The translations under genes and the position numbers were made by a program. From IMG/VR virus record IMGVR_UViG_2718218131_000001: 47,087 nucleotides of DNA; one strand, given 5' to 3'. Below the pieces are notes generated by a model. That model had not been told where the DNA came from. It did no database searches and saw only the letters and a list, made by a program, of their open reading frames with translations. Source of the stretch: a virus (lineage: Duplodnaviria; Heunggongvirae; Uroviricota; Caudoviricetes). Positions within the stretch are counted from its first letter, which is position 1. The number at the start of each line of letters is the position of its first letter. Positions 1 through 47,087 of this stretch are shown in pieces.

Positions 1-1074
1 TCATTTGTTGATTTCAATTTTGTCCCATTCTCTCCCTCGGCTGTCCCTATACCGCGCCGCCATTGAATCTGATTTATGCCCGAGAAGACGTTGAGCAAAC
101 TTATCGCCAATCTGATTCCGGTATAGCCTCGCCGACAGGCTACGCAGTTCATGGAATGTTGGCGGGTCTCCATCAAATGAGAGTCCAGATGCATTTCTCG
201 CCTTTGTAAAATACTTAGATACTGTTTTCGGGGAAAGCGGTTCGTGATGCGTTGATGCAATTATTGTTTCACTGCCGCTGGTCTCCCTGCATTTCTGTAG
301 TGTATCAGCCAATGAAATATTGAGCGCGTCAATCGTTAGCGTCAGCGGAATGGCGAGCTTAGCCCCTGTTTTACCCTGTTCAATGTGAAGATGGTTGTCG
401 TTTATGTCTGACCATTTCATTTTGCACAAATCGCCGACTCTCTGACCTGTAACGACGGCCAAATCCATCGCAAGCCTCAGCCAGATTGGGAGAGGTTCGG
501 CTGCATGGTGAATTGCGACATACTCATTAGCTGTCAGCCTTGAGCGCCTTACTTCTGACTTTGCTGTGCGGGTTGCTGTTACCGGATTCGTAGCCACATG
601 CCCCTCGGCTATTGCCTCACGAAAAACGTCAACAAGGGTTGACCTGATTAATTTTGCGGAAGCCGCTTTACCTTCTGCTACGTAGGTGTTTAGCATTGCT
701 GCCACCTCTTTCGTTGATATGTCTGCGAGCGGTTTGTCCGGCAATTTTCTTCGGATTGCCCTGATTTTGCTGGCGTAGTCGAGTAGAGTTTTCGGCCTGA
801 TACCCCTCTCGCTGAGGATTGTTTCATATCGGTCAAGCCACGCATGAAGAGTGATTGCGTCAGCGCCTTTAATTCTGTCTATCAGTGACTCACGCCTGTT
901 CCCGGATAGCAACTCAATATTGGCCTGTATAGCTTCAGTGATTGCTATACGTCTGTCTCGGCCTAATCCGAACTCTTTACCCGTCCTTGGGTCCCTGTAG
1001 CAGTAATATCCATTGTTTCTTATATAAAGATTAGGGGGTAAATCCCGGCGCTCATGACTTCGCCTTCTTCCCAT
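1..1074 (-). CDS. int: Tyrosine site-specific integrase, lambda Int type
   Basis: 357-aa ORF; sequence from MGRRRSHERRDLPPNLYIRNNGYYCYRDPRTGKEF to the C-terminal HELRSL...LLGHKSD...Y catalytic region matches lambda Int; window starts at its stop codon. Confidence 0.95.
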   Translation of the reverse strand: MGRRRSHERRDLPPNLYIRNNGYYCYRDPRTGKEFGLGRDRRIAITEAIQANIELLSGNRRESLIDRIKGADAITLHAWLDRYETILSERGIRPKTLLDYASKIRAIRRKLPDKPLADISTKEVAAMLNTYVAEGKAASAKLIRSTLVDVFREAIAEGHVATNPVTATRTAKSEVRRSRLTANEYVAIHHAAEPLPIWLRLAMDLAVVTGQRVGDLCKMKWSDINDNHLHIEQGKTGAKLAIPLTLTIDALNISLADTLQKCRETSGSETIIASTHHEPLSPKTVSKYFTKARNASGLSFDGDPPTFHELRSLSARLYRNQIGDKFAQRLLGHKSDSMAARYRDSRGREWDKIEINK

Positions 1075-1270
1075 TTCTGATCCTCTTCAAAAGGCTACCT
1101 GTTACTGGTCGATTTAAGTCAACCTTTACCGCTGATTCGTGGAACAGATACTCTCTTCCATCCTTAACCGGAGGAGGGAATATCCTGCACTCGCGTACCC
1201 ATCGACGAACTGTTTCAAGGCTTCTTGGGCGTCGCTGGCGTGCGTTCCACTCCTGAAGTGTCAAGTACAT
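1052..1270 (-). CDS. xis: Excisionase
   Basis: 72-aa ORF MYLTLQEWNARQRRPRSLETVRRWVRECRIFPPPVKDGREYLF... matches lambda Xis; overlaps int start as in lambda. Confidence 0.92.
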   Translation of the reverse strand: MYLTLQEWNARQRRPRSLETVRRWVRECRIFPPPVKDGREYLFHESAVKVDLNRPVTGSLLKRIRNGKKAKS

Positions 1271-1375
1271 CGCAAAGTCTCCGCAATTACACGCAAGAAA
1301 AGCCGCATTGATGCGGCAATGGTAGGTCTGGATATCTTGAGAAATGAACAGGCCTCATTGAGTGTGAGGCTGTGG

Positions 1376-1720
1376 TTAGTCCTTGCGTAGCTCGCTAATT
1401 CTTCTGTAAGTCTCTGGTGCTTTGTTTCCGTGTATCTTCATTTCAGACTTCAACAGAGCGACGAGGGAATCCCATTCGTTGAGGATGCCTTTGAATGCCG
1501 GAACGCGCTTTGCAACCTTGTCGAATGAATCTCTGATTTCTGGAATCTGCTCAACAAGTGCAACGCATCGCCGGAAGTCTGCTGCGTCATGTGGAGCGCC
1601 GAAGTGATGACCATAGATATTCTTTTTCAGTCCACATGCGATTGAGGCAAGAGTTGCGCTACTGATGCCAACATCGCCAGTCGATTGCCATTTCAAAACC
1701 TTCATAGCCAAATCTGACAT
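1376..1720 (-). CDS. Hypothetical phage protein (ea/b-region)
   Basis: 114-aa ORF with ATG start and GGAGA Shine-Dalgarno 7 nt upstream; family not recognised. Confidence 0.6.
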   Translation of the reverse strand: MSDLAMKVLKWQSTGDVGISSATLASIACGLKKNIYGHHFGAPHDAADFRRCVALVEQIPEIRDSFDKVAKRVPAFKGILNEWDSLVALLKSEMKIHGNKAPETYRRISELRKD

Positions 1721-1838
1721 TTCTTGTCTCCATAAAACAAAACCCGCCGTAGCGAGTTCAGATAAAAGAAATCCCCGCGAGTGCGAGGATTGTTATTCAT
1801 TGCCGATATTCACCTTTATCGCGAACACCTTTACCGGT

Positions 1839-2081
1839 TTATCTCCTTTGCATGGCGCGTAATTTTTTCAGATGGTTCTCCTGCTCTGTTTCAGCCAGAA
1901 TTTGTCGGTATTCCTGGTGATCGATCCGTTCAAACAGTTCATTAAAATCGTTTATTTTTACCGACTGTGTTCGCCCATCCATTCTTCTGTACAACACAGT
2001 GTTGTTTATGCAGCGAAGAATTTTTATCGGGTAGCCGGCGCTATCGGTGTATATCTGACCACGTTGAATCAGAGCGAACAT
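1839..2081 (-). CDS. Hypothetical small phage protein
   Basis: Track ORF 1839..2135; the longest start is TTG directly abutting an AGGAG, so the internal ATG at 2081 (GGGGA 7 nt upstream) is preferred; start uncertain. Confidence 0.4.
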   Translation of the reverse strand: MFALIQRGQIYTDSAGYPIKILRCINNTVLYRRMDGRTQSVKINDFNELFERIDHQEYRQILAETEQENHLKKLRAMQRR

Positions 2082-2155
2082 TCCTTTATCCCCAGCGGAA
2101 AAGCGAATACAGAATAAATGCCACCGCGATTGCAACTCCTACAGCGGTGAATGCT

Positions 2156-2814
2156 TCAGGCCAATTCATCATTCACTCCCTGCGGCGGTTCTGGTAGCAG
2201 CATCCAGTACAAGGCGTTCCCTAACCACGATAAAGTGCCGTCGCTCAACTCCACGTATTCCCCTTGTACCTGTCCTGCCATATACTCGCCGTGCTTTGAA
2301 TAAATTAAAACCCAATCGTCTTGAGCGGGAATTCGCTCACTACAGCTTATCCAACCATCCGGAGTTACCGGAGAGTTGCCACCGGGAATATTTTCCGGAA
2401 TATTTTGTTGTGCGTTTTGTGGTTGTTCGGATTTACCCTGAAGCATGGCGGCGCGGCAGGCGTTCCAGCCAGCTGTTCGCCCAAGCGCGTAAACTTCAGA
2501 TGGATCAAGATAATCAATGTCATGCCCGTCCTCATCGTCGTTCTCAGGTAATGCAGCAGGTACTACTGGTACTGGAGGGGCGGCATAAACAGGAATAACG
2601 TCCGATTGATCTTTATTGCTTTCATCCGTCAAAGCCCAGAATAATTTTCCGGCCGGATGTTTGAAAATATAAGCAACTGGCTCTGCTTCCAGTGATGCCA
2701 GTGCAATTCGTGCCAGTTCTTCCGCTTCTTCTGCTGGCAGTACAACGTTGCTACCAGGTCCGTATGTTTCGCGCCACTGCTTGATTGTCAGCAGTCGCTC
2801 TTTGGTAATAGTGG

Positions 2815-2818
<4 letters not shown>
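2156..2818 (-). CDS. Hypothetical phage protein with DUF551-like C-terminal domain
   Basis: 220-aa ORF; Pro/Glu-rich linker then C-terminal W/D-rich domain (DGWISCSERIP...DWVLIY...) resembling DUF551; start overlaps upstream stop (ATGA). Confidence 0.6.
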
Positions 2819-5441
<2,623 letters not shown>

Positions 5442-5446
5442 CCTGG
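5442..5446. repeat. Target-site duplication CCTGG (right copy) of the IS100 insertion
   Basis: See left copy at 3483..3487. Confidence 0.85.
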
Positions 5447-5845
5447 GCCAAACAGTGTGTTATAAATCCATGCCAGTCCGCTTTTAGCGTCGCCAGTTGC
5501 CTGCCATTCGATAATCGCAGCCTGCATGACCAGAATGTTTTTCCCGATTAACAGGTCCAGCTCTTTGAACCGGTTGCGGATGTATGCATTCTCGCTTTGT
5601 AATTTTGCGTTGCGCTTCTCTGCGGCTTCCAGCTCAACACGCAGCTTCCCTACCGTTAGCGCAATTTCCTCGTTCTCCTGGTCGCGGCGTTTGATGTATT
5701 GCTGGTTTCTTTCCCGTTCATCCAGCAGTGCCAGCACAATCGATGGTGTTACCAGCTCATGGAAAAGGTCCGCATCAAATCCCCAGTCGTCATGCATTGC
5801 CTGCTCTGCCGCTTCACGCAGTGCCTGAGAGTTAATTTCGCTCAC
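5447..5845 (-). pseudogene. ea22-like gene, N-terminal fragment truncated by the IS100 insertion
   Basis: Track ORF 5426..5845 (GTG start); coiled-coil-like protein MSEINSQALREAAEQ...; reading runs 4 codons into the IS (VNDG) then stops; joining to 3332..3487 gives an in-frame 184-aa ORF. Confidence 0.8.
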
Positions 5846-6063
5846 TTCGAACCTCTCTGTTTACTGATAAGCTCCAGATCCTCCTGGCAACTTGCACAAG
5901 TCCGACAACCCTGAACGGCCAGACGTCTTAGTTCATCTATCGGATCGCCACACTCACAACAATGAGTGGCAGATATAGCCTGGTGGTTCAGGCGGTGCAT
6001 TTTTATTGCTGTGTTGCGCTGTAATTCTTCAGTTTCTGATGCTGAATCAATGATGTCTGCCAT
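5842..6063 (-). CDS. Small C4 zinc-finger protein (TraR/DksA-like)
   Basis: 73-aa ORF with CCECGDPID...CRTCASC cysteine pairs; ATG start. Confidence 0.5.
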   Translation of the reverse strand: MADIIDSASETEELQRNTAIKMHRLNHQAISATHCCECGDPIDELRRLAVQGCRTCASCQEDLELISKQRGSK

Positions 6064-6115
6064 CTTCCATTAATCCCTGAATTGTTGGTTAATACGCTTG
6101 AGGGTGAATGCGAAC

Positions 6116-6139
6116 AATAAAAAAGGAGCCTGTAGCTCC
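6116..6139 (-). terminator. Rho-independent terminator (leftward transcript)
   Basis: Hairpin GGAGC-CTGTA-GCTCC followed by a T-run on the minus strand. Confidence 0.5.
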
Positions 6140-6161
6140 CTGATGATTTTGCTTTTCATGT

Positions 6162-6377
6162 TCATCGCTCCTTAAAGACGCCGTTTAACATGCCGATCGC
6201 CAGACTTAAATGAGTCGGTGTGAATCCCATCAGCGTTACCGTTTCGCGGTGCTTCTTCAGTACGCTACGGCAAATGTCATCGACGTTTTTATCCGGAAAC
6301 TGCTGTCTGGCTTTTTTGATTTCAGAATTAGCCTGACGGGCAATGCTGCGAAGGGCGTTTTCCTGCTGAGGTGTCAT
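6162..6377 (-). CDS. Small hypothetical protein, lambda exo-proximal orf63-like
   Basis: Track ORF 6162..6443; probable start MTPQQENALRSIARQ...; position and size match the small ORFs left of exo in lambda. Confidence 0.45.
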   Translation of the reverse strand: MTPQQENALRSIARQANSEIKKARQQFPDKNVDDICRSVLKKHRETVTLMGFTPTHLSLAIGMLNGVFKER

Positions 6378-6453
6378 TGAACAAGTCCCATGTCGGCAAG
6401 CATAAGCACACAGAATATGAAGCCTGCTGCCAGAAAAATGCATTCTGTTGTTG

Positions 6454-6603
6454 TCATGCCGGGTCTCTCTCGTTTGCTTCTGCTTTCGCCGCCATCATTT
6501 CCAGCTTTTGTGAAAGGGATGTGGCTAACGTATGAAATTCTTCGTCTGTTTCTACTGGTATTGGCACAAACCTGACTCCAATTTGAGCGAGGCTATGTGC
6601 CAT
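6454..6603 (-). CDS. Small hypothetical protein, lambda orf60a-like
   Basis: Track ORF 6454..6645; probable start MAHSLAQIGVRFVPIPVETDEEF. Confidence 0.4.
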   Translation of the reverse strand: MAHSLAQIGVRFVPIPVETDEEFHTLATSLSQKLEMMAAKAEANERDPA

Positions 6604-6617
6604 CCCGATACTCGTTC

Positions 6618-6806
6618 TTAATTCAACAGGAGATGCTTTGTGCATACAGTCCCTCGTTTATTATTTATCTCTTCAGCCAGCCGCTGTGCTTTCAGTGGAT
6701 TTCGCATAACAGAAAGGCCGGGAAATACCCAGCCTCGCTTTGTAACGGAGTAGACGAAAGTTATCGCGCCTACCCGGATATTATCGTGAGGATGCTTCAT
6801 CGCCAT
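6618..6806 (-). CDS. Small hypothetical protein, lambda orf61-like
   Basis: 62-aa ORF immediately downstream of exo on the same strand. Confidence 0.4.
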
Positions 6807-7477
6807 TGCTCCCCAAATACAAAACCAATTTCAGCTAGTGCCTCGTCCATTTTTTCGATGAACTCCGGCACCATCTCGTCAAAACTCGCTATGTACTTTT
6901 CATCCCGCTCAACCACGACATAATGCAGGCCTTCACGCTTCATTCGCGGGTCATAGTTGGCAAAGTACCAGGCATCTTTTCGCGTCACCCACATGCTGTA
7001 CTGCACCTGGGCCATGTAAGCCGACTTTATGGCCTCGAAACCACCGAGCCGGAACTTCATGAAATCCCGGGAGGTAAACGGGCATTTCAGCTCAAGGCCA
7101 TTGCCGTCACTGCATAAACCATCGGGAGAGCAGGCGGTGCGCATACTTTCGTCGCGATAGATGATCGGGGATTCAGTAACATTCACGCCGGAAGTGAATT
7201 CAAACAGGGTTCTGGCGTCGTTCTCGTACTGTTTTCCCCAGGCCAGCGCCTTAGCATTAACTTCCGGAGCCACACCGGTGCAAACCTCAGCAAGCAGGGT
7301 GTGGAAGTAGGACATTTTCATGTCAGGCCATTTCTTTCCGGATCGGGGTTTTGCTATCACGTTGTGAACTTCTGAAGCTGTAATGACGCCGAGCCGTAAT
7401 TTGTGCCACGCATCATCCCCCTGTTCGACAGCTCTCACGTCGATCCCGGTACGCTGCAGGATAATGTCCGGTGTCAT
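6797..7477 (-). CDS. exo: Lambda exonuclease (Red-alpha)
   Basis: 226-aa [43 protein letters not shown]... matches lambda Exo. Confidence 0.95.
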
Positions 7478-8259
7478 GCAGCCACCTTCTGTTCAGAGGC
7501 TTTCTGTTTCAGGAATCCAAGAGCTTTCACTGCTTCGGCCTGTGTCAGTTCTGACGATGCGCGAATGTCGCGGCGAAATATCTGGGAACAGAGCGGCAAT
7601 AAGTCGTCATCCCATGTTTTGTCCAGGGCAATCAGCAGAGTGTTAATCTCCTGCATGGTTTCATCGTTAACCGGAGTGATGTCGCGTTCCGGCTGACGTT
7701 CTGCAGTGTATGCGGTATTTTCGACAATGCGCTCGGCTTCATCCTTGTCATAGATACCAGCAAATCCGAAGGCCAGACGGGCACACTGAATCATGGCTTT
7801 ATGCCGTAACATCCGTTTGGGATGCGACTGCCACGGTCCGGTGATTTCTCTGCCTTCGCGGGTTTTGAATGGTTCGCGGCGGCATTCATCCATCCATTCG
7901 GTAACGCAGATCGGATGATTACGGTCTTTGCGGTAAATCCGGCATGTACAGGATTCATTGTCCTGCTCAAAGTCCATGCCATCAAACTGCTGGTTTTCAT
8001 TGATGATGCGGGACCAGCCATCAACGCCCACCACCGGAACGATGCCGTTCTGCTTGTCAGGGAAGGCGTAAATTTCTTTCGTCCACGGATTAAGGCCGTA
8101 CTGGTTGGCGACGATCAGCAATGCGATGAACTGCGCATCGCTGGCATCACCTTTAAATGCCGTCTGGCGAAGAGTGGTGATCAGTTCCTGTGGGTCGACA
8201 GAATCCATGCCGACACGTTCAGCCAGCTTCCCTGCCAGCGTTGCGAGTGCTGTACTCAT
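7474..8259 (-). CDS. bet: Single-strand annealing protein Bet (Red-beta)
   Basis: 261-aa [40 protein letters not shown]... matches lambda Bet. Confidence 0.95.
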
Positions 8260-8264
8260 CCGTT

Positions 8265-8681
8265 TTATACCTCTGAATCAATATCAACCTGATGGTGAGC
8301 AATGGTTTCAACCATGTACCGGATGTGTTCTGCCATGCGCTCCTGAAACTCAACATCGTCATCAAACGCACGGGTAATGGCTTTTTTGCTGGCCCCGTGG
8401 CGTTGCAAATGATCGATGCATAGCGATTCAAACAGGTGCTGGGGCAGGCCTTTTTCCATGTCGTCTGCCAGTTCTGCCTCTTTCTCTTCACGGGCGATCT
8501 GCTGGTAGTGACGCGTCCAGCTCTGAGCCTCAAGACGATCCTGAATGTAATAAGCGTTCATGGCTGAACTCCTGAAATAGCTGTGAAAATATCGCCCGCG
8601 AAATGCCGGGCTGATTAGGAAAACAGGGAAGGGGGTTAGTGAATGCTTTTGCTTGATCTCAGTTTCAGTATTAATATCCAT
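8265..8681 (-). CDS. gam: RecBCD inhibitor Gam
   Basis: 138-aa [39 protein letters not shown]... matches lambda Gam. Confidence 0.95.
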
Positions 8682-8779
8682 TTTTTATAAGCGTCGACGG
8701 CCTCACGAAACATCTTTTCATCGCCAATAAAAGTGGCGATAGTGAATTTAGTCTGGATAGCCATAAGTGTTTGATCCAT
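8636..8779 (-). CDS. kil: Host-killing protein Kil
   Basis: C-terminal 47 codons of track ORF 8636..8905 ([47 protein letters not shown]) match lambda Kil. Confidence 0.8.
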
Positions 8780-8912
8780 TTTTTGGGACTCCTGGCTGAT
8801 TAAGTATGTCGATAAGGCGTTTCCATCCGTCACGTAATTTACGGGTGATTCGTTCAAGTAAAGATTCGGAAGGGCAGCCAGCAACAGGCCACCCTGCAAT
8901 GGCATATTGCAT
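8748..8912 (-). CDS. cIII: Protease inhibitor CIII
   Basis: 54-codon ORF below the track cutoff, overlapping kil in another frame; reads [54 protein letters not shown]; coordinates set from the track-supported frame. Confidence 0.55.
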   Translation of the reverse strand: MQYAIAGWPVAGCPSESLLERITRKLRDGWKRLIDILNQPGVPKNGSNTYGYPD

Positions 8913-8984
8913 GGTGTGCTCCTTATTTATACATAACGAAAAACGCCTCGAGTGAAGCGTTATTGGTATGCGGTAACGCAGCGC

Positions 8985-9353
8985 TCAGGCGGCTTTGATA
9001 GTCATATCATCTGAATCAAATATTCCTGATGTATCGATATCGGTAATTCTTATTCCTTCGCTACCATCCATTGGAGGCCATCCTTCCTGACCATTTCCAT
9101 CATTCCAGTCGAACTCACACACAACACCATATGCATTTAAGTCGCTTGAAATTGCTATAAGCAGAGCATGTTGCGCCAGCATGATTAATACAGCATTTAA
9201 TACAGAGCCGTGTTTATTGAGTCGGTATTCAGAGTCTGACCAGAAATTATTAATCTGGTGAAGTTTTTCCTCTGTCATTACGTCATGGTCGATTTCAATT
9301 TCTATTGATGCTTTCCAGTCGTAATCAATGATGTATTTTTTGATGTTTGACAT
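8985..9353 (-). CDS. ea10: Lambda Ea10-like protein
   Basis: 122-aa ORF MSNIKKYIIDYDWKASIEIEIDHDVMTEEKLHQINNFW... matches lambda Ea10; GAGGA RBS. Confidence 0.85.
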   Translation of the reverse strand: MSNIKKYIIDYDWKASIEIEIDHDVMTEEKLHQINNFWSDSEYRLNKHGSVLNAVLIMLAQHALLIAISSDLNAYGVVCEFDWNDGNGQEGWPPMDGSEGIRITDIDTSGIFDSDDMTIKAA

Positions 9354-9371
9354 CTATTCATATCCTCATAG

Positions 9372-9401
9372 ATAAAAAATTGCCCTCACATCGGAGGGCA
9401 A
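9372..9401 (-). terminator. Rho-independent terminator (leftward)
   Basis: Hairpin TTGCCCTC-(6 nt)-GAGGGCAA followed by T6 on the minus strand, just upstream of ea10. Confidence 0.5.
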
Positions 9402-9516
9402 AGAAGATTTCCAATAATCAGAACAAGTCGGCTCCTGTTTAATTATGAGCGACATTTCTCCGTGTATTCACTCGTTGGAATGAATGCACAGTGCAGTGTT
9501 TATTCTGTTGTTTATG

Positions 9517-9544
9517 CCAAAAATAAAGGCCGACTATGCGGCCT
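9517..9544 (-). terminator. Rho-independent terminator (leftward)
   Basis: Hairpin AGGCCG-(6 nt)-CGGCCT followed by TTTATTTTT on the minus strand, just after the 149-aa membrane protein gene. Confidence 0.5.
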
Positions 9545-9548
9545 AAAA

Positions 9549-9998
9549 TTACTTAACCAATGATGCTGCATATTCGATAAGGTAAAGCTTTGGGGCCAGC
9601 CAAATTTTTAACCAAGTCATATTGGTTACTACAGCAATAATAAAACTTACCCACAGAACAAAAACTGCAGCTAATGGTAAGATTAGAAAACTAATCTCAC
9701 CGTTACTTTCCCAAATCATAGTCGGTTTGTATTTAGTCTTCCCCTTATCCCATGACCATCCTTCATCATCGAACTTACCAATTTCAACTTTTTGGCACTG
9801 TTTCTTCATAAACCAGAAAACCAGCGGGATTGTTAAAATGGCTATTAATGTTTTAATCAGACTGTCAACCATATTCCATAGCAGTAACTGATGAACAACA
9901 TCAGGAATCTGTGCCTGGCTAAATGAGACAGCCGCGTCTATTCCATTACTGGCTTTTTGCAATAGTTCTATGAGAATCTTATTTGCCTGTTCTTCCAT
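9549..9998 (-). CDS. Membrane protein in the ral/sieB slot (candidate superinfection-exclusion protein)
   Basis: 149-aa ORF with two hydrophobic segments (LIKTLIAILTIPLVFWFM and ISFLILPLAAVFVLWVSFIIAVV); AT-rich; sits between ea10 and N. Confidence 0.55.
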   Translation of the reverse strand: MEEQANKILIELLQKASNGIDAAVSFSQAQIPDVVHQLLLWNMVDSLIKTLIAILTIPLVFWFMKKQCQKVEIGKFDDEGWSWDKGKTKYKPTMIWESNGEISFLILPLAAVFVLWVSFIIAVVTNMTWLKIWLAPKLYLIEYAASLVK

Positions 9999-10056
9999 AT
10001 ATCACCTCAAATAAGTGGTTTGCTGCCTAATTTCATTTTCTGGCGAACAGTGCAGG

Positions 10057-10329
10057 TTACCTCGCTGTCAGTTGTTTTGATTTCCGGTAGCCTGCCGCGT
10101 AAAGAGCTACGTTCGGAAGACAAGTTGAACCTTCATATTTTCTGGTCAACGTTGTCAGAGTTATAACTTCTGCTCTCATTGCTGGTTTGCGCTTGCATTG
10201 CAAGACCACTCGTGAAGGGGTTGGCCTGTGTAGCTTGTCGGAGCTAATCGCCTCCTGACTTTGCAGGTTTGCGCGACGAGCTCTACGGCGAGAAGCTGCG
10301 GTGCCTTTAAATTCTGTTTTTCTGGACAT
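10057..10329 (-). CDS. N: N-type transcription antiterminator (P22 gp24-like)
   Basis: Track ORF 10057..10401; start at internal ATG 10329 with GGGAGG RBS; arginine-rich N-terminus GTAASRRRARRANLQ; C-terminus LPNVALYAAGYRKSKQLTAR resembles P22 gp24. Confidence 0.75.
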   Translation of the reverse strand: MSRKTEFKGTAASRRRARRANLQSQEAISSDKLHRPTPSRVVLQCKRKPAMRAEVITLTTLTRKYEGSTCLPNVALYAAGYRKSKQLTAR

Positions 10330-10427
10330 AGATTCCTCCCGAATAAACTTTGGCGATGCAATCTCGAAGCTCCTCCTGAGACGGTTACTTCGGCATTGCA
10401 TCCCACAGCTTATGTGGTTGGGTGATC

Positions 10428-10473
10428 TGGCTTTTCAGCCACGTAGTCGAGTGTTCGACGTTGTTTAAAGAGC
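10428..10473 (-). promoter_or_regulatory. nutL-like site (boxA GGCTCTTTAA, boxB GGCTGAAAAGCC)
   Basis: On the leftward transcript between pL and N: boxA-like element then a short hairpin with GAAAA-type loop; the boxB loop matches the nutR candidate. Confidence 0.4.
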
Positions 10474-10519
10474 CTGCCAGTCTGCTCCGTTTGGCTTACA
10501 GCGTCCTGCTGATGAGTTG

Positions 10520-10566
10520 ACTTTATCGAAATGATAAACTGATGGCAATAGCAAAATGATAAATTG
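10520..10566 (-). promoter_or_regulatory. pL/oL: leftward early promoter with repressor operators
   Basis: Minus strand TTGCCA-17 nt-TAAAGT; two copies of the AAATGATAAA operator motif that also recurs in oR. Confidence 0.5.
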
Positions 10567-10744
10567 TTTGGGTTTTCAAATATCCTGTTGATTATTATGG
10601 TTTTTTATTTGATTGCGGGAATTTATCAGAAGGAATGAAGAGACTTGAGGGGGATCAGAATTTCGTGGTTTAGAAAGTTGTATCTATCAATTTTTCAATA
10701 AATACAATTGGTTAAGGTGTTATTAGGTGTGGGGATCGTGAGGC

Positions 10745-10770
10745 AAAGAAAACCCGGCGCTGAGGCCGGG
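10745..10770 (-). terminator. tImm-like rho-independent terminator
   Basis: Hairpin CCCGGC-(6 nt)-GCCGGG followed by TTTTCTTT on the minus strand; surrounding ~100 bp recalled as the lambda sequence just downstream of rexB. Confidence 0.6.
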
Positions 10771-10791
10771 TTCTGTCATCTAACTTAAGTA

Positions 10792-10920
10792 TCAAGCCGC
10801 TTTTTGTGAATGATTGATGTGAGCTTCAAAGTCGCGGCGTAGATTTTGAACGCGCTCTACACATCCGCGCATTTCAGCCAAAAGCTTACTAACGGCAGTA
10901 TAGTCAAACGCTTTAGTCAT
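10792..10920 (-). CDS. Small hypothetical protein (42 aa), second gene of the rex-slot cassette
   Basis: ATG at 10920 preceded by GAGGGG then an A-run; MTKAFDYTAVSKLLAEMRGCVERVQNLRRDFEAHINHSQKAA; stop 3 bp before the tImm hairpin region; below the track length cutoff. Confidence 0.45.
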   Translation of the reverse strand: MTKAFDYTAVSKLLAEMRGCVERVQNLRRDFEAHINHSQKAA

Positions 10921-10935
10921 TTTTTTTCCCCTCGT

Positions 10936-11298
10936 TTAAATGTAAGGCTCAACATCAAGGGCTGCTATTGCTGCGCACAATGCGTCAGGATCGTCAGCAT
11001 CGATGGCTTGAGCCAGGTCATTAGCCAGTATAAGTAACTTATCGATGACAGCGATTTCGCTGGTCTTATCTACACGAAAGTATGGGAGCAGAGCATTACA
11101 TACGTCTCTGAATGTCCGTAATTCTGCGACAACGTTCGAAAAGGTAGGATCTTTCTTACGAAGATCCACCAATGGCGCTACTTTAGCTGTTTTCAGCATT
11201 GCACTAATCTCGCCAATCATTGTTCCATGCAGACGATTAAATTCATCAACAGCTCGGTCATGCAAGCTCTTGTTGATTGGCAATACGTTTTGGGTCAC
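10936..11298 (-). CDS. Hypothetical protein (120 aa), first gene of the rex-slot cassette
   Basis: GTG start with consensus AAGGAG 8 nt upstream; predicted soluble, no recognised motifs; AT-rich. Confidence 0.6.
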   Translation of the reverse strand: MTQNVLPINKSLHDRAVDEFNRLHGTMIGEISAMLKTAKVAPLVDLRKKDPTFSNVVAELRTFRDVCNALLPYFRVDKTSEIAVIDKLLILANDLAQAIDADDPDALCAAIAALDVEPYI

Positions 11299-11566
11299 TA
11301 ACTATACTCCTTATATAGGTGTTCGCCAACAGATTTTCAATATGACTTGGGCGATTTCTGAACAATAAGCACGATTTAGCAATGATTAATTGATGTTAAG
11401 CACAAATATCTCTACATCGTGCATTTTTAACTATTTATACACATAAAATCTAATAAATGGATATAAACCTTATGATGATTTTTCTCAATCGAATTGAATA
11501 ATGATCTCTATCACATCACCCAAACGTCTCTTCAGGCCACTGGTTACCAGCTATGTGACGATGAAG

Positions 11567-12271
11567 TCACGAACTTTTCAGCCACTCCCTTGCCTCGATG
11601 TCATCCAGATGGCGAGATTGCTTCAGAATACCAGCCACATACTCCACCTTTGCTACTTGATGATAAGGCAACGTTATTGGCCTGTGGTCCTGGTTGATGC
11701 TTGTAAATTGGTATTCTCCATCTCTGTCATAGCCAAGAACTTTGATCATGTTGTGTCCTTCAACAGTTCTGACAAACACCTCATCCCCCGGGAATACTTT
11801 GGTGTTAGGCTCAATGAGTACATATTCTCCTGATTTTATTCTGGGCCACATGCTGTCTCCTTTCACACGAAGACCAAAGGCATCTGGATCATCGCTATAA
11901 ATATTGAGCCACCCATCGCGCTCTTCGGTCATCTCGATGGCACCATCAACACCAAGAATTGCCTCACCAACCACGCGCACTAACCCTTTTCTTACCTGAC
12001 CGACAAAAGTTAAAGAATCTGAGCATGATGCAATTGGTGTTACATCATGTACCAAATCAAGCCACCCATTAGGTAACCCAAGTGCGGCTTCGAATTTTCT
12101 TGCTAGTTTATCCCCTATGTTTCGAGTGCTTTTTTCACCGGAGACTTGCGTGAGTTGAGAAGGGCTAACTCCAAGCTTATCGGCAAAGCTTGCATTAGTG
12201 TTACCCGCGATTTTTTTATGCTCATCTAGCAAAAACGCCAGATTCGATTTGCGAATATCTTTGTTTTCCAT
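11567..12271 (-). CDS. cI: CI-type prophage repressor (HTH + S24 LexA-like peptidase domain)
   Basis: 234-aa ORF; N-terminal HTH (FADKLGVSPSQLTQV), C-terminal autocleavage domain with GDSM serine and downstream lysine; divergent from lambda CI. Confidence 0.85.
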   Translation of the reverse strand: MENKDIRKSNLAFLLDEHKKIAGNTNASFADKLGVSPSQLTQVSGEKSTRNIGDKLARKFEAALGLPNGWLDLVHDVTPIASCSDSLTFVGQVRKGLVRVVGEAILGVDGAIEMTEERDGWLNIYSDDPDAFGLRVKGDSMWPRIKSGEYVLIEPNTKVFPGDEVFVRTVEGHNMIKVLGYDRDGEYQFTSINQDHRPITLPYHQVAKVEYVAGILKQSRHLDDIEAREWLKSS

Positions 12272-12293
12272 CCCACGATTCTCCCTCTATTTA

Positions 12294-12356
12294 GCAAATG
12301 GATAAATATGCATTTTGATAAATCTTCATTGCGTTTTATTTATCAAAATGGTAAAG
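12294..12356. promoter_or_regulatory. oR operator cluster with pR
   Basis: Three AAATG(G)ATAAA-type sites including the inverted pair CATTTTGATAAA / TTTATCAAAATG; plus-strand TTGCGT-17 nt-TAAAGT facing cro. Confidence 0.5.
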
Positions 12357-12384
12357 TCGCTCTGTGTGATAAACGGAGGCACTA

Positions 12385-12618
12385 ATGAGTAATGAACTAC
12401 TACGCTGGCGAAAAGAGGCTTCTAGTGAGGAATGGAAGCGACTCGCCGCATTAGCGAATACTTCAGTTGGCTATCTTGATCAGATTGCATATGGGTTTCG
12501 AAGAGCTTCCCCAGATAAAGCGAATGCAATCGAAGAAGCCACTCGTAATTTCACGGGTTATAAACCTGTGAAAAAGGAAAATCTGGTGTTCGTATCGCGT
12601 AGAGCATCAGCAGCATAA
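12385..12618 (+). CDS. cro: Cro-like HTH regulator
   Basis: 77-aa ORF divergent from cI across the operator region; GGAGG RBS; HTH-like WKRLAALANTSVGYLDQIAYG. Confidence 0.65.
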   Translation: MSNELLRWRKEASSEEWKRLAALANTSVGYLDQIAYGFRRASPDKANAIEEATRNFTGYKPVKKENLVFVSRRASAA

Positions 12619-12625
12619 GTAACCC

Positions 12626-12671
12626 CGCTCTTTGTAACAACGGACATTCGTCCTACGTCGCTGAAAAGCGA
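12626..12671 (+). promoter_or_regulatory. nutR-like site (boxA CGCTCTTTG, boxB CGCTGAAAAGCG)
   Basis: boxA-like sequence then a small hairpin with TGAAAA loop between cro and cII. Confidence 0.45.
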
Positions 12672-12756
12672 GTTCCAAGATATCTGACCAACTAAGGCCA
12701 TATGCGTTTCCACGCATACCTTTCAACTAGCTATTCACTATTGGAAATCTTAAGAA

Positions 12757-13053
12757 ATGGAACAAACAAGTTACAGCAAACTATCACAGCGTGATGTTGA
12801 TCGCGCAGAAACAGATTTACTTATCAACCTGTCAACGCTTACCCAGCGCGGTCTGGCAAAGATGATTGGCTGTCATGAATCGAAGATAAGCAGAACGGAC
12901 TGGAGATTTATTGCTTCGGTCTTGTGTGCTTTCGGAATGGCATCAGACATCAGTCCGATTAGCAGGGCTTTTAAGTATGCGCTTGATGAAATCACAAAGA
13001 AAAAATCCCCGGTGGCCGCCGGGGACTCTAAGCAAATTGATATGCAATTCTGA
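12757..13053 (+). CDS. cII: CII-like transcriptional activator
   Basis: 98-aa ORF; HTH region and C-terminus KKKSPVAAGDSKQIDMQF parallel lambda CII. Confidence 0.8.
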   Translation: MEQTSYSKLSQRDVDRAETDLLINLSTLTQRGLAKMIGCHESKISRTDWRFIASVLCAFGMASDISPISRAFKYALDEITKKKSPVAAGDSKQIDMQF

Positions 13054-13085
13054 GGGAATTACTGGATCAATCCACAGGAGTCATT

Positions 13086-13957
13086 ATGACAAATACAGCA
13101 AAAATACTCAACTTCGGCAGAGGTAACTTTGCCGAACAGGAGCGTAATGTGGCAGATCTCGATGATGGTTACGCCAGACTATCAAATATGCTGATTGAGG
13201 CTTATTCAGGCGCAGATCTGACCAAGCGACAGTTTAAAGTGCTGCTTGCCATTCTGCGTAAAACCTATGGGTGGAATAAACCAATGGACAGAATCACCGA
13301 TTCTCAACTTAGCGAGATTACAAAGTTACCTGTCAAACGGTGCAATGAAGCCAAGTTAGAACTCGTCAGAATGAATATTATCAAGCAGCAAGGCGGCATG
13401 TTTGGACCAAATAAAAACATCTCAGAATGGTGCATCCCTCAAAACGAGGGAGGTTCCCCTAAAATGAGGGACATCCCTCAAAACAGGGGGACACAAAAGA
13501 CACTATTACAAAAGAAAAAAGAAAAGATTATTCGTCCGAGAATTCTGGCGAATCCTCTGACCAGCCAGAAAACGATCTTTCTGTGGTTAAACCGGATGCT
13601 GCAATTCAGAGCGGCAGCAAGTGGGGAACAGCAGAAGACCTGACCGCCGCAGAGTGGATGTTTGACATGGTGAAGACCATCGCACCATCAGCCAGAAAAC
13701 CGAATTTTGCAGGGTGGGCTAACGATATCCGCCTGATGCGTGAACGTGACGGACGTAACCACCGCGATATGTGTGTGCTTTTCCGCTGGGCCTGCCAGGA
13801 CAACTTCTGGTCCGGTAACGTGCTGAGTCCGGCCAAACTCCGCGACAAGTGGACCCAGCTCGAAATCAACCGTAACAAGCAACAGGCAGGCGTGACAGCC
13901 AGCAAACCAAAACTCGACCTGACAAACACTGACTGGATTTACGGGGTGGATTTATGA
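13086..13957 (+). pseudogene. O: Replication initiator O, split across two frames in the iteron region
   Basis: Track ORF 13086..13643 matches lambda O N-terminal domain; track ORF 13583..13957 in another frame matches the O C-terminal domain; frame changes at the iterons. Confidence 0.7.
13435..13491. repeat. ori iterons (three TCCCTCAAAACGAGGGA-type repeats) inside O
   Basis: TCCCTCAAAACGAGGGA, TCCCCTAAAATGAGGGA and TCCCTCAAAACAGGGGGA at about 20-bp spacing, followed by an A-rich stretch. Confidence 0.75.
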
Positions 13958-14655
13958 AAAACATCGCCGCACAGATGGTTAACTTTGACCGTGAGCAGAT
14001 GCGTCGGATCGCCAACAACATGCCGGAACAGTACGACGAAAAGCCGCAGGTACAACAGGTAGCGCAGATCATCAACGGTGTGTTCAGCCAGTTACTGGCA
14101 ACTTTCCCGGCGAGCCTGGCTAACCGTGACCAGAACGAACTGAACGAAATCCGCCGCCAGTGGGTTCTGGCTTTCCGGGAAAACGGGATCACCACAATGG
14201 AACAGGTTAACGCAGGAATGCGCGTAGCCCGTCGGCAGAATCGACCATTCCTGCCATCACCCGGGCAGTTTGTTGCATGGTGCCGGGAAGAAGCATCCGT
14301 TATCGCCGGACTGCCAAACGTCAGCGAGCTGGTTGATATGGTTTACGAGTATTGCCGGAAGCGAGGCCTGTATCCGGATGCGGAGTCTTATCCGTGGAAA
14401 TCAAACGCGCACTACTGGCTGGTTACCAACCTGTATCAGAACATGCGGGCCAATGCGCTTACTGATGCGGAATTACGCCGTAAGGCCGCAGATGAGCTTG
14501 TCCATATGACTGCGAGAATTAACCGTGGTGAGGCGATCCCTGAACCAGTAAAACAACTTCCTGTCATGGGCGGTAGACCTCTAAATCGTGCACAGGCTCT
14601 GGCGAAGATCGCAGAACTCAAAGCTAAGTTCGGACTGAAAGGAGCAAGTGTATGA
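13954..14655 (+). CDS. P: Replication protein P (DnaB helicase loader)
   Basis: 233-aa ORF MKNIAAQMVNFDREQMRRIANNMPEQYDEKPQVQQVAQ... matches lambda P. Confidence 0.95.
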   Translation: MKNIAAQMVNFDREQMRRIANNMPEQYDEKPQVQQVAQIINGVFSQLLATFPASLANRDQNELNEIRRQWVLAFRENGITTMEQVNAGMRVARRQNRPFLPSPGQFVAWCREEASVIAGLPNVSELVDMVYEYCRKRGLYPDAESYPWKSNAHYWLVTNLYQNMRANALTDAELRRKAADELVHMTARINRGEAIPEPVKQLPVMGGRPLNRAQALAKIAELKAKFGLKGASV

Positions 14656-14942
14656 CGGGCAAAGAGGCAATTATTCATTACCTGGGGACGCATAATAGCT
14701 TCTGTGCGCCGGACGTTGCCGCGCTAACAGGCGCAACAGTAACCAGCATAAATCAGGCCGCGGCTAAAATGGCACGGGCAGGTCTTCTGGTTATCGAAGG
14801 TAAGGTCTGGCGAACGGTGTATTACCGGTTTGCTACCAAGGAAGAACGGGAAGGAAAGATGAGCACGAACCTAATTTTTAAGGAGTGTCGCCAGAGTGCC
14901 GCGATGAAACGGGTATTGGCGGTATATGGAGTTAAAAGATGA
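14652..14942 (+). CDS. ren: Ren (Rex-exclusion resistance protein)
   Basis: 96-aa ORF MTGKEAIIHYLGTHNSFCAPDVAALTGATVTSINQAAAKM... matches lambda Ren. Confidence 0.9.
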   Translation: MTGKEAIIHYLGTHNSFCAPDVAALTGATVTSINQAAAKMARAGLLVIEGKVWRTVYYRFATKEEREGKMSTNLIFKECRQSAAMKRVLAVYGVKR

Positions 14943-14967
14943 CCATCTACATCACTGAGCTAATAAC

Positions 14968-14999
14968 AGGCCTGCTGGTAATCGCAGGCCTTTTTATTT
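14968..14999 (+). terminator. tR2-like rho-independent terminator
   Basis: Hairpin AGGCCTGC-(8 nt)-GCAGGCCT followed by TTTTTATTT directly after ren. Confidence 0.55.
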
Positions 15000-15014
15000 G
15001 GGGGAGAGTAAATC

Positions 15015-15221
15015 GTGGTTGAGTTGATTTTTTCTGCATTGAGGATTCTCGGTGCTATGTGGATGGTGGCGACGTTCATTGTGGTTGCCAGCAGTTTTGT
15101 CCGGCTGGTAGGCGAAGGTAAAGACCTGGTTGGTGTGCTTTTCGGTAGCATTTTCCTGTGGGTGATTATCGGTGTTGCGCCTGTCGCTGTAGCAAAAATG
15201 GCGTGGCGTTTTGTGAGTTGA
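15015..15221 (+). CDS. Small hydrophobic hypothetical protein
   Basis: 68-aa ORF, GTG start, two hydrophobic segments; coding status uncertain. Confidence 0.3.
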   Translation: MVELIFSALRILGAMWMVATFIVVASSFVRLVGEGKDLVGVLFGSIFLWVIIGVAPVAVAKMAWRFVS

Positions 15222-15222
15222 G

Positions 15223-15675
15223 GTGACAATGAAGCAAATATACATGCTTCGCAACGAAGCAATCAGAAACAACGCCATAGACGCAATACTCTCACTTCCG
15301 ATCGACGACAAGTCACCTCACGAAGTCCACATTAAAGAACCAAAGCGGAGCAATCCTCAAAACCGCCTTATGTGGGCGTTATTGCAGGACGTATCACGTC
15401 AGGTGCTTTGGCATGGACAGAGACTTGCGCCGGAGGACTGGAAAGACCTGTTCACTGCCCTGTGGCTTAAGACCAAAAAACTGGAGCAACGAAGTGTGCC
15501 TGGTATCGATGGTGGCGTTGTCATGCTTGGCGTGCGTACCAGCAAAATGCGAAAGGCCAGCATGACTGAGCTTATCGAAATCATGTTTTGGTTCGGCTCA
15601 GAGCGCAACGTGCGGTGGAGTGATGACTCCCGGCGAGAGTATGAATGGTCACAACGAAAAGGTAGGGCTGCATGA
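15223..15675 (+). CDS. ninB: NinB recombination protein
   Basis: 150-aa ORF with conserved NinB core (DVSRQVLWHG...). Confidence 0.8.
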   Translation: MTMKQIYMLRNEAIRNNAIDAILSLPIDDKSPHEVHIKEPKRSNPQNRLMWALLQDVSRQVLWHGQRLAPEDWKDLFTALWLKTKKLEQRSVPGIDGGVVMLGVRTSKMRKASMTELIEIMFWFGSERNVRWSDDSRREYEWSQRKGRAA

Positions 15676-16199
15676 CTATCAAATCAAATACACCAGCACA
15701 CGACAAGGACTGCTGGCAAACGCCGCTTTGGCTTTTTGATGCGCTGGATATTGAGTTTGGATTCTGGCTGGATTCAGCTGCGAGCGACAAAAATGCTCTG
15801 TGCGCTCACTGGCTAACTGAGGCCGACGACGCACTCAATTCTGAGTGGATAAGCCACGGTGCAATCTGGAATAACCCACCGTACAGCAATATCAGGCCGT
15901 GGGTGGAAAAAGCCGCTGAGCAGTGCATACAACAGCGACAGACGGTAGTGATGCTTGTGCCAGAGGATATGTCTGTCGGATGGTTCAGCAAGGCTCTGGA
16001 GAGTGTTGACGAAGTTCGCATTATCACTGATGGACGGATTAATTTTATCGAACCATCGACAGGGCTGGAGAAGAAGGGAAACAGTAAAGGCTCCATGCTG
16101 CTGATTTGGCGACCGTTCATCAGTCCTCGACGGATGTTTACTACCGTATCCAAAGCGGCATTGATGGCGATCGGGCAGGGCGTCAGGAGGGCGGCATGA
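15672..16199 (+). CDS. Phage DNA N6-adenine methyltransferase
   Basis: 175-aa ORF with NPPY catalytic motif (IWNNPPYSN); occupies the ninC position. Confidence 0.8.
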
Positions 16200-16378
16200 G
16201 GCGACAGCGACGAAGTTTCACCGACATCATCTGCGAAAACTGCAAATACCTTCCAACGAAACGCTACAGAAATAAACGCAAGCCAATCCCAAAAGAATCT
16301 GACGTAAAAACCTTCAATAACACGGCTCACCTGTGGGATATCCGGTGGCTAAGAAATCGTGCGAGGAAAACAAGGTGA
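16196..16378 (+). CDS. ninE: NinE protein
   Basis: 60-aa [63 protein letters not shown] matches lambda NinE. Confidence 0.8.
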
Positions 16379-16545
16379 TTGACCAAAATCGAAGTTACGA
16401 ACAAGAAAGCGTCGAGCGAGCTTTAACGTGCGCTAACTGCGGTCAGAAGCTGCATGTGCTGGAAGTTCACGTATGTGAGCACTGCTGCGCAGAACTGATG
16501 AGCGATCCGAATAGCTCAATGTACGAGGAAGAAGACGATGAGTGA
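16375..16545 (+). CDS. ninF: NinF protein
   Basis: C-terminal 56 codons of track ORF 16333..16545 ([47 protein letters not shown]) match lambda NinF; start GTG 16375 or ATG 16333. Confidence 0.6.
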
Positions 16546-16807
16546 TTTCTCTGAGCTTATTTCCTTCAAAAAAGACAGAGAAGAAATGCGGACTGAATCT
16601 GTCTATTACGTTCAACACCGGAATAAACGCTCGGTGCTTGATCAGGAGTTGGTTATTACCGGAGACCTGGCATTCAGAACATATAAGGCCAGCATGGAAA
16701 TGAAGGATTTCCCTAAATGTGGTTCTGAAAGAGAAGCTGCGTTAAAGCTGGCTGAGTGGATGCAGAGAATGGCTGCTGCAATTGAGAATTACTGGAGTGA
16801 ACCATAA
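16538..16807 (+). CDS. Hypothetical nin-region protein
   Basis: 89-aa ORF, overlapping stop/start with neighbours; family not recognised. Confidence 0.5.
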   Translation: MSDFSELISFKKDREEMRTESVYYVQHRNKRSVLDQELVITGDLAFRTYKASMEMKDFPKCGSEREAALKLAEWMQRMAAAIENYWSEP

Positions 16808-17097
16808 TGGCTAACCTACGCAAAGAAGCGCGCGGCAGAGAATGCCAGGTACGTATTTACGGCGTATGCAATGGCAATCCTGAAACTACAGTTCTGGCAC
16901 ATTACCGGATGGCTGGAATTTGCGGAACGGGAATGAAGCCTGACGACCTGATCGGCGCATGGGCTTGTAGCGCGTGTCACGATGAAATCGACCGACGCAC
17001 AATGATTATCGACAACAAAGATGCCAGACTTTACCACCTCGAAGGCGTGATCAGGACGCAGGCGATACTGCTGAAGGAGGGGAAGATTAAGTCATGA
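16807..17097 (+). CDS. Cys-rich hypothetical protein (DUF1364-like)
   Basis: 96-aa ORF with CQVRIYGVC ... CSACHDE cysteine motifs; resembles small zinc-binding nin-region proteins. Confidence 0.5.
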   Translation: MANLRKEARGRECQVRIYGVCNGNPETTVLAHYRMAGICGTGMKPDDLIGAWACSACHDEIDRRTMIIDNKDARLYHLEGVIRTQAILLKEGKIKS

Positions 17098-17456
17098 ACG
17101 AATATCAGTTTGTGCTTCCATACCCGCCGTCGTTGAATACCTACTGGCGAAGACGGGGAAGCCAATACTACATCAGCGATAAAGGCCAGAAATACCGAAA
17201 AGACGTTCAGCAAATCATCCACCAACTCAAGTTAGATATTTTCACCAAATCACGACTCCGCATCAAAGTCATCGCAGACGTTCCAGACTCCCGCCGCCGC
17301 GACCTCGATAACATCCTGAAAGGTTTACTCGACTCCCTTATCCACGCCGGATTTGCGGAAGACGACGAGCAATTCGATGACATTCGCGTAATTCGTGGTG
17401 TGAAAGTACCAGGCGGAAGGCTTGGAATAAAAATCACCGAACTGGAGAACGCATGA
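17094..17456 (+). CDS. rusA: Holliday junction resolvase RusA
   Basis: 120-aa ORF with RRRDLDNILKGLLDSL catalytic aspartate region typical of RusA. Confidence 0.85.
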   Translation: MNEYQFVLPYPPSLNTYWRRRGSQYYISDKGQKYRKDVQQIIHQLKLDIFTKSRLRIKVIADVPDSRRRDLDNILKGLLDSLIHAGFAEDDEQFDDIRVIRGVKVPGGRLGIKITELENA

Positions 17457-17641
17457 ACGCCACAATTCAAACGATACCAGAGCTTCTTATCCATACACGA
17501 GGCAATCAGACCGAAGTGGCAAGGATGCTTTCCTGCGCAAGAGGAACAGTGCTCAAGTACAACCGAGACAGCAAAGGCGAGCGTCATGTAATAGTTAACG
17601 GCGTCCTGATGGTCAAACAGGGCAAGAGGGGAAGACGATGA
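17453..17641 (+). CDS. ninH: NinH-like protein
   Basis: 62-aa ORF ...GNQTEVARMLSCARGTVLKY... parallels lambda NinH. Confidence 0.6.
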   Translation: MNATIQTIPELLIHTRGNQTEVARMLSCARGTVLKYNRDSKGERHVIVNGVLMVKQGKRGRR

Positions 17642-18261
17642 GACTCGAAAGCGTAGCTAAATTTCATTCGCCAAAAAGCCCGATGATGAGCGACTCACCA
17701 CGGGCCACGGCTTCTGACTCTCTTTCCGGTACTGATGTGATGGCTGCTATGGGGATGGCACAATCACAGGCCGGATTCGGTATGGCTGCATTCTGCGGTA
17801 AGCATGAACTCAGCCAGAACGACAAACAAAAGGCTATCAACTATCTGATGCAATTTGCACACAAGGTATCGGGGAAATACCGTGGTGTGGCAAAGCTCGA
17901 AGGAAATACTAAGGCAAAGGTACTGCAAGTGCTCGCAACATTCGCTTATGCGGATTATTGCCGTAGTGCCGCTACGCCGGGCGCAAGATGCAGAGATTGC
18001 CACGGTACAGGCCGTGCGGTTGATATAGCCAAAACAGAGCAGTGGGGGATAGTTGCTGAGAAAGAGTGCGGAAGATGTAAAGGCGTCGGTTATTCAAGAA
18101 TGCCAGCAAGCGCCGCATATCGCGCTGTGACGATGCTAATCCCAAACCTTACCCAACCCACCTGGTCACGCACTGTTAAGCCGCTGTATGACGCTCTGGT
18201 TGTGCAATGCCACAAGGAAGAGTCAATCGCAGACAACATTTTGAATGCGATCACACGTTAG
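17638..18261 (+). CDS. Q: Late-gene antiterminator Q
   Basis: 207-aa ORF MRLESVAKFHSPKSPMMSDSPRATASDSLSGTDVMAAMG... matches lambda Q including zinc-finger cysteines. Confidence 0.95.
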   Translation: MRLESVAKFHSPKSPMMSDSPRATASDSLSGTDVMAAMGMAQSQAGFGMAAFCGKHELSQNDKQKAINYLMQFAHKVSGKYRGVAKLEGNTKAKVLQVLATFAYADYCRSAATPGARCRDCHGTGRAVDIAKTEQWGIVAEKECGRCKGVGYSRMPASAAYRAVTMLIPNLTQPTWSRTVKPLYDALVVQCHKEESIADNILNAITR

Positions 18262-18303
18262 CGCCATGATTGCCACGGATGGCAACATATTAACGGCATA
18301 ATA

Positions 18304-18332
18304 TTGACTTTTTGAATAACTTTGGGGAAACT
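18304..18332 (+). promoter_or_regulatory. pR' late promoter
   Basis: TTGACT-17 nt-GAAACT directly downstream of Q; aligns with the recalled lambda pR' (TTGACT...TAAATT); similarity to lambda ends just after it. Confidence 0.5.
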
Positions 18333-18540
18333 TGACACCAATAATGGGCGTTTTTTACATGTCATTGATGAGTCTCAATAACCTGCCGCCGAGTAGTTTT
18401 TATGCTCTGAATTGTATTTGTGTAGTAAACATGCTGACTGCAATGTAATAGAGTTTTTTTAGCCTGTAACCTCTTGACGGCATTGAATTGCTTTTGTTAT
18501 GAGTTGTAAGCCAATGTTATCATCTTGTATTGGGGTGGTT

Positions 18541-19011
18541 ATGAAGGATGGTGCGCTGCTCAGGAGTTCTTCACTTTTTATTGCCTACATGGGATGCCTT
18601 GGATGGGGGAGTGCTTATTTCTATGGATGGGGTACTTCTTTTTACTACGGCTTCCCATGGTGGATTGTAGGTGCAGGTGTTGATGATGTTGCCAGAAGTT
18701 TATTTTTTGCAGTTATCGTCATTGCTATATTTCTTATCGGTTGGGGTATTGGTGTTGTATTCTTTTTCGCAGTGAAAAGAAAACATTCTATGCAAGAGCT
18801 AAATGTATTTCGCCTTTATTTTGCTGTGGAATTATTGTTTGTGCCGGCAATTATTGAGTTTTCTATATTGAGACAGAAGATTCAGGTACCTCTTTTGCTA
18901 CTGTCAGCAGCGATTGCGCTGGCGGTTACAATTTCGATAAGATCTTATGGGCGATTTTTATCGGTATCATGCTTCTATGATAAGCCATTTATAAAAAAAA
19001 CATTTTTTTGA
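18541..19011 (+). CDS. Multi-pass membrane protein (W/G/F-rich), first ORF of the pR'-proximal cassette
   Basis: Track ORF 18499..19011; start placed at ATG 18541 with GGGGTGG upstream; about 4 predicted TM helices; very AT-rich. Confidence 0.5.
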   Translation: MKDGALLRSSSLFIAYMGCLGWGSAYFYGWGTSFYYGFPWWIVGAGVDDVARSLFFAVIVIAIFLIGWGIGVVFFFAVKRKHSMQELNVFRLYFAVELLFVPAIIEFSILRQKIQVPLLLLSAAIALAVTISIRSYGRFLSVSCFYDKPFIKKTFF

Positions 19012-19015
19012 GATT

Positions 19016-19210
19016 GTGATGATTGCTTTTGTGGCATATTTCTGGCTTTTTTCATTTCTGACAGGATATTACAAACCACAGTTTAAGAAAGAATATGAAA
19101 TGATTAATTATAATGATGGTTGGTATTATGTTCTTGCTCGTTATGATAATTGTCTGGTTTTGTCTACTTCTTTCAATGCAGGTAGTAAAAGGTTTGTCAT
19201 TTATCAATAA
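19016..19210 (+). CDS. Small hydrophobic protein, possibly the displaced C-terminus of the upstream membrane protein
   Basis: 64-aa ORF starting 5 nt after the upstream stop, +1 frame; one hydrophobic helix; joins the upstream ORF if the A8 tract at 18993..19000 loses one base. Confidence 0.4.
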   Translation: MMIAFVAYFWLFSFLTGYYKPQFKKEYEMINYNDGWYYVLARYDNCLVLSTSFNAGSKRFVIYQ

Positions 19211-19688
19211 GCACAAGATAAGAATCTTCAGGTTGATATTGTAAGGACCAGAATTTAATTGGCTGCATAAATAATATTTTAAGTTGCAAGTTGGCTATTC
19301 GTAGGAATAGAACCTTAGGCATGCTGAATGCGTTTTCTGAACATTGTTTTATAAACTGTGTCTGCTTGCTGTTGTGATCCTGCTTTTAGTGATGGTGATG
19401 ATGGATTTCACCAGCAGGATAATGTTGGTACTGACTGATGGCGCTCTGGTCTGCGGCATTGTGGTATTGCTGTGGCCGATGATGAAAGAACAGAATGAAT
19501 AATTCTTGACTTTTTTGTTTACTGTTTATTAAAAAATCAACCGCATGGTGAATCCTCCTTGGAGGGGCTAAATGATCGAGTTTTAAGGGCACGTAGCGAG
19601 TTCTGTTTGATCATTGCAGAACTTAGCGGGAGGCGCCATGCGTACATCACTAATGTTATTTCCTTCTATCATTTTCCTTGTGAGTTCT

Positions 19689-19715
19689 GGCTGCGCATGG
19701 CGCGGCCTTTTTTTT
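19689..19715 (+). terminator. Strong rho-independent terminator in the late leader (tR'-like position)
   Basis: 8-bp GC-rich stem GGCTGCGC / GCGCGGCC with one G-U pair, followed by T8. Confidence 0.6.
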
Positions 19716-20123
19716 ATGACCTGCCACTGGCAGATGGTCATCCTGTGATTTGATTCCGGTTCCGGCTTTTTAACTCTGTTCCTGTACACGGGAGAAATTC
19801 TATGTCGATTAATCGTTATGATATTGGTTACAAGAAGTACCACGTATTGTGTTGAGATAGAAAGCATGGTGCCAGAGGTAAATGCAGCAGCATAATAAAA
19901 AAGAGCCAGCGCAGAAGAGAACGGGTAAAAGAGTCTGCGCTGGCGTGGGGATATTCCCCGTGGAGAAATGATATGTAACACACATCGGGAACCTTTCTAT
20001 ATAAACATTATCATTATTGTCAATCATAACAGTCAGGTATTATGACGTTTATGCATCAGGGCCATCAGGAATTAACTGGTGGCTTTTTATTGTTGTCAGC
20101 TTCCGGATAACGGGAGACGGGGT

Positions 20124-20339
20124 ATGTACCAGATGGAAAAAATAACAACAGGTGTGTCATACACCACGTCAGCGGTGGGGACGGGATACTGGCTACTGCA
20201 GTTGCTGGACAAAGTCTCTCCGTCCCAGTGGGTGGCAATAGGTGTGCTGGGAAGTCTGCTGTTTGGCCTGCTGACGTATCTGACAAATCTTTATTTCAAG
20301 ATTAAAGAAGATAAGCGTAAGGCTGCGAGAGGTGAATAA
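20124..20339 (+). CDS. S: Class II holin (phage 21 S21-type pinholin)
   Basis: 71 codons from MYQMEK (dual Met start); ...[40 protein letters not shown] matches S21. Confidence 0.85.
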
Positions 20340-20836
20340 TGTCGCCGTCATTACGCAAGGCTGTTGCAGCTGCTATTGGTGGTGGGGCTGTTGCCATAGC
20401 GTCTGTGCTCATCACTGGTCCAGGTGGTAACGATGGTCTGGAAGGTGTCAGCTACATACCATACAAAGATATCGTTGGCGTATGGACTGTATGTCACGGA
20501 CACACCGGAAAAGACATCATGCCCGGTAAAACGTATACCGAAGCAGAATGCAAAGCCCTCCTGAATAAAGACCTTGCCACGGTCGCCAGACAAATTAACC
20601 CGTACATCAACGTCGATATACCGGAAACAACGCGCGGCGCTCTTTACTCGTTCGTTTACAACGTGGGCGCTGGCAATTTCAGAACATCGACGCTTCTTCG
20701 CAAAATAAACCAGGGCGATATCAAAGGCGCATGTGATCAGCTACGGCGCTGGACATACGCTGGCGGTAAGCAATGGAAAGGGCTGATGACTCGCCGCGAG
20801 ATTGAGCGTGAAGTCTGTTTGTGGGGGCAACAATGA
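20339..20836 (+). CDS. R: SAR endolysin (lysozyme with N-terminal signal-anchor-release helix)
   Basis: 165-aa ORF; Gly/Ala-rich N-terminal hydrophobic helix [20 protein letters not shown] then lysozyme catalytic region; phage-21-type. Confidence 0.85.
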
Positions 20837-21270
20837 GCAGGGTAACCGTTATTATCTCCGCTCTGGTTATCTGCATTATCGCCTGCCTGTCATGGGCTGT
20901 TAATCATTACCGTGATAACGCCATCGCCTACAAAGAGCAGCGCGATAAAGCCACATCCATCATCGCTGATATGCAGAAGCGGCAACGTGATGTAGCAGAA
21001 CTTGACGCCAGATACACAAAGGAGCTTGCTGATGCTAATGCGACTATCGAAAGTCTCCGTGCTGATGTTTCTGCTGGGCGTAAGCGCCTGCAAGTCTCCG
21101 CCACCTGTGCAAAGTCAACGACCGGAGCCAGCAGCATGGGCGATGGAGAAAGCCCAGGACTTACAGCAGATGCTGAACTCAATTATTACCGTCTCCGAGG
21201 TGGAATCGACAAGATAACCGCGCAGGTTAACTACCTGCAGGAATACATCAGGACGCAGTGCTTAAAATAA
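20833..21270 (+). CDS. Rz: i-spanin Rz
   Basis: Track ORF 20821..21270; ATG at 20833 overlaps the endolysin stop; N-terminal TM helix then coiled coil. Confidence 0.8.
21002..21217 (+). CDS. Rz1: o-spanin Rz1 (lipoprotein) embedded in Rz in the +1 frame
   Basis: ORF nested in Rz; signal peptide with lipobox-like VSAC then Pro-rich segment [12 protein letters not shown]; exact start uncertain. Confidence 0.6.
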
Positions 21271-21310
21271 TTTTAATTTCACTGAAATTTAACAAGTGAC
21301 TTTCAGGAAA

Positions 21311-21337
21311 ATGCCTCGCAGATGCGGGGCATTTTTG
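21311..21337 (+). terminator. Rho-independent terminator after the lysis cassette
   Basis: Hairpin ATGCCTCG-(6 nt)-CGGGGCAT followed by TTTTT. Confidence 0.55.
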
Positions 21338-21488
21338 TACCGGTATTTCACCGCGCACCGCAGCGCACAATAAACACCGAACCTGACCCTTTGGAATGGG
21401 CCTTTGAGGATACCAGTTAGTGCTGGCGAGCCTCGGTGGGCTGGTTTCCTGTGCGGCAAAGGTTCATTTCAAAGAAGCAGGCAACGCC

Positions 21489-22037
21489 ATGAATGAATTA
21501 ATTGCGAATCATGACTTCGACTTTCGCCAGTTAGTTACCGCAGCAGAAGGTCAACCGGTAACTGACACCTTCCAGATTGCCAGGGCATTTGGTAAACGCC
21601 ATCAGCATGTGATTAGGGCTATTAAATGTTTGAGATGTTCTGAGGAATTCTCGACAACCCATTTTTGGGCCGTCGAGAAAATCAATGACTTAGGTATTTT
21701 TGACAAGAAACAGATTTACTACCGCATGGACTTTAGTGGCTTCGTTATGCTGGTTATGGGATTTAACGGGGCAAAAGCCGATGCTGTTAAAGAAGCCTAT
21801 ATCAATGCGTTTAACTGGATGTCAGCAGAACTCCGTAAGTACAGCGAAAGTTATGAAGCAGAACGTAACGCCGTAATGCTGGAGTACATGAAAGAGAAGG
21901 ATGTCGCCAGCATGTCAGGCCGTCTGCTCAATCGCTGGGGGAGAACGAAAAAACCTCAATTGCTTGCAAAGCTGGAACGTCTGGAGAGACAGGGACAGTT
22001 TTTATTACCGGGATTCGATAAAGGTATTCAAGCCTGA
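21489..22037 (+). CDS. Phage regulatory protein, Rha/antirepressor-like
   Basis: Track ORF 21420..22037; ATG at 21489 (MNELIANHDFDFRQLV...); N-terminal region resembles Rha-family regulators; weak RBS. Confidence 0.45.
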   Translation: MNELIANHDFDFRQLVTAAEGQPVTDTFQIARAFGKRHQHVIRAIKCLRCSEEFSTTHFWAVEKINDLGIFDKKQIYYRMDFSGFVMLVMGFNGAKADAVKEAYINAFNWMSAELRKYSESYEAERNAVMLEYMKEKDVASMSGRLLNRWGRTKKPQLLAKLERLERQGQFLLPGFDKGIQA

Positions 22038-22341
22038 CACATTATGCGCTGTATCGTCGCCGTATTCCCGCATTAACCATGACCGTAGCCCGACGGGGAA
22101 TTCCTTCTGCGTGAGTGTGCGGGAATAATCAAAAACGATGCACACCGGGTTTTTACCGCGTTTATGGTTCGCGGGGGTGTCCCTCATGCTCGCCAGTCCT
22201 GTGCGGGGGTGGAAGAAACAGGACGTGTATTCAGGTCTGTGTGACTGTGGTCGCAAGACTTTTGTCGTTCAGCTATTAAATCCCATTACGAAGTAGACCA
22301 GAACGGCCAACGGGTCCTTTCCGGCGATCCGACAGGTTACG

Positions 22342-22353
22342 GGGCGGCGACCT
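22342..22353 (+). other. cosN cohesive-end site (GGGCGGCGACCT)
   Basis: Exact lambda 12-nt cos sequence with lambda-like flanks, about 180 bp upstream of nu1. Confidence 0.85.
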
Positions 22354-22530
22354 CGCGGGTTTTCGCTATTTATGAAAATTTTCCGGTTTAAGGCATTTCC
22401 GTTCTTCTTCGTCGTAACTTAATGTTTTTATTTAAAATACCCCCTGAAAAGAAAGGAAACGACAGGTGCTGAAAACGAGCTTTTGGGCCTCTGTCGTTTC
22501 CTTTCTCTGTTTTTGGCCGTGGAATGAACA

Positions 22531-23050
22531 ATGGAAGTCAACAAAAAGCAGCTGGCTGACATTTTCGGCGCGAGTATCCGTACCATTCAGAACTGGCAGG
22601 AGCAGGGAATGCCCGTTCTGCGAGGCGGTGGGAAGGGTAATGAGGTGCTTTATGACTCTGCCGCCGTCATAAAATGGTATGCCGAAAGGGATGCTGAAAT
22701 TGAGAACGAAAAGCTGCGCCGGGAGGTTGAAGAACTGCGACAGGCCAGCGAGACAGATCTCCAGCCAGGGACTATTGAGTACGAACGCCATCGACTTACG
22801 CGTGCGCAGGCCGACGCACAGGAGCTGAAAAATGCCAGAGACTCCGCTGAAGTGGTGGAAACCGCATTCTGTACTTTCGTGCTGTCGCGGATCGCAGGTG
22901 AAATTGCCAGTATTCTCGACGGGATCCCCCTGTCGGTGCAGCGGCGTTTTCCGGAACTGGAAAACCGACATGTTGATTTCCTGAAACGGGATATCATCAA
23001 AGCCATGAACAAAGCAGCCGCGCTGGATGAACTGATACCGGGGGTGCTGA

Positions 23051-23076
<26 letters not shown>
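22531..23076 (+). CDS. nu1: Terminase small subunit Nu1
   Basis: 181-aa ORF MEVNKKQLADIFGASIRTIQNWQEQGMPVLRGGGKGNEVLYDSAAV... matches lambda Nu1. Confidence 0.95.
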
Positions 23077-26747
<3,671 letters not shown>

Positions 26748-26757
26748 GAGGAGAAGA

Positions 26758-28077
26758 GTGACAGCAGAGCTGCGTAATCTCCCGCATATTGCCAGCATGG
26801 CTTTTAATGAGCCGCTGATGCTTGAACCCGCCTATGCGCGGGTTTTCTTTTGTGCGCTTGCAGGCCAGCTTGGGATCAGCCGCCTGACGGATGCAGTATC
26901 CGGCGACAGCCTGACTGCCGGAGAGGCACCCGCGGCGCTGGCGTTATCCGGTGATGATGACGGACCACGACAGGCCCGCAGTTATCAGGTCATGAACGGC
27001 ATCGCCGTGCTGCCGGTGTCCGGCACGCTGGTCAGCCGGACGCGGGCGCTGCAGCCGTACTCGGGGATGACCGGTTACAACGGCATTATCGCCCGTCTGC
27101 AACAGGCTGCCAGCGACCCGATGGTGGACGGCATTCTGCTCGATATGGACACACCGGGCGGAATGGTGGCGGGAGCATTTGACTGCGCTGACATCATCGC
27201 CCGTGTGCGTGACATAAAGCCGGTATGGGCGCTGGCCAATGACATGAACTGCAGCGCAGGTCAGCTGCTTGCCAGTGCCGCCACCCGGCGTCTGGTCACG
27301 CAGACCGCCCGGACAGGCTCCATCGGCGTCATGATGGCTCACAGTAATTACGGCGCTGCACTGGAGAAACAGGGCGTGGAAATCACGCTGATTTACAGCG
27401 GCAGCCATAAGGTGGATGGCAACCCCTACAGCCATCTACCGGATGATGTCCGGGAAACACTGCAGTCCCGGATGGATGCAACCCGCCGGATGTTTGCACA
27501 GAAGGTGTCGGCATATACCGGCCTGTCCGTGCAGGCTGTGCTGGATACCGAGGCTGCAGTGTACAGCGGTCAGGAGGCCATTGATGCCGGACTGGCTGAT
27601 GAACTTGTCAACAGCACCGATGCGATCACCGTCATGCGTGATGCACTGGATGCACGTAAATCCCGTCTCTCAGGAGGGCGAATGACCAAAGAGACTCAAT
27701 CAACAACTGTTTCAGCCACTGCTTCGCAGGCTGACGTTACTGGCGTGGTGCCAGCGATGGAGGGCGAAAACGCCAGCGCGGCGCAGCCGGACGTGAACGC
27801 GCAGATCACCGCTGCGGTTGCGGCAGAAAACAGCCGCATTATGGGGATCCTCAACTGTGAGGAGGCTCACGGACGCGAAGAACAGGCCCGCGTGCTGGCA
27901 GAAACCCCCGGTATGACCGTGGAAACGGCCCGCCGCATTCTGGCCGCAGCACCACAGAGTGCACAGGCGCGCAGTGATACTGCGCTGGATCGTCTGATGC
28001 AGGGGGCACCGGCACCGCTGGCTGCAGGTAACCCGGCATCTGATGCCGTTAACGATTTGCTGAACACACCAGTGTAA
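26758..28077 (+). CDS. C: Prohead protease/scaffold C (with nested Nu3)
   Basis: Track ORF 26623..28077; true start GTG 26758 (VTAELRNLPHIASMAFNEPLM...) after GGAGGA, giving the 439-aa lambda gpC. Confidence 0.9.
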   Translation: MTAELRNLPHIASMAFNEPLMLEPAYARVFFCALAGQLGISRLTDAVSGDSLTAGEAPAALALSGDDDGPRQARSYQVMNGIAVLPVSGTLVSRTRALQPYSGMTGYNGIIARLQQAASDPMVDGILLDMDTPGGMVAGAFDCADIIARVRDIKPVWALANDMNCSAGQLLASAATRRLVTQTARTGSIGVMMAHSNYGAALEKQGVEITLIYSGSHKVDGNPYSHLPDDVRETLQSRMDATRRMFAQKVSAYTGLSVQAVLDTEAAVYSGQEAIDAGLADELVNSTDAITVMRDALDARKSRLSGGRMTKETQSTTVSATASQADVTGVVPAMEGENASAAQPDVNAQITAAVAAENSRIMGILNCEEAHGREEQARVLAETPGMTVETARRILAAAPQSAQARSDTALDRLMQGAPAPLAAGNPASDAVNDLLNTPV

Positions 28078-28086
28078 GGGATGTTT

Positions 28087-28419
28087 ATGACGAGCAAAGA
28101 AACCTTTACCCATTACCAGCCGCTGGGCAACAGTGACCCGGCTCATACCGCAACCGCGCCCGGCGGATTGAGTGCGAAAGCGTCTGCAATGACCCCGCTG
28201 ATGCTGGACACCGCCACCCGTAAGCTGGTTGCGTGGGATGGCACCACCGACGGTGCTGCCGTTGGCATTCTTGCGGTTGCTGCTGACCAGACCAGCACCA
28301 CGCTGACGTTCTACAAGTCCGGCACGTTCCGTTATGAGGATGTGCTCTGGCCGGAGGCTGCCAGCGACGAGACGAAAAAACGGACCGCGTTTGCCGGAAC
28401 GGCAATCAGCATCGTTTAA
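28087..28419 (+). CDS. D: Head decoration protein D
   Basis: [27 protein letters not shown]... matches lambda gpD. Confidence 0.95.
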
Positions 28420-28474
28420 CCTTACCCTTCATCACTAAAGGCCGCCTGTGCGGCTTTTTTTACGGGATTTTTTT

Positions 28475-29500
28475 ATGTCGATGTACACAACCGCCCAGCT
28501 GCTGGCGGCAAATGAGCAGAAATTTAAGTTTGATCCGCTGTTTCTGCGTCTCTTTTTCCGTGAGAGCTATCCCTTCACCACGGAGAAAGTCTATCTCTCA
28601 CAAATTCCGGGACTGGTAAACATGGCGCTGTACGTTTCGCCGATTGTTTCCGGTGAGGTTATCCGTTCCCGTGGCGGCTCCACCTCTGAATTTACGCCGG
28701 GATATGTCAAGCCGAAGCATGAGGTGAATCCGCAGATGACCCTGCGTCGCCTGCCGGATGAAGATCCGCAGAATCTGGCGGACCCGGCTTACCGCCGCCG
28801 TCGCATCATCATGCAGAACATGCGTGACGAAGAGCTGGCCATTGCCCAGGTCGAAGAGATGCAGGCAGTTTCTGCCGTGCTTAAGGGCAAATACACCATG
28901 ACCGGTGAAGCCTTTGATCCGGTTGAGGTGGATATGGGCCGCAGTGCGGCAAACAACATCACACAGTCCGGTGGCACGGAGTGGAGCAAGCGTGACAAGT
29001 CCACGTATGACCCGACCGACGATATCGAAGCCTACGCGCTGAACGCCAGCGGCGTGGTGAATATCATCGTGTTTGATCCGAAAGGCTGGGCGCTGTTCCG
29101 TTCCTTCAAAGCCGTCAGGGATAAGCTGGATACCCGTCGCGGCTCTCATTCCGAGCTGGAGACAGCGGTAAAAGACCTGGGCAAAGCGGTGTCTTATAAG
29201 GGAATGTATGGCGATGTGGCCATCGTCGTGTATTCCGGACAGTACGTGGAAAACGGCGTCAAAAAGAACTTCCTGCCGGACAACACGATGGTGCTGGGGA
29301 ACACTCAGGCACGCGGTCTGCGTACCTATGGCTGTATTCAGGATGCGGACGCACAGCGCGAAGGCATTAACGCCTCTGCCCGTTACCCGAAAAACTGGGT
29401 GACTACCGGCGATCCGGCGCGAGAGTTCACCATGATTCAGTCAGCACCGCTGATGCTGCTGGCTGACCCTGATGAGTTCGTGTCTGTACAACTGGCGTAA
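28475..29500 (+). CDS. E: Major capsid protein E
   Basis: MSMYTTAQLLAANEQKFKFDPLFLRLFFRESYPF... matches lambda gpE (341 aa). Confidence 0.95.
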   Translation: MSMYTTAQLLAANEQKFKFDPLFLRLFFRESYPFTTEKVYLSQIPGLVNMALYVSPIVSGEVIRSRGGSTSEFTPGYVKPKHEVNPQMTLRRLPDEDPQNLADPAYRRRRIIMQNMRDEELAIAQVEEMQAVSAVLKGKYTMTGEAFDPVEVDMGRSAANNITQSGGTEWSKRDKSTYDPTDDIEAYALNASGVVNIIVFDPKGWALFRSFKAVRDKLDTRRGSHSELETAVKDLGKAVSYKGMYGDVAIVVYSGQYVENGVKKNFLPDNTMVLGNTQARGLRTYGCIQDADAQREGINASARYPKNWVTTGDPAREFTMIQSAPLMLLADPDEFVSVQLA

Positions 29501-29541
29501 TCATGGCCCTTCGGGGCCATTGTTTCTCTGTGGATGAGTCC

Positions 29542-29937
29542 ATGACGAAAGATGAACTGATTGCCCGTCTCCGCTCGCTGGGTGAACAACTGAACCGTGA
29601 TGTCAGCCTGACGGGGACGAAAGAAGAACTGGCGCTCCGTGTGGCAGAGCTGGAAGAGGAGCTTGATGACACGGATGACGCAGCCGGTCAGGACACGTCT
29701 GTCAGCCCGGAAAATGCGCTGACCGGACATGAAAATGAGGTGGTATCAGCACAGACGGATACCGTGACTGATACGGCTGCTCTGGTCACGGTTGTGGCAC
29801 TGGTGACGCTGCATACCGATGCACTTCACGCCACGCGGGATGAACCTGTGGCATTTGTGCTGCCGGGAACGGCGTTTCGTGTCTCTGCCGGTGTGGCAGC
29901 CGAAATGACAGAACGTGGCCTGGCCAGAATGCAATAA
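29542..29937 (+). CDS. FI: DNA packaging protein FI
   Basis: MTKDELIARLRSLGEQLNRDVSLTGTKEELALRVAELEEELDD... matches lambda gpFI. Confidence 0.9.
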   Translation: MTKDELIARLRSLGEQLNRDVSLTGTKEELALRVAELEEELDDTDDAAGQDTSVSPENALTGHENEVVSAQTDTVTDTAALVTVVALVTLHTDALHATRDEPVAFVLPGTAFRVSAGVAAEMTERGLARMQ

Positions 29938-29948
29938 CGGGAGGCGCT

Positions 29949-30302
29949 GTGGCTGATTTCGATAACCTGTTCGATGCTGCCATTGCCCGCGCCGATGAAA
30001 CGATACGCGGGTACATGGGAACGTCAGCCACCATGACATCCGGTGAGCAGTCCGGCGCAGTAATACGTGGTGTTTTTGATGACCCTGAAAATATCAGCTA
30101 TGCCGGACAGGGCGTGCGCGTTGAAGGCTCCAGCCCGTCCCTGTTTGTCCGGACTGATGATGTGCGGCAACTGCGGCGTGGAGACACGCTGACCATCGGT
30201 GAGGAAAACTTCTGGATAGACCGGATTTCGCCGGATGATGGCGGAAGCTGTCATCTCTGGCTTGGGCGTGGCGTGCCGCCTGCCGTTAACCGTCGCCGCT
30301 GA
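29949..30302 (+). CDS. FII: Head-tail connector FII
   Basis: 117-aa ORF MADFDNLFDAAIARADETIRGYMGTSA... matches lambda gpFII. Confidence 0.95.
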   Translation: MADFDNLFDAAIARADETIRGYMGTSATMTSGEQSGAVIRGVFDDPENISYAGQGVRVEGSSPSLFVRTDDVRQLRRGDTLTIGEENFWIDRISPDDGGSCHLWLGRGVPPAVNRRR

Positions 30303-30313
30303 AAGGGGGATGT

Positions 30314-30892
30314 ATGGCCATAAAAGGTCTTGAGCAGGCCGTTGAAAACCTCAGCCGTATCAGCAAAACGGCGGTGCCCGGTGCGTCAGCAATGGCCATT
30401 AACCGCGTTGCTTCATCCGCGATATCGCAGTCTGCGTCACAGGTTGCCCGTGAGACAAAGGTACGCCGGAAACTGGTAAAGGAAAGGGCCAGGCTGAAAA
30501 GGGCCACGGTTAAAAATCCGCAGGCCAGAATCAAGGTTAACCGGGGGGATTTGCCCGTAATCAAGCTGGGGAATGCGCGGGTTGTCCTGTCCCGACGCAG
30601 GCGTCGTAAAAAGGGGCAGCGTTCATCCCTGAAAGGTGGCGGCAGCGTGCTTGTGGTGGGTAACCGTCGTATTCCCGGCGCGTTTATTCAGCAACTGAAA
30701 AATGGGCGGTGGCATGTCATGCAGCGTGTGGCCGGGAAAAACCGTTACCCCATTGATGTGGTGAAAATCCCGATGGCGGTGCCGCTTACCACGGCGTTTA
30801 AACAGAATATTGAACGGATACGGCGTGAACGTCTTCCGAAAGAGCTGGGCTATGCGCTGCAGCATCAACTGAGAATGGTAATAAAGCGATGA
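30314..30892 (+). CDS. Z: Tail completion protein Z
   Basis: 192-aa ORF in the lambda gpZ position, size and sequence. Confidence 0.9.
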   Translation: MAIKGLEQAVENLSRISKTAVPGASAMAINRVASSAISQSASQVARETKVRRKLVKERARLKRATVKNPQARIKVNRGDLPVIKLGNARVVLSRRRRRKKGQRSSLKGGGSVLVVGNRRIPGAFIQQLKNGRWHVMQRVAGKNRYPIDVVKIPMAVPLTTAFKQNIERIRRERLPKELGYALQHQLRMVIKR

Positions 30893-31284
30893 AACATACT
30901 GAACTCCGTGCAGCCGTACTGGATGCACTGGAGAAGCATGACACCGGGGCGACGCTTTTTGATGGTCGCCCCGCTGTTTTTGATGAGGCGGATTTTCCGG
31001 CAGTTGCCGTTTATCTCACCGGCGCTGAATACACGGGCGAAGAGCTGGACAGCGATACCTGGCAGGCGGAGCTGCATATTGAAGTTTTCCTGCCTGCTCA
31101 GGTGCCGGATTCAGAGCTGGATGCGTGGATGGAGTCCCGGATTTATCCGGTGATGAGCGATATCCCGGCACTGGCAGGACTGATTACCACGATGGTTACG
31201 CAGGGCTATGAGTATCGTCGTGATGACGATATGGCGTTATGGAGTTCTGCAGATCTGACTTATTCCATTACATACGAGATGTGA
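30889..31284 (+). CDS. U: Tail terminator U
   Basis: 131-aa ORF matching lambda gpU. Confidence 0.9.
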
Positions 31285-31291
31285 GGACGAT

Positions 31292-32044
31292 ATGGCAACA
31301 CCAAATCCCCTTGAGCCGGTAAAAGGTGCCGGTACCACTCTGTGGGTTTACAACGGCAAGGGTGATGCTTATGCAAACCCGTTGTCAGACGATGACTGGC
31401 AGCGACTGGCTAAGGTGAAGGATCTGACGCCGGGCGAGATGACGGCAGAACCCTACGATGATAACTACCTGGATGATGAAGACGCGGACTGGACCGCGAC
31501 CGGGCAGGGGCAGAAGTCTGCAGGAGATACCAGTTTTACGCTGGCCTGGAAACCGGGAGAAGAAGGTCAGAAAGGGCTTATAGGCTGGTTTGAAAGCGGG
31601 GATGTGCGGGCCTATAAAATCCGTTTCCCAAATGGCACGGTGGATGTGTTCCGTGGCTGGGTCAGCAGTATCGGTAAGGCCGTGACGGCGAAAGAAGTGA
31701 TCACCCGCACGGTGAAAGTGACCAACGTGGGCAAACCTTCTGTAGCGGAAGAACGCAGCAAAATTACGCCGGTCACTGCGATTAAGGTGACGCCGACATC
31801 CGGTACGGTGGCAAAAGGGAAAACAACCACCCTGACGGTTTCTTTTGAGCCGGAAAGTGCAACCGACAAGACGTTCAGAGCGGTTTCCGCCGATCCGTCG
31901 AAAGCCACCATTAGTGTGAAAGATATGACAATTACGGTAAACGGCGTGGCGACAGGTAAGGTGCAGATCCCTGTGGTGAGCGGAAATGGTCAGTTCGCCG
32001 CAGTGGCTGAAGTCACCGTTACTGAAGCGGGCGCTGCAGGGTAA
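31292..32044 (+). CDS. V: Major tail tube protein V (with C-terminal Ig-like domain)
   Basis: 250-aa ORF; core ...[11 protein letters not shown]...[41 protein letters not shown] matches lambda gpV. Confidence 0.95.
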
Positions 32045-32057
32045 ACGGAGGTAATAC

Positions 32058-32489
32058 ATGTTTCTGAAAACAGAACAATTTGAATATAACGGTGTGTCCG
32101 TCACGCTTTCCGAATTGTCTGCGCTGCAGCGTATCGAGCATCTTGCCCTGCTGAAACGACGGGCAGAACAGGCTGAAGCCAGCGGTAACCTGCAGGTGAG
32201 CGTGGAAGACCTTGTCAGAACCGGCGCGTTTCTGGTGGCGATGTCCCTGTGGCATAACCATCCACAGAAAACGGAGTCACCATCAATGAATGAGGCTGTG
32301 ATGCAGATCGAACAGGAGGTGCTCACCACCTGGCCTGCTGATGCCATTGCCCGGGCGGAAGACGTGGTGTTGCGTCTGTCCGGGATGAGCGGGGCTGTTC
32401 ATGTGGATACGGATATCACCGAAGTGGCGAAAAATAACGCGCTTACTGATGATGATTTTTCTGCGGGAAAGTCTTCGACGGCGAGCTGA
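32058..32489 (+). CDS. G: Tail assembly chaperone G
   Basis: 143-aa ORF MFLKTEQFEYNGVSVTLSELSALQRIEHLALLKRRAEQAE... matches lambda gpG. Confidence 0.95.
   Translation: MFLKTEQFEYNGVSVTLSELSALQRIEHLALLKRRAEQAEASGNLQVSVEDLVRTGAFLVAMSLWHNHPQKTESPSMNEAVMQIEQEVLTTWPADAIARAEDVVLRLSGMSGAVHVDTDITEVAKNNALTDDDFSAGKSSTAS
32465..32471 (+). promoter_or_regulatory. Programmed -1 ribosomal frameshift site G GGA AAG (G to GT)
   Basis: Slippery heptamer GGGAAAG in the G frame near the end of G; the -1 frame continues open through 32929. Confidence 0.85.
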
Positions 32490-32929
32490 ATTTTGCCCTC
32501 AGACTGGCGCGAGAGATGGGGAGGCCTGACTGGCGCGCCATGCTTGCCGGGATGACATCCACCGAATATGCCGACTGGCGACATTTTTACCGCACGCATT
32601 ATTTTCAGGATACCCAACTGGATATGCATTTTTCCGGGCTGATGTACGCTGTACTCAGCCTGTTTTTTTGCGATCCGGATATGCATCCCTCTGATTTCAG
32701 TCTGCTTGTCCCCCGGCATGAGGAAGAGCAGGTGGAGAGGCTGGATGAGGACAAAATGCTGATGCAGAAAGCGGCAGGACTTGCCGGAGGCGTCCGGTTC
32801 GGTGGGGACGGAGGGGGCGATATTTTATCGTCTGCGGATGTGGCGGATGTCATGGTGGATGATGCCGCATTAATGATGGCTTCAGCGGGGATTCCAGGAG
32901 GTGTGAGATATGTCCCAGCCGGTTGGTGA
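32471..32929 (+). CDS. T: T segment of the gpGT frameshift fusion tail assembly chaperone
   Basis: Open -1 frame from the slippery site to 32929 (track ORF 32516..32929); no independent start expected. Confidence 0.75.
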   Translation, partial: VFDGELNFALRLAREMGRPDWRAMLAGMTSTEYADWRHFYRTHYFQDTQLDMHFSGLMYAVLSLFFCDPDMHPSDFSLLVPRHEEEQVERLDEDKMLMQKAAGLAGGVRFGGDGGGDILSSADVADVMVDDAALMMASAGIPGGVRYVPAGW

Positions 32930-35471
32930 TCTTATTATTGACCTGAGTCTGGATGCGGTCCGTTTCGATGAGCAGATGAGCCGGGTAAGGCGTCATTTTT
33001 CAGGACTGGATACTGACGCCAGAAAAACCGCCACTGCTGTTGAACAGGGCCTGAGCCGTCAGGCGCTGGCTGCGCAAAAAGCCGGGATTTCCGTCGGACA
33101 GTATAAAGCGGCCATGCGAACCCTGCCCGCACAGTTTACGGATATCGCCACGCAGCTTGCCGGTGGTCAGAATCCCTGGCTGATCCTGCTGCAACAGGGC
33201 GGTCAGGTGAAGGACTCCTTCGGCGGGATGATCCCCATGCTCAGGGGGCTTGCCGGTGCGATCACCCTGCCGATGGTCGGGGTCACCTCGCTGGCGGTGG
33301 CGACAGGTGCGCTGGCGTACGCCTGGTACCAGGGGGATTCCACGCTTTCAGCGTTTAATAAAACCCTGGTTCTTTCCGGTAATCAGTCCGGACTGACTGC
33401 CGATCGCATGTTGACGCTCTCCAGAGCCGGACAGGCCGCAGGGCTGACGTTTAACCAGGCGAGTGAGTCACTGGCAGCCCTGGTGAATGCCGGTGTGCGT
33501 GGTGGTGAACAGTTTGATGCCATCAACCAGAGTGTCGCGCGTTTTGCTTCTGCATCCGGTGTGGAGGTGGACAAGGTTGCAGAGGCTTTCGGAAAACTGA
33601 CCACCGACCCTACGTCGGGGCTGATTGCGATGGCGCGCCAGTTCCGTAACGTGACGGCAGAGCAGATTGCGTATGTTGCTCAGTTGCAGCGTTCCGGCGA
33701 TGAAGCCGGGGCATTGCAGGCGGCGAACGAGGCCGCAACGAAAGGGTTTGATGACCAGACCCGCCGCCTGAAAGAGAACATGGGCACGCTGGAGACCTGG
33801 GCAGACAGGACAGCACGGGCATTCAAATCCATGTGGGATGCGGTGCTGGATATTGGTCGTCCTGATACCGCGCAGGAGATGCTGATTAAGGCAGAGGCTG
33901 CGTTTAAGAAAGCAGACGACATCTGGAATCTGCGCAAGGATGATTATTTTGTTAACGATGAAGCGCGGGCGCGTTACTGGGATGATCGTGAAAAGGCCCG
34001 TCTTGCGCTTGAAGCCGCCCGAAAGAAGGCTGAGCAGCAGACTCAACAGGACAAAAATGCGCAGCAGCAGAGCGATACCGAAGCGTCACGGCTGAAATAT
34101 ACCGAAGAGGCGCAGAAGGCTTACGAACGGCTGCAGACGCCGCTGGAGAAATATACCGCCCGTCAGGAAGAACTGAACAAGGCACTGAAAGACGGGAAAA
34201 TCCTGCAGGCGGATTACAACACGCTGATGGCGGCGGCGAAAAAGGATTATGAAGCGACGCTGAAAAAGCCGAAACAGTCCGGCGTGAAGGTGTCTGCGGG
34301 CGATCGTCAGGAAGACAGTGCTCATGCTGCCCTGCTGACGCTTCAGGCAGAACTCCGGACGCTGGAGAAGCATGCCGGAGCAAATGAGAAAATCAGCCAG
34401 CAGCGCCGGGATTTGTGGAAGGCGGAGAGTCAGTTCGCGGTACTGGAGGAGGCGGCGCAACGTCGCCAGCTGTCTGCACAGGAGAAATCCCTGCTGGCGC
34501 ATAAAGATGAGACGCTGGAGTACAAACGCCAGCTGGCTGCACTTGGCGACAAGGTTACGTATCAGGAGCGCCTGAACGCGCTGGCGCAGCAGGCGGATAA
34601 ATTCGCACAGCAGCAACGGGCAAAACGGGCCGCCATTGATGCGAAAAGCCGGGGGCTGACTGACCGGCAGGCAGAACGGGAAGCCACGGAACAGCGCCTG
34701 AAGGAACAGTATGGCGATAATCCGCTGGCGCTGAATAACGTCATGTCAGAGCAGAAAAAGACCTGGGCGGCTGAAGACCAGCTTCGCGGGAACTGGATGG
34801 CAGGCCTGAAGTCCGGCTGGAGTGAGTGGGAAGAGAGCGCCACGGACAGTATGTCGCAGGTAAAAAGTGCAGCCACGCAGACCTTTGATGGTATTGCACA
34901 GAATATGGCGGCGATGCTGACCGGCAGTGAGCAGAACTGGCGCAGCTTCACCCGTTCCGTGCTGTCCATGATGACAGAAATTCTGCTTAAGCAGGCAATG
35001 GTGGGGATTGTCGGGAGTATCGGCAGCGCCATTGGCGGGGCTGTTGGTGGCGGCGCATCCGCGTCAGGCGGTACAGCCATTCAGGCCGCTGCGGCGAAAT
35101 TCCATTTTGCAACCGGAGGATTTACGGGAACCGGCGGCAAATATGAGCCAGCGGGGATTGTTCACCGTGGTGAGTTTGTCTTCACGAAGGAGGCAACCAG
35201 CCGGATTGGCGTGGGGAATCTTTACCGGCTGATGCGCGGCTATGCCACCGGCGGTTATGTCGGTACACCGGGCAGCATGGCAGACAGCCGGTCGCAGGCG
35301 TCCGGGACGTTTGAGCAGAATAACCATGTGGTGATTAACAACGACGGCACGAACGGGCAGATAGGTCCGGCTGCTCTGAAGGCGGTGTATGACATGGCCC
35401 GCAAGGGTGCCCGTGATGAAATTCAGACACAGATGCGTGATGGTGGCCTGTTCTCCGGAGGTGGACGATGA
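32910..35471 (+). CDS. H: Tail tape measure protein H
   Basis: 853-aa ORF, same length as lambda gpH, coiled-coil-rich with Gly-rich C-terminus. Confidence 0.95.
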   Translation: MSQPVGDLIIDLSLDAVRFDEQMSRVRRHFSGLDTDARKTATAVEQGLSRQALAAQKAGISVGQYKAAMRTLPAQFTDIATQLAGGQNPWLILLQQGGQVKDSFGGMIPMLRGLAGAITLPMVGVTSLAVATGALAYAWYQGDSTLSAFNKTLVLSGNQSGLTADRMLTLSRAGQAAGLTFNQASESLAALVNAGVRGGEQFDAINQSVARFASASGVEVDKVAEAFGKLTTDPTSGLIAMARQFRNVTAEQIAYVAQLQRSGDEAGALQAANEAATKGFDDQTRRLKENMGTLETWADRTARAFKSMWDAVLDIGRPDTAQEMLIKAEAAFKKADDIWNLRKDDYFVNDEARARYWDDREKARLALEAARKKAEQQTQQDKNAQQQSDTEASRLKYTEEAQKAYERLQTPLEKYTARQEELNKALKDGKILQADYNTLMAAAKKDYEATLKKPKQSGVKVSAGDRQEDSAHAALLTLQAELRTLEKHAGANEKISQQRRDLWKAESQFAVLEEAAQRRQLSAQEKSLLAHKDETLEYKRQLAALGDKVTYQERLNALAQQADKFAQQQRAKRAAIDAKSRGLTDRQAEREATEQRLKEQYGDNPLALNNVMSEQKKTWAAEDQLRGNWMAGLKSGWSEWEESATDSMSQVKSAATQTFDGIAQNMAAMLTGSEQNWRSFTRSVLSMMTEILLKQAMVGIVGSIGSAIGGAVGGGASASGGTAIQAAAAKFHFATGGFTGTGGKYEPAGIVHRGEFVFTKEATSRIGVGNLYRLMRGYATGGYVGTPGSMADSRSQASGTFEQNNHVVINNDGTNGQIGPAALKAVYDMARKGARDEIQTQMRDGGLFSGGGR

Positions 35472-35797
35472 AGACCTTCCGCTGGAAAGTGAAACCCGGT
35501 ATGGATGTGGCTTCGGTCCCTTCTGTAAGAAAGGTGCGCTTTGGTGATGGCTATTCTCAGCGAGCGCCTGCCGGGCTGAATGCCAACCTGAAAACGTACA
35601 GCGTGACGCTTTCTGTCCCCCGTGAGGAGGCCACGGTACTGGAGTCGTTTCTGGAAGAGCACGGGGGCTGGAAATCCTTTCTGTGGACGCCGCCTTATGA
35701 GTGGCGGCAGATAAAGGTGACCTGCGCAAAATGGTCGTCGCGGGTCAGTATGCTGCGTGTTGAGTTCAGCGCAGAGTTTGAACAGGTGGTGAACTGA
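35468..35797 (+). CDS. M: Tail tip protein M
   Basis: 109-aa ORF in the lambda gpM position and size. Confidence 0.9.
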   Translation: MKTFRWKVKPGMDVASVPSVRKVRFGDGYSQRAPAGLNANLKTYSVTLSVPREEATVLESFLEEHGGWKSFLWTPPYEWRQIKVTCAKWSSRVSMLRVEFSAEFEQVVN

Positions 35798-36495
35798 TGC
35801 AGGATATCCGGCAGGAAACACTGAATGAATGCACCCGTGCGGAGCAGTCGGCCAGCGTGGTGCTCTGGGAAATCGACCTGACAGAGGTCGGTGGAGAACG
35901 TTATTTTTTCTGTAATGAGCAGAACGAAAAAGGTGAGCCGGTCACCTGGCAGGGGCGACAGTATCAGCCGTATCCCATTCAGGGGAGCGGTTTTGAACTG
36001 AATGGCAAAGGCACCAGTACGCGCCCCACGCTGACGGTTTCTAACCTGTACGGTATGGTCACCGGGATGGCGGAAGATATGCAGAGTCTGGTCGGCGGAA
36101 CGGTGGTCCGGCGTAAGGTTTACGCCCGTTTTCTGGATGCGGTGAACTTCGTCAACGGAAACAGTTACGCCGATCCGGAGCAGGAGGTGATCAGCCGCTG
36201 GCGCATTGAGCAGTGCAGCGAACTGAGCGCGGTGAGTGCCTCCTTTGTACTGTCCACGCCGACGGAAACGGATGGCGCTGTTTTTCCGGGACGTATCATG
36301 CTGGCCAACACCTGCACCTGGACCTATCGCGGTGACGAGTGCGGTTATAGCGGTCCGGCTGTCGCGGATGAATATGACCAGCCAACGTCCGATATCACGA
36401 AGGATAAATGCAGCAAATGCCTGAGCGGTTGTAAGTTCCGCAATAACGTCGGCAACTTTGGCGGCTTCCTTTCCATTAACAAACTTTCGCAGTAA
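35797..36495 (+). CDS. L: Tail tip protein L
   Basis: 232-aa ORF with C-terminal cysteine cluster (KCSKCLSGCKF) as in lambda gpL. Confidence 0.9.
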   Translation: MQDIRQETLNECTRAEQSASVVLWEIDLTEVGGERYFFCNEQNEKGEPVTWQGRQYQPYPIQGSGFELNGKGTSTRPTLTVSNLYGMVTGMAEDMQSLVGGTVVRRKVYARFLDAVNFVNGNSYADPEQEVISRWRIEQCSELSAVSASFVLSTPTETDGAVFPGRIMLANTCTWTYRGDECGYSGPAVADEYDQPTSDITKDKCSKCLSGCKFRNNVGNFGGFLSINKLSQ

Positions 36496-36500
36496 ATCCC

Positions 36501-37244
36501 ATGACACAGACAGAATCAGCGATTCTGGCGCACGCCCGGCGATGTGCGCCAGCGGAGTCGTGCGGCTTCGTGGTAAGCACGCCGGAGGGGGAAAGATATT
36601 TCCCCTGCGTGAATATCTCCGGTGAGCCGGAGGCGTATTTCCGTATGTCGCCGGAAGACTGGCTGCAGGCAGAAATGCAGGGGGAGATTGTGGCGCTGGT
36701 CCACAGCCACCCCGGTGGTCTGCCCTGGCTGAGTGAGGCCGACCGGCGGCTGCAGGTGCAGAGTGATTTGCCGTGGTGGCTGGTCTGCCGGGGTGAGATT
36801 CATAAGTTCCGCTGTGTGCCGCATCTCACCGGGCGGCGCTTTGAGCACGGTGTGACGGACTGTTACACACTGTTCCGGGATGCTTATCATCTGGCGGAGA
36901 TTGAGATGCCGGATTTTGTGCGTGAGGATGACTGGTGGCGTAACGGTCAGAATCTCTATCTGGATAATCTGGAGGCCACAGGGCTGTATCAGGTGCCGTT
37001 GTCAGCGGCGCAGCCGGGCGATGTGCTGCTGTGCTGTTTTGGTTCATCGGTGCCGAATCACGCCGCTATTTACTGTGGTGACGGCGAGCTGCTGCACCAT
37101 ATTCCTGAACAACTGAGTAAACGGGAGAGGTATACCGACAAATGGCAGCGACGCACACACTCCCTCTGGCGTCACCGGGAATGGCACGCATCTGCCTTTA
37201 CGGGGATTTGCAACGATTTGGCCGCCGCATCGACCTTCGTGTGA
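36501..37244 (+). CDS. K: Tail tip assembly protein K (JAB/MPN plus NlpC/P60-like domains)
   Basis: 247-aa ORF with HSHPGG JAMM-like motif and Cys/His peptidase-like region; lambda gpK position. Confidence 0.85.
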   Translation: MTQTESAILAHARRCAPAESCGFVVSTPEGERYFPCVNISGEPEAYFRMSPEDWLQAEMQGEIVALVHSHPGGLPWLSEADRRLQVQSDLPWWLVCRGEIHKFRCVPHLTGRRFEHGVTDCYTLFRDAYHLAEIEMPDFVREDDWWRNGQNLYLDNLEATGLYQVPLSAAQPGDVLLCCFGSSVPNHAAIYCGDGELLHHIPEQLSKRERYTDKWQRRTHSLWRHREWHASAFTGICNDLAAASTFV

Positions 37245-37813
37245 AAACGGGGGCTGAAGCCATCCGCGCACTGGCCACACAGCTCCCGGCGTTTCGTCAG
37301 AAACTGAGCGACGGCTGGTATCAGGTACGGATTGCCGGGCGGGACGTCAGCGCGTCCGGGTTAACGGCGCAGTTACATGAGACTCTGCCTGATGGCGCTG
37401 TGATTCATATTGTTCCCAGAGTCGCCGGGGCCAAGTCAGGTGGCGTATTCCAGATTGTCCTGGGGGCTGCCGCCATTGCCGGATCATTCTTTACCGCCGG
37501 AGCCACCCTTGCAGCATGGGGGGCAGCCATTGGGGCCGGTGGTATGACCGGCATCCTGTTTTCTCTCGGTGCCAGTATGGTGCTCGGTGGTGTGGCGCAG
37601 ATGCTGGCACCGAAAGCCAGAACTCCCCGTACACAGACAACGGATAACGGTAAGCAGAACACCTATTTCTCCTCACTGGATAACATGGTTGCCCAGGGCA
37701 ATGTTCTGCCTGTTCTGTACGGGGAAATGCGCGTGGGGTCTCGCGTGGTTTCTCAGGAGATCAGCACGGCAGACGAAGGGGACGGTGGTCAGGTTGTGGT
37801 GATTGGTCGCTGA
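37142..37813 (+). CDS. I: Tail tip assembly protein I
   Basis: 223-aa ORF MAATHTLPLASPGMARICLYGDLQRFGRRIDLRVKTGAEAIRALATQ... matches lambda gpI; overlaps end of K. Confidence 0.85.
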   Translation: MAATHTLPLASPGMARICLYGDLQRFGRRIDLRVKTGAEAIRALATQLPAFRQKLSDGWYQVRIAGRDVSASGLTAQLHETLPDGAVIHIVPRVAGAKSGGVFQIVLGAAAIAGSFFTAGATLAAWGAAIGAGGMTGILFSLGASMVLGGVAQMLAPKARTPRTQTTDNGKQNTYFSSLDNMVAQGNVLPVLYGEMRVGSRVVSQEISTADEGDGGQVVVIGR

Positions 37814-37873
37814 TGCAAAATGTTTTATGTGAAACCGCCTGCGGGCGGTTTTGTCGTTTATGGAGCGTGAGGA

Positions 37874-40800
37874 ATGGGTAAAGGCAGCAGTAAGGGGCAT
37901 ACCCCGCGCGAAGCGAAGGACAACCTGAAGTCCACGCAGCTGCTGAGTGTGATCGATGCCATCAGTGAAGGGCCGGTTGAAGGTCCGGTGGATGGATTAA
38001 AAAGCGTGCTGCTGAACAGTACGCCGGTGCTGGACAGTGAGGGGAATACCAACATCTCCGGCGTCACGGTGGTGTTCCGGGCAGGTGAGCAGGAGCAGAC
38101 ACCGCCGGAAGGTTTTGAATCCTCCGGCTCCGAGACGGTGCTGGGTACGGAAGTGAAATATGACACGCCGATCACCCGCACCATCACGTCGGCAAACATC
38201 GACCGTCTGCGCTTTACCTTCGGTGTGCAGGCACTGGTGGAAACCACCTCAAAGGGGGACCGGAATCCGTCGGAAGTCCGCCTGCTGGTTCAGATACAGC
38301 GTAACGGTGGCTGGGTGACGGAAAAAGACATCACCATTAAGGGCAAAACCACCTCGCAGTATCTGGCCTCGGTGGTGGTGGATAACCTGCCGCCGCGCCC
38401 GTTTAATATCCGGATGCGCAGGATGACGCCGGACAGCACCACAGACCAGCTGCAGAACAAAACGCTCTGGTCGTCATACACCGAAATCATCGATGTGAAA
38501 CAGTGCTACCCGAACACGGCACTGGTCGGCGTACAGGTGGACCCGGAGCAGTTCGGCAGCCAGCAGGTGAGTCGTAATTATCATCTTCGCGGGCGCATTC
38601 TGCAGGTGCCGTCGAACTATAACCCGCAGACGCGGCAATACAGCGGTATCTGGGACGGAACGTTTAAGCCAGCATACAGCAACAACATGGTCTGGTGTCT
38701 GTGGGATATGCTGACCCATCCGCGCTACGGCATGGGGAAACGTCTTGGTGCGGCGGATGTGGATAAATGGGCGCTGTATGTCATCGGCCAGTACTGCGAC
38801 CAGTCAGTGCCGGACGGCTTTGGCGGCACGGAGCCGCGCATCACCTGTAATGCGTACCTGACCACACAGCGCAAGGCGTGGGATGTGCTCAGTGATTTCT
38901 GCTCGGCGATGCGCTGTATGCCGGTATGGAACGGGCAGACGCTGACGTTCGTGCAGGACCGACCATCAGATAAGGTGTGGACCTATAACCGCAGTAATGT
39001 GGTGATGCCGGATGATGGCGCGCCGTTCCGCTACAGCTTCAGCGCCCTGAAGGACCGCCATAATGCCGTTGAGGTGAACTGGATTGACCCGAACAACGGC
39101 TGGGAGACGGCGACAGAGCTTGTTGAAGATACGCAGGCCATTGCCCGTTACGGTCGTAATGTCACGAAGATGGATGCCTTTGGCTGTACCAGCCGGGGGC
39201 AGGCACACCGCGCCGGGCTGTGGCTGATTAAAACGGAGCTGCTGGAGACGCAGACCGTGGATTTCAGCGTGGGTGCCGAAGGGCTTCGCCATGTGCCGGG
39301 TGATGTTATTGAAATCTGCGATGATGACTATGCGGGGATCAGCACCGGCGGGCGCGTGCTGGCGGTGAACAGCCAGACCCGGACGCTGACGCTCGACCGT
39401 GAAATCACGCTGCCATCCTCCGGCACCACGCTGATAAGCCTGGTTGACGGACAGGGGAATCCGGTCAGCGTGGAAGTTCAGTCCGTCACCGACGGCGTGA
39501 AGGTAAAAGTGAGCCGTGTTCCTGACGGTGTTGCTGAATACAGCGTGTGGGGGCTGAAGCTGCCGACGCTGCGCCAGCGCCTGTTCCGCTGCGTGAGTAT
39601 CCGTGAGAACGATGACGGCACGTATGCCATCACCGCCGTGCAGCATGTACCGGAAAAAGAAGCCATCGTGGATAACGGGGCGCACTTTGACGGCGACCAG
39701 AGCGGCACGGTGAATGGTGTCACGCCGCCAGCGGTGCAGCACCTGACCGCCGAAGTCACAGCAGATAGCGGGGAATATCAGGTGCTGGCGCGCTGGGACA
39801 CGCCGAAGGTGGTGAAGGGCGTGAGCTTCCTGCTCCGTCTGACCGTAACAGCGGATGACGGCAGTGAGCGGCTGGTCAGCACGGCCCGGACGACGGAAAC
39901 CACGTACCGCTTCACGCAACTGGCGCTGGGAAACTACAGGCTGACAGTCAGGGCGGCAAATGCCTGGGGGCAGCAGGGCGATCCGGCATCGGTATCGTTC
40001 CGGATTGCCGCACCGGCAGCGCCTGTCACTATTGAACTGATACCAGGGTATTTTCAGATAACAGCGGTCCCGAAACTGGCTGTATATGACCCGACGGTGC
40101 AGTTTGAGTTCTGGTTCTCGGAAAAGCGGATTGCGGATATCAGGCAGGTTGAAACCACAGCTCGCTATCTTGGCACGGCGCTGTACTGGATAGCTGCCAG
40201 TAGCAATATTAAGCCGGGTTATGATTATTACTTTTATATCCGCAGCGTGAATACCGTTGGTAAATCGGCATTTGTGGAGGCCGTCGGTCGGGCGAGCGAT
40301 GATGCGGAAGGTTATCTGAATTTTTATAAAGGGTTGATCAATAAAACGCATCTCGGCAAGGAACTGCTGGAAAACTTTGAGCTGACGGAAGATAACGCCA
40401 GCAGACTGGAGGAGTTTTCGAAAGAGTGGAAGGACGCCAACGATAAGTGGAATGCCATGTGGGGCGTCAAAATTGAGCAGACCGAAGACGGCAGGCATTA
40501 TGTCGCGGGGCTTGGCCTCAGCATGGAGGATACAGAGGAAGGCAAACTGAGCCAGTTCCTGGTTGCCGCTAACCGTATCGCGTTTATTGACCCGGCAAAC
40601 GGGAATGAAACGCCGATGTTTGTGGCGCAGGGCAATCAGATATTCATGAACGAAGTATTCCTGAAGTATCTGACGGCTCCTACCATTACCAGTGGCGGTA
40701 ATCCTCCGGTATTTTCGCTGACACCGGACGGAAAGCTGACCGCTAAAAATGCGGATATCAGTGGCAGTGTGAATGCGAACGCCGGGACGCTCAACAACGT

Positions 40801-41266
40801 CACGATTAATGAGAGCTGTACTATTAAGGGGATGCTTGATGCTAACCAGGTGCGTGGTGATTTTGTAAAAACGACAGGGCATCGATTTCCGCACCCCGGG
40901 GAATCCCCACAGGGTTCACTTACCGTTCATATTAAGGACGATCATGCCTTTGACAGGCAGATTATAATTCAACCAATCATGTACGGTGCACCACCATATT
41001 TTAGTAAAAATGATGGCGCTAATATCTACGATACCTGCAGATTAATTGTGCGCAAAAATGGCAATGTAATCTATGACAAATCCACTAGTGGTTCGAGAAG
41101 GACAACAGTCGTGTACAGCAATATCATTGATATGCCAGTGGGGGGCGGAGATGTAATATTAACATTTGAAGTTCAGTCGAGCGGCAGTGGAGAGCCCAGA
41201 ACATGGATCAGTGATTTAATGGTCTCGGTAACGAAAAAAGCCGCATCCGGTATCAGTATCAGTTGA
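37874..41266 (+). CDS. J: Central tail fibre / host-specificity protein J
   Basis: 1130-aa ORF in the lambda gpJ position with fibronectin-type repeats and C-terminal receptor-binding region. Confidence 0.95.
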
Positions 41267-41287
41267 AATTTTTATAACCCCAATACG

Positions 41288-41312
41288 GGCGCCAGAAATG
41301 GCGCCTTTTTTA
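41288..41312 (+). terminator. Rho-independent terminator after J
   Basis: Hairpin GGCGCCA-GAAA-TGGCGCC followed by T6. Confidence 0.6.
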
Positions 41313-41335
41313 TTGCAGAAAAGCGAGAGGTAATT

Positions 41336-41935
41336 ATGCGTAAAGTTTGTGCAGCCATTTTGTCCGCAGCCATCTGTCTGGCCGTATCCGGTGCGTCTGC
41401 ATGGGCGTCTGAACATCAGTCCACACTGAGCGCAGGGTATCTTCATGCCCGTACGAACGCACCCGGCAGCGATAATCTGAACGGGATTAACGTGAAATAC
41501 CGTTATGAATTTACGGACACGCTGGGGCTGGTGACGTCATTCAGCTATGCAGGAGACAAGAATCGCCAGCTTACCCGTTACAGCGATACCCGCTGGCATG
41601 AGGATTCCGTGCGTAATCGCTGGTTCAGCGTGATGGCGGGGCCGTCTGTGCGCGTGAATGAATGGTTCAGCGCGTATGCGATGGCGGGTATGGCTTACAG
41701 CCGTGTGTCGACTTTCTCCGGGGATTATCTCCGCGTAACTGACAACAAGGGGAAAACGCACGACGTGCTGACCGGAAGTGATGACGGTCGCCACAGCAAC
41801 ACGTCTCTGGCATGGGGAGCTGGCGTGCAGTTTAACCCGACCGAATCCGTGGCCATTGATATTGCTTATGAAGGCTCCGGCAGTGGCGACTGGCGCACTG
41901 ACGGTTTCATCGTGGGTGTCGGTTATAAGTTCTGA
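41336..41935 (+). CDS. lom: Outer-membrane protein Lom (Ail/Lom family)
   Basis: 199-aa ORF with signal peptide and beta-barrel Ail/Lom signature ending ...[10 protein letters not shown]. Confidence 0.9.
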
Positions 41936-41961
41936 TTAGCCAGGTAACACAGTGTTATGAC

Positions 41962-41989
41962 AGCCCGCCGGTTCAGGCGGGCTTTTTTG
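41962..41989 (+). terminator. Rho-independent terminator after lom
   Basis: Hairpin AGCCCGCC-(6 nt)-GGCGGGCT followed by T6. Confidence 0.6.
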
Positions 41990-41999
41990 TGGGGTGAAT

Positions 42000-43313
42000 A
42001 TGGCAGTAAAGATTTCAGGTGTACTGAAAGACGGCACAGGAAAACCGGTAGAGAACTGCACCATTCAACTGAAAGCCAGACGGACCAGCAGCACGGTGGT
42101 GGTGAACACGCTGGCCTCTGAAAATCCGGATGAAGCCGGGCGTTACAGCATGGACGTTGAGTACGGTCAGTACAGCGTCATTCTGTTGGTGGAAGGCTTC
42201 CCGCCGTCACATGCCGGGACCATCACCGTGTATGAAGATTCTCAACCGGGTACGCTGAATGATTTTCTCGGTGCCATGTCGGAGGATGACGTCCGGCCGG
42301 AGGCACTGCGTCGTTTTGAACTGATGGTGGAAGAGGTGGCGCGTCACGCTGAGGAGGCGAAGAAGAATGCCGGAGAGGCGGAGATGTCAGCAAGGAATGC
42401 CGGCATATCAGCCAGTCAGGCAGAAAAGAGCGCTGCACATGCTGACACTTCAGCAGGATATGCATCGGAGTCAGCCCGGCAGGCGGCAGAAAGTGCAGCC
42501 TCAGCAAAGCAGTCAGAGGAGGCGTCCTCGTCCTCGGCCTCTGAGGCCGCTCAAAAAGCCAGTGAGTCATCACAAAGTGCAGCAGAAGCTGAATTGTCAA
42601 GAAAGACGGCAGAAAGTGCAGCCGGTAATGCCGCCAGGGATGCAACGACCGCAGCAGAAAAAGCCCGGGAGTCAGCAGAAAGCGCACAGTCAGCGGAACA
42701 AAGCAGGATAGCGGCGGAAGACGCCGTAAACCGAATCCCCACCGTGGTGGGACCTCCCGGGCCAAAGGGGGAACAGGGGCCCGCGGGTCCTCAGGGGCCG
42801 AAGGGTGATAAGGGAGAGCGCGGTGACACCGGCCCTGTCGGGGCAACCGGCGAACGGGGACCGGCAGGTGATGCTGGTCCGGCAGGCCCGCAGGGGCCGA
42901 AAGGTGACAGGGGAGAGCGGGGAGAGACCGGTCTGACGGGAAATGCAGGTCCACAGGGTCCAAAGGGAGACACCGGTGCGGCAGGCCCGGCAGGCCCACA
43001 GGGACCGAAAGGAGAAACAGGTGCGGCTGGCCCGGTGGGGGCAACCGGACCTCAGGGACCGAAGGGCGACCCGGGGGAGACACAAATCCGTTTTCGTCTG
43101 GGGCCGGCGAGCATTATTGAGACAAACAGCAATGGCTGGTTCCCGGGTACAGATGGTGCGCTCATCACCGGACTGACCTTTCTTGACCCCAAAGATGCCA
43201 CACAGGTTCAGGGGCTGTTTCAGCATTTGCAGGTCAGGTTTGGTGACGGGCCGTGGCAGGATGTTAAGGGGCTGAATGAAGTGGGCAGTGATACAGGCAG
43301 AACAGGAGAATGA
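42000..43313 (+). CDS. stf: Side tail fibre protein, Stf-like N-terminus with collagen-like repeats
   Basis: Track ORF 41994..43313; ATG 42000 (MAVKISGVLKDGTGKPV...) matches lambda Stf N-terminal domain; Ala/Ser-rich coil, ~110 residues of G-X-Y repeats, short C-terminal domain. Confidence 0.85.
   Translation: MAVKISGVLKDGTGKPVENCTIQLKARRTSSTVVVNTLASENPDEAGRYSMDVEYGQYSVILLVEGFPPSHAGTITVYEDSQPGTLNDFLGAMSEDDVRPEALRRFELMVEEVARHAEEAKKNAGEAEMSARNAGISASQAEKSAAHADTSAGYASESARQAAESAASAKQSEEASSSSASEAAQKASESSQSAAEAELSRKTAESAAGNAARDATTAAEKARESAESAQSAEQSRIAAEDAVNRIPTVVGPPGPKGEQGPAGPQGPKGDKGERGDTGPVGATGERGPAGDAGPAGPQGPKGDRGERGETGLTGNAGPQGPKGDTGAAGPAGPQGPKGETGAAGPVGATGPQGPKGDPGETQIRFRLGPASIIETNSNGWFPGTDGALITGLTFLDPKDATQVQGLFQHLQVRFGDGPWQDVKGLNEVGSDTGRTGE
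42745..43080 (+). repeat. Collagen-like G-X-Y triplet repeats within stf
   Basis: Uninterrupted GPPGPKGEQGPAGPQGPKGDKGERGDTGP... for about 37 triplets. Confidence 0.85.
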
Positions 43314-43314
43314 C

Positions 43315-43584
43315 ATGAATATACTAAAAAAACTTATGCAGCGTCTGTGTGGTTGCGGAAAGCATGATGGCCGTGAACACGTGCAGTCGCTTACAGCACA
43401 ACTGCGACTGGGACCGGCAGACATTCTGGAGTCAGATGAGAATGGCATTATTCCGGAGCAGGACAGGATAATCACACAGGTGGTGATACTGGATGCAGAT
43501 AAAAAGCAGATACAGTGTGTGGTAAGACCGCTGCAAATCCTGCGTGCTGACGGGACGTGGGAAAATATTGGCGGGATGAAGTAA
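43315..43584 (+). CDS. Small protein paralogous to the stf C-terminal domain
   Basis: Track ORF 43276..43584; ATG 43315 after AGGAG, 1 nt past the stf stop; RLGPADILESDENGIIPEQDRIITQVVILD aligns with stf C-terminus RLGPASIIETNSNGWFPGTDGALITGLTFLD. Confidence 0.55.
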   Translation: MNILKKLMQRLCGCGKHDGREHVQSLTAQLRLGPADILESDENGIIPEQDRIITQVVILDADKKQIQCVVRPLQILRADGTWENIGGMK

Positions 43585-43602
43585 CCCGACAGCTTCACAA
43601 AA

Positions 43603-43626
43603 CCGGAGTCCGGCTCCGGTTTTTTG
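43603..43626 (+). terminator. Rho-independent terminator
   Basis: Hairpin CCGGAG-(5 nt)-CTCCGG flanked by A4 and T6. Confidence 0.6.
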
Positions 43627-43832
43627 TTGTCATGTCATGGTGATGTTTGTTAATGAAGTTAAATTTATTTTGGCTTGATAATGGAGTCTTATCTTTTGCA
43701 AGACTGATAATGGTGTGTGAAAGCATTGTGATAAGTAGGATGCTTCAACAGGAAATCAAGTAAAATGTTAATGAAGTTAATGGGGGTTTTATTATGCCAA
43801 TAAATTTAACACCATATCTAACAGTGCAAAAT

Positions 43833-43952
43833 GGCATCTGAATCGATCGCAGTTTGGCATTCGAATCGATCATGATTTGGCATCCATCTCCGATCACAGT
43901 TTGGCATCACAATCGATCACGATTTGGCATGCTTCCGATCATTGATTGGCAT
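43833..43952 (+). repeat. Six tandem ~23-bp repeats (GATCAC-GATTTGGCAT type) at the IS left end
   Basis: TTTGGCAT recurs with a 23-bp period at 43837, 43860, 43883, 43907, 43930 and 43952; inverted copies at 46395..46448; typical of multiple transposase-binding sites in IS21-family ends. Confidence 0.6.
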
Positions 43953-44026
43953 CCTGCCAGTCACTCCGGGAATTAACTCTTTTCACCACAGTCTCCATTG
44001 CCGTGTTTAAACCAGTGGAGACGTCA

Positions 44027-47087: not shown

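What the first reader, a model, noticed from the sequence alone, without database searches (positions are those of the whole stretch)
9549..9998. Unrelated 149-aa membrane protein in the ral/sieB slot between ea10 and N
Lambda-like sequence runs through ea10 and its upstream hairpin, then similarity stops and an AT-rich gene for a two-TM-helix protein follows, ending at a terminator hairpin (9517..9544) and lying just downstream of N on the pL transcript. In lambda this slot holds ral and sieB; SieB-type exclusion proteins are small inner-membrane proteins. This protein does not resemble lambda SieB as I recall it, so it may be a distinct exclusion or abortive-infection determinant.
Basis: partly seen in the sequence, partly recalled or inferred. 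Interest (0 to 1): 0.55.

Follow-up and report, generated by a model that had tools for sequence, protein, structure and literature searches.

The report
Uncharacterised early phage membrane protein
The gene is real and encodes a small two-pass membrane protein made at the very start of phage growth, but it belongs to a large, widespread phage family of unknown function, unrelated to lambda's SieB exclusion protein and often found alongside it.

Summary
Observation confirmed. ORF 9549..9998 (-) is a real 149-aa gene (SD GAGG, dN/dS 0.245). It has two TM helices and is AT-rich (37% vs 52% GC). It lies 58 nt after N with no terminator in between, and a hairpin terminator follows at 9544..9527. 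Identity to lambda (98%) stops at 9537, the position of lambda's ral stop.

Interpretation mostly not supported. The protein shows no similarity to lambda or P22 SieB or to P22 SieA (hhalign probability <=0.2%). It has no Pfam, NCBIfam or PADLOC hit and no esc-like internal start. It lies on the pL strand, whereas sieB is convergent with its own promoter. In related prophages it sits beside ral (23 of 80 loci) and sieB (9 of 80), so it does not replace them.

It belongs to PHROG 3054, function unknown. That family has 2441 clusters and includes Sf6 gp34, phi92 gp220 and N4-like and Vibrio phage genes. Members have near-invariant N- and C-terminal helices flanking an interchangeable TM hairpin.

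Best guess (about 0.3): an early membrane factor acting during lytic growth, perhaps an Imm-like block to further DNA entry. Function remains untested. Moderate interest.

The parts
9549..9998 (-). Gene for the 149-aa two-pass membrane protein (PHROG 3054 family), stop codon included
   Evidence: ORF. phrog_3054 E=4e-61. dN/dS 0.245. AF2 pLDDT 90.2.
9867..9998 (-). Codons 1-44: conserved N-terminal amphipathic helix that runs into TM1 (motif F26..P32-D-V..Q37-L-L.W41)
   Evidence: Nearly invariant columns in A1 and A2. dN/dS 0.11. 92% DNA identity to HK633 and CUS-3.
9807..9863 (-). TM helix 1 (residues 46-64)
   Evidence: Hydropathy scan. Part of AF2 helix 2-68.
9684..9806 (-). Variable loop (residues 65-105) with small beta elements. 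Rich in K/R just after TM1 and acidic before TM2.
   Evidence: dN/dS 0.32. Replaced by unrelated loops of 10-60 aa in relatives.
9627..9683 (-). TM helix 2 (residues 106-124)
   Evidence: dN/dS about 1.06.
9552..9623 (-). Codons 126-149: conserved C-terminal helices with invariant A135-P136-K137 and Y143 (WLKIWLAPKLYLIEYAASLVK)
   Evidence: Invariant in 134 diverse members. dN/dS 0.06.
9999..10056 (-). 58-nt N-to-gene junction with SD GAGG (10008..10005). No terminator and no promoter-like site. A short junction sequence that recurs before other pL genes.
   Evidence: The junction matches the lambda orf28/ral start and CUS-3.
9517..9544 (-). First intrinsic-terminator-like hairpin downstream of pL (stem 9544..9527 plus T tract), 4 nt after the stop codon
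9380..9401 (-). Second terminator hairpin. It aligns with the Sf6 terminator annotated as the lambda tL2A homologue.
10057..10329 (-). N antiterminator gene, immediately upstream on the same transcript
   Evidence: Pfam N_peptide E=2.3e-32.
10446..10473 (-). nutL-like site: boxA GCTCTTTAA (10473..10465) and boxB hairpin (10459..10446)
   Evidence: Read from the sequence. Hairpin found.
10520..10548 (-). pL-like promoter (TTGCCA-17-TAAAGT) with TTATC..GATAA operator half-sites, paralogous to the pR region

Best explanation
SHOWN:
- 9549..9998 (-) is a genuine gene for a two-pass inner-membrane protein of a very large, uncharacterised phage accessory family (PHROG 3054; Sf6 gp34 and phi92 gp220 are members).
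- Its constrained part is a module next to the membrane, built from the N-terminal ~45 residues (a long helix continuous with TM1) and the C-terminal ~22 residues (invariant A-P-K...Y).
- The TM hairpin and loop between them are interchangeable cassettes.

INFERRED FROM ANATOMY:
- In this prophage it is the second gene of the pL transcript, and the first terminator comes after it.
- It should therefore be made immediately on infection or induction, without needing N, and should be silent in the repressed prophage.

INFERRED, LOW CONFIDENCE:
- It acts at the inner membrane during lytic growth as a factor in conflict between phages or between phage and host.
- The conserved termini would engage a conserved membrane or periplasmic target.
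- My preferred guess is a block to further phage DNA entry, working like T4 Imm, and not a SieB-type abortive infection.
For: Gene reality and architecture.

Conserved ends, swapped cores:
- The ends are 85-95% identical to the window protein while the cores are 13-34% identical, across at least 7 core types.
- DNA similarity to HK633 and CUS-3 is confined to 9360..9614 and 9875..10007.
- dS is similar at the ends and in the loop, so the constraint acts on the protein.

Immediate-early position:
- pL, nutL, N, a 58-nt gap, the gene, then the first terminator.
- The gene is on the N strand in every locus where N was detected.

Accessory, conflict-type contexts:
- It sits among ral and sieB in the mosaic pL region.
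- It sits in early small-ORF clusters of virulent phi92-like, N4-like, Pseudomonas and Rheinheimera phages.
- It is an opposite-strand insert inside the tail genes of Vibrio phage K366.
- It sits in a small-ORF cluster beside the ejection-protein genes of a P22-like contig.
- No partner gene is conserved.

From my own knowledge: T4 Imm is an early-expressed small two-TM inner-membrane protein that blocks DNA entry, and HK97 gp15 and P22 SieA are membrane proteins encoded next to tail or ejection genes.
Against: - There is no functional test of any member for exclusion.
- A 121-aa relative (SPN9CC AEW47744.1, ends 95% identical) was in the 200-gene accessory screen of Silas et al. (bioRxiv 10.1101/2023.04.06.535777, Suppl. 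File 3). It is not among the genes reported with a phenotype. That screen was not designed to find protective genes.
- The termini are conserved across phages with very different entry machines (sipho-, podo-, myoviruses, N4-like). This fits a host target better than a phage-specific one.
- There is no similarity to Imm, SieA, SieB or any PADLOC model.
- Fold searches give only generic helical hairpins.
- Topology is unresolved. The charge bias slightly favours N-out/C-out with a cytoplasmic loop.
Confidence: 0.3

Rival explanations
1. Host-takeover or counter-defence factor. The conserved terminal module binds a conserved host inner-membrane or periplasmic component. Candidates include FtsH/HflKC, a transporter used as an entry port, the divisome, or a membrane-embedded defence sensor or effector. 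The protein would modulate that target early in infection, with the TM core serving only as an anchor.
For: - The termini are nearly invariant from enterobacterial lambdoids to Vibrio, Pseudomonas and Rheinheimera phages, while TM2 evolves neutrally with dN/dS about 1.
- The position is promoter-proximal in the early operon, next to known host- or defence-directed genes such as ral, gam, kil and cIII.
- In Barba19A it lies beside macro-domain and NAD-salvage genes.
- Many carriers are virulent phages.
Against: - A relative gave no reported host-sensitising (counter-defence) or conditional-lethal phenotype in the ECOR screen.
- No partner or target can be named from sequence.
- The loop is conserved within each core type, which suggests the core is more than an anchor.
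Confidence: 0.28
2. One reading: a SieB-type exclusion or abortive-infection determinant that protects the lysogen, taking the place of sieB.
For: It is a small membrane protein in the N-to-ea10 interval where lambda has ral and sieB. It has no homology to any non-defence family.
Against: - It is on the pL strand with no promoter-like site of its own, whereas sieB is convergent with its own promoter.
- It co-occurs with sieB in 9 of 80 related loci and with ral in 23 of 80.
- hhalign probability is <=0.2% against P22 and lambda SieB.
- There is no esc-like nested start and no PADLOC hit.
- It is common in virulent phages.
Confidence: 0.07
3. Regulator of lysis timing or envelope integrity. It would be antiholin-like or holin-like, or would protect against lysis from without, acting through interactions between membrane helices.
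For: The architecture is a two-TM hairpin with flanking helices. It is found in both temperate and virulent phages.
Against: - It is encoded far from the lysis cassette, which lies at about 20.3-21.3 kb in the window.
- It is in early rather than late transcription units in most contexts.
- It has no Pfam holin hit.
- It was not reported as toxic in the ECOR screen.
Confidence: 0.08
4. Dispensable passenger with a subtle function or none: a mobile membrane-protein cassette kept by linkage to recombinogenic boundary sequences.
For: It is flanked by conserved junction or boundary sequences. Its presence is patchy: the conserved 5' end is in 186 of 5426 complete E. coli genomes. Lambda lacks it.
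Against: Purifying selection on the termini is strong (dN/dS 0.06-0.11) although dS equals that of the loop. The family is conserved across distant phage groups.
Confidence: 0.1

Closest known systems
PHROG 3054 (unknown function); members include Shigella phage Sf6 gp34, CUS-3 ECRS218_0047, E. coli phage phi92 gp220 and Salmonella phage FSL SP-076 SP076_00055
   Same: Full-length profile match, E=4e-61. All 134 diverse relatives hit the same PHROG. Sf6 gp34 is 48% identical with identical termini, and it holds the same pL-operon position before the tL2A-like terminator.
   Different: None in kind. This copy carries the 149-aa 'EG(Y/W)SWD..KPKY..T.IW' loop type, found in 96 of 5426 complete E. 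coli genomes. No member has a tested function.
Lambda / P22 SieB (Pfam PF14163), superinfection exclusion by abortive infection
   Same: A small membrane protein encoded in the N-to-cIII interval of lambdoid phages.
   Different: SieB is on the opposite strand with its own promoter and has a nested esc. There is no sequence or profile similarity. The two co-occur in the same prophages.
T4 Imm (Pfam PF14373), early two-TM inner-membrane protein that blocks DNA entry (function from my own knowledge; Lu & Henning, cited)
   Same: Small, two TM helices, predicted early expression, accessory, and carried by virulent phages too. This is what the protein may work like.
   Different: No Pfam hit for any of 134 members among the families listed. 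The protein is about twice as long and has conserved extramembrane N- and C-terminal helices. Function is untested.
P22 SieA (inner-membrane blocker of DNA entry, prophage-expressed; PMC10883804)
   Same: An inner-membrane accessory protein. One family member lies beside the ejection-protein genes of a P22-like phage, as sieA does in P22.
   Different: hhalign probability 0.19%. SieA has its own promoter and is expressed in the lysogen.
Lambda Ral (restriction alleviation)
   Same: Same accessory stretch of the pL operon. Lambda similarity ends exactly at the ral stop.
   Different: Ral is a 66-aa soluble protein and is unrelated. In 23 of 80 related loci ral lies immediately upstream of this gene.

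Membership tests
PHROG 3054 (uncharacterised phage membrane protein family) | Full-length match to the family profile | tested here: met
   E=4.2e-61 over residues 1-149 against profile positions 1-137 of 137. 134 of 134 diverse relatives also match.
PHROG 3054 (uncharacterised phage membrane protein family) | Architecture: N-terminal helix, TM1, loop, TM2, and a C-terminal helix with the A-P-K...E-Y motif | tested here: met
SieB (PF14163) | Sequence or profile homology to lambda or P22 SieB | tested here: not met
   No Pfam hit at E<=1. hhalign probability 0.21% against P22 SieB and 0.12% against lambda SieB.
SieB (PF14163) | Transcribed from its own promoter, convergent with pL, so that it is expressed in the lysogen | tested here: not met
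   The gene is on the pL/N strand, 58 nt after N, with no promoter-like site. sieB is on the opposite strand in lambda and P22.
SieB (PF14163) | Nested in-frame antagonist (esc) start | tested here: not met
   No internal in-frame start has an SD. Internal Met positions are not conserved.
SieB (PF14163) | Abortive-infection phenotype against superinfecting phage | not testable with these tools
   Needs expression and phage challenge.
T4 Imm-type entry blockers (PF14373) | Homology to Imm_superinfect | tested here: not met
   No Pfam hit for the protein. The family is not among those matched by the 134 members.
T4 Imm-type entry blockers (PF14373) | Small inner-membrane protein with two TM helices, expressed early | tested here: met
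   Two TM helices. Early expression is inferred from the position before the first pL terminator, not measured.
T4 Imm-type entry blockers (PF14373) | Blocks DNA entry of superinfecting phage | not testable with these tools
   Needs DNA-entry assays.
P22 SieA | Homology to SieA | tested here: not met
   hhalign probability 0.19%.
Known anti-phage defence systems (PADLOC-DB 2.0) | Match to any defence-protein model | tested here: not met
   0 families at E<=1.

The most novel reading that the evidence does not exclude
PHROG 3054 would be a previously unrecognised, very widespread class of phage early inner-membrane effector. An invariant helical module next to the membrane, formed by the two termini, would dock onto a conserved envelope target in Gammaproteobacteria. 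Interchangeable TM-hairpin and loop cassettes would tune specificity. The result would be a new, Imm-independent way of closing the cell to further phage DNA entry, or of disarming a membrane-embedded defence, used by lambdoid, P22-like, N4-like and phi92-like phages alike.
Probability: 0.25. Interest if true: 0.65.

Novelty: new variant of a known kind. Interest (0 to 1): 0.35.

Why it matters
If the family has a defined role at the membrane, it would give a function to thousands of 'hypothetical' genes. These occur in temperate and virulent phages of Enterobacteriaceae, Vibrio and Pseudomonas, including therapy-relevant phi92-like and N4-like phages and the model phage Sf6.

The design is unusual for a protein this small. 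The termini are near-identical around unrelated TM cores. That offers a ready-made experiment, swapping cores between variants, to separate anchoring from specificity.

For this prophage the practical message is narrower. The gene is not a SieB substitute. The genes placed for lysogen-expressed exclusion are the two unknown ORFs in the rexAB slot.

Tried and rejected
- Pfam, NCBIfam and PADLOC scans of the protein gave nothing. A Pfam scan of 134 relatives gave only scattered spurious TM hits.
- A profile search of PDB sequences gave only chance GPCR and coiled-coil TM matches, E>=0.27.
- hhalign against P22 SieA, P22 SieB and lambda SieB found no relation.
- I looked for a conserved partner gene. 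The small ORFs immediately upstream in phi92, FSL SP-076, Lyrsu01 and Barba19A are unrelated to each other and to Ral.
- An esc-like nested start is absent.
- An Rfam scan of 8900..11400 found only the cIII thermoregulator.
- Source names for cluster members are only 'hypothetical protein' or 'Phage transmembrane protein'.
- Literature searches for the PHROG id, the C-terminal motif and Sf6 gp34 found nothing on this family.
- orf184 of Silas et al., from the same accessory region as ral, is a different, soluble protein.
- Promoter scans beside the opposite-strand copies in Vibrio phages were uninformative.
- Topology from charge counts is not decisive.

Full report
**1.

- The ORF listing gives an ATG-initiated ORF at 9549..9998 on the - strand, 149 aa. 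GAGG lies 6-9 nt upstream of the start, and no other in-frame start has an SD.
- A hydropathy scan finds two TM segments, residues 46-64 and 106-124.
- The gene is 37.3% GC against 51.6% for the window.
- A hairpin with a T tract lies at 9544..9527, 4 nt after the stop codon. A second lies at 9401..9380.
- The upstream neighbour is N (10057..10329; Pfam N_peptide E=2e-32). The downstream neighbours are ea10/DUF2528 (8985..9353) and cIII.
- Against lambda, window 7949..9537 is 98% identical to lambda 32500..34087, which ends at the ral stop codon. Beyond that only a 34-nt junction at the start of the gene matches.

**2. It is a real, selected gene of a very large family**

- A search of 5.8 billion proteins gave 520 relatives, all named 'hypothetical' and mostly from Escherichia, Salmonella, Shigella, Citrobacter, Cronobacter and Klebsiella.
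- The exact sequence is on 229 contigs. The surrounding 3.7 kb is 100% identical to prophages in chicken E. coli isolates.
- A profile search of 1.84 billion cluster representatives found 2441 clusters at E<=1e-3.
- Nei-Gojobori dN/dS over 53 alleles from 77 prophage copies is 0.245.
- The only family match is PHROG 3054, 'unknown function' (E=4e-61). All 134 diverse relatives fall in the same PHROG.
- Pfam, NCBIfam and PADLOC give nothing.

**3. Anatomy**

- With a 134-sequence alignment AlphaFold gives a confident model (pLDDT 90.2).
  - One long helix spans residues 2-68, so an N-terminal amphipathic helix runs straight into TM1.
  - A loop with small beta elements covers residues 72-102.
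  - TM2 is residues 106-125.
  - Two short C-terminal helices follow, 128-134 and 136-148.
- Conservation is concentrated at the two ends.
  - A135, P136, K137 and Y143 are invariant.
  - L9, F26, P32, V34, Q37, L38, L39, W41, I132, L140, E142, A145 and L147 are nearly invariant.
- dN/dS by region is 0.11 (N-terminus), 0.13 (TM1), 0.32 (loop), 1.06 (TM2) and 0.06 (C-terminus). dS at the ends equals that of the loop, so the constraint is on the protein and not on the DNA.
- Relatives carry termini 85-95% identical to this protein around cores that are unrelated (13-34% identity; core lengths 59, 66, 78, 79, 88, 98, 100 and 103 aa).
- At the DNA level, similarity to HK633 and CUS-3 is confined to 9360..9614 and 9875..10007.
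- In complete E. coli genomes the conserved 5' end occurs in 186 of 5426 genomes. This particular core occurs in 96.
- Topology is unresolved. K/R density is 17% in the loop, 5% in the N-tail and 10% in the C-tail. The 12 residues after TM1 hold 3.0 K/R against 0.6 before it. This leans towards N-out/C-out with a cytoplasmic loop, but short-loop variants have acidic loops, which would also fit N-in/C-in.

**4. Expression logic (inferred)**

- A promoter-like site at 10548..10520 (TTGCCA-17-TAAAGT) shares its hexamers and TTATC..GATAA half-sites with the pR region.
- It is followed by boxA and boxB (10473..10446), then N, a 58-nt spacer with no terminator or promoter-like site, the gene, and then the first - strand terminator.
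- The gene should therefore be part of the N-independent immediate-early transcript. It should be silent while the repressor holds pL.

**5. It is not a SieB substitute**

- In lambda and P22, sieB lies on the opposite strand with its own promoter and a nested esc.
- Profile comparison with P22 SieB, lambda SieB and P22 SieA gives probabilities of 0.1-0.2%.
- Among 80 related prophage loci the gene is always on the N strand. Twenty-three loci have ral immediately upstream, and nine also have a lambda- or P22-type sieB on the opposite strand. Locus L081, for example, reads N, lambda sieB (100%), ral (100%), then this gene.
- Sf6 and CUS-3 show the same order: N, ral, this gene, terminator.
- The gene is thus an independent module that normally lies between ral and the tL2A-like terminator. 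In this window ral and sieB are simply absent, so it abuts N.

**6. Wider distribution**

- tblastn against 50,697 phage records finds 181 carriers. They include virulent phi92-like myoviruses (gp220), N4-like Salmonella, Klebsiella and Vibrio phages, many other Vibrio phages, Pseudomonas phage Lyrsu01 and Rheinheimera phage Barba19A.
- Contexts seen:
  - early or replication-side clusters of small ORFs;
  - an opposite-strand insert within the tail genes of Vibrio phage K366, ending in a bidirectional terminator;
  - a four-gene opposite-strand insert in Vibrio phage 1.036.O;
  - a six-ORF cluster, preceded by a terminator and a promoter-like site, beside the gp26/14/7/20 ejection genes of a P22-like contig.
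- The small upstream ORFs are unrelated to one another, so there is no conserved partner.

**7. Published evidence**

- No paper names the family.
- The 121-aa SPN9CC variant (AEW47744.1, TMHMM 2 TM) was one of the 200 accessory genes screened by Silas et al. (bioRxiv 10.1101/2023.04.06.535777, Suppl. File 3, entry UDP0047).
- It is not among the genes reported as conditionally lethal or host-sensitising.
- The authors note that protective (exclusion) phenotypes were caught only incidentally.
- This is weak evidence against a broad counter-defence role. It says nothing about exclusion.

**8. Mechanism**

- Shown: a two-pass membrane protein whose selected part is the pair of terminal helices beside the membrane. 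The TM hairpin is exchangeable, and the gene is placed for very early expression.
- Inferred: it acts during lytic growth at the inner membrane.
- I favour an Imm-like block to further DNA entry (about 0.3). The reasons are the accessory, moron-like distribution, the neighbourhood of other phage-conflict genes, the proximity to ejection genes in one lineage, and the presence in virulent phages.
- A host-directed or counter-defence role is almost as likely (about 0.28). It fits better with the conservation of the termini across phages that have unrelated entry machines.
- SieB-like abortive infection (0.07), lysis-timing control (0.08) and a near-neutral passenger (0.1) are less likely.

**9. 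Verdict**

- The gene is a catalogued but uncharacterised family member, not a new discovery in itself.
- The family's size, its absence from Pfam, and its conserved-ends, swapped-core design make it a reasonable experimental target. Sf6 gp34 offers a model-phage entry point.
- Interest 0.35.

Noticed in passing
window 10792..11298 (-): ORFs 10936..11298 (120 aa) and 10792..10920 (42 aa): Two unknown ORFs occupy the lambda rexA/rexB slot between the repressor gene (11567..12271) and pL. A promoter-like site lies at 11329..11301, and a lambda-like post-rexB segment lies at 10653..10772. They match PHROGs 13858 and 12503 (unknown function) and have no Pfam, NCBIfam or PADLOC hit. Only one phage record (Proteus phage Pm34) holds a relative of the 120-aa protein. 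Unlike the finding, they are placed for expression in the lysogen, so they are the better candidates for a prophage exclusion or defence function.
   Followed up: partly
window 9990..10049: A 34-60-nt junction carrying the SD and start recurs in front of different pL-operon genes. It appears at lambda 34349..34381 (orf28/ral start) and twice in CUS-3, after N before ral and again before the membrane-protein gene. It looks like a mosaic boundary sequence that lets modules be swapped.
   Followed up: partly
window 9380..9401 and 9527..9544 (-): Two tandem terminator hairpins follow the gene. The distal one aligns with the Sf6 terminator annotated as the lambda tL2A homologue and with Sf6 'boundary sequence' bsq4.
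   Followed up: partly
window 9627..9683 (TM2 codons 106-124): dN/dS is about 1.06 in TM2 against 0.13 in TM1, and dS is lower in both TM segments than elsewhere. TM2 is either neutral filler or under diversifying selection. This is unexplained.
   Followed up: no
L090 5016..6543 (P22-like metagenomic contig): A terminator, a promoter-like site and six small ORFs, the last being a 180-aa family member, are inserted between tail and ejection-protein genes. This is a moron-like cluster.
   Followed up: partly
window 10520..10548 and about 12320..12350: pL and pR of this prophage share -35 TTGC(C/G) and -10 TAAAGT, with TTATC..GATAA operator half-sites. The repressor is a 234-aa LexA-family protein.
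   Followed up: no
window 8900..8925 (-): Rfam Lambda_thermo (the cIII thermoregulator RNA) matches at the 5' end of cIII. The match is cut by my search range, so the score is below gathering.
   Followed up: no

Follow-up and report, generated by a model that had tools for sequence, protein, structure and literature searches.

A two-gene cassette with a constant leader and exchangeable payloads in the rexAB slot of an Escherichia coli lambdoid prophage

In a lambdoid prophage of Escherichia coli SLK172, the segment that carries rexB and rexA in phage lambda is exactly substituted by a cassette of two small genes, here referred to as A and B, whose products, judged from database comparisons, appear to belong to no known toxin-antitoxin or defence family. 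The slot and the lysogen-expressed exclusion genes that reside there, i. e. RexAB, Stk, Hex and BstA, are already known (PMC8585504, PMC3564112). New, in that no description was found in libraries or literature, are the two proteins, the rule that the small partner terminates with Ala-Ala, and an organization in which a constant leader precedes a variable payload. That the cassette is a real and unusual genetic unit is well supported, while the mechanism proposed for it below is a plausible hypothesis. Whatever the proteins do, the combination of a constant leader and core with swappable payloads represents a clear natural case of cassette exchange at a defined junction. The DNA analyzed (47,087 nt, referred to as the window) corresponds to the complete prophage (NZ_CP017631.1, 1833835-1880921), with an integrase at one end and an NleG effector at the other. 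On its minus strand, cI is followed by a 268-bp spacer, ORF A, 15 nt, ORF B, 19 nt, and a GC-rich hairpin with a U tract. In window coordinates, the individual elements are:

11567-12271, minus strand: cI-type prophage repressor of 234 aa with Peptidase_S24 domain, upstream of the cassette and on the same strand
11515-11542, minus strand: relic of a lambda-type cI 3' end (...QWPEETFG and stop), 25-50 nt downstream of the real cI stop
11299-11514, minus strand: AT-rich leader (GC about 0.33) that travels with the cassette and contains a conserved block at 11430-11452 (ATTTTATGTGTATAAATAGT)
11501-11515, minus strand: left boundary motif of the leader, TGTGATAGAGATCAT
11324-11340, minus strand: -35-like hexamers, TTGGCG (11329-11324) at 17 nt from TATAGT, and TTGAAA (11340-11335) at 17 nt from TATATA (11317-11312)
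11293-11322, minus strand: conserved core of 28-30 nt, CCTATATAAGGAGTATAGTTAGTGACCCAA, comprising the Shine-Dalgarno sequence (SD, 11312-11307), the -10-like hexamer TATAGT (11306-11301), the start codon, and codons 2 and 3
10936-11298, minus strand: gene A, 120 aa, GTG start, AAGGAG 8 nt upstream
10921-10935, minus strand: A-B junction of 15 nt, which holds the ribosome-binding site of B, GAGGGG
10792-10920, minus strand: gene B, 42 aa, ATG start, ending in ...SQKAA
10740-10772, minus strand: intrinsic, lambda tImm-like terminator that closes the cassette, with stem 10772-10765/10758-10751, loop CUCAGC, and then UUUUCUUUG

The assignment to the rexAB slot is exact, since the lambda-like flanks end at both sides of the cassette. 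Using blastn, positions 10653-10772 match lambda 35712-35826 with 86% identity, which covers tImm up to the rexB stop, and positions 11515-11542 match lambda 37226-37253, the final 28 nt of lambda cI, with 96% identity. Between these sharp homology boundaries, located at 10772/10773 and 11514/11515 as would be expected for a moron, the 742 bp of 10773-11514 stand where lambda harbors 1399 bp with rexB, rexA and the cI-rexA spacer. Another moron trait, a terminator of its own, is likewise present: the hairpin at 10751-10772 is an 8-bp perfect inverted repeat followed by a U tract, and the 60-nt stretch that contains it (10736-10795) has a minimum free energy of -16.7 kcal/mol (z = -2.0). All related loci possess a terminator at the same place, albeit with different sequences. 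In Stx phages, the flanks alone match the window locus.

The original prediction of a two-gene cassette on the cI strand, placed in the rexAB slot and ahead of a lambda-like tImm, is thus borne out by the flanks. The same holds true for the 120-aa ORF with its GTG start and AAGGAG ribosome-binding site, for the 42-aa ORF, and for the expected solubility of both products, neither of which contains a transmembrane segment (maximal 19-residue hydropathy of 0.34 for B and 1.22 for A). The AT-rich spacer of 268 bp between cI and gene A was described correctly in length and composition (GC 0.33), but it is not a plain spacer, as about 50 bp of it are the relic of a lambda-type cI 3' end. In locus L017, a lambda-type cI of 237 aa genuinely ends with the sequence of this relic. 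Two details had to be corrected. The stop codon of ORF B lies 19 nt from the terminator stem instead of 22 bp, and the ORFs, which had been regarded as AT-rich, have GC contents of 0.45 and 0.446 compared to 0.448 for cI, so that AT-richness is confined to the spacer.

The cassette shares with RexAB the location between cI and tImm, the strand, the terminator, and the arrangement as a two-gene unit that follows cI without an intervening terminator. The products are different. RexA has 279 aa and displays neither sequence nor fold similarity to the soluble, 120-aa A; RexB is a multi-pass membrane protein of 144 aa, whereas B is a soluble helix of 42 aa. Accordingly, no homologue of RexA (about 279 aa) was detected with Pfam, NCBIfam or PADLOC, similarity to lambda being limited to the flanks, and the absence of transmembrane segments from A and B leaves no counterpart of the polytopic inner-membrane protein RexB.

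The lack of database annotations, the small size of both ORFs and the GTG start of A might suggest that the segment is non-functional filler with chance ORFs in an AT-rich mosaic between cI and tImm. This explanation is hardly credible. The dN/dS ratios (Nei-Gojobori) amount to 0.05-0.12 for gene A and 0.07-0.42 for gene B, both proteins yield confident AlphaFold2 models, and relatives comprise 36 cluster representatives from Escherichia to Vibrio. Moreover, A and B occur together in every related locus, separated by a gap of 13-19 nt, and their order is strictly co-linear in more than 45 loci. Because dN/dS is well below 1 and co-occurrence is strict, both ORFs are under purifying selection, and chance ORFs are excluded on this sequence evidence. 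In the IMG/VR, Hafnia and Pantoea loci, the small ORF after A encodes 42 aa, compared to 43 in Proteus, 38 in Gilliamella and 49 in Vibrio. A readthrough fusion of A and B, which would be in frame in the window (TAA plus 15 nt), was rejected in view of the 13-19 nt gaps in other loci.

When 1.84 billion cluster representatives were searched exhaustively with a profile, only 36 relatives were retrieved, and the corresponding search of a 5.8-billion set added Gilliamella and Vibrio parahaemolyticus, with all source names shown reading 'hypothetical protein'. Homologues with 45-91% identity to A are encoded in Citrobacter, Pantoea, Hafnia, 31 IMG/VR contigs and the Proteus phage Pm34. In total, the family extends beyond E. 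coli to Citrobacter, Enterobacter, Hafnia, Pantoea, Proteus, Gilliamella and Vibrio.

A survey of synteny, as suggested along with the original prediction, revealed that the pair is mobile and located behind many unrelated repressors. The S24 repressors upstream of the pair have at least seven unrelated C-termini, including the true 237-aa lambda-type cI of L017; among those scanned, Peptidase_S24 was found in all and a helix-turn-helix (HTH) domain in most. The repressor in the window is labeled by PGAP as a LexA family regulator. In a P2-like prophage of Gilliamella, the pair is inserted between a P2-type C repressor (PF07022) and the integrase. In V. parahaemolyticus, it is encoded on the other strand and flanked by a virion structural gene (phrog_684) and a tail fibre gene with collagen repeats. 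At such a position among tail genes, an own promoter is to be expected, and the sequence context thus argues for one in the Vibrio copy. Based on these comparisons, the cassette is a mobile moron with a preference for the lysogenic operon, but without dependence on a particular repressor.

This distribution bears on the question whether the cassette could be a modulator of the lysis-lysogeny decision similar to 434 Hex or RexA, one that tunes prophage induction or lytic commitment, e. g. via RecA, the SOS pathway or proteolytic treatment of repressor fragments, instead of an exclusion system. Slot and strand are shared with Hex and RexA. Of these, Hex is transcribed together with the repressor and reduces spontaneous induction (PMC3564112), and RexA biases the switch (PMC11077077). 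Like Hex, 933W Stk occupies the same slot and is co-transcribed with the repressor in lysogens. Yet, both are single proteins: Hex has 158 aa and its gene overlaps cI, while Stk is a kinase. Given that the pair resides behind many repressor types, a repressor-specific partner of the Hex type is unlikely. The modulator reading must also accommodate at least seven unrelated S24 repressors, the non-S24 P2-type C protein, and a Vibrio copy far from any repressor; furthermore, a tblastn search of the phage collection returned no relative other than Proteus phage Pm34. Overall, such a role is rather unlikely.

Comparison of the cassettes with each other shows that the unit consists of a constant leader and a terminator that enclose exchangeable, highly diverged payloads. 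The core and a leader of about 240 nt precede at least five divergent payload types, each composed of a large protein of 115-128 aa and a subsequent partner of 39-49 aa that ends in AA. Even where the payloads are unrelated, the leaders of two cassettes show 83-90% identity. When type 1 and type 2 cassettes are aligned with blastn, the leader is 90% identical from -238 to +10, the payload shares nothing, and a 25-nt identical block at the terminator is followed by homologous flanks. Similarly, comparison of a type 4 cassette with the window shows common sequence in the 3' part of cI (95%), then only in the 28-nt core (100%), and then in the tImm flank. The breakpoints of payload exchange hence map to +10 and to the terminator. 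Payload types 3 and 5 are distant members of the A family (phrog_13858, E values of 6e-5 and 7e-9), whereas for types 2 and 4 a relationship to this family is not demonstrable (hhalign probability of 6%). Hypervariability of the payload between a constant leader and terminator is as expected under diversifying selection.

The core is the best-conserved DNA of the module. Among cassettes whose A proteins are 45-50% identical, its mean pairwise identity is 0.83-0.91 compared to 0.75-0.77 for the best coding windows, with the conserved element spanning -24 to +6. In locus L035, the core precedes the real ATG by 56 nt and is not in frame with it, and therefore is more than a ribosome-binding site. 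Sigma70-like hexamers had been noted in the spacer; one such pair, TTGGCG-17-TATAGT, is indeed present, but it is not significant on counts alone, as a scan over 10400-12450 found 3 sigma70-like sites versus 4.8 expected from shuffles. Across cassettes, the conserved pair takes the form TTGnnn-16/17-TATAGT (or TATAAT, TATGAT), and in an alignment of 12 leaders the TTGxAAA and TTG columns are invariant. The start site predicted from TTGGCG-17-TATAGT would fall at or just after the GTG codon and would therefore be useless for translating A from that codon. A structured leader or riboswitch was rejected, since RNAalifold gave a single 6-bp SD hairpin without covariation and the window leader has z = -0.16; in agreement, Rfam yielded no match near gathering thresholds for the leader, only sub-threshold noise. 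Readings as LexA box, CRP site or CsrA site were likewise dismissed because, in a by-eye check of the alignment, they are not conserved across types.

Conceivably, the core functions at the DNA level, either as a self-immunity site resembling the aba element of BstA or as a recombination linker, with the proteins as the variable specificity part. The bstA gene sits directly downstream of many kinds of prophage repressor, and aba, the DNA self-immunity site, comprises 29 bp upstream and the first 34 bp of the gene (PMC8585504). The position downstream of a repressor is common to both systems, and the core would be a positional parallel to aba. Further support could be seen in the high conservation of the core in front of five payload types, its out-of-frame location in L035, and breakpoints at +10 and the terminator, aba being similarly placed in the same slot (PMC8585504). 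On the other hand, BstA is a single large protein, and aba is cognate to each BstA and hence variable, whereas the core is constant across payloads and lacks the repeat architecture of aba. In addition, the overlap of SD, -10-like hexamer and start codon could account for most of the conservation. A DNA-level function of this kind is regarded as improbable.

The payload of the window itself consists of an acidic and a basic protein. The product of gene A (pI 4.9) is soluble. AlphaFold2 predicts a bundle made entirely of helices, which comprise residues 5-40, 43-47, 53-73, 79-101 and 104-115 (pLDDT 82, pTM 0.72). Conservation within the A family mostly concerns hydrophobic positions, plus K39, P51 and D115, so that K39 and D115 are the only conserved polar residues; the conserved C-terminus reads ...AIAALDxxPYI, and ...AIAALDxKPYI in the family-wide alignment. 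No catalytic-looking or toxin-like motif was found in the family alignment, and for lack of a catalytic-looking motif A is best read as a binding protein with a non-enzymatic fold. A HEPN assignment (Rx4-6H) was rejected, as H13 and H24 are not kept family-wide. The product of gene B (pI 9.1) is predicted to form one amphipathic helix (residues 7-41, pLDDT 94) with a hydrophobic heptad stripe made up of V10, L13, M17, C20, V24 and L27.

The most constant feature of the small partner is its end. A C-terminal Ala-Ala is present on all small partners, across five payload types and four genera, with varying preceding residues. Type 1 partners end in ...QKAA, ...RKAA, ...IPKAA, ...IPLAA or ...IPQAA; the endings are ...QRKAA in Proteus, ...TAKAA in Vibrio and ...QNKAA in Gilliamella, and ...NKKAA, ...PMAA, ...CKKAA and ...IKKAA in the other payload types. 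The two residues are kept among partners that are otherwise 30% identical or without detectable relationship, while by our own estimate from amino acid frequencies about 1% of proteins would end in AA by chance. The ssrA tag (LAA) recognized by ClpX is built around a C-terminal non-polar xAA whose carboxylate is free, and cleaved RseA and LexA expose VAA ends that are recognized in the same manner (C-motif 1). The tail of B resembles these VAA ends, which could also be taken in favor of the lysis-lysogeny modulator discussed above. ssrA-like degrons further occur on anti-sigma factors (preprint 10.1101/491043). By analogy, we infer that B may be a ClpXP substrate via an Ala-Ala degron; the two residues and general knowledge of ClpX C-motif 1 form the basis of this reading.

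Sensitive profile and structure searches, likewise suggested at the outset, were performed with both proteins and recovered no described family. The initial impression that neither ORF matches a family holds for Pfam, NCBIfam and PADLOC, which gave nothing for A or B, but not for PHROGs, in which A matches phrog_13858 (E 5e-73) and B matches phrog_12503 (E 2e-26), both listed with unknown function. A Pfam scan of 31 family members gave no consistent weak signal, searches of PDB sequences with single sequences and profiles returned only designed helical bundles as compositional matches, and viral fold libraries contained no match for A or B. A literature search for the protein accessions or PHROG identifiers found no paper. 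BstA homologues were absent by PADLOC and Pfam, and no homology to a known toxin or antitoxin superfamily was found. The pair nonetheless has the layout of a type II toxin-antitoxin system, namely two small, adjacent, co-oriented and inseparable genes with a co-occurrence of 100%. A DNA-binding antitoxin domain (HTH, RHH or AbrB) was detected in neither protein, and since the leader is common to cassettes with different proteins, autoregulation by A or B is unlikely.

RnlA and LsoA are HEPN RNases, and RnlAB and LsoAB are defence modules of the toxin-antitoxin type in which the toxin gene comes first. As in these modules, the larger gene of the present pair precedes that of the small partner, and a labile inhibitor whose loss upon host shut-off frees the effector would follow the same logic. 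In contrast, there is no homology, A lacks Rx4-6H or any other catalytic motif, and the lability of B is an inferred property.

A tentative best explanation, reached by analogy, is that of a lysogen-expressed moron in which a labile B restrains A in the style of a toxin-antitoxin or abortive infection system. In lysogens, few prophage regions are expressed as strongly as the cI-to-N segment of lambdoid prophages. Expression of the cassette in the lysogen would start at the repressor promoter pRM, with read-through, at its own leader, or at both; as no intrinsic terminator was found between cI and gene A in the window, read-through from pRM is plausible. A, as a stable, acidic three- or four-helix bundle, may then combine with the basic amphipathic helix of B to a helical-bundle complex. 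With its Ala-Ala serving as an ssrA/RseA-type ClpXP degron, B would be short-lived and require constant resupply, and an excess of B may be favored by the start codons, GTG on A versus ATG on B (GTG is used for A in most payload types, ATG for B in all). Once the supply of B fails or B is titrated, for example upon host shut-off by a superinfecting phage or upon loss of the prophage, free A could bind and block a host or phage target and thereby cause exclusion, abortive infection or prophage addiction.

Abortive infection genes are already documented in this slot, namely RexAB, BstA and Stk (PMC8585504, PMC3564112). With regard to the original suggestion of an exclusion or toxin-antitoxin-like module, the positional argument has been strengthened and compatible features have been added, but its functional part remains hypothetical. 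Tight coupling, the acidic/basic pair, the invariant Ala-Ala and the hypervariable payloads are compatible with a toxin-antitoxin or exclusion module. Counting against it are the lack of a toxin-like motif in A, of a DNA-binding domain in B, and of a PADLOC match. Should the cassette prove to serve exclusion or addiction, a new, very small, non-enzymatic system would be gained together with a simple, testable design rule, namely a small partner ending in Ala-Ala.

Alternatively, the cassette might be directed at the host and contribute to lysogenic conversion. In this scenario, B would act as a small substrate or competitor of a protease, or as a regulator, similar to lambda CIII with FtsH, and A would be its chaperone or partner; jointly, A and B would alter host physiology (proteolysis, stress response, cell division) for the benefit of the lysogen. 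CIII of lambda targets FtsH, is encoded as a lytic/establishment gene in the pL operon, and acts alone. B has in common with CIII that it is a short amphipathic helix encoded by a phage, and its tail resembles a protease recognition signal; its size of 42 aa and its shape are those of CIII- or Kil-type peptides. The invariant, protease-tag-like C-terminus, the non-enzymatic, binding-type fold of A, and the occurrence of the cassette in moron positions of different prophage types point in the same direction. However, homology of B to CIII was not detected, nor was any to Kil or Ira-type proteins, and the extreme diversification of payloads behind a constant leader fits conflict systems more than housekeeping. 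A host-directed role is hence considered doubtful.

The exclusion or addiction reading can be extended to a polymorphic system at the prophage repressor locus, of which the window would hold one allele. Here, the leader of about 240 nt with its invariant 28-nt core would drive, and perhaps recombine or mark as self in the manner of aba, interchangeable protein pairs, each made up of a helical bundle as effector or sensor and a ClpXP-timed inhibitor consisting of a single helix. This extension is speculative and not very probable; if true, it would constitute an undescribed class of non-enzymatic exclusion or addiction systems, whose specificity is diversified by cassette exchange.

Finally, the occurrence of the core and the cassette was traced through genome collections. 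The exact 22-mer of the core is found in 48 IMG/VR contigs and once in the window, versus 0 expected. In contrast, none of the 50,697 deposited phage genomes contains the exact 28-nt core; consequently, there is no cultured lambdoid phage through which the core could be tied to a phenotype. Among GTDB species representatives, real cores are limited to E. albertii and Enterobacter sichuanensis, and a scan of this set with a degenerate core gave 31 matches compared to about 39 expected by chance. Among 5426 complete E. coli genomes, the exact core occurs in 98, and 89 of the 5426 contain the 742-bp module with at least 99% identity, in up to three copies per genome, A and B being labeled by PGAP as hypothetical proteins WP_000193240.1 and WP_000158654.1. 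Altogether, about 1.6-1.8% of complete E. coli genomes harbor the cassette family, and the carriers are mainly members of the O26/O103/O111 STEC/EPEC lineages and isolates from poultry.

The most strongly conserved element of the cassette is not a protein. A core of 28-30 nt over the ribosome-binding site and start codon of gene A (window 11293-11322; loci L046-L093) is more conserved than any coding part, and the two-gene payloads that follow it fall into at least five different types. The small partners share one further feature, as they end in Ala-Ala in all of these core-headed types.

How this arrangement reached its present immunity region can be read from 28 nt (window 11515-11542) that are left over from the 3' end of a lambda-type cI and encode QWPEETFG-stop. 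This relic is found 25-50 nt beyond the stop codon of the resident cI (…EWLKSS), a gene unrelated to the one whose terminus persists here. In the related locus L017, the same sequence is the genuine terminus of a 237-aa cI. The relic marks the recombination joint through which cassette and leader passed from a lambda-cI phage into the present immunity type. At the other end of the cassette, the tImm-like hairpin (window 10751-10772) is clear on RNA folding and was not picked up by a consensus terminator scan, likely because extension of the stem through A/U pairs uses up the U tract.

Several other loci show variants of this region. A decayed cassette copy (L038 2813-3014, = L087) carries an internal deletion that fuses codon 36 of A to the final ~30 codons of B, and thus cassette loss by deletion is possible in some prophages. 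In one Hafnia-type locus (L003 4400-4732), a 110-aa ORF separates the cassette leader from the repressor, which indicates that the slot can take extra cargo upstream of the cassette. A P2-like prophage of Gilliamella (L042) harbors three tandem copies of TTTATTGATG (3857-3886) in the 200-bp spacer from the P2-type C repressor to the A homologue; these repeats look operator-like, and they are absent from the enterobacterial leaders. Finally, the 2162-bp record NZ_CP148434.1 is labelled a plasmid and consists mostly of cassette sequence. This record probably represents a piece of a repeated prophage region left by the assembly, and not a replicon.

The window prophage itself looks defective or decaying, and its annotation includes the following features:

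3574-5375, IS100 interrupting an ea22-like gene
10307-10526, N-upstream region, a frameshifted pseudogene
13086-13957, replication gene O, frameshifted
44057-46364, second IS21-family element, after the tail fibre genes

Two additional genes were noted in the window:

9549-9998, minus strand, 149-aa ORF of phrog_3054, a family of unknown function
46554-47087, NleG-family type III secretion effector gene, start only, at the right-hand end of the prophage

The phrog_3054 product, encoded just promoter-distal of N, contains two long hydrophobic stretches and may be another exclusion-type membrane protein. The corresponding neighbourhood in related prophages (L001) is occupied by sieB. NleG-family effector genes are typical cargo of EPEC/EHEC, and the gene start found here adjoins an IS.

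Follow-up and report, generated by a model that had tools for sequence, protein, structure and literature searches.

The stretch of DNA analysed (the window; 47,087 nucleotides) carries a lambdoid prophage in which the replication gene O, 872 bp long, is split over two reading frames inside the origin repeats. PHROG and Pfam assignments together with the annotation of a sister prophage gave the gene order cII–O–P–ren, with the origin within O, which is the lambdoid arrangement. The genes on either side of O are intact, and the start codon of P overlaps the old stop codon of O (ATGA). The coordinates of the features are given in Table 1. The layout of the frames was read from the sequence, and the parental allele was inferred by aligning the O gene of the window with those of phage BP-4795, Escherichia coli CB9615 and phage lambda.

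Table 1. Features of the O/origin region, of the remainder of the window and of related O alleles (positions refer to the window unless a locus is named).
Feature	Position	Strand	Description	Basis
IS100	3488-5441		1,954 bp; direct CCTGG duplication at both ends; inside an ea22-like accessory gene	
Lambda_thermo (cIII thermoregulator)	8867-8925	minus	88.5 bits; sole Rfam match in the window	Rfam
cII, intact	12757-13053	+	Directly upstream of O	PHROG/Pfam assignments
Gene O, split	13086-13957	+	872 bp	Frame layout
Truncated O frame	13086-13643	+	185 aa; stop codon 13641-13643	Frame layout, Pfam
Native O codons 1-133	13086-13484	+	Last residues IPQN	Frame layout
Out-of-frame codons 134-185	13485-13640	+	52 unrelated residues	Frame layout
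Iteron 1 of 3	13434-13451	+	ATCCCTCAAAACGAGGGA; outermost iteron 1'' of the six-iteron Stx-phage origin	Naming from PMC7466680
Iteron 2 of 3	13454-13471	+	TTCCCCTAAAATGAGGGA; iteron 1' of the six-iteron origin	
Hybrid iteron	13473-13491	+	ATCCCTCAAAAC/AGGGGGA; left half parental iteron 3, right half iteron 6 (lambda ITN4)	
Deletion junction	13473-13484	+	12-bp direct repeat ATCCCTCAAAAC; crossover somewhere inside	
A/T-rich unwinding region	13492-13529	+	Unchanged relative to the intact sister prophage	Position by analogy with lambda ori
Inverted repeat right of the origin	13530-13552	+	ATTCGTCCGAGAATTCTGGCGAAT	RNA hairpin fold
Open region in the -1 frame	13463-13957	+	Includes the ORF at 13583-13957 (124 aa)	Frame layout
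P (helicase loader), intact	13954-14655	+		
IS21-family element	43825-46463		2,639 bp; ATPase annotated as ISSso4-like; about 30 nt into an nleG-family type III effector gene	
One-iteron O pseudogenes	L019 1169-2001; L021 1169-2001; L020 1394-2001		Fused iteron GGTG T ATCCCTCAAAACAGGGGGA	
O of strain 13E0780	L013 2086-2996		911 bp, frameshifted; five iterons	

Translation from the O start codon gives 133 native residues followed by 52 unrelated ones. The Pfam family PF04492 (Phage_rep_O), which represents the iteron-binding domain, was matched over its full profile at residues 22–115 of this 185-residue product (E = 2.6e-36), whereas a Pfam search with the second ORF (124 aa) gave no domain match. 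The sequence homologous to O continues in the −1 frame from the junction at about 13484/13485 to the normal O stop codon at 13955–13957. Read from 13484, this frame encodes the O linker and the C-terminal part (QGDTKDT...GVDL and stop; 157 codons), detached from the N-terminal domain. No single frame joins the N-terminal domain to the C-terminal, P-interacting part. A search by sequence for a solved structure of O returned no match.

Exactly three iterons were found in O, both by pattern matching and as a repeat family. They are spaced by 20 and 19 bp and form an array of 58 nt (13433–13490), compared with 125 bp for a six-iteron array. The iteron pattern has three matches in the 47-kb window against a chance expectation of 0.02, and three matches were reached in none of 100 shuffles. 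The second iteron, TTCCCCTAAAATGAGGGA, with its GG and C spacers, is a signature that is absent from lambda. The preliminary description had reported three iterons, a loss whose length is not a multiple of three and a C-terminal O domain displaced into the ORF at 13583–13957. All of this was borne out, with the qualification that the open frame begins further upstream. It had also described the N-terminal part of O as intact, which it is, over about 115 codons; the native codons in fact reach 133.

The closest known relatives of this gene have six iterons. Among deposited phages and complete E. coli genomes, the best matches to the 872-bp O gene span 939 bp in two pieces with 99.5–99.9% identity; the best-matching phages are BP-4795, P27, H-19B and Stx1/Stx2 phages. 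Outside the gap, the O genes of the Stx-type phages (933W, P27, BP-4795 and H-19B) are 99–100% identical to that of the window. They have in common with it the first two iterons, the right half of the last iteron, the A/T-rich region, the inverted repeat and the order cII–O–P–ren, and differ in having six iterons and one frame of 312 codons, against three iterons and a frameshifted gene, shorter by 67 bp, in the window. The six-iteron array of these phages reads, in order, CATCCCTCAAAACGAGGGA GG, TTCCCCTAAAATGAGGGA C, ATCCCTCAAAACGAGGGA AA, ATCCCCTAAAACGAGGGA TAAAAC, ATCCCTCAAATTAGGGGA TTGCT and ATCCCTCAAAACAGGGGGA. The window keeps the first two iterons of this type (..GAGGGAGG TTCCCCTAAAATGAGGGA C..) and then continues with C ATCCCTCAAAAC AGGGGGA. 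In the nomenclature 1'', 1', 1, 2, 3* and 4, iterons 2 and 3* are lost and iterons 1 and 4 are fused. The outer pair with its GG/TTCCCCTAAAATG signature, the A/T-rich region and the inverted repeat are identical to those of BP-4795, CB9615 and CEC0005. Stx phages have been described as having six iterons and 13 additional O residues (PMC7466680); the A/T-rich region was placed using the published lambda ori coordinates 39034–39160 (PMC3349717). On the evidence of these alignments, the ancestor is the six-iteron, 312-codon, 939-bp O gene of the Stx-type lambdoid phages (933W, P27 and BP-4795).

Relative to this ancestor, the missing 67 bp comprise iteron 3, AA, iteron 4, TAAAAC, iteron 5 and TTGCT (18 + 2 + 18 + 6 + 18 + 5). 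The deletion lies between two copies of ATCCCTCAAAAC and fuses iteron 3 to iteron 6; in the alignment with the sister prophage it appears as a gap at positions 16803–16852 of the sister locus (L005) plus a 16-bp overlap. As 67 = 3 × 22 + 1, the downstream codons fall into the −1 frame. The loss would have arisen by replication slippage or short-homology recombination between the two ATCCCTCAAAAC copies. Taken together, the data very probably describe an O pseudogene with a truncated origin, both resulting from a 67-bp deletion between repeats in an Stx-type ancestor with six iterons, and a defect in replication is the expected outcome.

The nearest sequenced prophage, located beside mdtA in a Korean chicken isolate, E. 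coli Z1323CEC0005, has an intact O gene of 939 bp. The same prophage with a 939-bp O gene is also present in strains CEC0006 and CEC0001. Identity to Z1323CEC0005 is 100% over positions 1–6405 of the window, 99.97% over 6401–13488, 99.93% over 13473–27000 and, the relocated IS element aside, 99.99–100% over 24619–47087. The window differs from its sister only by the 67-bp gap, ten SNPs, the absence of one IS3-family element and one IS21-family element at another site; the 4.5 kb before the gap and the 7.9 kb after it are free of SNPs. Since so similar a sister has an intact O gene, the lesion is young on this backbone. Six of the ten SNPs fall within 122 bp (22395–22516), between a Rha-like gene and the small terminase gene, and this cluster could be a short recombination tract.

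Several mobile elements distinguish these genomes. IS100 is common to the window and Z1323CEC0005 and is seemingly absent from three related chicken strains, as judged from matches that cover 91–92% of the query with no IS100 transposase listed. The IS21-family element of the window is flanked by a 7-bp overlap resembling a target duplication. In Z1323CEC0005 the same IS21-family element lies between the head-decoration and major-capsid genes; the different sites point to independent insertions. The sister also carries a 1,313-bp IS3-family insertion (IS629/IS1203-like, with an annotated AL1L frameshift pseudoknot) at the position equivalent to 6405/6406, where the window is cleanly without it.

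The remainder of the prophage looks complete. The genes int, xis, exo/bet/gam, N, cI, cro, cII, P, ren, the nin genes, Q and the lysis, terminase, head and tail genes are 99.9–100% identical to sister genes that are annotated as intact, and no lesion in an essential function was found other than that in O/ori. The two IS insertions of the window, which had earlier been taken as support for a cryptic prophage, do not serve that purpose, as both are in accessory genes and the other genes examined look intact. A second lesion, in N (10057–10329, minus strand), had been hinted at by a match covering only profile positions 60–157; it was rejected, as the frames show a complete N protein of 90 residues with an arginine-rich motif at the N terminus. 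A tRNA scan of the window found no tRNA genes.

The deletion recurs in other genomes. Using a 44-bp query that can be covered by the fused junction alone, the three-iteron junction was found in 42 of 5,426 complete E. coli genomes; the origin type itself is present in 1,282. In all 11 carrier records that were opened, PGAP labels the gene 'replication protein, frameshifted'. The O26:H11 lineage, in which the gene lies within a degraded ybhC prophage, appears to account for most carriers, although a serotype is given in few of the listed records. Other carriers include O157:H7 F6321, E110019, 2012C-4227, 14EC047, O103 ML775, O39 F8704-2 and O111:H11 88.0502. The three-iteron allele adjoins at least seven different immunity regions (repressor/cro types). 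Several carriers are plainly degraded prophages, and some copies of O have decayed further by IS insertion. The exact 185-residue product is on record in 45 blocks of a large assembly collection, independent short-read assemblies included. The junction was found in none of the deposited phage genomes, where all 137 records with the origin type match the region only in two pieces, and the exact junction had no match in the GTDB species-representative genomes. In IMG/VR it was present in only two contigs, both with UViG names that resemble isolate-genome identifiers. The pseudogene of O26:H11 strain 11368 (ECO26_RS31175, in the ybhC prophage), like the others examined from the 42 genomes, shares with the window the three-iteron array, the junction, the 872-bp length and the frameshift. 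The O26 copy differs by five SNPs in O, in its cII/immunity region and in lying in a heavily degraded prophage, whereas the prophage of the window otherwise looks complete. No account of this specific deletion was found in the literature. The three-iteron allele is already public and flagged as a pseudogene, and is an ordinary, known kind of prophage decay.

Strain B1_2 (L018) combines a three-iteron O gene with the repressor WP_000428099.1, the same repressor as in the sister strain Z1323CEC0005, whose repressor region the window matches at 99.97%. Its downstream P–nin genes are those of the ybhC prophage of O26:H11 11368 (L004), a remnant without cI and cro. The B1_2 prophage may be the undeleted form of the O26 ybhC remnant.

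Related alleles were also found. If the common ATCCCTCAAAAC drives the deletions, a fusion of the first to the last iteron through it is to be expected; such a fusion was found with a synthetic junction query, as an 833-bp single-iteron O gene in ten complete genomes. Starting from four iterons this form would require the loss of 67 bp, and from six iterons that of 106 bp; each of these lengths is 1 mod 3. The 833-bp gene is labelled 'frameshifted' in the three records that were opened (ETEC H10407, S88 and O157:H7 PV15-279). At the junction, the base is T where C was expected in the three copies that were read, and a single mismatch is present in all ten. The 833-bp pseudogene (H10407, S88 and several O157:H7 strains) resembles that of the window in its fusion via ATCCCTCAAAAC, its 1-mod-3 loss and its out-of-frame tail; unlike the window, it has one iteron left, T rather than C at the junction and lambda-like allele backgrounds. 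Strain 13E0780 carries a second copy of the outer iteron pair, a 39-bp duplication, ahead of the fused last iteron also seen in the window. Iterons 1 and 3 lie 39 bp apart, an in-frame distance that converts between four-, six- and eight-iteron forms; it accounts for the viable forms with four and six iterons and for the extra pair in 13E0780.

The lesion would either have arisen in the prophage of the window or have come from another prophage that already carried it. Import of the three-iteron allele by homologous recombination or gene conversion is quite conceivable, though we do not favour it. Two other assemblies (L029 and L031) carry an O gene identical to that of the window (0 differences in 872 positions) beside a different cII region, so that identical three-iteron O–P modules are found with left flanks of other kinds, and the central 440 bp or so of O is nearly invariant among alleles, so that crossovers in this core around the junction leave no trace. 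The odd T common to the one-iteron alleles of H10407, S88 and O157 likewise points to the spread of a single event. Against import, the window matches its intact sister on both sides over the SNP-free distances given above, the 12-bp direct repeats make independent recurrence easy and the three-iteron allele is found on at least five flanking haplotypes. The nearest intact twins also differ from carrier to carrier: the window is closest to CB9615-type alleles and E110019 to 933W-type alleles. The multiple haplotypes and carrier-specific twins fit recurrent deletion.

A different question is whether the split gene still yields a working protein. −1 ribosomal slippage within 13463–13640 would give an O protein with a shortened linker, as both frames are open over these 178 nt and a −1 shift anywhere there rejoins the halves. 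Candidate sites are A_AAC before a rare AGG codon at the junction, three A_AAG tetramers, one A_AAA and a G_AAA_AAA with the origin hairpin 9 nt downstream. The hairpin (13530–13552) lies 3 nt past the last A_AAG and 9 nt past the A-run, inside an 86-nt fold of −19.8 kcal mol−1 (z = −2.9). It is the ordinary origin inverted repeat, however, a normal element of every O gene and not an addition in this allele. No X_XXY_YYZ slippery heptamer was found in the zero frame of the overlap (13463–13640), only Z_ZZN tetramers, and where a strong stimulator is missing, shifting at such tetramers is about 0.15%, the background being 0.11% (PMC4066793).

The one-, three- and five-iteron alleles all need the same −1 shift and share the sequence after the junction. 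The 157-codon C-terminal frame is open, without a secondary lesion, in all 23 three-iteron alleles examined (a set that includes the five-iteron 13E0780), which speaks against an old pseudogene. Slippage, if true, would explain both this always-intact frame and the many immunity neighbours of the allele. The lambda ori− mutants r93, r96 and r99 are small, in-frame, cis-acting deletions in the iteron array inside O. Such in-frame linker deletions leave the O protein active, whereas the deletion in the window also destroys the O frame. Against slippage, the allele is absent from all deposited phage genomes, several carriers are plainly degraded, and the open C-terminal frame is equally explained by a recent deletion or by recombination with intact copies. 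We therefore consider a functional O protein made by recoding improbable, and regard with equal scepticism the proposal that low-level slippage in the one-, three- and five-iteron alleles makes for a down-tuned, conditionally replicating prophage.

A collapse of the iteron repeats during sequencing or assembly, with an intact six-iteron O gene in the real genome, is highly improbable. The gap does end in repeats, a typical place for mis-joins, and in each of the closest complete genomes (Z1323CEC0005, CEC0006 and CEC0001) this prophage carries a 939-bp O gene. The entire array of 125 bp is, however, below ordinary read length, and the recurrence of the identical junction in 42 complete genomes, sequenced in many laboratories, as well as in independent short-read assemblies, argues for real biology rather than the artefact of one platform. 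The two IS differences and ten SNPs relative to the sister likewise indicate a distinct strain and not a mis-assembled copy.

Descent from lambda by the loss of one iteron, as originally proposed, was ruled out by the alignment and the SNP comparison and would be most surprising: lambda O is indeed longer by 28 bp, and a pairwise alignment with it, taken by itself, permits this reading. However, the second iteron and its spacers (GG TTCCCCTAAAATGAGGGA C) match the outer pair of Stx-type origins and not lambda ITN2; the last iteron is preceded by C (the iteron-3 context) and not by T (the lambda ITN4 context); and the sequence outside the gap differs from lambda by 22 SNPs and from the six-iteron alleles (CB9615 and Z1323CEC0005) by none. 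Lambda does have four iterons, as the preliminary description stated, but the window derives from a six-iteron parent by the loss of 67 bp and not from lambda by that of about 28 bp. Lambda resembles the window in having iterons inside O followed by an A/T-rich region, in about 97% nucleotide identity outside indels and in P lying downstream; it differs in its four iterons, its frame of 299 codons and its lack of the outer pair. Compared with the four-iteron lambda origin (ITN1–4 with the lambda spacers), the window has a different second iteron and spacers and is without ITN2 and ITN3. The O gene is 872 bp long in the window, 900 bp in lambda (28 more) and 939 bp in the Stx-type parent (67 more). 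As 28 and 67 are both 1 mod 3, the frameshift is real by either count.

A 67-bp deletion from a six-iteron parent, the reading preferred here, would have consequences for both the protein and the origin. Lambda O contacts the iterons through its N-terminal part and recruits P–DnaB through its C-terminal part. With the iteron-binding and P-recruiting parts uncoupled, P–DnaB should not be delivered to the origin, and an induced prophage could not load DnaB at its own origin and would hence not replicate autonomously. The replication-defective prophage suggested at the outset is thus the natural reading of a frameshifted O gene and a three-iteron origin. Rescue would need a co-resident lambdoid prophage supplying an O protein of the same specificity; such genomes contain as many as five O-like genes.

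In Stx phages, O binds four of the six iterons efficiently; the two outer iterons are bound weakly and yet are needed for replication of a P27 plasmid (PMC7466680). By analogy, the origin of the window would keep one of the four iterons that O binds well, together with the two weakly bound outer ones. Published findings diverge on this point: three iterons have been reported to be enough for the growth of lambda, and two together with the A/T-rich region to be enough in vitro (Moore, 1981; Wickner & McKenney, 1987; both as summarized in PMC7466680). The origin of the window might therefore remain usable with an O protein provided by another prophage. When replication of a trapped prophage would kill the host, initiation-blocking mutations are the class that is selected (PMC3349717). 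The prophage of the window has int and xis, so selection of this kind is not required to explain the lesion.

With the repeats inside O and with distances of 67 and 106 bp between those that match best, neither of them a multiple of three, a single slip disables both the initiator and the origin. The three- and one-iteron alleles together (42 + 10 of 5,426) occur in about 1% of complete E. coli genomes, and recognizing them is of use in annotation and in judging the viability of prophages. An nleG effector gene lies at the end of the window, and nleA is next in the sister genome. As the prophage is probably not self-replicating, the spread of its effector cargo would depend on helper prophages.

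Follow-up and report, generated by a model that had tools for sequence, protein, structure and literature searches.

A probable decayed copy of a widespread moron module between Q/pR' and the lysis genes of an Escherichia coli lambdoid prophage

Introduction

What occupies the place of the late leader between the pR' promoter and the lysis genes of a lambdoid prophage, and does its product do anything for the lysogen? The question is raised by a 47,087-base stretch of viral DNA (the window), which is identical over its whole length to positions 1833835-1880921 of the E. coli SLK172 chromosome (NZ_CP017631.1) and constitutes a lambdoid prophage that extends from the integrase gene to the tail-fibre genes. 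A first-pass annotation made from the sequence alone had tentatively read this interval as a cassette with an intact gene for a multi-pass, perhaps Abi/CPBP-type membrane protein, which may be produced from the constitutive pR' without the antiterminator Q and might protect the lysogen against phages or bacteriocins.

Morons, as Juhala and colleagues are said to have described them in 2000, are recognized as extra DNA between otherwise adjacent genes, with an odd base composition, a promoter and terminator of their own, and expression from the prophage. In the layout described by Tree et al. (2014; PMC4104026), moron coding genes follow pR' and are followed in turn by convergent genes for Hfq-binding small RNAs (sRNAs), located before the lysis genes. 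Here, we argue that the interval 18349-20123 is a decayed copy of a widespread moron module of this kind, carrying lysogenic-conversion cargo and found between Q/pR' and the lysis genes of many E. coli lambdoid prophages, a reading to which we give a probability of roughly 80%.

Results

A low-GC interval of foreign DNA begins at the end of pR'

The SLK172 prophage bears several marks of decay: a frameshifted replication gene, insertions of IS100 and of an IS21-family element, and several further pseudogenes. Its Q protein is common to SLK172, O26:H11 and prophage PP4 of enteropathogenic E. coli (EPEC) E2348/69. Downstream of Q, alignment with lambda covers pR' and the Q-binding element (qut), with a -35 hexamer TTGACT (18304-18309) and a -10 hexamer GAAACT (18327-18332) in place of the lambda TAAATT. 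By homology with lambda pR', transcription presumably starts near 18340, and we take AATAAT at 18340-18345 to be the -10-like sequence of the pause element. The alignment stops at about 18348, some 9 bases past the inferred start and just after the pR' hexamers, as the first-pass annotation had noted, and the DNA beyond is unrelated to lambda. From there, about 1.78 kb lead to the start of the holin gene at 20124, in line with the earlier figure of about 1.8 kb for the DNA replacing the late leader. The sharp drop in GC content relative to the phage backbone is also borne out, with values of 0.31-0.44 over 18150-20100 and about 0.50 on either flank. Coordinates of all features are collected in Table 1.

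Table 1. Features of the interval between Q and the lysis genes (positions in the window)
Feature	Position	Strand	Basis
Lambda-type antiterminator Q gene, 207 aa	17638..18261	+	PF03589, E 1.2e-57; WP_001235460.1
pR'/qut region	18304..18345	+	Alignment with lambda NC_001416
Ruined relic of the phage 434 pre-module terminator	18380..18401	+	Alignment: 4-nt deletion and substitutions
Overlapping pair of sigma-70-like promoter candidates ahead of the membrane-protein gene	18474..18523	+	Consensus scan
Pseudogene of a 238-aa TfpB-family (PF27470) inner-membrane protein	18541..19258	+	Alignments with 434, 2B8 and E2348/69; PGAP
A8 run (A7 in intact copies), +1 frameshift	18993..19000	+	Alignments
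TAA stop where intact copies read TCA (C>A); last 16 residues lost	19208..19210	+	Alignments
Intact 52-aa DUF3927 / 'TciB-like' gene, TTG start, two hydrophobic segments	19344..19502	+	PF13064; phrog_1470; WP_000499454.1; hydropathy
Candidate PasD1 promoter: TTGACT 19506-19511, A/T-rich -10 region 19529-19535	19506..19535	+	Read from sequence
PasD1 sRNA, 173 nt, with seed UGUGAG and intrinsic terminator 19689-19715	19543..19715	+	Identity to NC_011601
Relic of the start of a SASA/NanS-p-type esterase gene, remainder deleted	19802..19826	+	Alignment; 434 and 2B8 annotation
Convergent Esr41-like sRNA with strong terminator	19895..19984	-	Rfam Esr41 match; fold
Second terminator-like hairpin, just 5' of the holin gene	20058..20086	+	Consensus scan only
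P21-type class II holin gene, first lysis gene	20124..20339	+	PF04971, E 1.4e-32; annotation

The description of this position as a classic moron slot is well founded: the composition is foreign and the layout is that of Tree et al. (2014; PMC4104026). Three of the moron hallmarks are found in the window, namely extra DNA between Q/pR' and the lysis genes, deviant GC and a terminator of its own; for a promoter of its own, there are consensus-level candidates that are conserved in a non-phage copy (see below).

The membrane-protein gene is a pseudogene

The first-pass annotation had described a 156-aa membrane-protein gene (18541..19011) and an adjacent 64-aa ORF (19016..19210). Both ORFs exist at these coordinates, but they are the two pieces of a single 238-aa frame that is broken by the A8 run and the TAA codon. 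The frame is uninterrupted in phage 434, phage 2B8, O26:H11 strain 11368 and both copies of E2348/69. Every homologue begins at the ATG corresponding to 18541 and has a length of 237-238 aa, and the real gene therefore corresponds to 18541-19258. The restored 238-aa sequence matches phrog_1521 (PHROG 1521) with an E value of 1.7e-154, and full-length similarity to this family and to PF27470 is clear, while the open frame of about 237-238 aa that characterizes its members is absent from the window on account of the two lesions. PGAP labels the gene a 'frameshifted' pseudogene in the identical SLK172 genome, a status that the first-pass annotation had missed; the two ORFs should be merged and annotated as one pseudogene.

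A 261-nt probe spanning both lesions matched 682 genomes. Among the best 40 of these 682 matches, which are those listed, two are 100% identical to the probe, two carry one difference and 36 carry two differences, all 36 being one base shorter. The combination of A8 and TAA is present in 2/682 genomes, among the matches listed, and the split is therefore a rare and recent inactivation, not a designed two-ORF layout. The 156-aa fragment, which retains four of the five predicted helices, could still be made.

The same module is carried by phages 434 and 2B8 and by many E. coli genomes

By megablast, the interval is 98.3-98.4% identical to phages 2B8 and 434, and up to 100% identical to E. coli genome sequences; 682/5,426 complete E. 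coli genomes contain 80% or more of it. Phage 434 (OL657226.1, gp68-gp70) and phage 2B8 (NC_049952) carry, in the same order as the window, the membrane-protein gene, a DUF3927/'TciB' gene, the PasD region and a terminator. Phage 434 differs from the window in having a Q82-like antiterminator, a sound terminator ahead of the module, an intact membrane-protein gene and a full SASA esterase gene, where the window has a lambda-type Q, the ruined relic of that terminator, a broken membrane-protein gene and a deleted esterase gene. PP4 of E2348/69 (NC_011601, about 1058356-1061056) shares with the window its Q protein, the module, PasD1, the minus-strand element and the holin type, with six differences across the cassette; unlike in the window, its membrane-protein gene is intact (WP_001302581.1). 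Comparison of the Q-S interval in related prophages, which the first-pass annotation had pointed to, hence finds the same module in 434, 2B8 and PP4, with the gene intact in each.

The interval resembles the moron slot of Stx and lambdoid phages in its foreign-composition cargo after Q/pR' and its convergent sRNAs. It differs in carrying no toxin, the cargo being a membrane protein (here a dead copy) and a DUF3927 protein. The module as such is already catalogued: it is annotated in phage 434, its protein families are in Pfam and PHROG, and PasD1 has been published.

The first terminator after pR' is that of PasD1

A terminator scan and folding found no terminator-like site on the plus strand from 18340 to 19688, including the position about 200 nt after pR' where a lambda tR'/6S-type leader would end, and the 206-nt leader (18340-18545) folds no better than shuffled sequences (z -0.6). 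The terminator located ahead of the module in phage 434, a 9-bp hairpin followed by U8 (-12.5 kcal/mol, z -3.5), is reduced in the window to a relic of -2.2 kcal/mol and z 0. The first plus-strand terminator after pR' is a hairpin at 19689..19707 with a T8 run, ending at 19715. These results agree with the first-pass annotation, which had reported no terminator between pR' and 18541 and the first strong one at 19689. This hairpin and T8 run form the published 3' end of PasD1, and provide the module with a terminator of its own; that the first strong terminator belongs to a known sRNA had gone unnoticed. As the first terminator after pR', it would therefore also be the tR' equivalent that Q-modified polymerase has to pass on its way to the lysis genes. 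In lambda-Q prophages of the SLK172 type, it is the terminator of PasD1 that comes first after pR'. The identity of the module parts, the two lesions and the absence of an upstream terminator are direct observations on the window.

The intact gene is transcribed in lysogens, probably from its own promoter

Two overlapping sigma-70-like candidates precede the membrane-protein gene. The first combines TTGACG (18474-18479) with TGtTATGAG ending at 18503; the second combines TTGTTA (18494-18499), after an 18-nt spacer, with TGtTATCAT ending at 18523. Both -10 elements are imperfect, and promoter-like sites are no more numerous in this region than in shuffled sequence. The block CCTCTTGACG...TTTGTTATG... 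is retained 5' of a 59%-identical copy on plasmids of enterotoxigenic E. coli (ETEC), which carry neither Q nor pR'. For the Salmonella homologue, STM1630, a mapped -10 box belonging to the gene itself is reported, and mutation of this box silences the gene in ST313 (10.1101/689075). Because these elements are kept in the ETEC plasmid copy and a -10 box is reported for STM1630, the gene is probably served by a sigma-70 promoter of its own rather than by pR' read-through alone.

A CII-binding motif, TTGYN6TTGY, is annotated in phage 434 at the equivalent of 18494-18507. We set it aside: by our own estimate several such motifs are expected by chance per 47 kb, and its spacing to the -10 element is unlike that of lambda pRE.

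Published RNA-seq of EPEC E2348/69 gives, as DESeq2 baseMean (the mean normalised count), values for two lysogenic copies of the module (PMC8550237, Table S2). The intact membrane-protein gene reaches 147 in PP4 and 226 in PP2, per-copy values that are not independent because the two copies differ at 3/744 nt; the flanking Q genes stand at 6 (PP4) and 69 (PP2), the holin genes at 5.4 (PP4) and 3.5 (PP2), and the PasD sRNAs at 8652 (PasD1, PP4) and 11017 (PasD2, PP2) (PMC8550237, Table S2). The intact gene is thus transcribed in E2348/69 lysogens well above the late genes. Given the near-identity of the two copies, pR' read-through in PP4 is neither shown nor excluded by these data. The proposal that the cassette is expressed without Q is partly supported: the intact E2348/69 gene is transcribed in lysogens, and a promoter of its own is favored over pR' read-through alone.

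The remaining parts are a DUF3927 gene and two sRNAs

The 52-aa product encoded downstream of the pseudogene is a DUF3927 protein, scoring 53 bits against PF13064 (cut-off 25, E 3.4e-14). The gene also matches phrog_1470, 'TciB-like', which brings it close to TciB (DUF3927) of phage P1; a TerB-like gene is absent here. The name 'TciB' derives from the P1 operon neighborhood, which includes a TerB-like gene, and not from a tested function. A literature search for TciA, TciB and TciC returned only this P1-type naming and unrelated Trypanosoma typing papers.

PasD1 follows. Positions 19543-19715 are identical at 173/173 positions to PasD1 of E2348/69 (NC_011601, 1060260-1060432) and contain the published probe and seed sequences, and the candidate promoter lies at a distance that fits the published 5' end (19543). 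In E2348/69, PasD1 has been validated by northern blot, is Hfq-dependent and has a defined seed (Pearl Mizrahi et al., 2021; PMC8550237, coordinates in Table S6, and Fig. S5). The Rfam family STnc100 (RF02076) gives a full-length but sub-threshold match over 19513-19718 (37.7 bits against a cut-off of 47, E about 1e-6). A common ancestor for PasD and STnc100 is reported by Zhu, Shabalina and Storz (2026; bioRxiv 10.64898/2026.05.13.724894), who place pasD upstream of an esterase gene in phage 2B8 and report Esr41 matches near PasD. Of the esterase gene of 434 and 2B8, the window retains homology over about the first 25 bases; the full gene follows PasD in 434, 2B8 and PP2.

The last part of the module lies on the minus strand. 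Esr41 (RF02676) matches it over its full length at 32.3 bits (E 4e-4), below the cut-off of 102 for Rfam membership. The segment 19984-19895 (-) folds, terminator included, at -30 kcal/mol with z -6.0. Esr41 and STnc100 have the same stem-loop order and terminator as the corresponding window elements, both at scores below the Rfam gathering thresholds. At the equivalent site of E2348/69 (1060613-1060654(-)), the transcript E2348C_1013 has a baseMean of 2064 and a log2FC of -2.9 in an hfq deletion strain, and Hfq RIL-seq (RNA-RNA ligation mapping) links it to the 5'UTRs of entC and dnaK (PMC8550237). We also considered PasA and PasC as identities for this element and rejected them, as the terminator alone aligns.

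Two annotated ORFs lie over these sRNAs. At the PasD position, the annotation of phage 434 places a 62-aa 'membrane protein' (gp70), and PGAP calls a 132-aa ORF on the minus strand; both coincide with sRNAs that have experimental backing, and neither is likely to be a gene. The expression, Hfq dependence and targets given here for the module are those published for the near-identical copy of E2348/69. The likely live products of the window module are PasD1, the Esr41-like sRNA and perhaps the DUF3927 protein.

The membrane protein belongs to a small family found beside virulence loci

All 108 homologues (108/108) carry a precomputed match to PF27470, which is named TfpB; a literature search for 'TfpB' returned type IV pilus papers only. 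The family is small, with 71 representatives at E <= 1e-3 among 1.84 billion in a profile search. Its distant members come from Neisseria, Gallibacterium, Pasteurella and Klebsiella, and each of them is annotated as 'hypothetical'. The first 60 residues, which are rich in aromatics and glycine (AYxGxLGWGSAYFYGWGxSFYYGFPWW...ARSL), are the best conserved. AlphaFold2 gave an unusable model from a 24-sequence alignment (pLDDT 60); with 39 sequences including distant members (pLDDT 80.5, pTM 0.74), the predicted structure has five long helices and, at the C terminus, a beta domain of five strands.

None of this resembles an Abi/CPBP protein. Scanned against Pfam, NCBIfam and PADLOC, the fragment, the restored protein and the distant homologues gave only noise. 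The search for Abi/CPBP profiles (PF02517) and for the motif set EExxxR, FxxxH and HxxxN was negative, with EExxxR and HxxxN absent and no His conserved in the family. The ELLF motif that the first-pass annotation had taken as a weak signal has a variable, unconserved E. Fold searches with the predicted model found nothing specific, and neither a CPBP-like nor a viral fold match. In PADLOC-DB, 0 families matched the intact protein, the DUF3927 protein or the Salmonella homologue at E values up to 1.

The gene appears in three phage records (434, and 2B8 twice), and in prophages it follows three kinds of Q gene. Other members lie among virulence genes. On ETEC plasmids, a family member is divergent from eltAB, near STb/EAST1; 106 Shigella plasmid records carry one, their length of about 200-234 kb being that of the virulence plasmid pINV; a Salmonella copy lies between sseJ and steB, and other copies beside iroBC and bor/iss. 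The gene lpxR adjoins family members in three arrangements: in 434/PP2, at P0019 loci with pmrD, and on the C. rodentium chromosome.

The Salmonella copy, STM1630, is 46% identical to the window gene over a full-length alignment, has the same length, is likewise an inner-membrane protein and lies in horizontally acquired DNA. Unlike the window gene, it stands as an orphan on the chromosome, flanked by the SPI-2 effector genes sseJ and steB and without neighboring phage genes. It is reported to be macrophage-induced, its deletion caused no intramacrophage replication defect, and promoter SNPs silence it in ST313 (10.1101/689075). A hypermotility phenotype comes from a screen of mutants marked with a resistance cassette, a kind of result against which a later paper advises caution. 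The reported STM1630 phenotypes are weak.

Discussion

Taken together, these results point to a moron module that is intact in other prophages and decayed in SLK172. The intact module would have four parts: a TfpB-family protein of 238 aa, a 52-aa DUF3927 protein, the Hfq-dependent PasD1 and a convergent Esr41-like sRNA, with PasD1 having its own promoter and terminator. Its transcription would take place while the prophage is repressed, probably driven by sigma-70 promoters within the module and possibly with a contribution from pR' read-through, and the module would not be needed for phage growth. In the SLK172 prophage, frameshift and nonsense codon together have killed the membrane-protein gene, leaving the two sRNAs and perhaps DUF3927 as the surviving output. 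The sRNAs would act in trans on host mRNAs through Hfq-mediated base pairing, PasD1 by means of its seed UGUGAG. The label of lysogenic conversion describes the timing of module expression, not its action.

What the intact TfpB protein does is a separate matter, on which we offer several readings. It may be an envelope or host-interaction factor traveling with virulence cargo, possibly one involved in lipid A or outer-membrane remodeling. We regard this reading as tentative, on the unlikely side. The recurrence of lpxR as a neighbor in three arrangements speaks for it, as do the other neighbors (eltAB/STb, sseJ-steB, iroBC, bor/iss), the presence of the gene on pINV-size Shigella plasmids and the reported induction of STM1630 in macrophages together with its silencing by promoter SNPs in ST313. 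Against it, co-location may reflect a shared phage ancestry of the Q region and its cargo, deleting STM1630 left replication inside macrophages unimpaired, and its hypermotility comes from the cautioned cassette screen. The contexts of the family point to a role at the envelope or in host interaction no less than to phage exclusion.

Alternatively, the intact protein could be a superinfection-exclusion or anti-phage factor at the inner membrane, with the window copy dead. A prophage-encoded inner-membrane protein expressed in the lysogen has the usual profile of Sie/Imm-type proteins, and this one is found behind three types of Q. It shows, however, no similarity in PADLOC and no viral fold match; many copies reside outside prophages, beside toxins and effectors; and the reported macrophage induction of the Salmonella copy favors host interaction rather than phage defense. 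We consider an exclusion function improbable. A broader proposal appears similarly doubtful to us: intact TfpB proteins would form an uncharacterized class of inner-membrane lysogenic-conversion proteins riding with toxin and effector loci (the Stx/LT-II slot, eltAB, pINV, sseJ-steB, lpxR), with a shared role in envelope remodeling, toxin-related physiology or exclusion, the window copy again being dead.

The original reading of the locus, an intact Abi/CPBP-type protein made constitutively from pR' without Q and protecting the lysogen against phages or bacteriocins, now has very little probability. In its favor, no terminator separates pR' from the gene, a membrane protein sits in the moron slot and the intact gene is transcribed in lysogens; its family membership is already refuted. 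Less probable still is a functional split, in which polymerase or ribosome slippage on A8 restores the frame and yields regulated fused and split forms: homopolymer runs such as A8 are known slippage sites and the break lies within A8, followed by CA and T7, but the run is A7 in 434, 2B8, PP2, PP4 and O26, the 36 other listed matches are one base shorter, A8 and TAA co-occur in just two genomes among the matches listed, the TAA at 19208 would truncate the product anyway, and the same prophage holds several other pseudogenes.

We therefore retain the decayed moron module as our reading of this locus. The SLK172 copy is in itself of low significance, being that of a catalogued module with a dead protein gene, and its value lies in the annotation corrections that it provides. 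Of wider but modest interest is that a membrane-protein family, narrow, well conserved and never characterized, lies beside several major enterobacterial virulence loci, and the remaining interest is in the TfpB family as a whole rather than in its SLK172 member.

Transcription signals between pR' and the lysis genes

At pR', the -10 hexamer reads GAAACT in place of lambda's TAAATT, and the -10-like element of the early transcribed region reads AATAAT where lambda has AACGAT; judged from these motifs, the promoter is therefore farther from consensus than that of lambda, and the sigma-dependent pause element nearer to it. Phage 2B8 and prophage PP4 of the enteropathogenic strain E2348/69 have the same pR' sequence. 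Polymerase modified by Q would also need to read through a second candidate terminator, immediately upstream of the holin gene (see table).

Features of the prophage discussed in this section
Feature	Position	Strand	Remark
IS100 insertion	3574-5375		early left region
Replication (O-type) gene	13086-13957		frameshifted
pR' -10 and -10-like element of the early transcribed region	18327-18345		compared with lambda
Phage 434 gp70, annotated as a 62-aa "putative membrane protein"	equivalent to ~19559-19753 (in phage 434 itself: 3662-3850)		lies on PasD2-type sRNA
PGAP 132-aa ORF, WP_012578864.1	19583-19981	-	overlaps Esr41-like sRNA site
Esr41-like sRNA with strong terminator	19895-19984	-	convergent with PasD1
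Second hairpin resembling a terminator, with a stem of 11 pairs followed by a T-run	20058-20086		38 bases before holin start
IS21-family insertion	44057-46364		after tail-fibre genes
NleG-family type III secretion effector gene	46554-47087		right prophage end, after tail-fibre genes

Small RNAs and annotated reading frames

Two annotated proteins coincide with the sRNAs of this region. The gp70 reading frame of phage 434 is probably not a coding gene, since PasD1-type copies differ from PasD2-type ones by a 1-nt indel that shifts its frame. The Esr41-like sRNA facing PasD1 has a counterpart in E2348/69, labeled E2348C_1013, which Hfq RIL-seq pairs with the 5'UTRs of entC and dnaK. The minus-strand ORF WP_012578864.1 had no PHROG match and is probably no true gene.

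TfpB-family genes at other loci

Relatives of the TfpB membrane protein gene, a pseudogene in this prophage, also occur on plasmids. Plasmids of enterotoxigenic E. coli (ETEC) carry one, 57-59% identical, ~870 bp from eltA and in divergent orientation, with STb and EAST1 close by. Another copy is found in 106 Shigella plasmid records, whose length of ~200-234 kb matches that of the virulence plasmid pINV. These ETEC and Shigella genes are all annotated "hypothetical protein." The lipid A 3'-O-deacylase gene lpxR repeatedly adjoins TfpB-family genes, in three different arrangements, one being the lpxR-tfpB pair on the Citrobacter rodentium chromosome, located at frmA/tar, the site occupied by sseJ-STM1630-steB in Salmonella.

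State of the prophage and a second copy of the segment

The prophage is degraded, with a frameshift and IS100 and IS21-family insertions, and carries an effector gene at its right end. Searches of E. coli genomes matched a second copy of the AT-rich segment elsewhere on the SLK172 chromosome (NZ_CP017631.1), and thus the same cell may harbor an intact paralogue.

Follow-up and report, generated by a model that had tools for sequence, protein, structure and literature searches.

A TfpB-family accessory gene of a lambdoid prophage, split at an A8 tract, is probably a decaying slippage pseudogene

Do two short open reading frames (ORFs) that meet at a homopolymeric tract in a prophage encode two small membrane proteins, or are they the remains of a single gene? 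This question is raised by a locus in the viral (Caudoviricetes) record IMGVR_UViG_2718218131_000001, the whole 47,087-nucleotide stretch of which was analysed here and is henceforth referred to as the window. Inspection of the sequence at the break between the two ORFs shows a run of eight A residues (A8; 18993–19000, + strand) followed by CA and a run of seven T residues (T7; 19003–19009, +). The upstream ORF (18541–19011, +; 156 aa) ends ...FIKKTFF at a premature TGA stop codon (19009–19011, +) that is made by the +1 frame, just as an earlier reading of this DNA from its letters and ORF coordinates (henceforth referred to as the ‘sequence-only reading’) had described. The length of this ORF depends on the start codon and is 156 aa from the ATG at 18541, 165 aa from the ATG at 18514 used by PGAP and 170 aa from the ATG at 18499; the first of these, the start adopted by the sequence-only reading, is backed by the fact that every orthologue begins at the equivalent Met. 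The downstream ORF ends at 19210 and comprises 64 aa from a GTG at 19016 or 63 aa from an ATG at 19019. This C-terminal fragment (19019–19210, +) contains the fifth transmembrane (TM) helix and most of the C-terminal beta domain predicted for the protein, and its exact 63-aa product is found on 4 contigs in the protein collection searched. The A run spans the codons ATA-AAA-AAA, which specify the Lys-Lys pair of the predicted loop before TM5. The window has no second A8 run, and its two T8 runs both lie elsewhere. Removal of one A (or of one T) produces an open frame, ...FIKKHFFEIVMIAFVAYFWLF..., of 222 aa from 18541. A window-wide test of ±1 shifts at homopolymers of at least 6 bases was non-specific, as adjacent genes fused by chance at several sites, and was not used.

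Comparison with related sequences demonstrates that the two ORFs descend from one gene. The 1817-base segment from the Q gene to the holin gene is 100% identical in RefSeq genome NZ_CP148474.1, where PGAP annotates a single CDS as ‘frameshifted’, and the difference between A8 and A7 is the sole indel in a 1.8-kb alignment to intact copies. The fused A7 ORF is annotated as a protein of 247 aa (238 aa when the same gene is counted from the Met equivalent to 18541) in phage 434 (CPT_434_68; UMO75332.1) and in E. coli O26:H11 (WP_001302581.1). The phage 434 and O26:H11 copy resembles the window gene in its nucleotide sequence (~98–100% identity) and in its location after Q and the late promoter and before a DUF3927/TciB-like gene; in contrast to the window copy, which has A8 and TAA and is split and shortened, it has A7 and TCA and encodes one protein. 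When the repaired protein was used in a protein search (~100 clusters), all 104 protein matches belonged to the family PF27470, with E values down to 1e-158, and the relatives at 45–68% identity were matched at 96% coverage and have a full length of ~237 aa. Full-length relatives are present in E. coli, Shigella, Citrobacter, Cronobacter, Klebsiella, Enterobacter, Salmonella and Yersinia, and an exhaustive profile search, which returned 71 clusters at 50% identity, extends the full-length diverged members to Neisseria and Pasteurellaceae. Alignments of 20 and 49 sequences place invariant or nearly invariant residues both before and after the break, examples 3' of it being F172, Y175, F176, W177, F179, S180, G184, Y186, K187-Q189, K191, Y204, Y205, L216, S217 and F227. 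The conserved residues on either side of the break, the fused orthologues and the PGAP label together support the reading of the locus as one gene. The sequence-only reading had favoured this view and had suggested orthologues as its check: the fused ORF is found in phage 434, in O26:H11, in ~667 of 679 complete genomes and in the diverged full-length relatives, and a split with separate ribosome-binding sites was not seen among the orthologues compared. Two separate genes were rejected as an explanation, since the split is kept in no orthologue found.

A second lesion, absent from the account given by the sequence-only reading, lies at the end of the fused frame. Here the window has a TAA nonsense codon (19208–19210, +), itself a rare allele, where nearly all relatives have TCA (Ser), the change being at 19209. 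Intact relatives read 16 codons beyond this TAA and stop at 19256–19258, so that 16 conserved C-terminal residues are lost and the ancestral 3' end (19211–19258, +; …SAQDKNLQVDIVRTRI and the original stop, mapped from the end of the O26:H11 CDS) is now untranslated; this C-terminal tail is kept across the family alignment. The estimate of ~222 aa previously made for the fused protein is therefore exact for the window copy but falls short of the ancestral protein, which is 238 aa from the same start, because the TAA shortens the fused frame. Set against the family architecture, the break in the window copy falls at codon ~163 and the truncation at codon 232. Since strains with the TAA but with A7 exist, the TAA is probably the older of the two lesions, and the sequences suggest that A8 followed it.

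Is A8 real? Were it a sequencing or assembly error, the strain would have A7 and a TAA-shortened but unsplit gene, and the extra A would be a homopolymer miscall. Both complete genomes with A8, the only two found, stem from a single sequencing project and carry it on two different haplotypes, which could indicate a project-specific artefact. Against this, the exact 165-aa A8 product is present on 18–28 contigs drawn from NCBI (NCTC), ENA metagenome and Logan SRA assemblies, and each of the 10 A8 loci that we fetched (one NCTC genome, three ENA metagenome contigs and six Logan SRA contigs) reads A8T7. These independent contigs include metagenome assemblies of the short-read style (k119_ and k141_ names) as well as the NCTC genome, and the 10 loci represent eight SNP haplotypes and two Q-gene families. 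An independent SRA assembly can be aligned to 4600 nt of the window without gaps and differs there at three positions; it contains both A8 and TAA. No frameshifted CDS was found in a 50-kb stretch of core genes of a related, A8-carrying complete genome, and the two other frameshifted prophage CDS of that genome contain no runs of more than 5 bases. An error of sequencing or assembly is thus unlikely, and A8 is probably a genuine, recurrent slippage allele, as judged from the sequences of these assemblies. Part of the haplotype diversity associated with A8 could have come from recombination between prophages rather than from independent mutation.

We next considered how often the tract varies. 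Among complete E. coli genomes carrying the segment, exact A7 is present in ~667 of 679, A8 in only 2 of 679 and A6 in 16 of 681, so that alleles that disrupt the frame (OFF alleles) make up ~3%. When contigs were counted per exact product in a collection of 15 billion proteins, the intact A7T7 allele was represented by at least 1000 contigs in its 247-aa form and by 918 in its 238-aa form, and A7T7 with the TAA (231 aa) by 26. The most frequent frameshift allele was A6T7 (...FIKNIFLRL; 289 contigs), followed by A7T8 (...FIKKHFF; 30), A7T6 (...FIKKHFLRL; 20), the window allele A8T7 (...FIKKTFF; 18, with the product indexed in 28 blocks of the collection) and A6T6 (...FIKNIF; 6), while A9T7 (...FIKKNIFLRL) and A8T8 (...FIKKTFFLRL) were each found on 1 contig. 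Alleles that would restore the frame by compensation (A8T6, A6T8 and A10T7) were not found in the collection. The occurrence of A6, T6 and T8 alleles beside A8 indicates that the A7-CA-T7 pair, the T7 run included, is a recurrent slippage hot spot. A 79-aa C-terminal fragment is called as a gene of its own on 411 contigs, and the frameshift alleles sum to ~365 contigs, which is most but not all of these; because frameshift alleles are called as fragments, the N- and C-terminal fragments have given rise to separate PHROG families. At least three haplotypes were seen among the six A6 genomes examined, and PGAP labels the gene ‘frameshifted’ in all six. One A6 genome, NZ_CP047378.1 (strain CAU16175), has an additional 1-base insertion ~140 nt downstream of the tract, at the equivalent of window position ~19137, which returns the total length to 744 nt without reopening the frame at the early stop; either continued decay or an assembly error may account for it. 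Further variants were observed at the locus: one allele has three extra in-frame tandem copies of the 11-residue AYFWHISGIFL in TM5, and another has an 8-residue in-frame duplication (GSAYFYGW) in the conserved N-terminal motif. In addition, 264 contigs stop at one point ~30 nt past the tract and yield ‘partial’ 172-aa products ending ...EIVMIAF, which suggests that short-read assemblies are broken systematically near the tract by divergence between multiple prophage copies or by heterogeneity of the tract.

Could such variation be adaptive, i.e. could A7-CA-T7 be a reversible contingency switch of the membrane protein within populations? In other bacteria, envelope genes in such accessory slots are frequently subject to phase variation. 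An envelope protein is encoded here in a prophage accessory slot, natural length variants exist in both directions and in both runs (A6, A8, A9, T6 and T8) and recur on several backgrounds, and, as in simple-sequence contingency loci, where tract length is likewise polymorphic between isolates, the ON and OFF states differ by one base in an in-frame homopolymer of an envelope-protein gene. Unlike in contingency loci, however, the tract is short (7), is not conserved among orthologues and has only rare OFF alleles. The sequence ATA AAA AAA CAT TTT TTT is limited to the 434/O26/2B8 clade, and the tract is missing at the orthologous position of diverged members, which read, for example, ATT CGT CAG TAC CGG ATT or GTC AGA AAG CAT AAC CTT. 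This lack of upkeep across orthologues argues against adaptive phase variation, as do the small share of OFF alleles and the failure to find the compensated in-frame combinations described above. A7 is also shorter than the ~9 nt at which slippage-related selection becomes evident in runs of many bacteria (PMC1088944). The family genes have GC contents of 0.35–0.42 (0.36 for the gene in question) and contain other A/T runs of 6–8 nt at non-homologous positions; such runs are expected by composition in AT-rich genes, and those at the break therefore look compositional. Finally, the window copy bears a second lesion that is not reversible. Overall, we regard a phase-variable switch as highly improbable.

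A further explanation would have the split gene remain productive, either through programmed recoding (ribosomal frameshifting or transcriptional slippage) or because the two small proteins act separately. An A8 run can allow some transcriptional slippage, and in one eukaryotic A8 case roughly one-tenth of the product made was full-length as a result (cited in PMC1088944). tRNA-Lys on AAA-A could slip +1, and the ATG at 19019 lies only 8 nt past the stop, which makes re-initiation conceivable. Thus, low-level restoration of the frame on A8, by transcriptional slippage or by a +1 slip of tRNA-Lys, is possible, and the C-terminal fragment could be translated by re-initiation at ATG 19019. Yet the frameshift is not conserved, nearly all orthologues being in frame, and the second ORF is preceded by no strong Shine-Dalgarno sequence. 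Fusion requires a +1 or −2 shift, whereas A_AAA_AAA supports −1, which leads to a stop within a few codons (...KKNIFLRL*). Folding of the RNA 3' of the tract is not more stable than that of shuffled sequence (z = +1.13), and no Rfam element is found at the tract. A conserved frameshift and a slippery site in the right phase and direction with a stimulatory element, the features by which recoding is recognized, are thus both missing, and programmed −1 frameshifting was rejected as a route to the fused protein on account of its wrong direction and the lack of a stimulator. An unconserved tract without stimulatory RNA structure argues against selected phase variation and programmed recoding alike, and we consider recoding or a functional split extremely unlikely. 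The heptamer A_AAA_AAA of the intact A7 allele has the phase required for −1 frameshifting, which would give a product ending ...FIKKTFF-stop, i.e. the protein of the A8 allele; since the heptamer is not kept in the diverged orthologues and no stimulatory structure accompanies it, its phase is probably incidental. A more speculative proposal, which we hold to be quite improbable, is that A7/T7 acts as a low-frequency contingency switch of a prophage envelope protein and that the short form is also a normal minor −1 product of the intact gene. If this were true, OFF variants (A6, A8, T6 and T8) would have been selected repeatedly in pathogenic E. coli, and the possible gain from the OFF state would be escape from a cost of the protein or from phage or immune pressure on it.

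Most probably, the two ORFs are one prophage accessory (‘moron’) gene of the TfpB family that has been frameshifted by a change from A7 to A8, bears a nonsense lesion in addition and is now a decaying pseudogene. Of the three options offered by the sequence-only reading, inactivation by mutation is the best supported; phase variation did not gain support and sequencing error is unlikely. According to this scenario, the gene would ancestrally have been intact, flanked in a lambdoid prophage by the Q antiterminator gene and late promoter on one side and by the lysis genes on the other, and would first have acquired the change from TCA to TAA at 19209. A further A would then have entered the A7 run, replication slippage being the most likely cause; the shifted translation would end seven codons past the beginning of the tract and drop TM5 and the beta domain, with probable loss of function. 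The indel is confined to a mononucleotide run and produces the premature stop at 19009–19011, as in the homopolymer pseudogenes that PGAP labels ‘frameshifted’, and RefSeq flags both the identical sequence and the A6 alleles in this way. The window copy is therefore an ordinary slippage pseudogene that is already annotated as such in RefSeq, and no new mechanism is involved. The neighbouring A7 and T7 runs are each variable and several of the alleles recur, which goes beyond the usual slippage pseudogene and makes the hot spot mildly notable. For annotation, this means that the two small ORFs should be treated as one frameshifted pseudogene and not as two novel small membrane proteins. The hot spot yields many spurious ‘partial’ or fragment entries in protein databases and may add breaks to assemblies; many EHEC genomes carry two or three copies of the gene.

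The family to which the gene belongs, PF27470 (‘TfpB’), was assigned from precomputed Pfam annotations, which match the identical 165-aa product and all of the relatives. The repaired protein had no match in PADLOC, in NCBIfam or in a local Pfam library that does not contain the PF27470 model. Searches by fold added no informative match. Relatives in the family are ~237 aa long and share an N-terminal motif (GWGSAYFYGWG..FYYGFPWW) and a C-terminal region (YKPQFKKEY...WYYVLARY); the window copy is similar to them over the full length but is broken and does not encode a single ~237-aa polypeptide. Since it is split and truncated, it is best described as a pseudogene of the family. An AlphaFold2 model built from 49 sequences, with a moderate mean pLDDT of 62, predicts helices at residues 12–44, 56–88, 93–120, 125–148 and 164–190 (numbered on the 247-aa form), followed by a five-stranded beta domain at 193–244. 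The intact product of ~238 aa is thus predicted to be an inner-membrane protein in which a small C-terminal beta domain follows five TM helices; the first four predicted helices lie in the N-terminal fragment, and TM5 and the beta domain are lost through the frameshift. The way in which charged residues are distributed suggests an N-in topology, which would put the Lys-Lys of the A run into a loop on the cytoplasmic side, ahead of TM5, and the beta domain into the periplasm.

The literature searched gave no source for the Pfam label ‘TfpB’. In Moraxella, tfpB is probably a gene of the pilin region related to TfpY/FimB. Pilin accessory proteins of the TfpY/TfpZ/FimB-like type are 235–245 aa long and have three N-terminal TM helices and a beta-rich C-terminal domain that is predicted to be periplasmic (PMC11841053). 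The PF27470 protein resembles these only in size and layout and differs from them in having five predicted helices instead of three. Distant members of PF27470 occur in piliated Neisseria and Pasteurellaceae, and no pilin gene was found beside a PF27470 member in the contexts examined (prophage late regions, LpxR, LT toxin genes and Bor). Members of the family repeatedly adjoin the lipid A deacylase gene lpxR, in varied order and orientation and in phage 434 among others; in Citrobacter rodentium, one such pair occupies a chromosomal site outside prophages. This adjacency suggests a possible link between lpxR and PF27470, either functional or as a mobile cassette. A 59%-identical family member, highly abundant among public assemblies (1285 blocks), lies ~0.9 kb from the heat-labile enterotoxin A/B genes and beside an IS transposase gene. 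The neighbours LpxR, LT enterotoxin and Bor are consistent with an accessory role in lysogenic conversion or at the envelope. The small PF27470 family of the intact gene, found repeatedly in lysogenic-conversion slots and beside genes for envelope or virulence functions (LpxR, LT toxin, Bor and the slot used by Stx phages), may merit functional study.

Within the window, the gene lies in a small accessory module that follows the Q antiterminator gene (17638–18261). Just downstream of Q is a region resembling a pR' late promoter and a qut site (18265–18348, +) that matches annotated segments of HK97-like phages: positions 4–87 of the query 18262–20078 match an HK97-like ‘promoter / similar to lambda Qut site’ at 90–92% identity, and a TTGACT is present at 18305. 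The role of this region as late promoter and qut site would follow from the annotation of those phages, and its presence puts the membrane-protein gene into the ‘moron’ slot of the late operon. Downstream of the broken gene is an intact gene for a DUF3927/TciB-like small membrane protein of 52 aa (19344–19502, +; PF13064, E = 3.4e-14; phrog_1470), and the module ends at a terminator-like GC-rich hairpin followed by T8 (19689–19715, +), recognized from the sequence. In phage 434 a terminator is annotated downstream of TciB in the same general region as this hairpin, the positions being unaligned. The curated phage 434 record places a 63-aa plus-strand ‘putative membrane protein’ before that terminator, which corresponds, again unaligned, to 19559–19753 (+), in conflict with PGAP, which predicts a 132-aa hypothetical protein on the reverse strand (19583–19981, −).

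The prophage as a whole carries IS insertions and other broken genes, and its close relative NZ_CP148474.1 has two other frameshifted CDS. No tRNA genes were found in the window, and the sole Rfam match in it was a Lambda cIII thermoregulator RNA element (RF01804; 8867–8925, −; 88.5 bits). An IS21-family element (ISSso4) occupies 43825–46463 and appears to lie inside a gene for an nleG-like effector; NZ_CP148474.1 carries this IS elsewhere in its near-identical prophage, with the capsid gene on one side and the decoration gene on the other. An IS3 element of NZ_CP148474.1 is absent from the window at ~6401–6405, and an IS100 copy is located at ~3574–5375 of the window by coordinate conversion. 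The differing IS layouts of the window and NZ_CP148474.1 point to recent IS movement between very close relatives.

Follow-up and report, generated by a model that had tools for sequence, protein, structure and literature searches.

A lambda-like prophage interval between the late promoter and the holin gene probably carries two convergent Hfq-dependent sRNA genes, PasD1/EcOnc13 and EcOnc32

The layout in which convergent sRNAs occupy a moron site downstream of the late promoter PR' was already published in 2014, when Tree et al. (PMC4104026) reported such pairs 3' of PR' in prophages that include Sp3. PasD1, which is EcOnc13 of the EHEC Sakai prophage Sp3, was validated by northern blotting, depends on Hfq for its stability, and has targets that carry CUCACA motifs (Pearl Mizrahi et al. 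2021, PMC8550237); in published RIL-seq data, its CUCACA-bearing mRNA partners on Hfq are aceE, uspA, yhdW, gltI, cesF, perB, and others. Zhu, Shabalina and Storz (2026) placed PasD upstream of an esterase gene, related it to STnc100, found Esr41 cmscan matches near it, and described a conserved synteny in which Q and LpxR lie within 10 kb and holin/lysozyme genes are adjacent. The STnc100/EcOnc27/sRNA103 family consists of prophage sRNAs, located, for example, just downstream of stx2B. Esr41 (EcOnc14; RF02676) is encoded in the EHEC island SpLE1, and PasA and PasC (EcOnc51 and EcOnc52) are minus-strand sRNAs encoded between esterase and holin genes. Lambda tR'/6S RNA and, in Stx phages, the short PR' transcript StxS involve terminators that lie between PR' and the lysis genes and are overridden by Q-modified polymerase.

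Here, we analyze a 913-bp interval (positions 19211 to 20123) of a 47,087-nucleotide stretch of viral DNA, hereafter the window (IMG/VR record IMGVR_UViG_2718218131_000001). The interval is found with 100% identity in more than 550 complete E. coli genomes. We conclude, with a probability of roughly 90%, that it is a lambda-like prophage moron site with two convergent, independently terminated, Hfq-dependent sRNA genes, PasD1/EcOnc13 and EcOnc32. This reading draws directly on sequence identity, coordinates, structure predictions, and published data for identical sequences; the expression, Hfq, and interactome support is transferred from those sequences in E2348/69 and Sakai. The features of the interval and its surroundings are as follows.

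17638-18261: lambda-type Q gene (Pfam Antiterm, E 1.2e-57), with PR' just after it
18304..18332, plus strand: lambda-type late promoter PR', -35 TTGACT (18304-18309), -10 GAAACT (18327-18332)
18514..19258, plus strand: gene for a 247-aa membrane protein (phage 434 gp68, WP_001302581), broken in the window
19344..19502, plus strand: intact gene for a 52-aa DUF3927/TciB-like small membrane protein (Pfam PF13064)
19506..19535, plus strand: putative sigma-70 promoter of pasD1, TTGACT (19506-19511), 18-nt spacer, TAAAAA (19530-19535)
19543..19715, plus strand: PasD1/EcOnc13 sRNA, 173 nt, 100% identity
19583..19981, minus strand: RefSeq "hypothetical protein" WP_012578864.1 (ECs_0817, E2348C_1013), 132 aa, judged spurious
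19638..19748, plus strand: 36-codon ORF, GGGAGG (19628-19633) 4 nt before its ATG, judged not to be a gene
19716..19741, plus strand: imperfect palindrome ATGACC-TGCCACTGGCA-GAT-GGTCAT, in the esterase leader
19802..19895, plus strand: scar of a NanS-p/SASA sialate O-acetylesterase gene, 5' stub joined to 3' stub
~19989-19897, minus strand: EcOnc32, an Esr41-like sRNA (Sakai 901574-901662, minus strand, equals window 19891-19979)
19996..20023, minus strand: candidate EcOnc32 promoter, TTGACA (20023 to 20018), 16-nt spacer, TATAGA (20001 to 19996)
20058..20086, plus strand: hairpin resembling a terminator, with TTTTTATTGTT after it (-16.2 kcal/mol, z -3.0); the holin start lies 38 nt downstream
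20124-20339: holin gene, immediately 3' of the interval

A reading made from the sequence alone had described this interval as a late leader ahead of the holin gene, and it does lie between the Q-dependent late promoter PR' and the holin start. In alignment with lambda, PR' is identical in its -35 element and in spacer length and similar in its initial transcribed region; by analogy, transcription would start at about position 18339. The left edge of the interval, 19211, is an artifact of this copy of the prophage. The membrane protein gene upstream carries two lesions in the window, an extra A in the run 18993-19000 (+1) and a C-to-A nonsense change at 19209 (TAA, 19208-19210). The interval opens with the final 48 nt of this gene (19211-19258), which in E2865 and phage 434 extends to 19258. 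Across this gene, only 1 of 690 genomes matches the window exactly. "Mostly non-coding" was a fair description of the interval, of which about 207 of 913 nt encode protein, but the accompanying statement that it holds no convincing gene overlooked the DUF3927 gene, which matches PF13064 at 53 bits against a cutoff of 25 (E 3.4e-14, profile positions 7-49 of 53) and is annotated both in RefSeq and in the phage 434 record. Prophage PP4 of E2348/69 has the same gene order as the window (Q, membrane protein, DUF3927, holin neighbors).

The two sRNA genes are normally separated by an esterase gene. In an IMG/VR locus without the deletion (L244), the order is Q, membrane protein, PasD, esterase, EcOnc32-like gene, holin; PP2 also has the undeleted order, with PasA at the position of EcOnc32. 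An intact NanS-p/SASA esterase ORF of about 616 aa was not found in the window, which has stubs only: a 5' stub of 25 nt (19802-19826; the ATG plus 8 codons) is joined to a 3' stub of 69 nt (19827-19895) that encodes the last ~23 codons, ending in ...VEIESMVPEVNAAA and a stop. Compared with phage 434, about 1754 bp (L001 3116-4869) is absent, a deletion of ~1.75 kb. Intact esterases of 618 to 647 aa end in ...VEIESLMLEINAAAS just before EcOnc32-like genes (L229 and L244). A decayed gene had been suspected here, and one is present; it is this sialate esterase in two stubs and not the 36-codon ORF. In the esterase leader, the palindrome and its ATGACC/GGTCAT flanks do occur where they were described earlier; together they make up the imperfect palindrome 19716-19741, and a structural role for it finds no backing: its fold (z -1.55) is indistinguishable from shuffles, and substitutions in relatives break the pairing without compensation. 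By inspection, its spacing does not fit a sigma-54 site.

The plus-strand RNA is PasD1. All 173 of 173 nt are identical between window 19543-19715 and NC_011601.1 1060260-1060432 (EPEC E2348/69), and the published northern probe sequence is present in the window (reference coordinates and probe from Pearl Mizrahi et al. 2021, Table S6, PMC8550237). The EcOnc13 Hfq-crosslink peak (Tree et al. 2014, Table S2, PMC4104026) maps to window 19649-19699 on the plus strand. A structured 5' domain (19543-19641) is followed by a U-rich single-stranded region, the seed UGUGAG (19679-19684), and a terminator at 19689-19715 with an 8-bp GC-rich stem (GGCTGCGC-ATG-GCGCGGCC, then T8). The terminator scan and the fold (-16 kcal/mol, z -3.1 against shuffles) confirm the terminator that the sequence-only reading had proposed at this position. 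Relative to the PasD1/EcOnc13 system of EPEC and EHEC, the RNA itself shows no difference, having the same sequence, seed, terminator, and PP4-type neighbors; the one departure is LpxR, listed by Zhu et al. as a conserved PasD neighbor, which tblastn did not find in the whole 47-kb window, where Q, holin, and endolysin are present. The published 5' end of PasD1, which is approximate because it comes from RNA-seq coverage, lies 7 nt downstream of the putative promoter, and a TTAAAA motif at an equal distance from GCATGG is conserved in STnc100-family relatives. We infer that 19506-19535 is the pasD1 promoter.

The Rfam model for STnc100 (RF02076) matches PasD1 over its full length (model positions 1-206) at 37.7 bits (E 1.3e-6), below the gathering score of 47; by the curated cutoff, PasD1 is a relative of STnc100 and not a member. 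Common to both are a 5' domain with a GCAUGGUGAAUCC...GGGAGGC...CCAUGC closing helix, internal hairpins, an intrinsic terminator, and a location at the 3' end of a moron cassette, whereas PasD1 lacks the CCGGG/CCCGG hairpin and differs in seed and terminator. The STnc100-type closing helix (GCAUGGUG/CACCAUGC), which encloses internal hairpins, appears in the minimum-energy fold of PasD1 and in a 44-member consensus. This helix is pairable in all 44 distinct family 5' domains, and among them the GGAUUCAG/CUGAAUUC hairpin shows GC-to-AU and AU-to-UA-to-GC changes.

The minus-strand RNA is EcOnc32. The Sakai segment given for it above is an Hfq-crosslinked segment of Sp3 (peak coordinates from Tree et al. 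2014, Table S2, PMC4104026) that matches the window exactly over 89 nt. Mapping these coordinates assumes that they agree with NC_002695.2 here, and there is an offset of ~140 nt at the Esr41 locus, where the old Sakai coordinates did not fit NC_002695.2 and Esr41 was placed by cmscan instead. At the PasD1/EcOnc32 locus, the mapped Sakai segments match the window exactly, and a CLASH read contained in the EcOnc32 sequence confirms its identity independently of coordinates. The 5' end is approximate, with a length of ~93 nt if the promoter is taken as a guide versus ~112 nt in the published northern blot.

EcOnc32 has a 5' hairpin, after which the seed ACAUAUCAUUUCUCCAC (19976 to 19960) is single-stranded; a GGGGAAUAUCCCC hairpin comes next, and then a terminator (19944 to 19905) with UCUUUUUU behind it. 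The predicted fold of the RNA has an energy of -37.4 kcal/mol (z -6.1). Its terminator is the 11-bp inverted repeat noted earlier, which is indeed present and perfect (19905-19915/19934-19944; -21.2 kcal/mol, z -6.8), with 18 nt between the arms instead of the 19 claimed. The U-tract of this repeat, TCTTTTTT at 19904-19897, is on the minus strand, so the repeat is a minus-strand terminator, that of EcOnc32, and the suggestion that it controls read-through into the lysis genes does not hold.

The Esr41 model (RF02676), over its own full length (model positions 1-74), matches EcOnc32 at 32.3 bits (E 3.5e-4), short of the gathering score of 102; true Esr41 scores 108.6. By alignments and fold, the Esr41 architecture of a 5' hairpin, a UUUCUCCA single strand, a GGGG/CCC hairpin, and a terminator is seen in EcOnc32. 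The two RNAs have a 5' hairpin, (A)UUUCUCCA, and a GGGG-AU-CCC hairpin in the same order, a GCC(A/G)GC...GCUGGC terminator with a U-tract, and a similar promoter layout (TTGACAA ... TATA), and both pair with leaders of iron-related mRNAs. They differ in the terminator loop, longer by 18 nt in EcOnc32, in genomic setting (a lambdoid late region versus SpLE1), and in published partners, which are entC, the rpoS leader region, and dnaK for EcOnc32 and chuA, cirA, and bfr for Esr41. No similarity was found between the flanks of the Esr41 and EcOnc32 loci. PasA and PasC have the same position and orientation as EcOnc32, convergent with the esterase and adjacent to the holin gene, and terminators of the same GCCAGC...GCTGGC type, but the seeds differ and there is no significant similarity outside the terminator; BLAST of both against the window returned only an 11- to 15-nt terminator match, and we rejected EcOnc32 as a PasA/PasC allele. 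Over the whole window, Rfam at gathering thresholds returned only the lambda cIII thermoregulator, outside the interval; the sRNAs surfaced in E-value mode only.

Intrinsic terminators, each a GC-rich stem-loop with a U-run, are present at 19689-19715 (plus strand), at 19944 to 19897 (minus strand), and, weaker, at 20058-20086 (plus strand), the last of which is an annotated terminator in phage 434. The hairpins might instead be mainly cis-acting attenuators that stop late transcription in the absence of Q, with the 36-codon ORF as a dead lipoprotein gene; we consider this unlikely. The region does lie ahead of S, 1.2 to 1.8 kb past a lambda-type PR', and because the interval falls between PR' and the holin gene, late transcripts must read through the terminators. 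The tR'-type terminator of phage 434 (-13.3 kcal/mol, z -3.9) is degenerate in the window (-5.1 kcal/mol, z -0.2), which makes the PasD1 terminator the first plus-strand terminator after PR' in the scan, and a second terminator-like hairpin precedes S by 38 nt. However, an RNA that is discrete, abundant, and bound by Hfq ends at the PasD1 terminator and has its own promoter-like site and trans targets, and the same sRNA module is found upstream of the esterase, far from the lysis genes, in PP2, 434, and 2B8. The 11-bp inverted repeat terminates the opposite strand, and neither the palindrome structure nor the 36-codon ORF is conserved. We favor two sRNA genes, with the PasD1 terminator plausibly also blocking polymerase unmodified by Q, as a by-product. 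PasD1 would then resemble lambda tR'/6S and StxS in that a short RNA is released in the lysogen, but ~1.2 kb and two protein genes separate it from PR', and it has a promoter-like site of its own.

The 36-codon ORF and its GGGAGG are where the sequence-only reading found them, and a 44-aa TTG-started ORF (19614-19748) encloses them. The ORF was taken for a decayed gene remnant with a lipoprotein-like signal; it is the 3' half of PasD1, terminator included, and its frame is not conserved. The proposed signal ends in V-S-S-G-C, which fails the lipobox pattern [LVI][ASTVI][GAS]C because position -3 is S and not L, V, or I, and the frame is broken in PasD2 and L244. PasD1 could in principle have a second function as the message for a small hydrophobic peptide, of 36 aa (MRTSLMLFPSIIFLVSSGC...) or, in PasD2, of 14 aa, a proposal that we regard as very improbable. 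It is encouraged by the GGGAGG-N4-AUG arrangement, by the hydrophobic N terminus, by the "putative membrane protein" that the phage 434 annotators called here, and by a ribosome coverage of 2.16 in EDL933 RIBOseq data for the copy that sits at the equivalent place in that genome (STnc100_1, 902843 +). That coverage makes some ribosome association of PasD1 possible, and the classic sRNAs RyhB and CyaR have coverage as high in the same table. Yet the Shine-Dalgarno sequence and start codon are base paired in the conserved closing helix, with unpaired probabilities of 0.00 for AUG and 0.05 for GGGAGG in the predicted fold. PasD2 and the L244 variant have a 1-nt indel that leaves an ORF of 14 codons, so that the two commonest variants are frameshifted relative to each other (36 versus 14 codons), and the more distant family members that we found have unrelated sequence in this segment. 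The stop codon (19746-19748) lies 31 nt past the PasD1 3' end, beyond the terminator, which would make terminated PasD1 RNA a non-stop message. The poor lipobox also counts against a peptide.

It is scarcely credible that the 132-aa ORF, although annotated in RefSeq and Sakai and represented by an abundant transcript in EPEC, is a real protein gene with hairpins inside it by accident: it is antisense to PasD1 and contains EcOnc32 with its strong minus-strand terminator (19944-19897), its reads fall on EcOnc32, the short segment at its 3' end, it shows up in chimeras solely as the second partner, as an sRNA would, no Pfam family scores above the cutoff, and it spans the esterase deletion junction, which means that it was absent before the deletion, the undeleted locus having a pseudogene call only ("frameshifted; internal stop").

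In a lysogen, each sRNA would be transcribed from its own promoter and stop at its own terminator; PasD1 may also originate from the 3' end of the upstream moron transcript. The PasD1 seed UGUGAG would pair on Hfq with CUCACA-bearing mRNAs, and the EcOnc32 UUUCUCCAC seed could mask both the Shine-Dalgarno sequence and the start codon of entC, which is the first gene of enterobactin synthesis. Upon induction, Q-modified RNA polymerase would pass all plus-strand terminators into S-R-Rz.

Published CLASH and RIL-seq tables connect EcOnc32 with the entC leader. The predicted core duplex with the entC leader has an energy of -26.4 kcal/mol, compared with -10.8 ± 2.8 kcal/mol for shuffles, 0 of 1000 being as good; this local duplex replaced an unrestricted duplexfold result that was over-extended and weakly significant. 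An EHEC RNase E-CLASH hybrid joins the entC 5' UTR to ACATATCATTTCTCCACGGGGAAT, which is EcOnc32 sequence, and EPEC RIL-seq data list entC.5UTR with "E2348C_1013" in 263 chimeras (p 4e-165), whose positions correspond to 19896-19955 of the window. In an EPEC hfq deletion strain, E2348C_1013 RNA changes by -2.9 log2 (padj 1e-23). As we read the RIL-seq table columns, EcOnc32 has ~808,000 other chimeric fragments versus ~24,000 for PasD1, a reading that ranks it near the top in abundance among the Hfq-associated RNAs of EPEC and EHEC.

The -35 and -10 elements of the candidate EcOnc32 promoter are conserved in three sequence variants; another minus-strand match in the promoter scan, CTGACT-18-GATAAT, was set aside since, unlike TTGACA-16-TATAGA, it is not conserved across them. 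A Fur-box-like site (20000-20018) that agrees with GATAATGATAATCATTATC at 15 of 19 positions shares nucleotides with both the spacer and the -10 element, whereas esr41 is without one (12/19). It is the top Fur-consensus score in the window, and the (NATWAT)x3 pattern, expected 0.03 times in the window, is found there a single time; variant V2 keeps the site only partly. We speculate, tentatively and at well below even odds, that EcOnc32 is an iron-responsive, Fur-repressed Esr41 paralogue in lambdoid late regions that shuts off enterobactin via entC; both the Fur control and the mechanism of entC repression are what we infer from the promoter site and the duplex. EcOnc32 is listed in the literature but has never been named or studied, masked by the spurious coding sequence ECs_0817/E2348C_1013. 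The Esr41-like seed, the Fur-box-like promoter site, and the masking by that coding sequence are possibly new.

The interval is largely ordinary and already explained, as both PasD1/EcOnc13 and EcOnc32 were previously described in pathogenic E. coli. The main value of the analysis lies in annotation: what looks, in hundreds of prophages of pathogenic E. coli, like junk or like a dead lipoprotein gene becomes two Hfq-dependent sRNA genes. Genome pipelines still place a spurious 132-aa "hypothetical protein" over these genes, and in interactome analyses an abundant sRNA is in turn listed as a coding sequence. The biology is of modest interest and has been published before: convergent sRNAs housed at moron sites in prophage late regions rewire host regulation. 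If the action of EcOnc32 on entC, with possible Fur control, proves true, it would place a phage-borne regulator in the iron and siderophore circuit of EHEC and EPEC.

The window is a lambda-like prophage. Q and PR' lie upstream of its interval 19211-20123 and the holin and lysis genes downstream, which puts the interval in the leader of the late operon, the classical "moron" insertion site. More than 550 complete E. coli genomes, among them O157, O26, O103 and O111 strains, carry the same 913 bp with 100% identity. Three annotated ORFs and the scar of one gene touch the interval. The sole Rfam match above gathering score in the whole window is the lambda cIII thermoregulator (8867-8925, minus strand, 88.5 bits), which confirms a lambda-type early-left region.

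Annotated and predicted features in and around the late-operon leader
17638-18261, plus: Q antiterminator, lambda-type, 207 aa (Pfam Antiterm, E 1.2e-57)
18304-18309 and 18327-18332, plus: lambda-type PR', -35 TTGACT and -10 GAAACT (alignment with lambda)
Downstream of Q, ending at 19258, plus: membrane-protein gene, 247 aa (phage 434 gp68, WP_001302581; RefSeq genomes E2865 and E2348/69, phage 434 record)
19344-19502: DUF3927/TciB gene (Pfam, E 3.4e-14)
19506-19535, plus: promoter-like site TTGACT-18 nt-TAAAAA, 7 nt upstream of the published PasD1 5' end (sequence inspection)
19583-19981, minus: hypothetical protein WP_012578864.1 (ECs_0817, E2348C_1013), 132 aa (RefSeq)
20000-20018: Fur-box-like site within the EcOnc32 promoter, across its spacer and -10 (15/19 to consensus)
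20124 (start), plus: holin, P21-type class II (Pfam)
20339-20836 and 20821-21270, after the holin: ORFs whose counterparts in E2865 are annotated lysozyme RrrD and endopeptidase RzpD

The -10 of PR' reads GAAACT compared with TAAATT in lambda, and the initial transcribed region carries CAATAAT compared with the pause-inducing AACGAT of lambda. Judged from the sequence, the window may have a variant Q-utilisation site paired with an otherwise lambda-like Q.

The membrane-protein gene runs to 19258 in E2865, E2348/69 and phage 434 and is broken here by one added A at 18993-19000 (A8 versus A7), which shifts the frame, and by a C-to-A change at 19209 that turns TCA into TAA (19208-19210); thus, the left boundary of the interval is a chance feature of this copy. 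Of 690 genomes, only 1 (strain Z1323CEC0005, from chicken) is identical to the window throughout these positions.

The plus-strand element of the interval is PasD1, an Hfq-dependent small RNA. PasD1 was mapped in EPEC E2348/69 to NC_011601.1 1060260-1060432 (+), 173 nt, was validated by northern blotting, and is Hfq dependent and homologous to EcOnc13 (Pearl Mizrahi et al. 2021, Table S6, PMC8550237); its extracted sequence matches window 19543-19715 exactly. EcOnc13 was reported at Sakai 901332-901382 (+) in prophage Sp3, with a northern signal of ~187 nt (Tree et al. 2014, PMC4104026), and this interval maps to window 19649-19699. In an Rfam scan run in E-value mode, STnc100 matched over its full length but below threshold at 19513-19718 (37.7 bits versus 47, E ~1e-6). 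PasD small RNAs have been linked to STnc100 and placed upstream of a sialate esterase gene (Zhu, Shabalina and Storz, 2026 preprint). Other members of the family have the TTAAAA motif of the promoter-like site at an equal spacing. Immediately 5' of the terminator stem is the seed UGUGAG (19679-19684), complementary to the CUCACA motif of RIL-seq targets that include gltI, coaE, yhdW, spr, cesF, perB and ilvC (Pearl Mizrahi et al. 2021, PMC8550237).

The minus-strand element is EcOnc32, reported at Sakai 901574-901662 (-) in Sp3 as a ~112-nt RNA present in 5 data sets (Tree et al. 2014, PMC4104026); that interval maps exactly to window 19891-19979. Convergent small RNA pairs 3' of PR', including that of Sp3, were described in the same study, and the window has the same layout. 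The predicted fold (z -6.1) consists of a 5' hairpin, single-stranded AUCAUUUCUCCAC, a GGGGAAUAUCCCC hairpin, and an 11-bp terminator with UCUUUUUU after it. For Esr41, the Rfam scan returned a weak match over the full model length at 19895-19984 (-) (32.3 bits versus 102; true Esr41 scores 108.6 bits at its own locus). By alignment, EcOnc32 is Esr41-like: the two have a common order of parts, but their hairpins differ at several stem positions. Three IMG/VR variants of EcOnc32 keep a TTGACA-16 nt-TATAGA/TATAAA promoter, and their terminator stems and loops vary in sequence with self-complementarity retained. In other prophages the position of EcOnc32 is taken by PasA and PasC, neither of which resembles it in sequence.

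The sequence-only reading described a dead lipoprotein gene with attenuators of read-through into the lysis genes, which is only partly right, the main elements being PasD1/EcOnc13 and EcOnc32. The structures on which it was based (a 36-codon ORF with GGGAGG, a terminator, a palindrome and an 11-bp inverted repeat) are all present where it had placed them. The terminator and the inverted repeat fold far better than shuffles (z -3.1 and -6.8), the loop of the latter measuring 18 nt rather than 19 and its U-run lying on the minus strand; the palindrome does no better than shuffles (z -1.55).

As a secondary effect, the attenuator idea is compatible with what we found. The tR'-like terminator that closely follows the late promoter region of phage 434 (L001 1669-1694; -13.3 kcal/mol, z -3.9) has a degenerate counterpart at window 18382-18405 (-5.1 kcal/mol, z -0.2), and this lambda-Q-type module may have no terminator near PR'. 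Homology to 434 starts at ~18380, where the lambda-type Q/PR' module adjoins. Between PR' and the holin gene S, our scan returned two plus-strand terminators only, that of PasD1 and the hairpin at 20058-20086. Plausibly, then, both predicted terminators also bar unmodified polymerase from the lysis genes in the lysogen and are overridden by Q. As a full account, the attenuator idea leaves the minus-strand terminator and the palindrome unexplained. The 20058-20086 hairpin is terminator-like with TTTTTATTGTT and precedes the holin start codon by 38 nt; this stretch recurs at ~93 to 94% identity upstream of P21-type holins in E. coli genomes numbering well over 1,000.

A decayed gene remnant is present, but it is not the 36-codon ORF: it is the scar of a SASA/NanS-p esterase, whose first 25 nt are fused to its last ~70 nt at 19826|19827. 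The 5' stub joins the 3' stub directly, so ~1754 bp have been lost relative to phage 434. Intact esterases of 618 to 647 aa ending in ...VEIESLMLEINAAAS stand at this place in two IMG/VR loci, L229 and L244. The latter (IMG/VR 2534681... contig, ~7460-12200) encodes lambda-type Q, an intact membrane protein, a PasD variant, the 618-aa esterase, an EcOnc32 variant and a holin; it is apparently the undeleted form of the module and a useful ancestral reference for the deletion.

We rejected the 36-codon ORF as a gene for its paired start, broken frame, stop codon past the transcript and poor lipobox (SSGC). In the predicted ensemble, GGGAGG is unpaired with probability 0.05 and the AUG with probability 0.00; together they form the 3' strand of a closing helix (GCAUGGUG...CCUCC / GGGAGG...CCAUGC) that can pair in 44/44 distinct IMG/VR family 5' domains, and an internal hairpin of these domains shows compensatory changes. 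A 1-nt indel in PasD2 and in the more distant L244 variant ends the ORF after 14 codons, at a UGA within the seed, and the PasD1 stop codon (19746-19748) lies 31 nt past the transcript end. A contrary hint is the ribosome-coverage value of 2.16 for the copy at the corresponding EDL933 genome position (RIBOseq); RyhB, RprA and CyaR have equally high values there. The STnc100/PasD family looks modular, with a near-invariant 5' domain and several unrelated seed/terminator cassettes. One such cassette (L020, L043 and L120) couples a PasD-type terminator to a different seed, and many IMG/VR prophages have two family copies 230 to 470 nt apart (e.g., L016 at 3151 and 3619, L028 at 841 and 1309, L084 at 1393 and 1660, and L013).

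The claim that the interval holds no convincing gene is contradicted by the DUF3927/TciB gene. The 132-aa ORF was judged spurious, as it crosses the deletion junction and contains a strong terminator; it has no Pfam family match above cut-off, is called just as a pseudogene where the locus is undeleted, lies antisense to PasD1 and contains EcOnc32. WP_012578864.1 thus looks like an annotation artefact, because of which published RIL-seq tables file the abundant, Hfq-bound EcOnc32 as a CDS.

In the EPEC RIL-seq table, EcOnc32 appears under this spurious CDS (E2348C_1013; positions equal to window 19896-19955), always as the second chimera partner. It is joined there to the entC 5'UTR (263 chimeras, p 4e-165), to the intergenic region nlpD-E2348C_3010, presumably the rpoS leader (537 chimeras), to the dnaK 5'UTR and to one intergenic region of an island. 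EcOnc32 RNA is down 2.9 log2 in the hfq deletion strain. One hybrid read in an RNase E-CLASH table (Waters et al.) joins the leader of ECs0632, which is entC, to ACATATCATTTCTCCACGGGGAAT, a sequence of EcOnc32. In the local duplex predicted for the two RNAs, the entC Shine-Dalgarno and AUG are both covered (-26.4 kcal/mol versus -10.8 +/- 2.8 for shuffles; 0/1000 as good).

The observation is real, and the literature already accounts for its main elements, as PasD1/EcOnc13 and EcOnc32; we found no paper text naming EcOnc32. Novelty is low, and what is left as leads is how EcOnc32 relates to Esr41, its pairing with entC, the Fur-like box and the misannotation that conceals it. The Fur-box-like site at 20000-20018 is the best scoring in the 47-kb window and comprises three NATWAT hexamers with one mismatch, a pattern seen once in the window versus 0.03 expected. 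We infer that EcOnc32 may repress entC and may itself be controlled by Fur.

Follow-up and report, generated by a model that had tools for sequence, protein, structure and literature searches.

The window, by which we mean the whole 47,087-nucleotide stretch of viral DNA that was analysed, carries a collagen-containing side tail fibre gene followed directly by a small gene whose product is, for most of its length, a free-standing paralogue of the fibre's own C-terminal domain. Our tentatively favoured explanation, to which we give slightly less than an even chance, is that this module is a Stx-type lambdoid EPclA fibre accompanied by a coupled, selected and dispensable soluble accessory of the fibre knob. 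The preliminary description regarded the arrangement as unusual. It is instead the normal, published state of this fibre family: the fibre is EPclA (Ghosh et al., 2012), and the small gene has been reported as well (Mondal et al., 2016). The preliminary description thus correctly read an arrangement that is known, annotated and in part characterised, and the module is not a new element. What is added here is the linkage of the two genes in 296 records, a survey of their junction, estimates of pN/pS, the absence of switching devices, and the trace level of the small protein in virions.

The fibre gene

The fibre gene (42000..43313, plus strand, as are its domains) encodes 437 amino acids between an ATG at 42000 and a stop codon at 43311-43313. 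This start is the one chosen by PGAP and by the preliminary description, while the open reading frame listing begins at a GTG at 41994. PGAP names identical DNA 'prophage tail fiber N-terminal domain-containing protein', and positions 41300-43700 are 100% identical to a prophage of the chicken E. coli strain Z1323CEC0006.

The four parts of the EPclA architecture, PfN, PCoil, Col and PfC, follow one another in order. PfN (42000..42398) is a lambda-Stf-type N-terminal tail-attachment domain that matches Pfam PF08400 (phage_tail_N) over residues 3-135 with E=2.6e-68. The fibre N-terminus also matches, at E=5e-51, a solved chain of 94 residues that is called 'Tail fiber protein' in PDB 9e7m/9mgh and is probably the Ur-lambda side fibre. 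PCoil (42402..42749, residues 135-250) comprises 116 residues rich in Ala and Ser (A 31%, S 21%, E 13%), and the PCoil of EPclA has been demonstrated to be an alpha-helical coiled coil that is trimeric (PMC3368898). The collagen domain (42750..43082, residues 251-361; Pfam Collagen, E=3.6e-18) contains exactly 37 unbroken G-X-Y triplets by regex count, and repeat families D1 and D2 are located in it. The C-terminal region (43083..43310) consists of 76 residues, 64 of which are covered by PF06820 (Phage_fiber_C, profile positions 1-64) at 123.0 bits, where the gathering threshold that a member of this family must exceed is 25 bits. The PfC knob is followed by a 12-residue tail, NEVGSDTGRTGE. 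The preliminary description had named a lambda Stf N-terminal domain, an Ala/Ser-rich coil, about 37 triplets and a C-terminal domain of about 75 residues, and this layout stands in full.

Biochemical work on the EPclA protein of strain Sakai showed that it is a dumbbell-shaped trimer whose collagen part is a true triple helix, and that PfC acts as its trimerisation module and nucleates the collagen helix anew (PMC3368898). Because the window fibre is more than 90% identical to the Sakai protein, it probably forms a trimeric dumbbell with a collagen triple helix likewise.

The small gene

The small gene (43315..43584, plus strand) encodes 89 amino acids and is named 'phage tail fiber C-terminal domain-containing protein' by PGAP. 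Its product matches PHROG 576 over its full length (residues 1-89/89, E=1.5e-59). Residues 28-89 form a PfC paralogue with a PF06820 score of 122.4 bits, and residues 1-27 are a unique N-terminus that includes an invariant LCGCGK motif. The similarity to the end domain of the fibre, first pointed out in the preliminary description, is significant: 24 of 62 residues are identical (39%, E=2e-12 by BLASTP). The 12-residue tail of the fibre is absent from the small protein. At the DNA level, the aligned codons of the two copies are 55.6% identical, and their longest perfect match spans 7 nt. The small gene is therefore a paralogue of the fibre C-terminal domain that goes back to an ancient duplication. 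Judged by sequence, it is a homologue of Sp5 ORF68/ECs1229 and of phi24B 'gp59'.

AlphaFold2 models of the small protein reached a pLDDT of 51.9 from the single sequence and 54.1 with an alignment of eight sequences, and at these low values both contained just a short N-terminal helix and beta strands. A confident AlphaFold model is likewise missing for the PfC domain in the phi24B preprint. Sequence and profile searches returned no solved structure similar to PfC, and matches to the coiled coil of optineurin (E=0.02-0.57) were set aside as spurious.

The junction of the two genes

The junction (43304..43317, plus strand) has the layout of a translational-coupling site. By direct reading, an AGGAG ribosome-binding site lies in the last codons of the fibre gene (43304-43308), followed by the TGA at 43311-43313, a single C, and the ATG at 43315, just as the preliminary description had it. 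The form GGAGA(A/G)TGACATGAA is present in 80/85 comparison loci, namely those in which the end of the fibre is still in frame. No promoter-like site was found between the fibre gene and the small gene. Upstream of the module lies lom (41336..41935, plus strand), which encodes an Ail/Lom outer-membrane protein (Pfam PF06316, E=7.5e-120) and is followed by a terminator-like hairpin at 41962-41983. Downstream, an intrinsic-terminator-like hairpin with a T tract (43599..43631, plus strand; an 11-pair stem and then TTGTTGTCAT) closes the unit, so that the two genes are flanked on both sides by such hairpins. Next to the module lie lom, an IS21 element and nleG.

The small ORF occupies the +1 frame, and a programmed frameshift or slippage that fused the fibre to it would produce a fibre with two knobs in tandem. 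In many alleles the +1 frame is open for 138 nt upstream with a T6-T8 run in the overlap, and the phi24B authors included such fusions in their search database. In contrast, the overlap in the window is 38 nt and contains no slippery heptamer or homopolymer run, the T-run occurs in only about 31/80 loci, and no frameshift signal was found for Sp5 ORF68 (Mondal et al., 2016; PMC5155283). The 'unique' peptide of the phi24B entry 'Fusion_6159_FS1' (88 spectra) is SVVVSGTLK, the N-terminus of the fibre itself after removal of Met, and is therefore a database artefact; none of the phi24B peptides in the part of the supplement covered spans the junction. A frameshift fusion is therefore disfavoured, and we regard it as extremely improbable.

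Distribution and selection

The two genes travel together. All of the phage records with a small-type copy also carry a fibre-type copy (296/296, both copies called at >=80% identity), and the window small ORF is 80-99% identical to these phage copies. Tight physical linkage alone might account for this co-occurrence. The same two-gene module is found in siphoviruses (lambda 2B8, lambda h434) and podoviruses (phi24B, Sp5), and the fibre module occurs, often in many copies, in about 13% of the complete genomes of E. coli. In Citrobacter rodentium, both genes are decayed remnants and are uninformative on co-evolution. An exhaustive profile search of 1.84 billion representative proteins returned only 82 matches, nearly all of them E. 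coli fragments. In a remote homologue, P0145, a single fibre chain with collagen carries four PfC-like modules in tandem. The repeat of P0145 also led to 99-aa proteins encoded in unrelated tail gene clusters, which match only the non-PfC half of the repeat and are uninformative. Two further multi-stretch matches, P0139 with CarboxypepD_reg repeats and P0169, an apparently eukaryote-type protein with a short 'TDGSWNNVNG' repeat, are uninformative.

The small gene is under strong purifying selection. Among 56 nucleotide alleles, pN/pS is 0.12 for the whole gene; the PfC part alone has 0.086 and the N-terminus 0.25, compared with 0.27 in the C-terminal region of the fibre (38 alleles). The segregating sites of the small gene fall at codon positions 1/2/3 as 11/13/26. 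Additionally, the LCGCGK motif is unchanged in 30/30 protein alleles, and Citrobacter rodentium has it as well.

Fibre ends that have been displaced often lie downstream of phage fibre genes, and the small gene could be a non-functional remnant of a past tip replacement that is intact only because it is short, much as the preliminary description had proposed a leftover of tip switching. Consistent with this, the small ORF is intact beside frameshifted fibres in defective prophages, and its deletion has no reported phenotype. Nevertheless, the low pN/pS, the distribution of changes over codon positions, the invariant RBS, ATG and LCGCGK motif, and the presence of the gene in all 296 phage records with this fibre type all argue against decay, as does the detection of the protein by mass spectrometry. 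A mere remnant is disfavoured by these data and seems very unlikely.

Expression and virion content

The virion proteome of phi24B provides evidence of expression. In the part of its supplement that was covered, the small protein is represented in gradient-purified virions by six razor peptides and 11 spectra, compared with 2559 spectra for the fibre. Per residue, this amounts to 0.12 spectra for the small protein, 3.9 for the fibre and 0.10 for Lom, which the authors of the proteome regarded as a contaminant. The small protein thus gives about 3% of the per-residue signal of the fibre, spectral counts being a crude measure of copy number for a protein of 89 residues. The small protein is a real, expressed product kept by selection, and purified virions contain no more than traces of it.

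A duplicated receptor-binding tip was among the candidates of the preliminary description, and these results bear on whether the small protein is a structural distal tip or adaptor. It would then be a trimer that remains with the particle, sitting on top of the fibre knob or branching off it, as an additional receptor-binding module required by the phage only on some hosts. Translational coupling favours co-production with the fibre, PfC domains are trimeric knobs (PMC3368898), PfC-like modules stack serially in P0145, and six peptides were recovered from gradient-purified virions. Moreover, dispensability on rough K-12 would be expected of an accessory adhesin. However, the handful of spectra against the thousands for the fibre places the protein, per residue, at the level of contaminant-class proteins, and cryo-EM of phi24B describes a single type of lateral fibre, made of gp61 trimers, with the C-terminal domain unresolved in 3D. 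The PfC part of the small gene is also under stronger constraint than the fibre knob (0.086 vs 0.27), whereas a receptor-binding surface at the outer end would usually show the reverse. A fixed distal tip is for these reasons unlikely.

A soluble role away from the virion has been considered as well. Once the host has lysed, the protein might cover receptors on debris or on cells nearby, or it might do something that has no connection with the fibre. It is produced during lytic growth yet nearly absent from virions, it is non-essential, and it resembles a cell-binding knob. Against this, it has neither a signal peptide nor a lipobox, its N-terminus, MNILKKLMQRLCGCG, reads without a hydrophobic core, its 39% identity to the fibre knob does not imply a shared ligand, and it has no separate promoter and no precedent within the family. 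Such a role is quite improbable. The LCGC motif had also suggested a lipoprotein or secreted exclusion factor, a candidate rejected on reading the sequence, which has no hydrophobic signal ahead of the motif.

Recombination and possible exchange of fibre tips

Mondal et al. (2016) suggested that the small gene is a reservoir (PMC5155283), and a GenBank record names it 'alternate tail fiber tip' (KU977419). As a stored C-terminus, it could be grafted onto the fibre by recombination to change receptor specificity. Several features are compatible with such exchange. The two copies align codon for codon from a shared RLGPA motif, and a deletion between them would therefore remain in frame. An 11-nt microhomology, GGGACCGGCAG (repeat D10), lies in the collagen region at 42857..42867 (plus strand) and recurs in the small ORF at 43410-43420, and a rare natural in-frame fusion, P0063/L086, breaks at this microhomology, between ...GERGPA and DILESDE.... 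In two further loci, L011 and L012, 1-nt indels lead the fibre into the frame of the small ORF.

Nevertheless, a silent cassette needs no conserved RBS, no ATG, no private N-terminal extension and no purifying selection at the protein level. Since the aligned codons are only 55.6% identical and share no run above 7 nt, they offer no substrate for homologous recombination. Swapped fibres are also extremely rare: P0063 is the sole cluster with both collagen and a PF06820 domain in a list of 120 relatives of the small ORF, and the contig that carries the fusion starts within the collagen repeats, so that its fibre may be incomplete. The fusion junction was found neither in 2.9 million viral contigs nor in the best 25 complete-genome matches. 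Overall, a reservoir of alternative tips is a doubtful explanation. Gene conversion between the tip copies was rejected on the repeat search and the DNA divergence.

The region also lacks known devices for tip switching. As the preliminary description stated, and as the repeat search and the neighbouring genes agree, there is no invertase nearby and there are no inverted repeats flanking the tips, as a segment of the Gin/Cin type would have; both copies are on the plus strand. The inverted repeats that were found are short, chance-like pairs. The copies are likewise too different, at the identity and run length given above, to form the near-identical variable and template repeats (VR/TR) of a diversity-generating retroelement (DGR), which differ mainly at adenines, and no reverse transcriptase lies beside the module.

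Dispensability and fibre assembly

Many fibres need a Tfa-like assembly chaperone. The small gene occupies the position of lambda tfa, directly 3' of stf, and it is annotated as an 'assembly chaperone' in the record of lambda h434 imm21. The preliminary description listed this role among its candidates. However, PF06820 is the sole Pfam family matched at E<=0.1, with no Tfa/Caudo_TAP domain and no NCBIfam match. Recombinant EPclA forms trimers in E. coli when the small ORF is absent, and so does the end domain in isolation (PMC3368898).

Genetic evidence from Sp5 points in the same direction. ORF68 was described as a small, non-essential polypeptide comprising the C-terminus domain of the phage fibre. 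Its individually built in-frame deletion was infectious and fell outside both the nine non-infectious mutants and those with changed titre, while the deletion of the fibre gene, delta-ORF67, was non-infectious (PMC5155283). The small gene is therefore not needed for infectious particles on E. coli K-12, and an obligate chaperone, disfavoured on these grounds, is highly improbable. K-12 probably carries no trans-complementing copy, because collagen-like ORFs are absent from this strain (PMC3368898) and the two genes are strictly adjacent. We assume that the dispensability reported for Sp5, which covers both plaque formation and lysogenisation, carries over to the siphovirus context. Given that delta-ORF68 has no reported phenotype, any benefit of the gene must be conditional or too small to appear in log-scale titres. 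A literature search by locus tags, 'Phage_fiber_C' and lambda 2B8 returned no functional study of the small gene beyond that of Mondal et al. (2016).

A proposed role for the small protein

Under the favoured explanation, the first gene would encode an EPclA-type trimer in which a tail-docking N-terminal domain is followed by a coiled coil, then by a collagen triple helix and, at the C-terminal end, by the small PfC knob, which can trimerise alone and zips the collagen. The second gene was born by ancient duplication of the knob and has gained a 27-residue N-terminus, its own RBS and its own start codon. This N-terminus comprises a short predicted helix and the invariant Cys-Gly-Cys-Gly-Lys motif. 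Located at the end of the late operon, the gene is presumably translated by coupling to the fibre gene. Its product may form a soluble trimeric knob of its own and would act at the protein level on or beside the fibre knob. Possible roles include capping or stabilising the knob during assembly, limiting knob-knob clumping, or modulating adsorption on natural hosts that bear O-antigen. The small protein is probably not a strict chaperone, a silent cassette or a frameshift extension.

A more specific version of this proposal is that the product is a detachable, self-trimerising knob that docks end-on on the fibre knob and acts as a removable anti-clumping cap or as an exchangeable outer tip on O-antigen hosts. 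The stacking of PfC domains is plausible in view of the four tandem modules of P0145. We consider this version of low probability. If it were true, a fibre accessory would have been made by duplication of the tip and not by recruitment of a Tfa-type chaperone, and rare microhomology deletions like that of P0063 could fix the small knob covalently to the fibre.

Hundreds of Stx1 and Stx2 phages have the module, as do multiple prophages per EHEC genome, and it directly adjoins loci that carry type III effector genes. The ligands of the collagen-like fibres and the role of their small partner therefore bear on the spread of Shiga-toxin and effector genes. The function of the conserved lateral fibres is listed as unresolved by the phi24B authors.

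Comparison with known systems

The invertible G and C segments of Mu and P1 and the DGR of the Bordetella phage resemble the window in having a second copy of fibre C-terminal coding sequence just downstream of the fibre gene. The window copy differs in being a separately translated gene in direct orientation, with no inverted repeats, invertase or near-identical template. The stf-tfa pair of lambda shares with the window a homologous fibre N-terminal domain and a small gene that comes after the fibre gene and ends the tail operon. The small genes themselves are unrelated: that of the window is a paralogue of the fibre tip, and its homologue is non-essential, unlike the fibre itself. A possible analogy, of function only, is offered by the 'transient chaperone caps' of an Alteromonas phage (PMC10579305): in both cases a small gene 3' of the fibre gene has a product that could occupy the distal end and be missing from mature virions.

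The closest counterpart of the fibre is EPclA of O157:H7 Sakai (ECs2717, ECs1123; PMC3368898), which has the same length of 437 aa and the same succession of PfN, a 116-aa PCoil, a 111-aa collagen domain and PfC. As in the window, it sits after J and lom in lambdoid prophages. The differences from EPclA are only allelic, and the DNA of the module is 96-97% identical to Stx1a, Stx2a and Stx2c phages. The closest counterparts of the small gene are of the Sp5 ORF68/ECs1229 type, which share with it the length of 89 aa, the stop-C-ATG arrangement directly 3' of a PfC-tipped fibre gene and the full-length match to PHROG 576; phi24B 'gp59' is 92% identical to the window protein. In Sp5 and phi24B, the alleles have an upstream T-run and a long overlapping open frame, both of which the window allele lacks. 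Finally, the small gene of Sp5 follows EPclB, a podovirus fibre of 645 aa, whereas that of the window follows the shorter, siphovirus-type EPclA.

The two-gene fiber locus

The side tail fiber gene (42000–43313, 437 aa) and the small ORF behind it (43315–43584, 89 aa) form a two-gene arrangement that is standard for this fiber family, annotated and already in print. The preliminary description, which reported a collagen-like fiber followed by a paralogue of its own tip, is accurate and statistically solid. As it stated, the fiber carries the N-terminal domain of lambda Stf (PF08400, E=2.6e-68), and its N-terminus also matches a solved 94-residue 'Tail fiber protein' chain (PDB 9e7m/9mgh, E=5e-51). 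An Ala/Ser-rich coil (116 residues, 31% Ala, 21% Ser), exactly 37 G-X-Y triplets and a C-terminal region of 76 residues, where about 75 had been claimed, are likewise present. The small ORF starts one base past the fiber TGA, and an AGGAG precedes its ATG by seven bases. Its resemblance to the fiber end has strong statistical support (24/62 identities, E=2e-12), and both proteins separately match the C-terminal knob domain, PfC (PF06820, 'Putative prophage tail fibre C-terminus'), at about 122–123 bits against a threshold of 25.

The readings first offered for the small ORF, namely a second tip, a tip-derived chaperone or a remnant of tip switching, are already found in the literature and in database records. 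The protein belongs to PHROG 576 and is named 'phage tail fiber C-terminal domain-containing protein' by PGAP, 'alternate tail fiber tip' in the AU5Stx1 record and 'tail fiber assembly chaperone' in that of lambda h434 imm21; the phi24B record adds that it 'contains a RLGP motif similar to phage side tail fiber'.

Genomic context and linkage

The 3' portion of the window covers the tail end of a lambdoid prophage from E. coli, in which J (37874–41266) and lom (41336–41935; PF06316, E=7.5e-120) precede the fiber gene. Terminator-like hairpins lie 3' of J (41287–41306), lom (41962–41983) and the small ORF (43599–43623, a strong one), so that every distal-tail unit is bracketed; late transcripts presumably pass them via Q-dependent antitermination. 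An IS21-family element (43820–46364), encoding an IstA-like transposase (about 44027–45592; matches to rve and Mu-transpos_C_2) and IstB (45606–46364; PF01695, E=1e-60), separates the small ORF from nleG. Five direct repeats of 19–23 nt (CGATCA..TTTGGCAT, 43844–43954) noted ahead of this element are presumably its multiple terminal repeats. The AT-rich spacer from the terminator to the IS21 end additionally holds an exact 15-nt direct repeat (TGTTAATGAAGTTAA, 43648–43662 and 43766–43780, at a distance of 118 nt) as well as an inverted repeat of 17 nt (43653–43669/43799–43815).

Positions 41300–43700 are identical (100%) to a prophage of the chicken E. coli strain Z1323CEC0006 and 96–97% identical to many Stx1a, Stx2a and Stx2c phages, phage 2851 and lambda 2B8. 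The Z1323CEC0006 prophage lacks the IS21-family insertion. The type III effector gene nleG (NleG family; 46554–47087, cut by the window end; PF06416, E=1.8e-38) marks an exchangeable effector locus, which the fiber module also adjoins in lambda 2B8, lambda h434 and Z1323CEC0006, where the same place is taken by nleG, nleA, nleB, nleC or espM2.

The two genes are tightly linked. In the phage collection, 296 records hold a small-type copy with at least 80% identity, matched by 296 that hold a fiber-type copy at that level. The fiber ends in frame, one base before the ATG, in 80 of 85 comparison loci (junction GGAGA(A/G)TGACATGAA); the others have fiber frameshifts or IS insertions and an intact small ORF. 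Long-tailed phages carry the module 3' of lom, and short-tailed Stx2 phages have it within their cluster of tail genes; it thus travels as a unit. Two loci (L036 and L059, small ORF at 4001 and 104) have non-fiber sequence directly 5' of the ATG of an intact small ORF (junction ACGAATGACATGAAC); one of the 5' frames is transposase-like by appearance, so the fiber may have been replaced by an insertion sequence.

Selective constraint and distribution

The small gene has a pN/pS of 0.12 (56 nucleotide alleles), with 0.086 in the PfC part and 0.25 in the N-terminal 27 residues; that of the fiber knob is 0.27. All 30 protein alleles, like the copy in Citrobacter rodentium, carry the motif LCGCGK unchanged. 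The small protein is therefore under constraint, and is neither a decaying remnant nor a silent cassette. This disfavors the proposal of a remnant of tip switching, and a functionless relic appears very unlikely.

LCGCGK lies in residues 1–27 (43315–43395), behind a short helix predicted at residues 3–11; the residues after it vary in His and Cys (HDGREH, HDDCEN, HDDCEH). This region could be a putative metal site or an interchain disulfide knot, holding three chains together in place of the collagen helix. Structure prediction of the small protein gave pLDDT values of 52–54 and no confident model.

A profile run exhaustively against 1.84 billion representative proteins returned just 82 matches, almost all of them E. 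coli-type fragments, and a word-indexed search placed the protein only in E. coli, E. albertii, Shigella, C. rodentium and a few probable contaminants. Copies at least 92% identical occur on very short contigs assigned to Xanthomonas pisi DSM 18956 (L085, 725 nt) and Salmonella Enteritidis, and are most simply E. coli DNA contamination. The sole clearly distinct remote relative is a 565-aa collagen-containing fiber (P0145) on a 6.6-kb Logan metagenome contig; it passes the PF06820 threshold. N-terminal to its collagen are four tandem modules of about 72 residues; their second halves match the PfC of the small ORF (RADGTW...) and they end as it does (...VVVLDADAK...LQVRRADGTWMEIPALKG). PfC-like modules can therefore chain along a fiber axis.

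Divergence, recombination and frameshifting

At the DNA level, the aligned codons of the two copies share 55.6% identity, and no exact match exceeds 7 nt. Such divergence leads us to reject ongoing gene conversion and a DGR-like template. An invertible segment is also rejected, since the copies share one orientation and, as first reported, no invertase or flanking inverted repeats are found near them.

One published idea (Mondal et al. 2016, PMC5155283) holds that the small gene is a reservoir or alternate tip. A single natural contig (GCA_038404665.1; protein P0063, locus L086, 1–291) provides a data point in its favor. In the window, the collagen region (42857–42867) and the small ORF (43410–43420) share an 11-nt microhomology, GGGACCGGCAG, and in this contig a deletion exactly between the two copies fuses shortened collagen in frame to a small-type knob (...GERGPA|DILESDE...). 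However, the contig is short, begins inside the collagen, so that the fiber is seen only from there on, and was seen in two samples, and no such junction occurs in 2.9 million viral contigs (IMG/VR) or among the best complete-genome matches. The constraint on the protein also argues against a silent cassette, and a reservoir is considered unlikely.

Production of a fiber-small ORF fusion by frameshifting is the least probable explanation. A T6–T8 run able to slip, GGTTTTTTTCAG, sits in the fiber knob of many alleles (L002, 4895–4910), in a stretch of 138 nt over which the small-ORF frame is open as well, but only about 31 of 80 loci have it. The window allele has CTGTTT at this site, and its small-ORF frame is open just 38 nt upstream, an overlap that contains neither a slippery heptamer nor a homopolymer run. 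For the Stx2 phage Sp5, Mondal et al. 2016 (PMC5155283) found no signal that could cause programmed frameshifting. The T-run behaves as a hot spot of mutation, where indels of one base in its vicinity truncate the fiber in L047 and read it through into the small ORF in L011 and L012 (about 3700–4000).

Expression and place in the virion

For the proteome in the supplement of a phi24B cryo-EM preprint (10.64898/2026.04.10.717836), the search database included artificial fiber-ORF fusions. The sole 'unique' peptide of 'Fusion_6159_FS1 - Spike or just gp59?', SVVVSGTLK (88 spectra), is a database artifact because it is the Met-removed N-terminus of the fiber, and no junction peptide is among those listed. 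The part corresponding to gp59, the phi24B homologue of the small protein, yielded six peptides and 11 spectra (including ADGTWENIGGMK and VITQVVILDADKK, three spectra each), against 2559 for the fiber, or about 3% per residue by spectral counting, a crude measure. This equals the level of Lom, which the preprint authors regard as a contaminant. The small protein is therefore made in lytic growth and accounts for no more than a trace of the purified virion. This scarcity argues against a true virion-bound outer tip, which we regard as improbable; a role off the virion seems more doubtful still.

Comparison with characterized collagen-like fibers

The fiber of the window has the same length, 116-aa coil and 111-aa collagen as EPclA, the shorter siphovirus-type fiber (Ghosh et al. 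2012, PMC3368898). Sakai EPclA, produced in E. coli without any partner gene, is a trimeric dumbbell whose Ala/Ser segment is a trimeric coiled coil and whose G-X-Y segment is a true collagen helix; isolated PfC self-trimerizes and, after melting, renucleates this helix. The fiber knob is thus an autonomous trimerization and nucleation domain.

Translation of the small gene, its conservation and its coupling to the fiber gene are all established. Its product may well be, although we favor this only tentatively, a soluble, dispensable accessory of the fiber knob. It would itself be a trimeric knob, its three N-termini held by the short helix and Cys-x-Cys motif in place of a collagen helix, and might cap or stabilize the fiber knob while the fiber assembles, keep knobs from aggregating with one another or tune how the phage adsorbs to natural hosts. 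The 645-aa podovirus-type EPclB aggregates when made as a recombinant protein without the small ORF protein, and tail-to-tail clumping is seen in 933W virions (PMC3368898).

A genetic comparison comes from Sp5, whose ORF68 (ECs1229) is homologous to the small ORF and was deleted singly and in frame (primers in the supplement; Mondal et al. 2016, PMC5155283). The mutant is outside both the nine that lost infectivity and those with altered titer, for a podovirus on K-12, which presumably carries no complementing copy of the small gene. Together with the trimerization of PfC alone, this makes an obligate chaperone, the strict form of the earlier proposal, highly improbable. Deletion of the Sp5 fiber gene, ORF67, abolishes infectivity (PMC5155283), whereas the small gene is dispensable for infectivity on K-12 and its protein scarce in virions.
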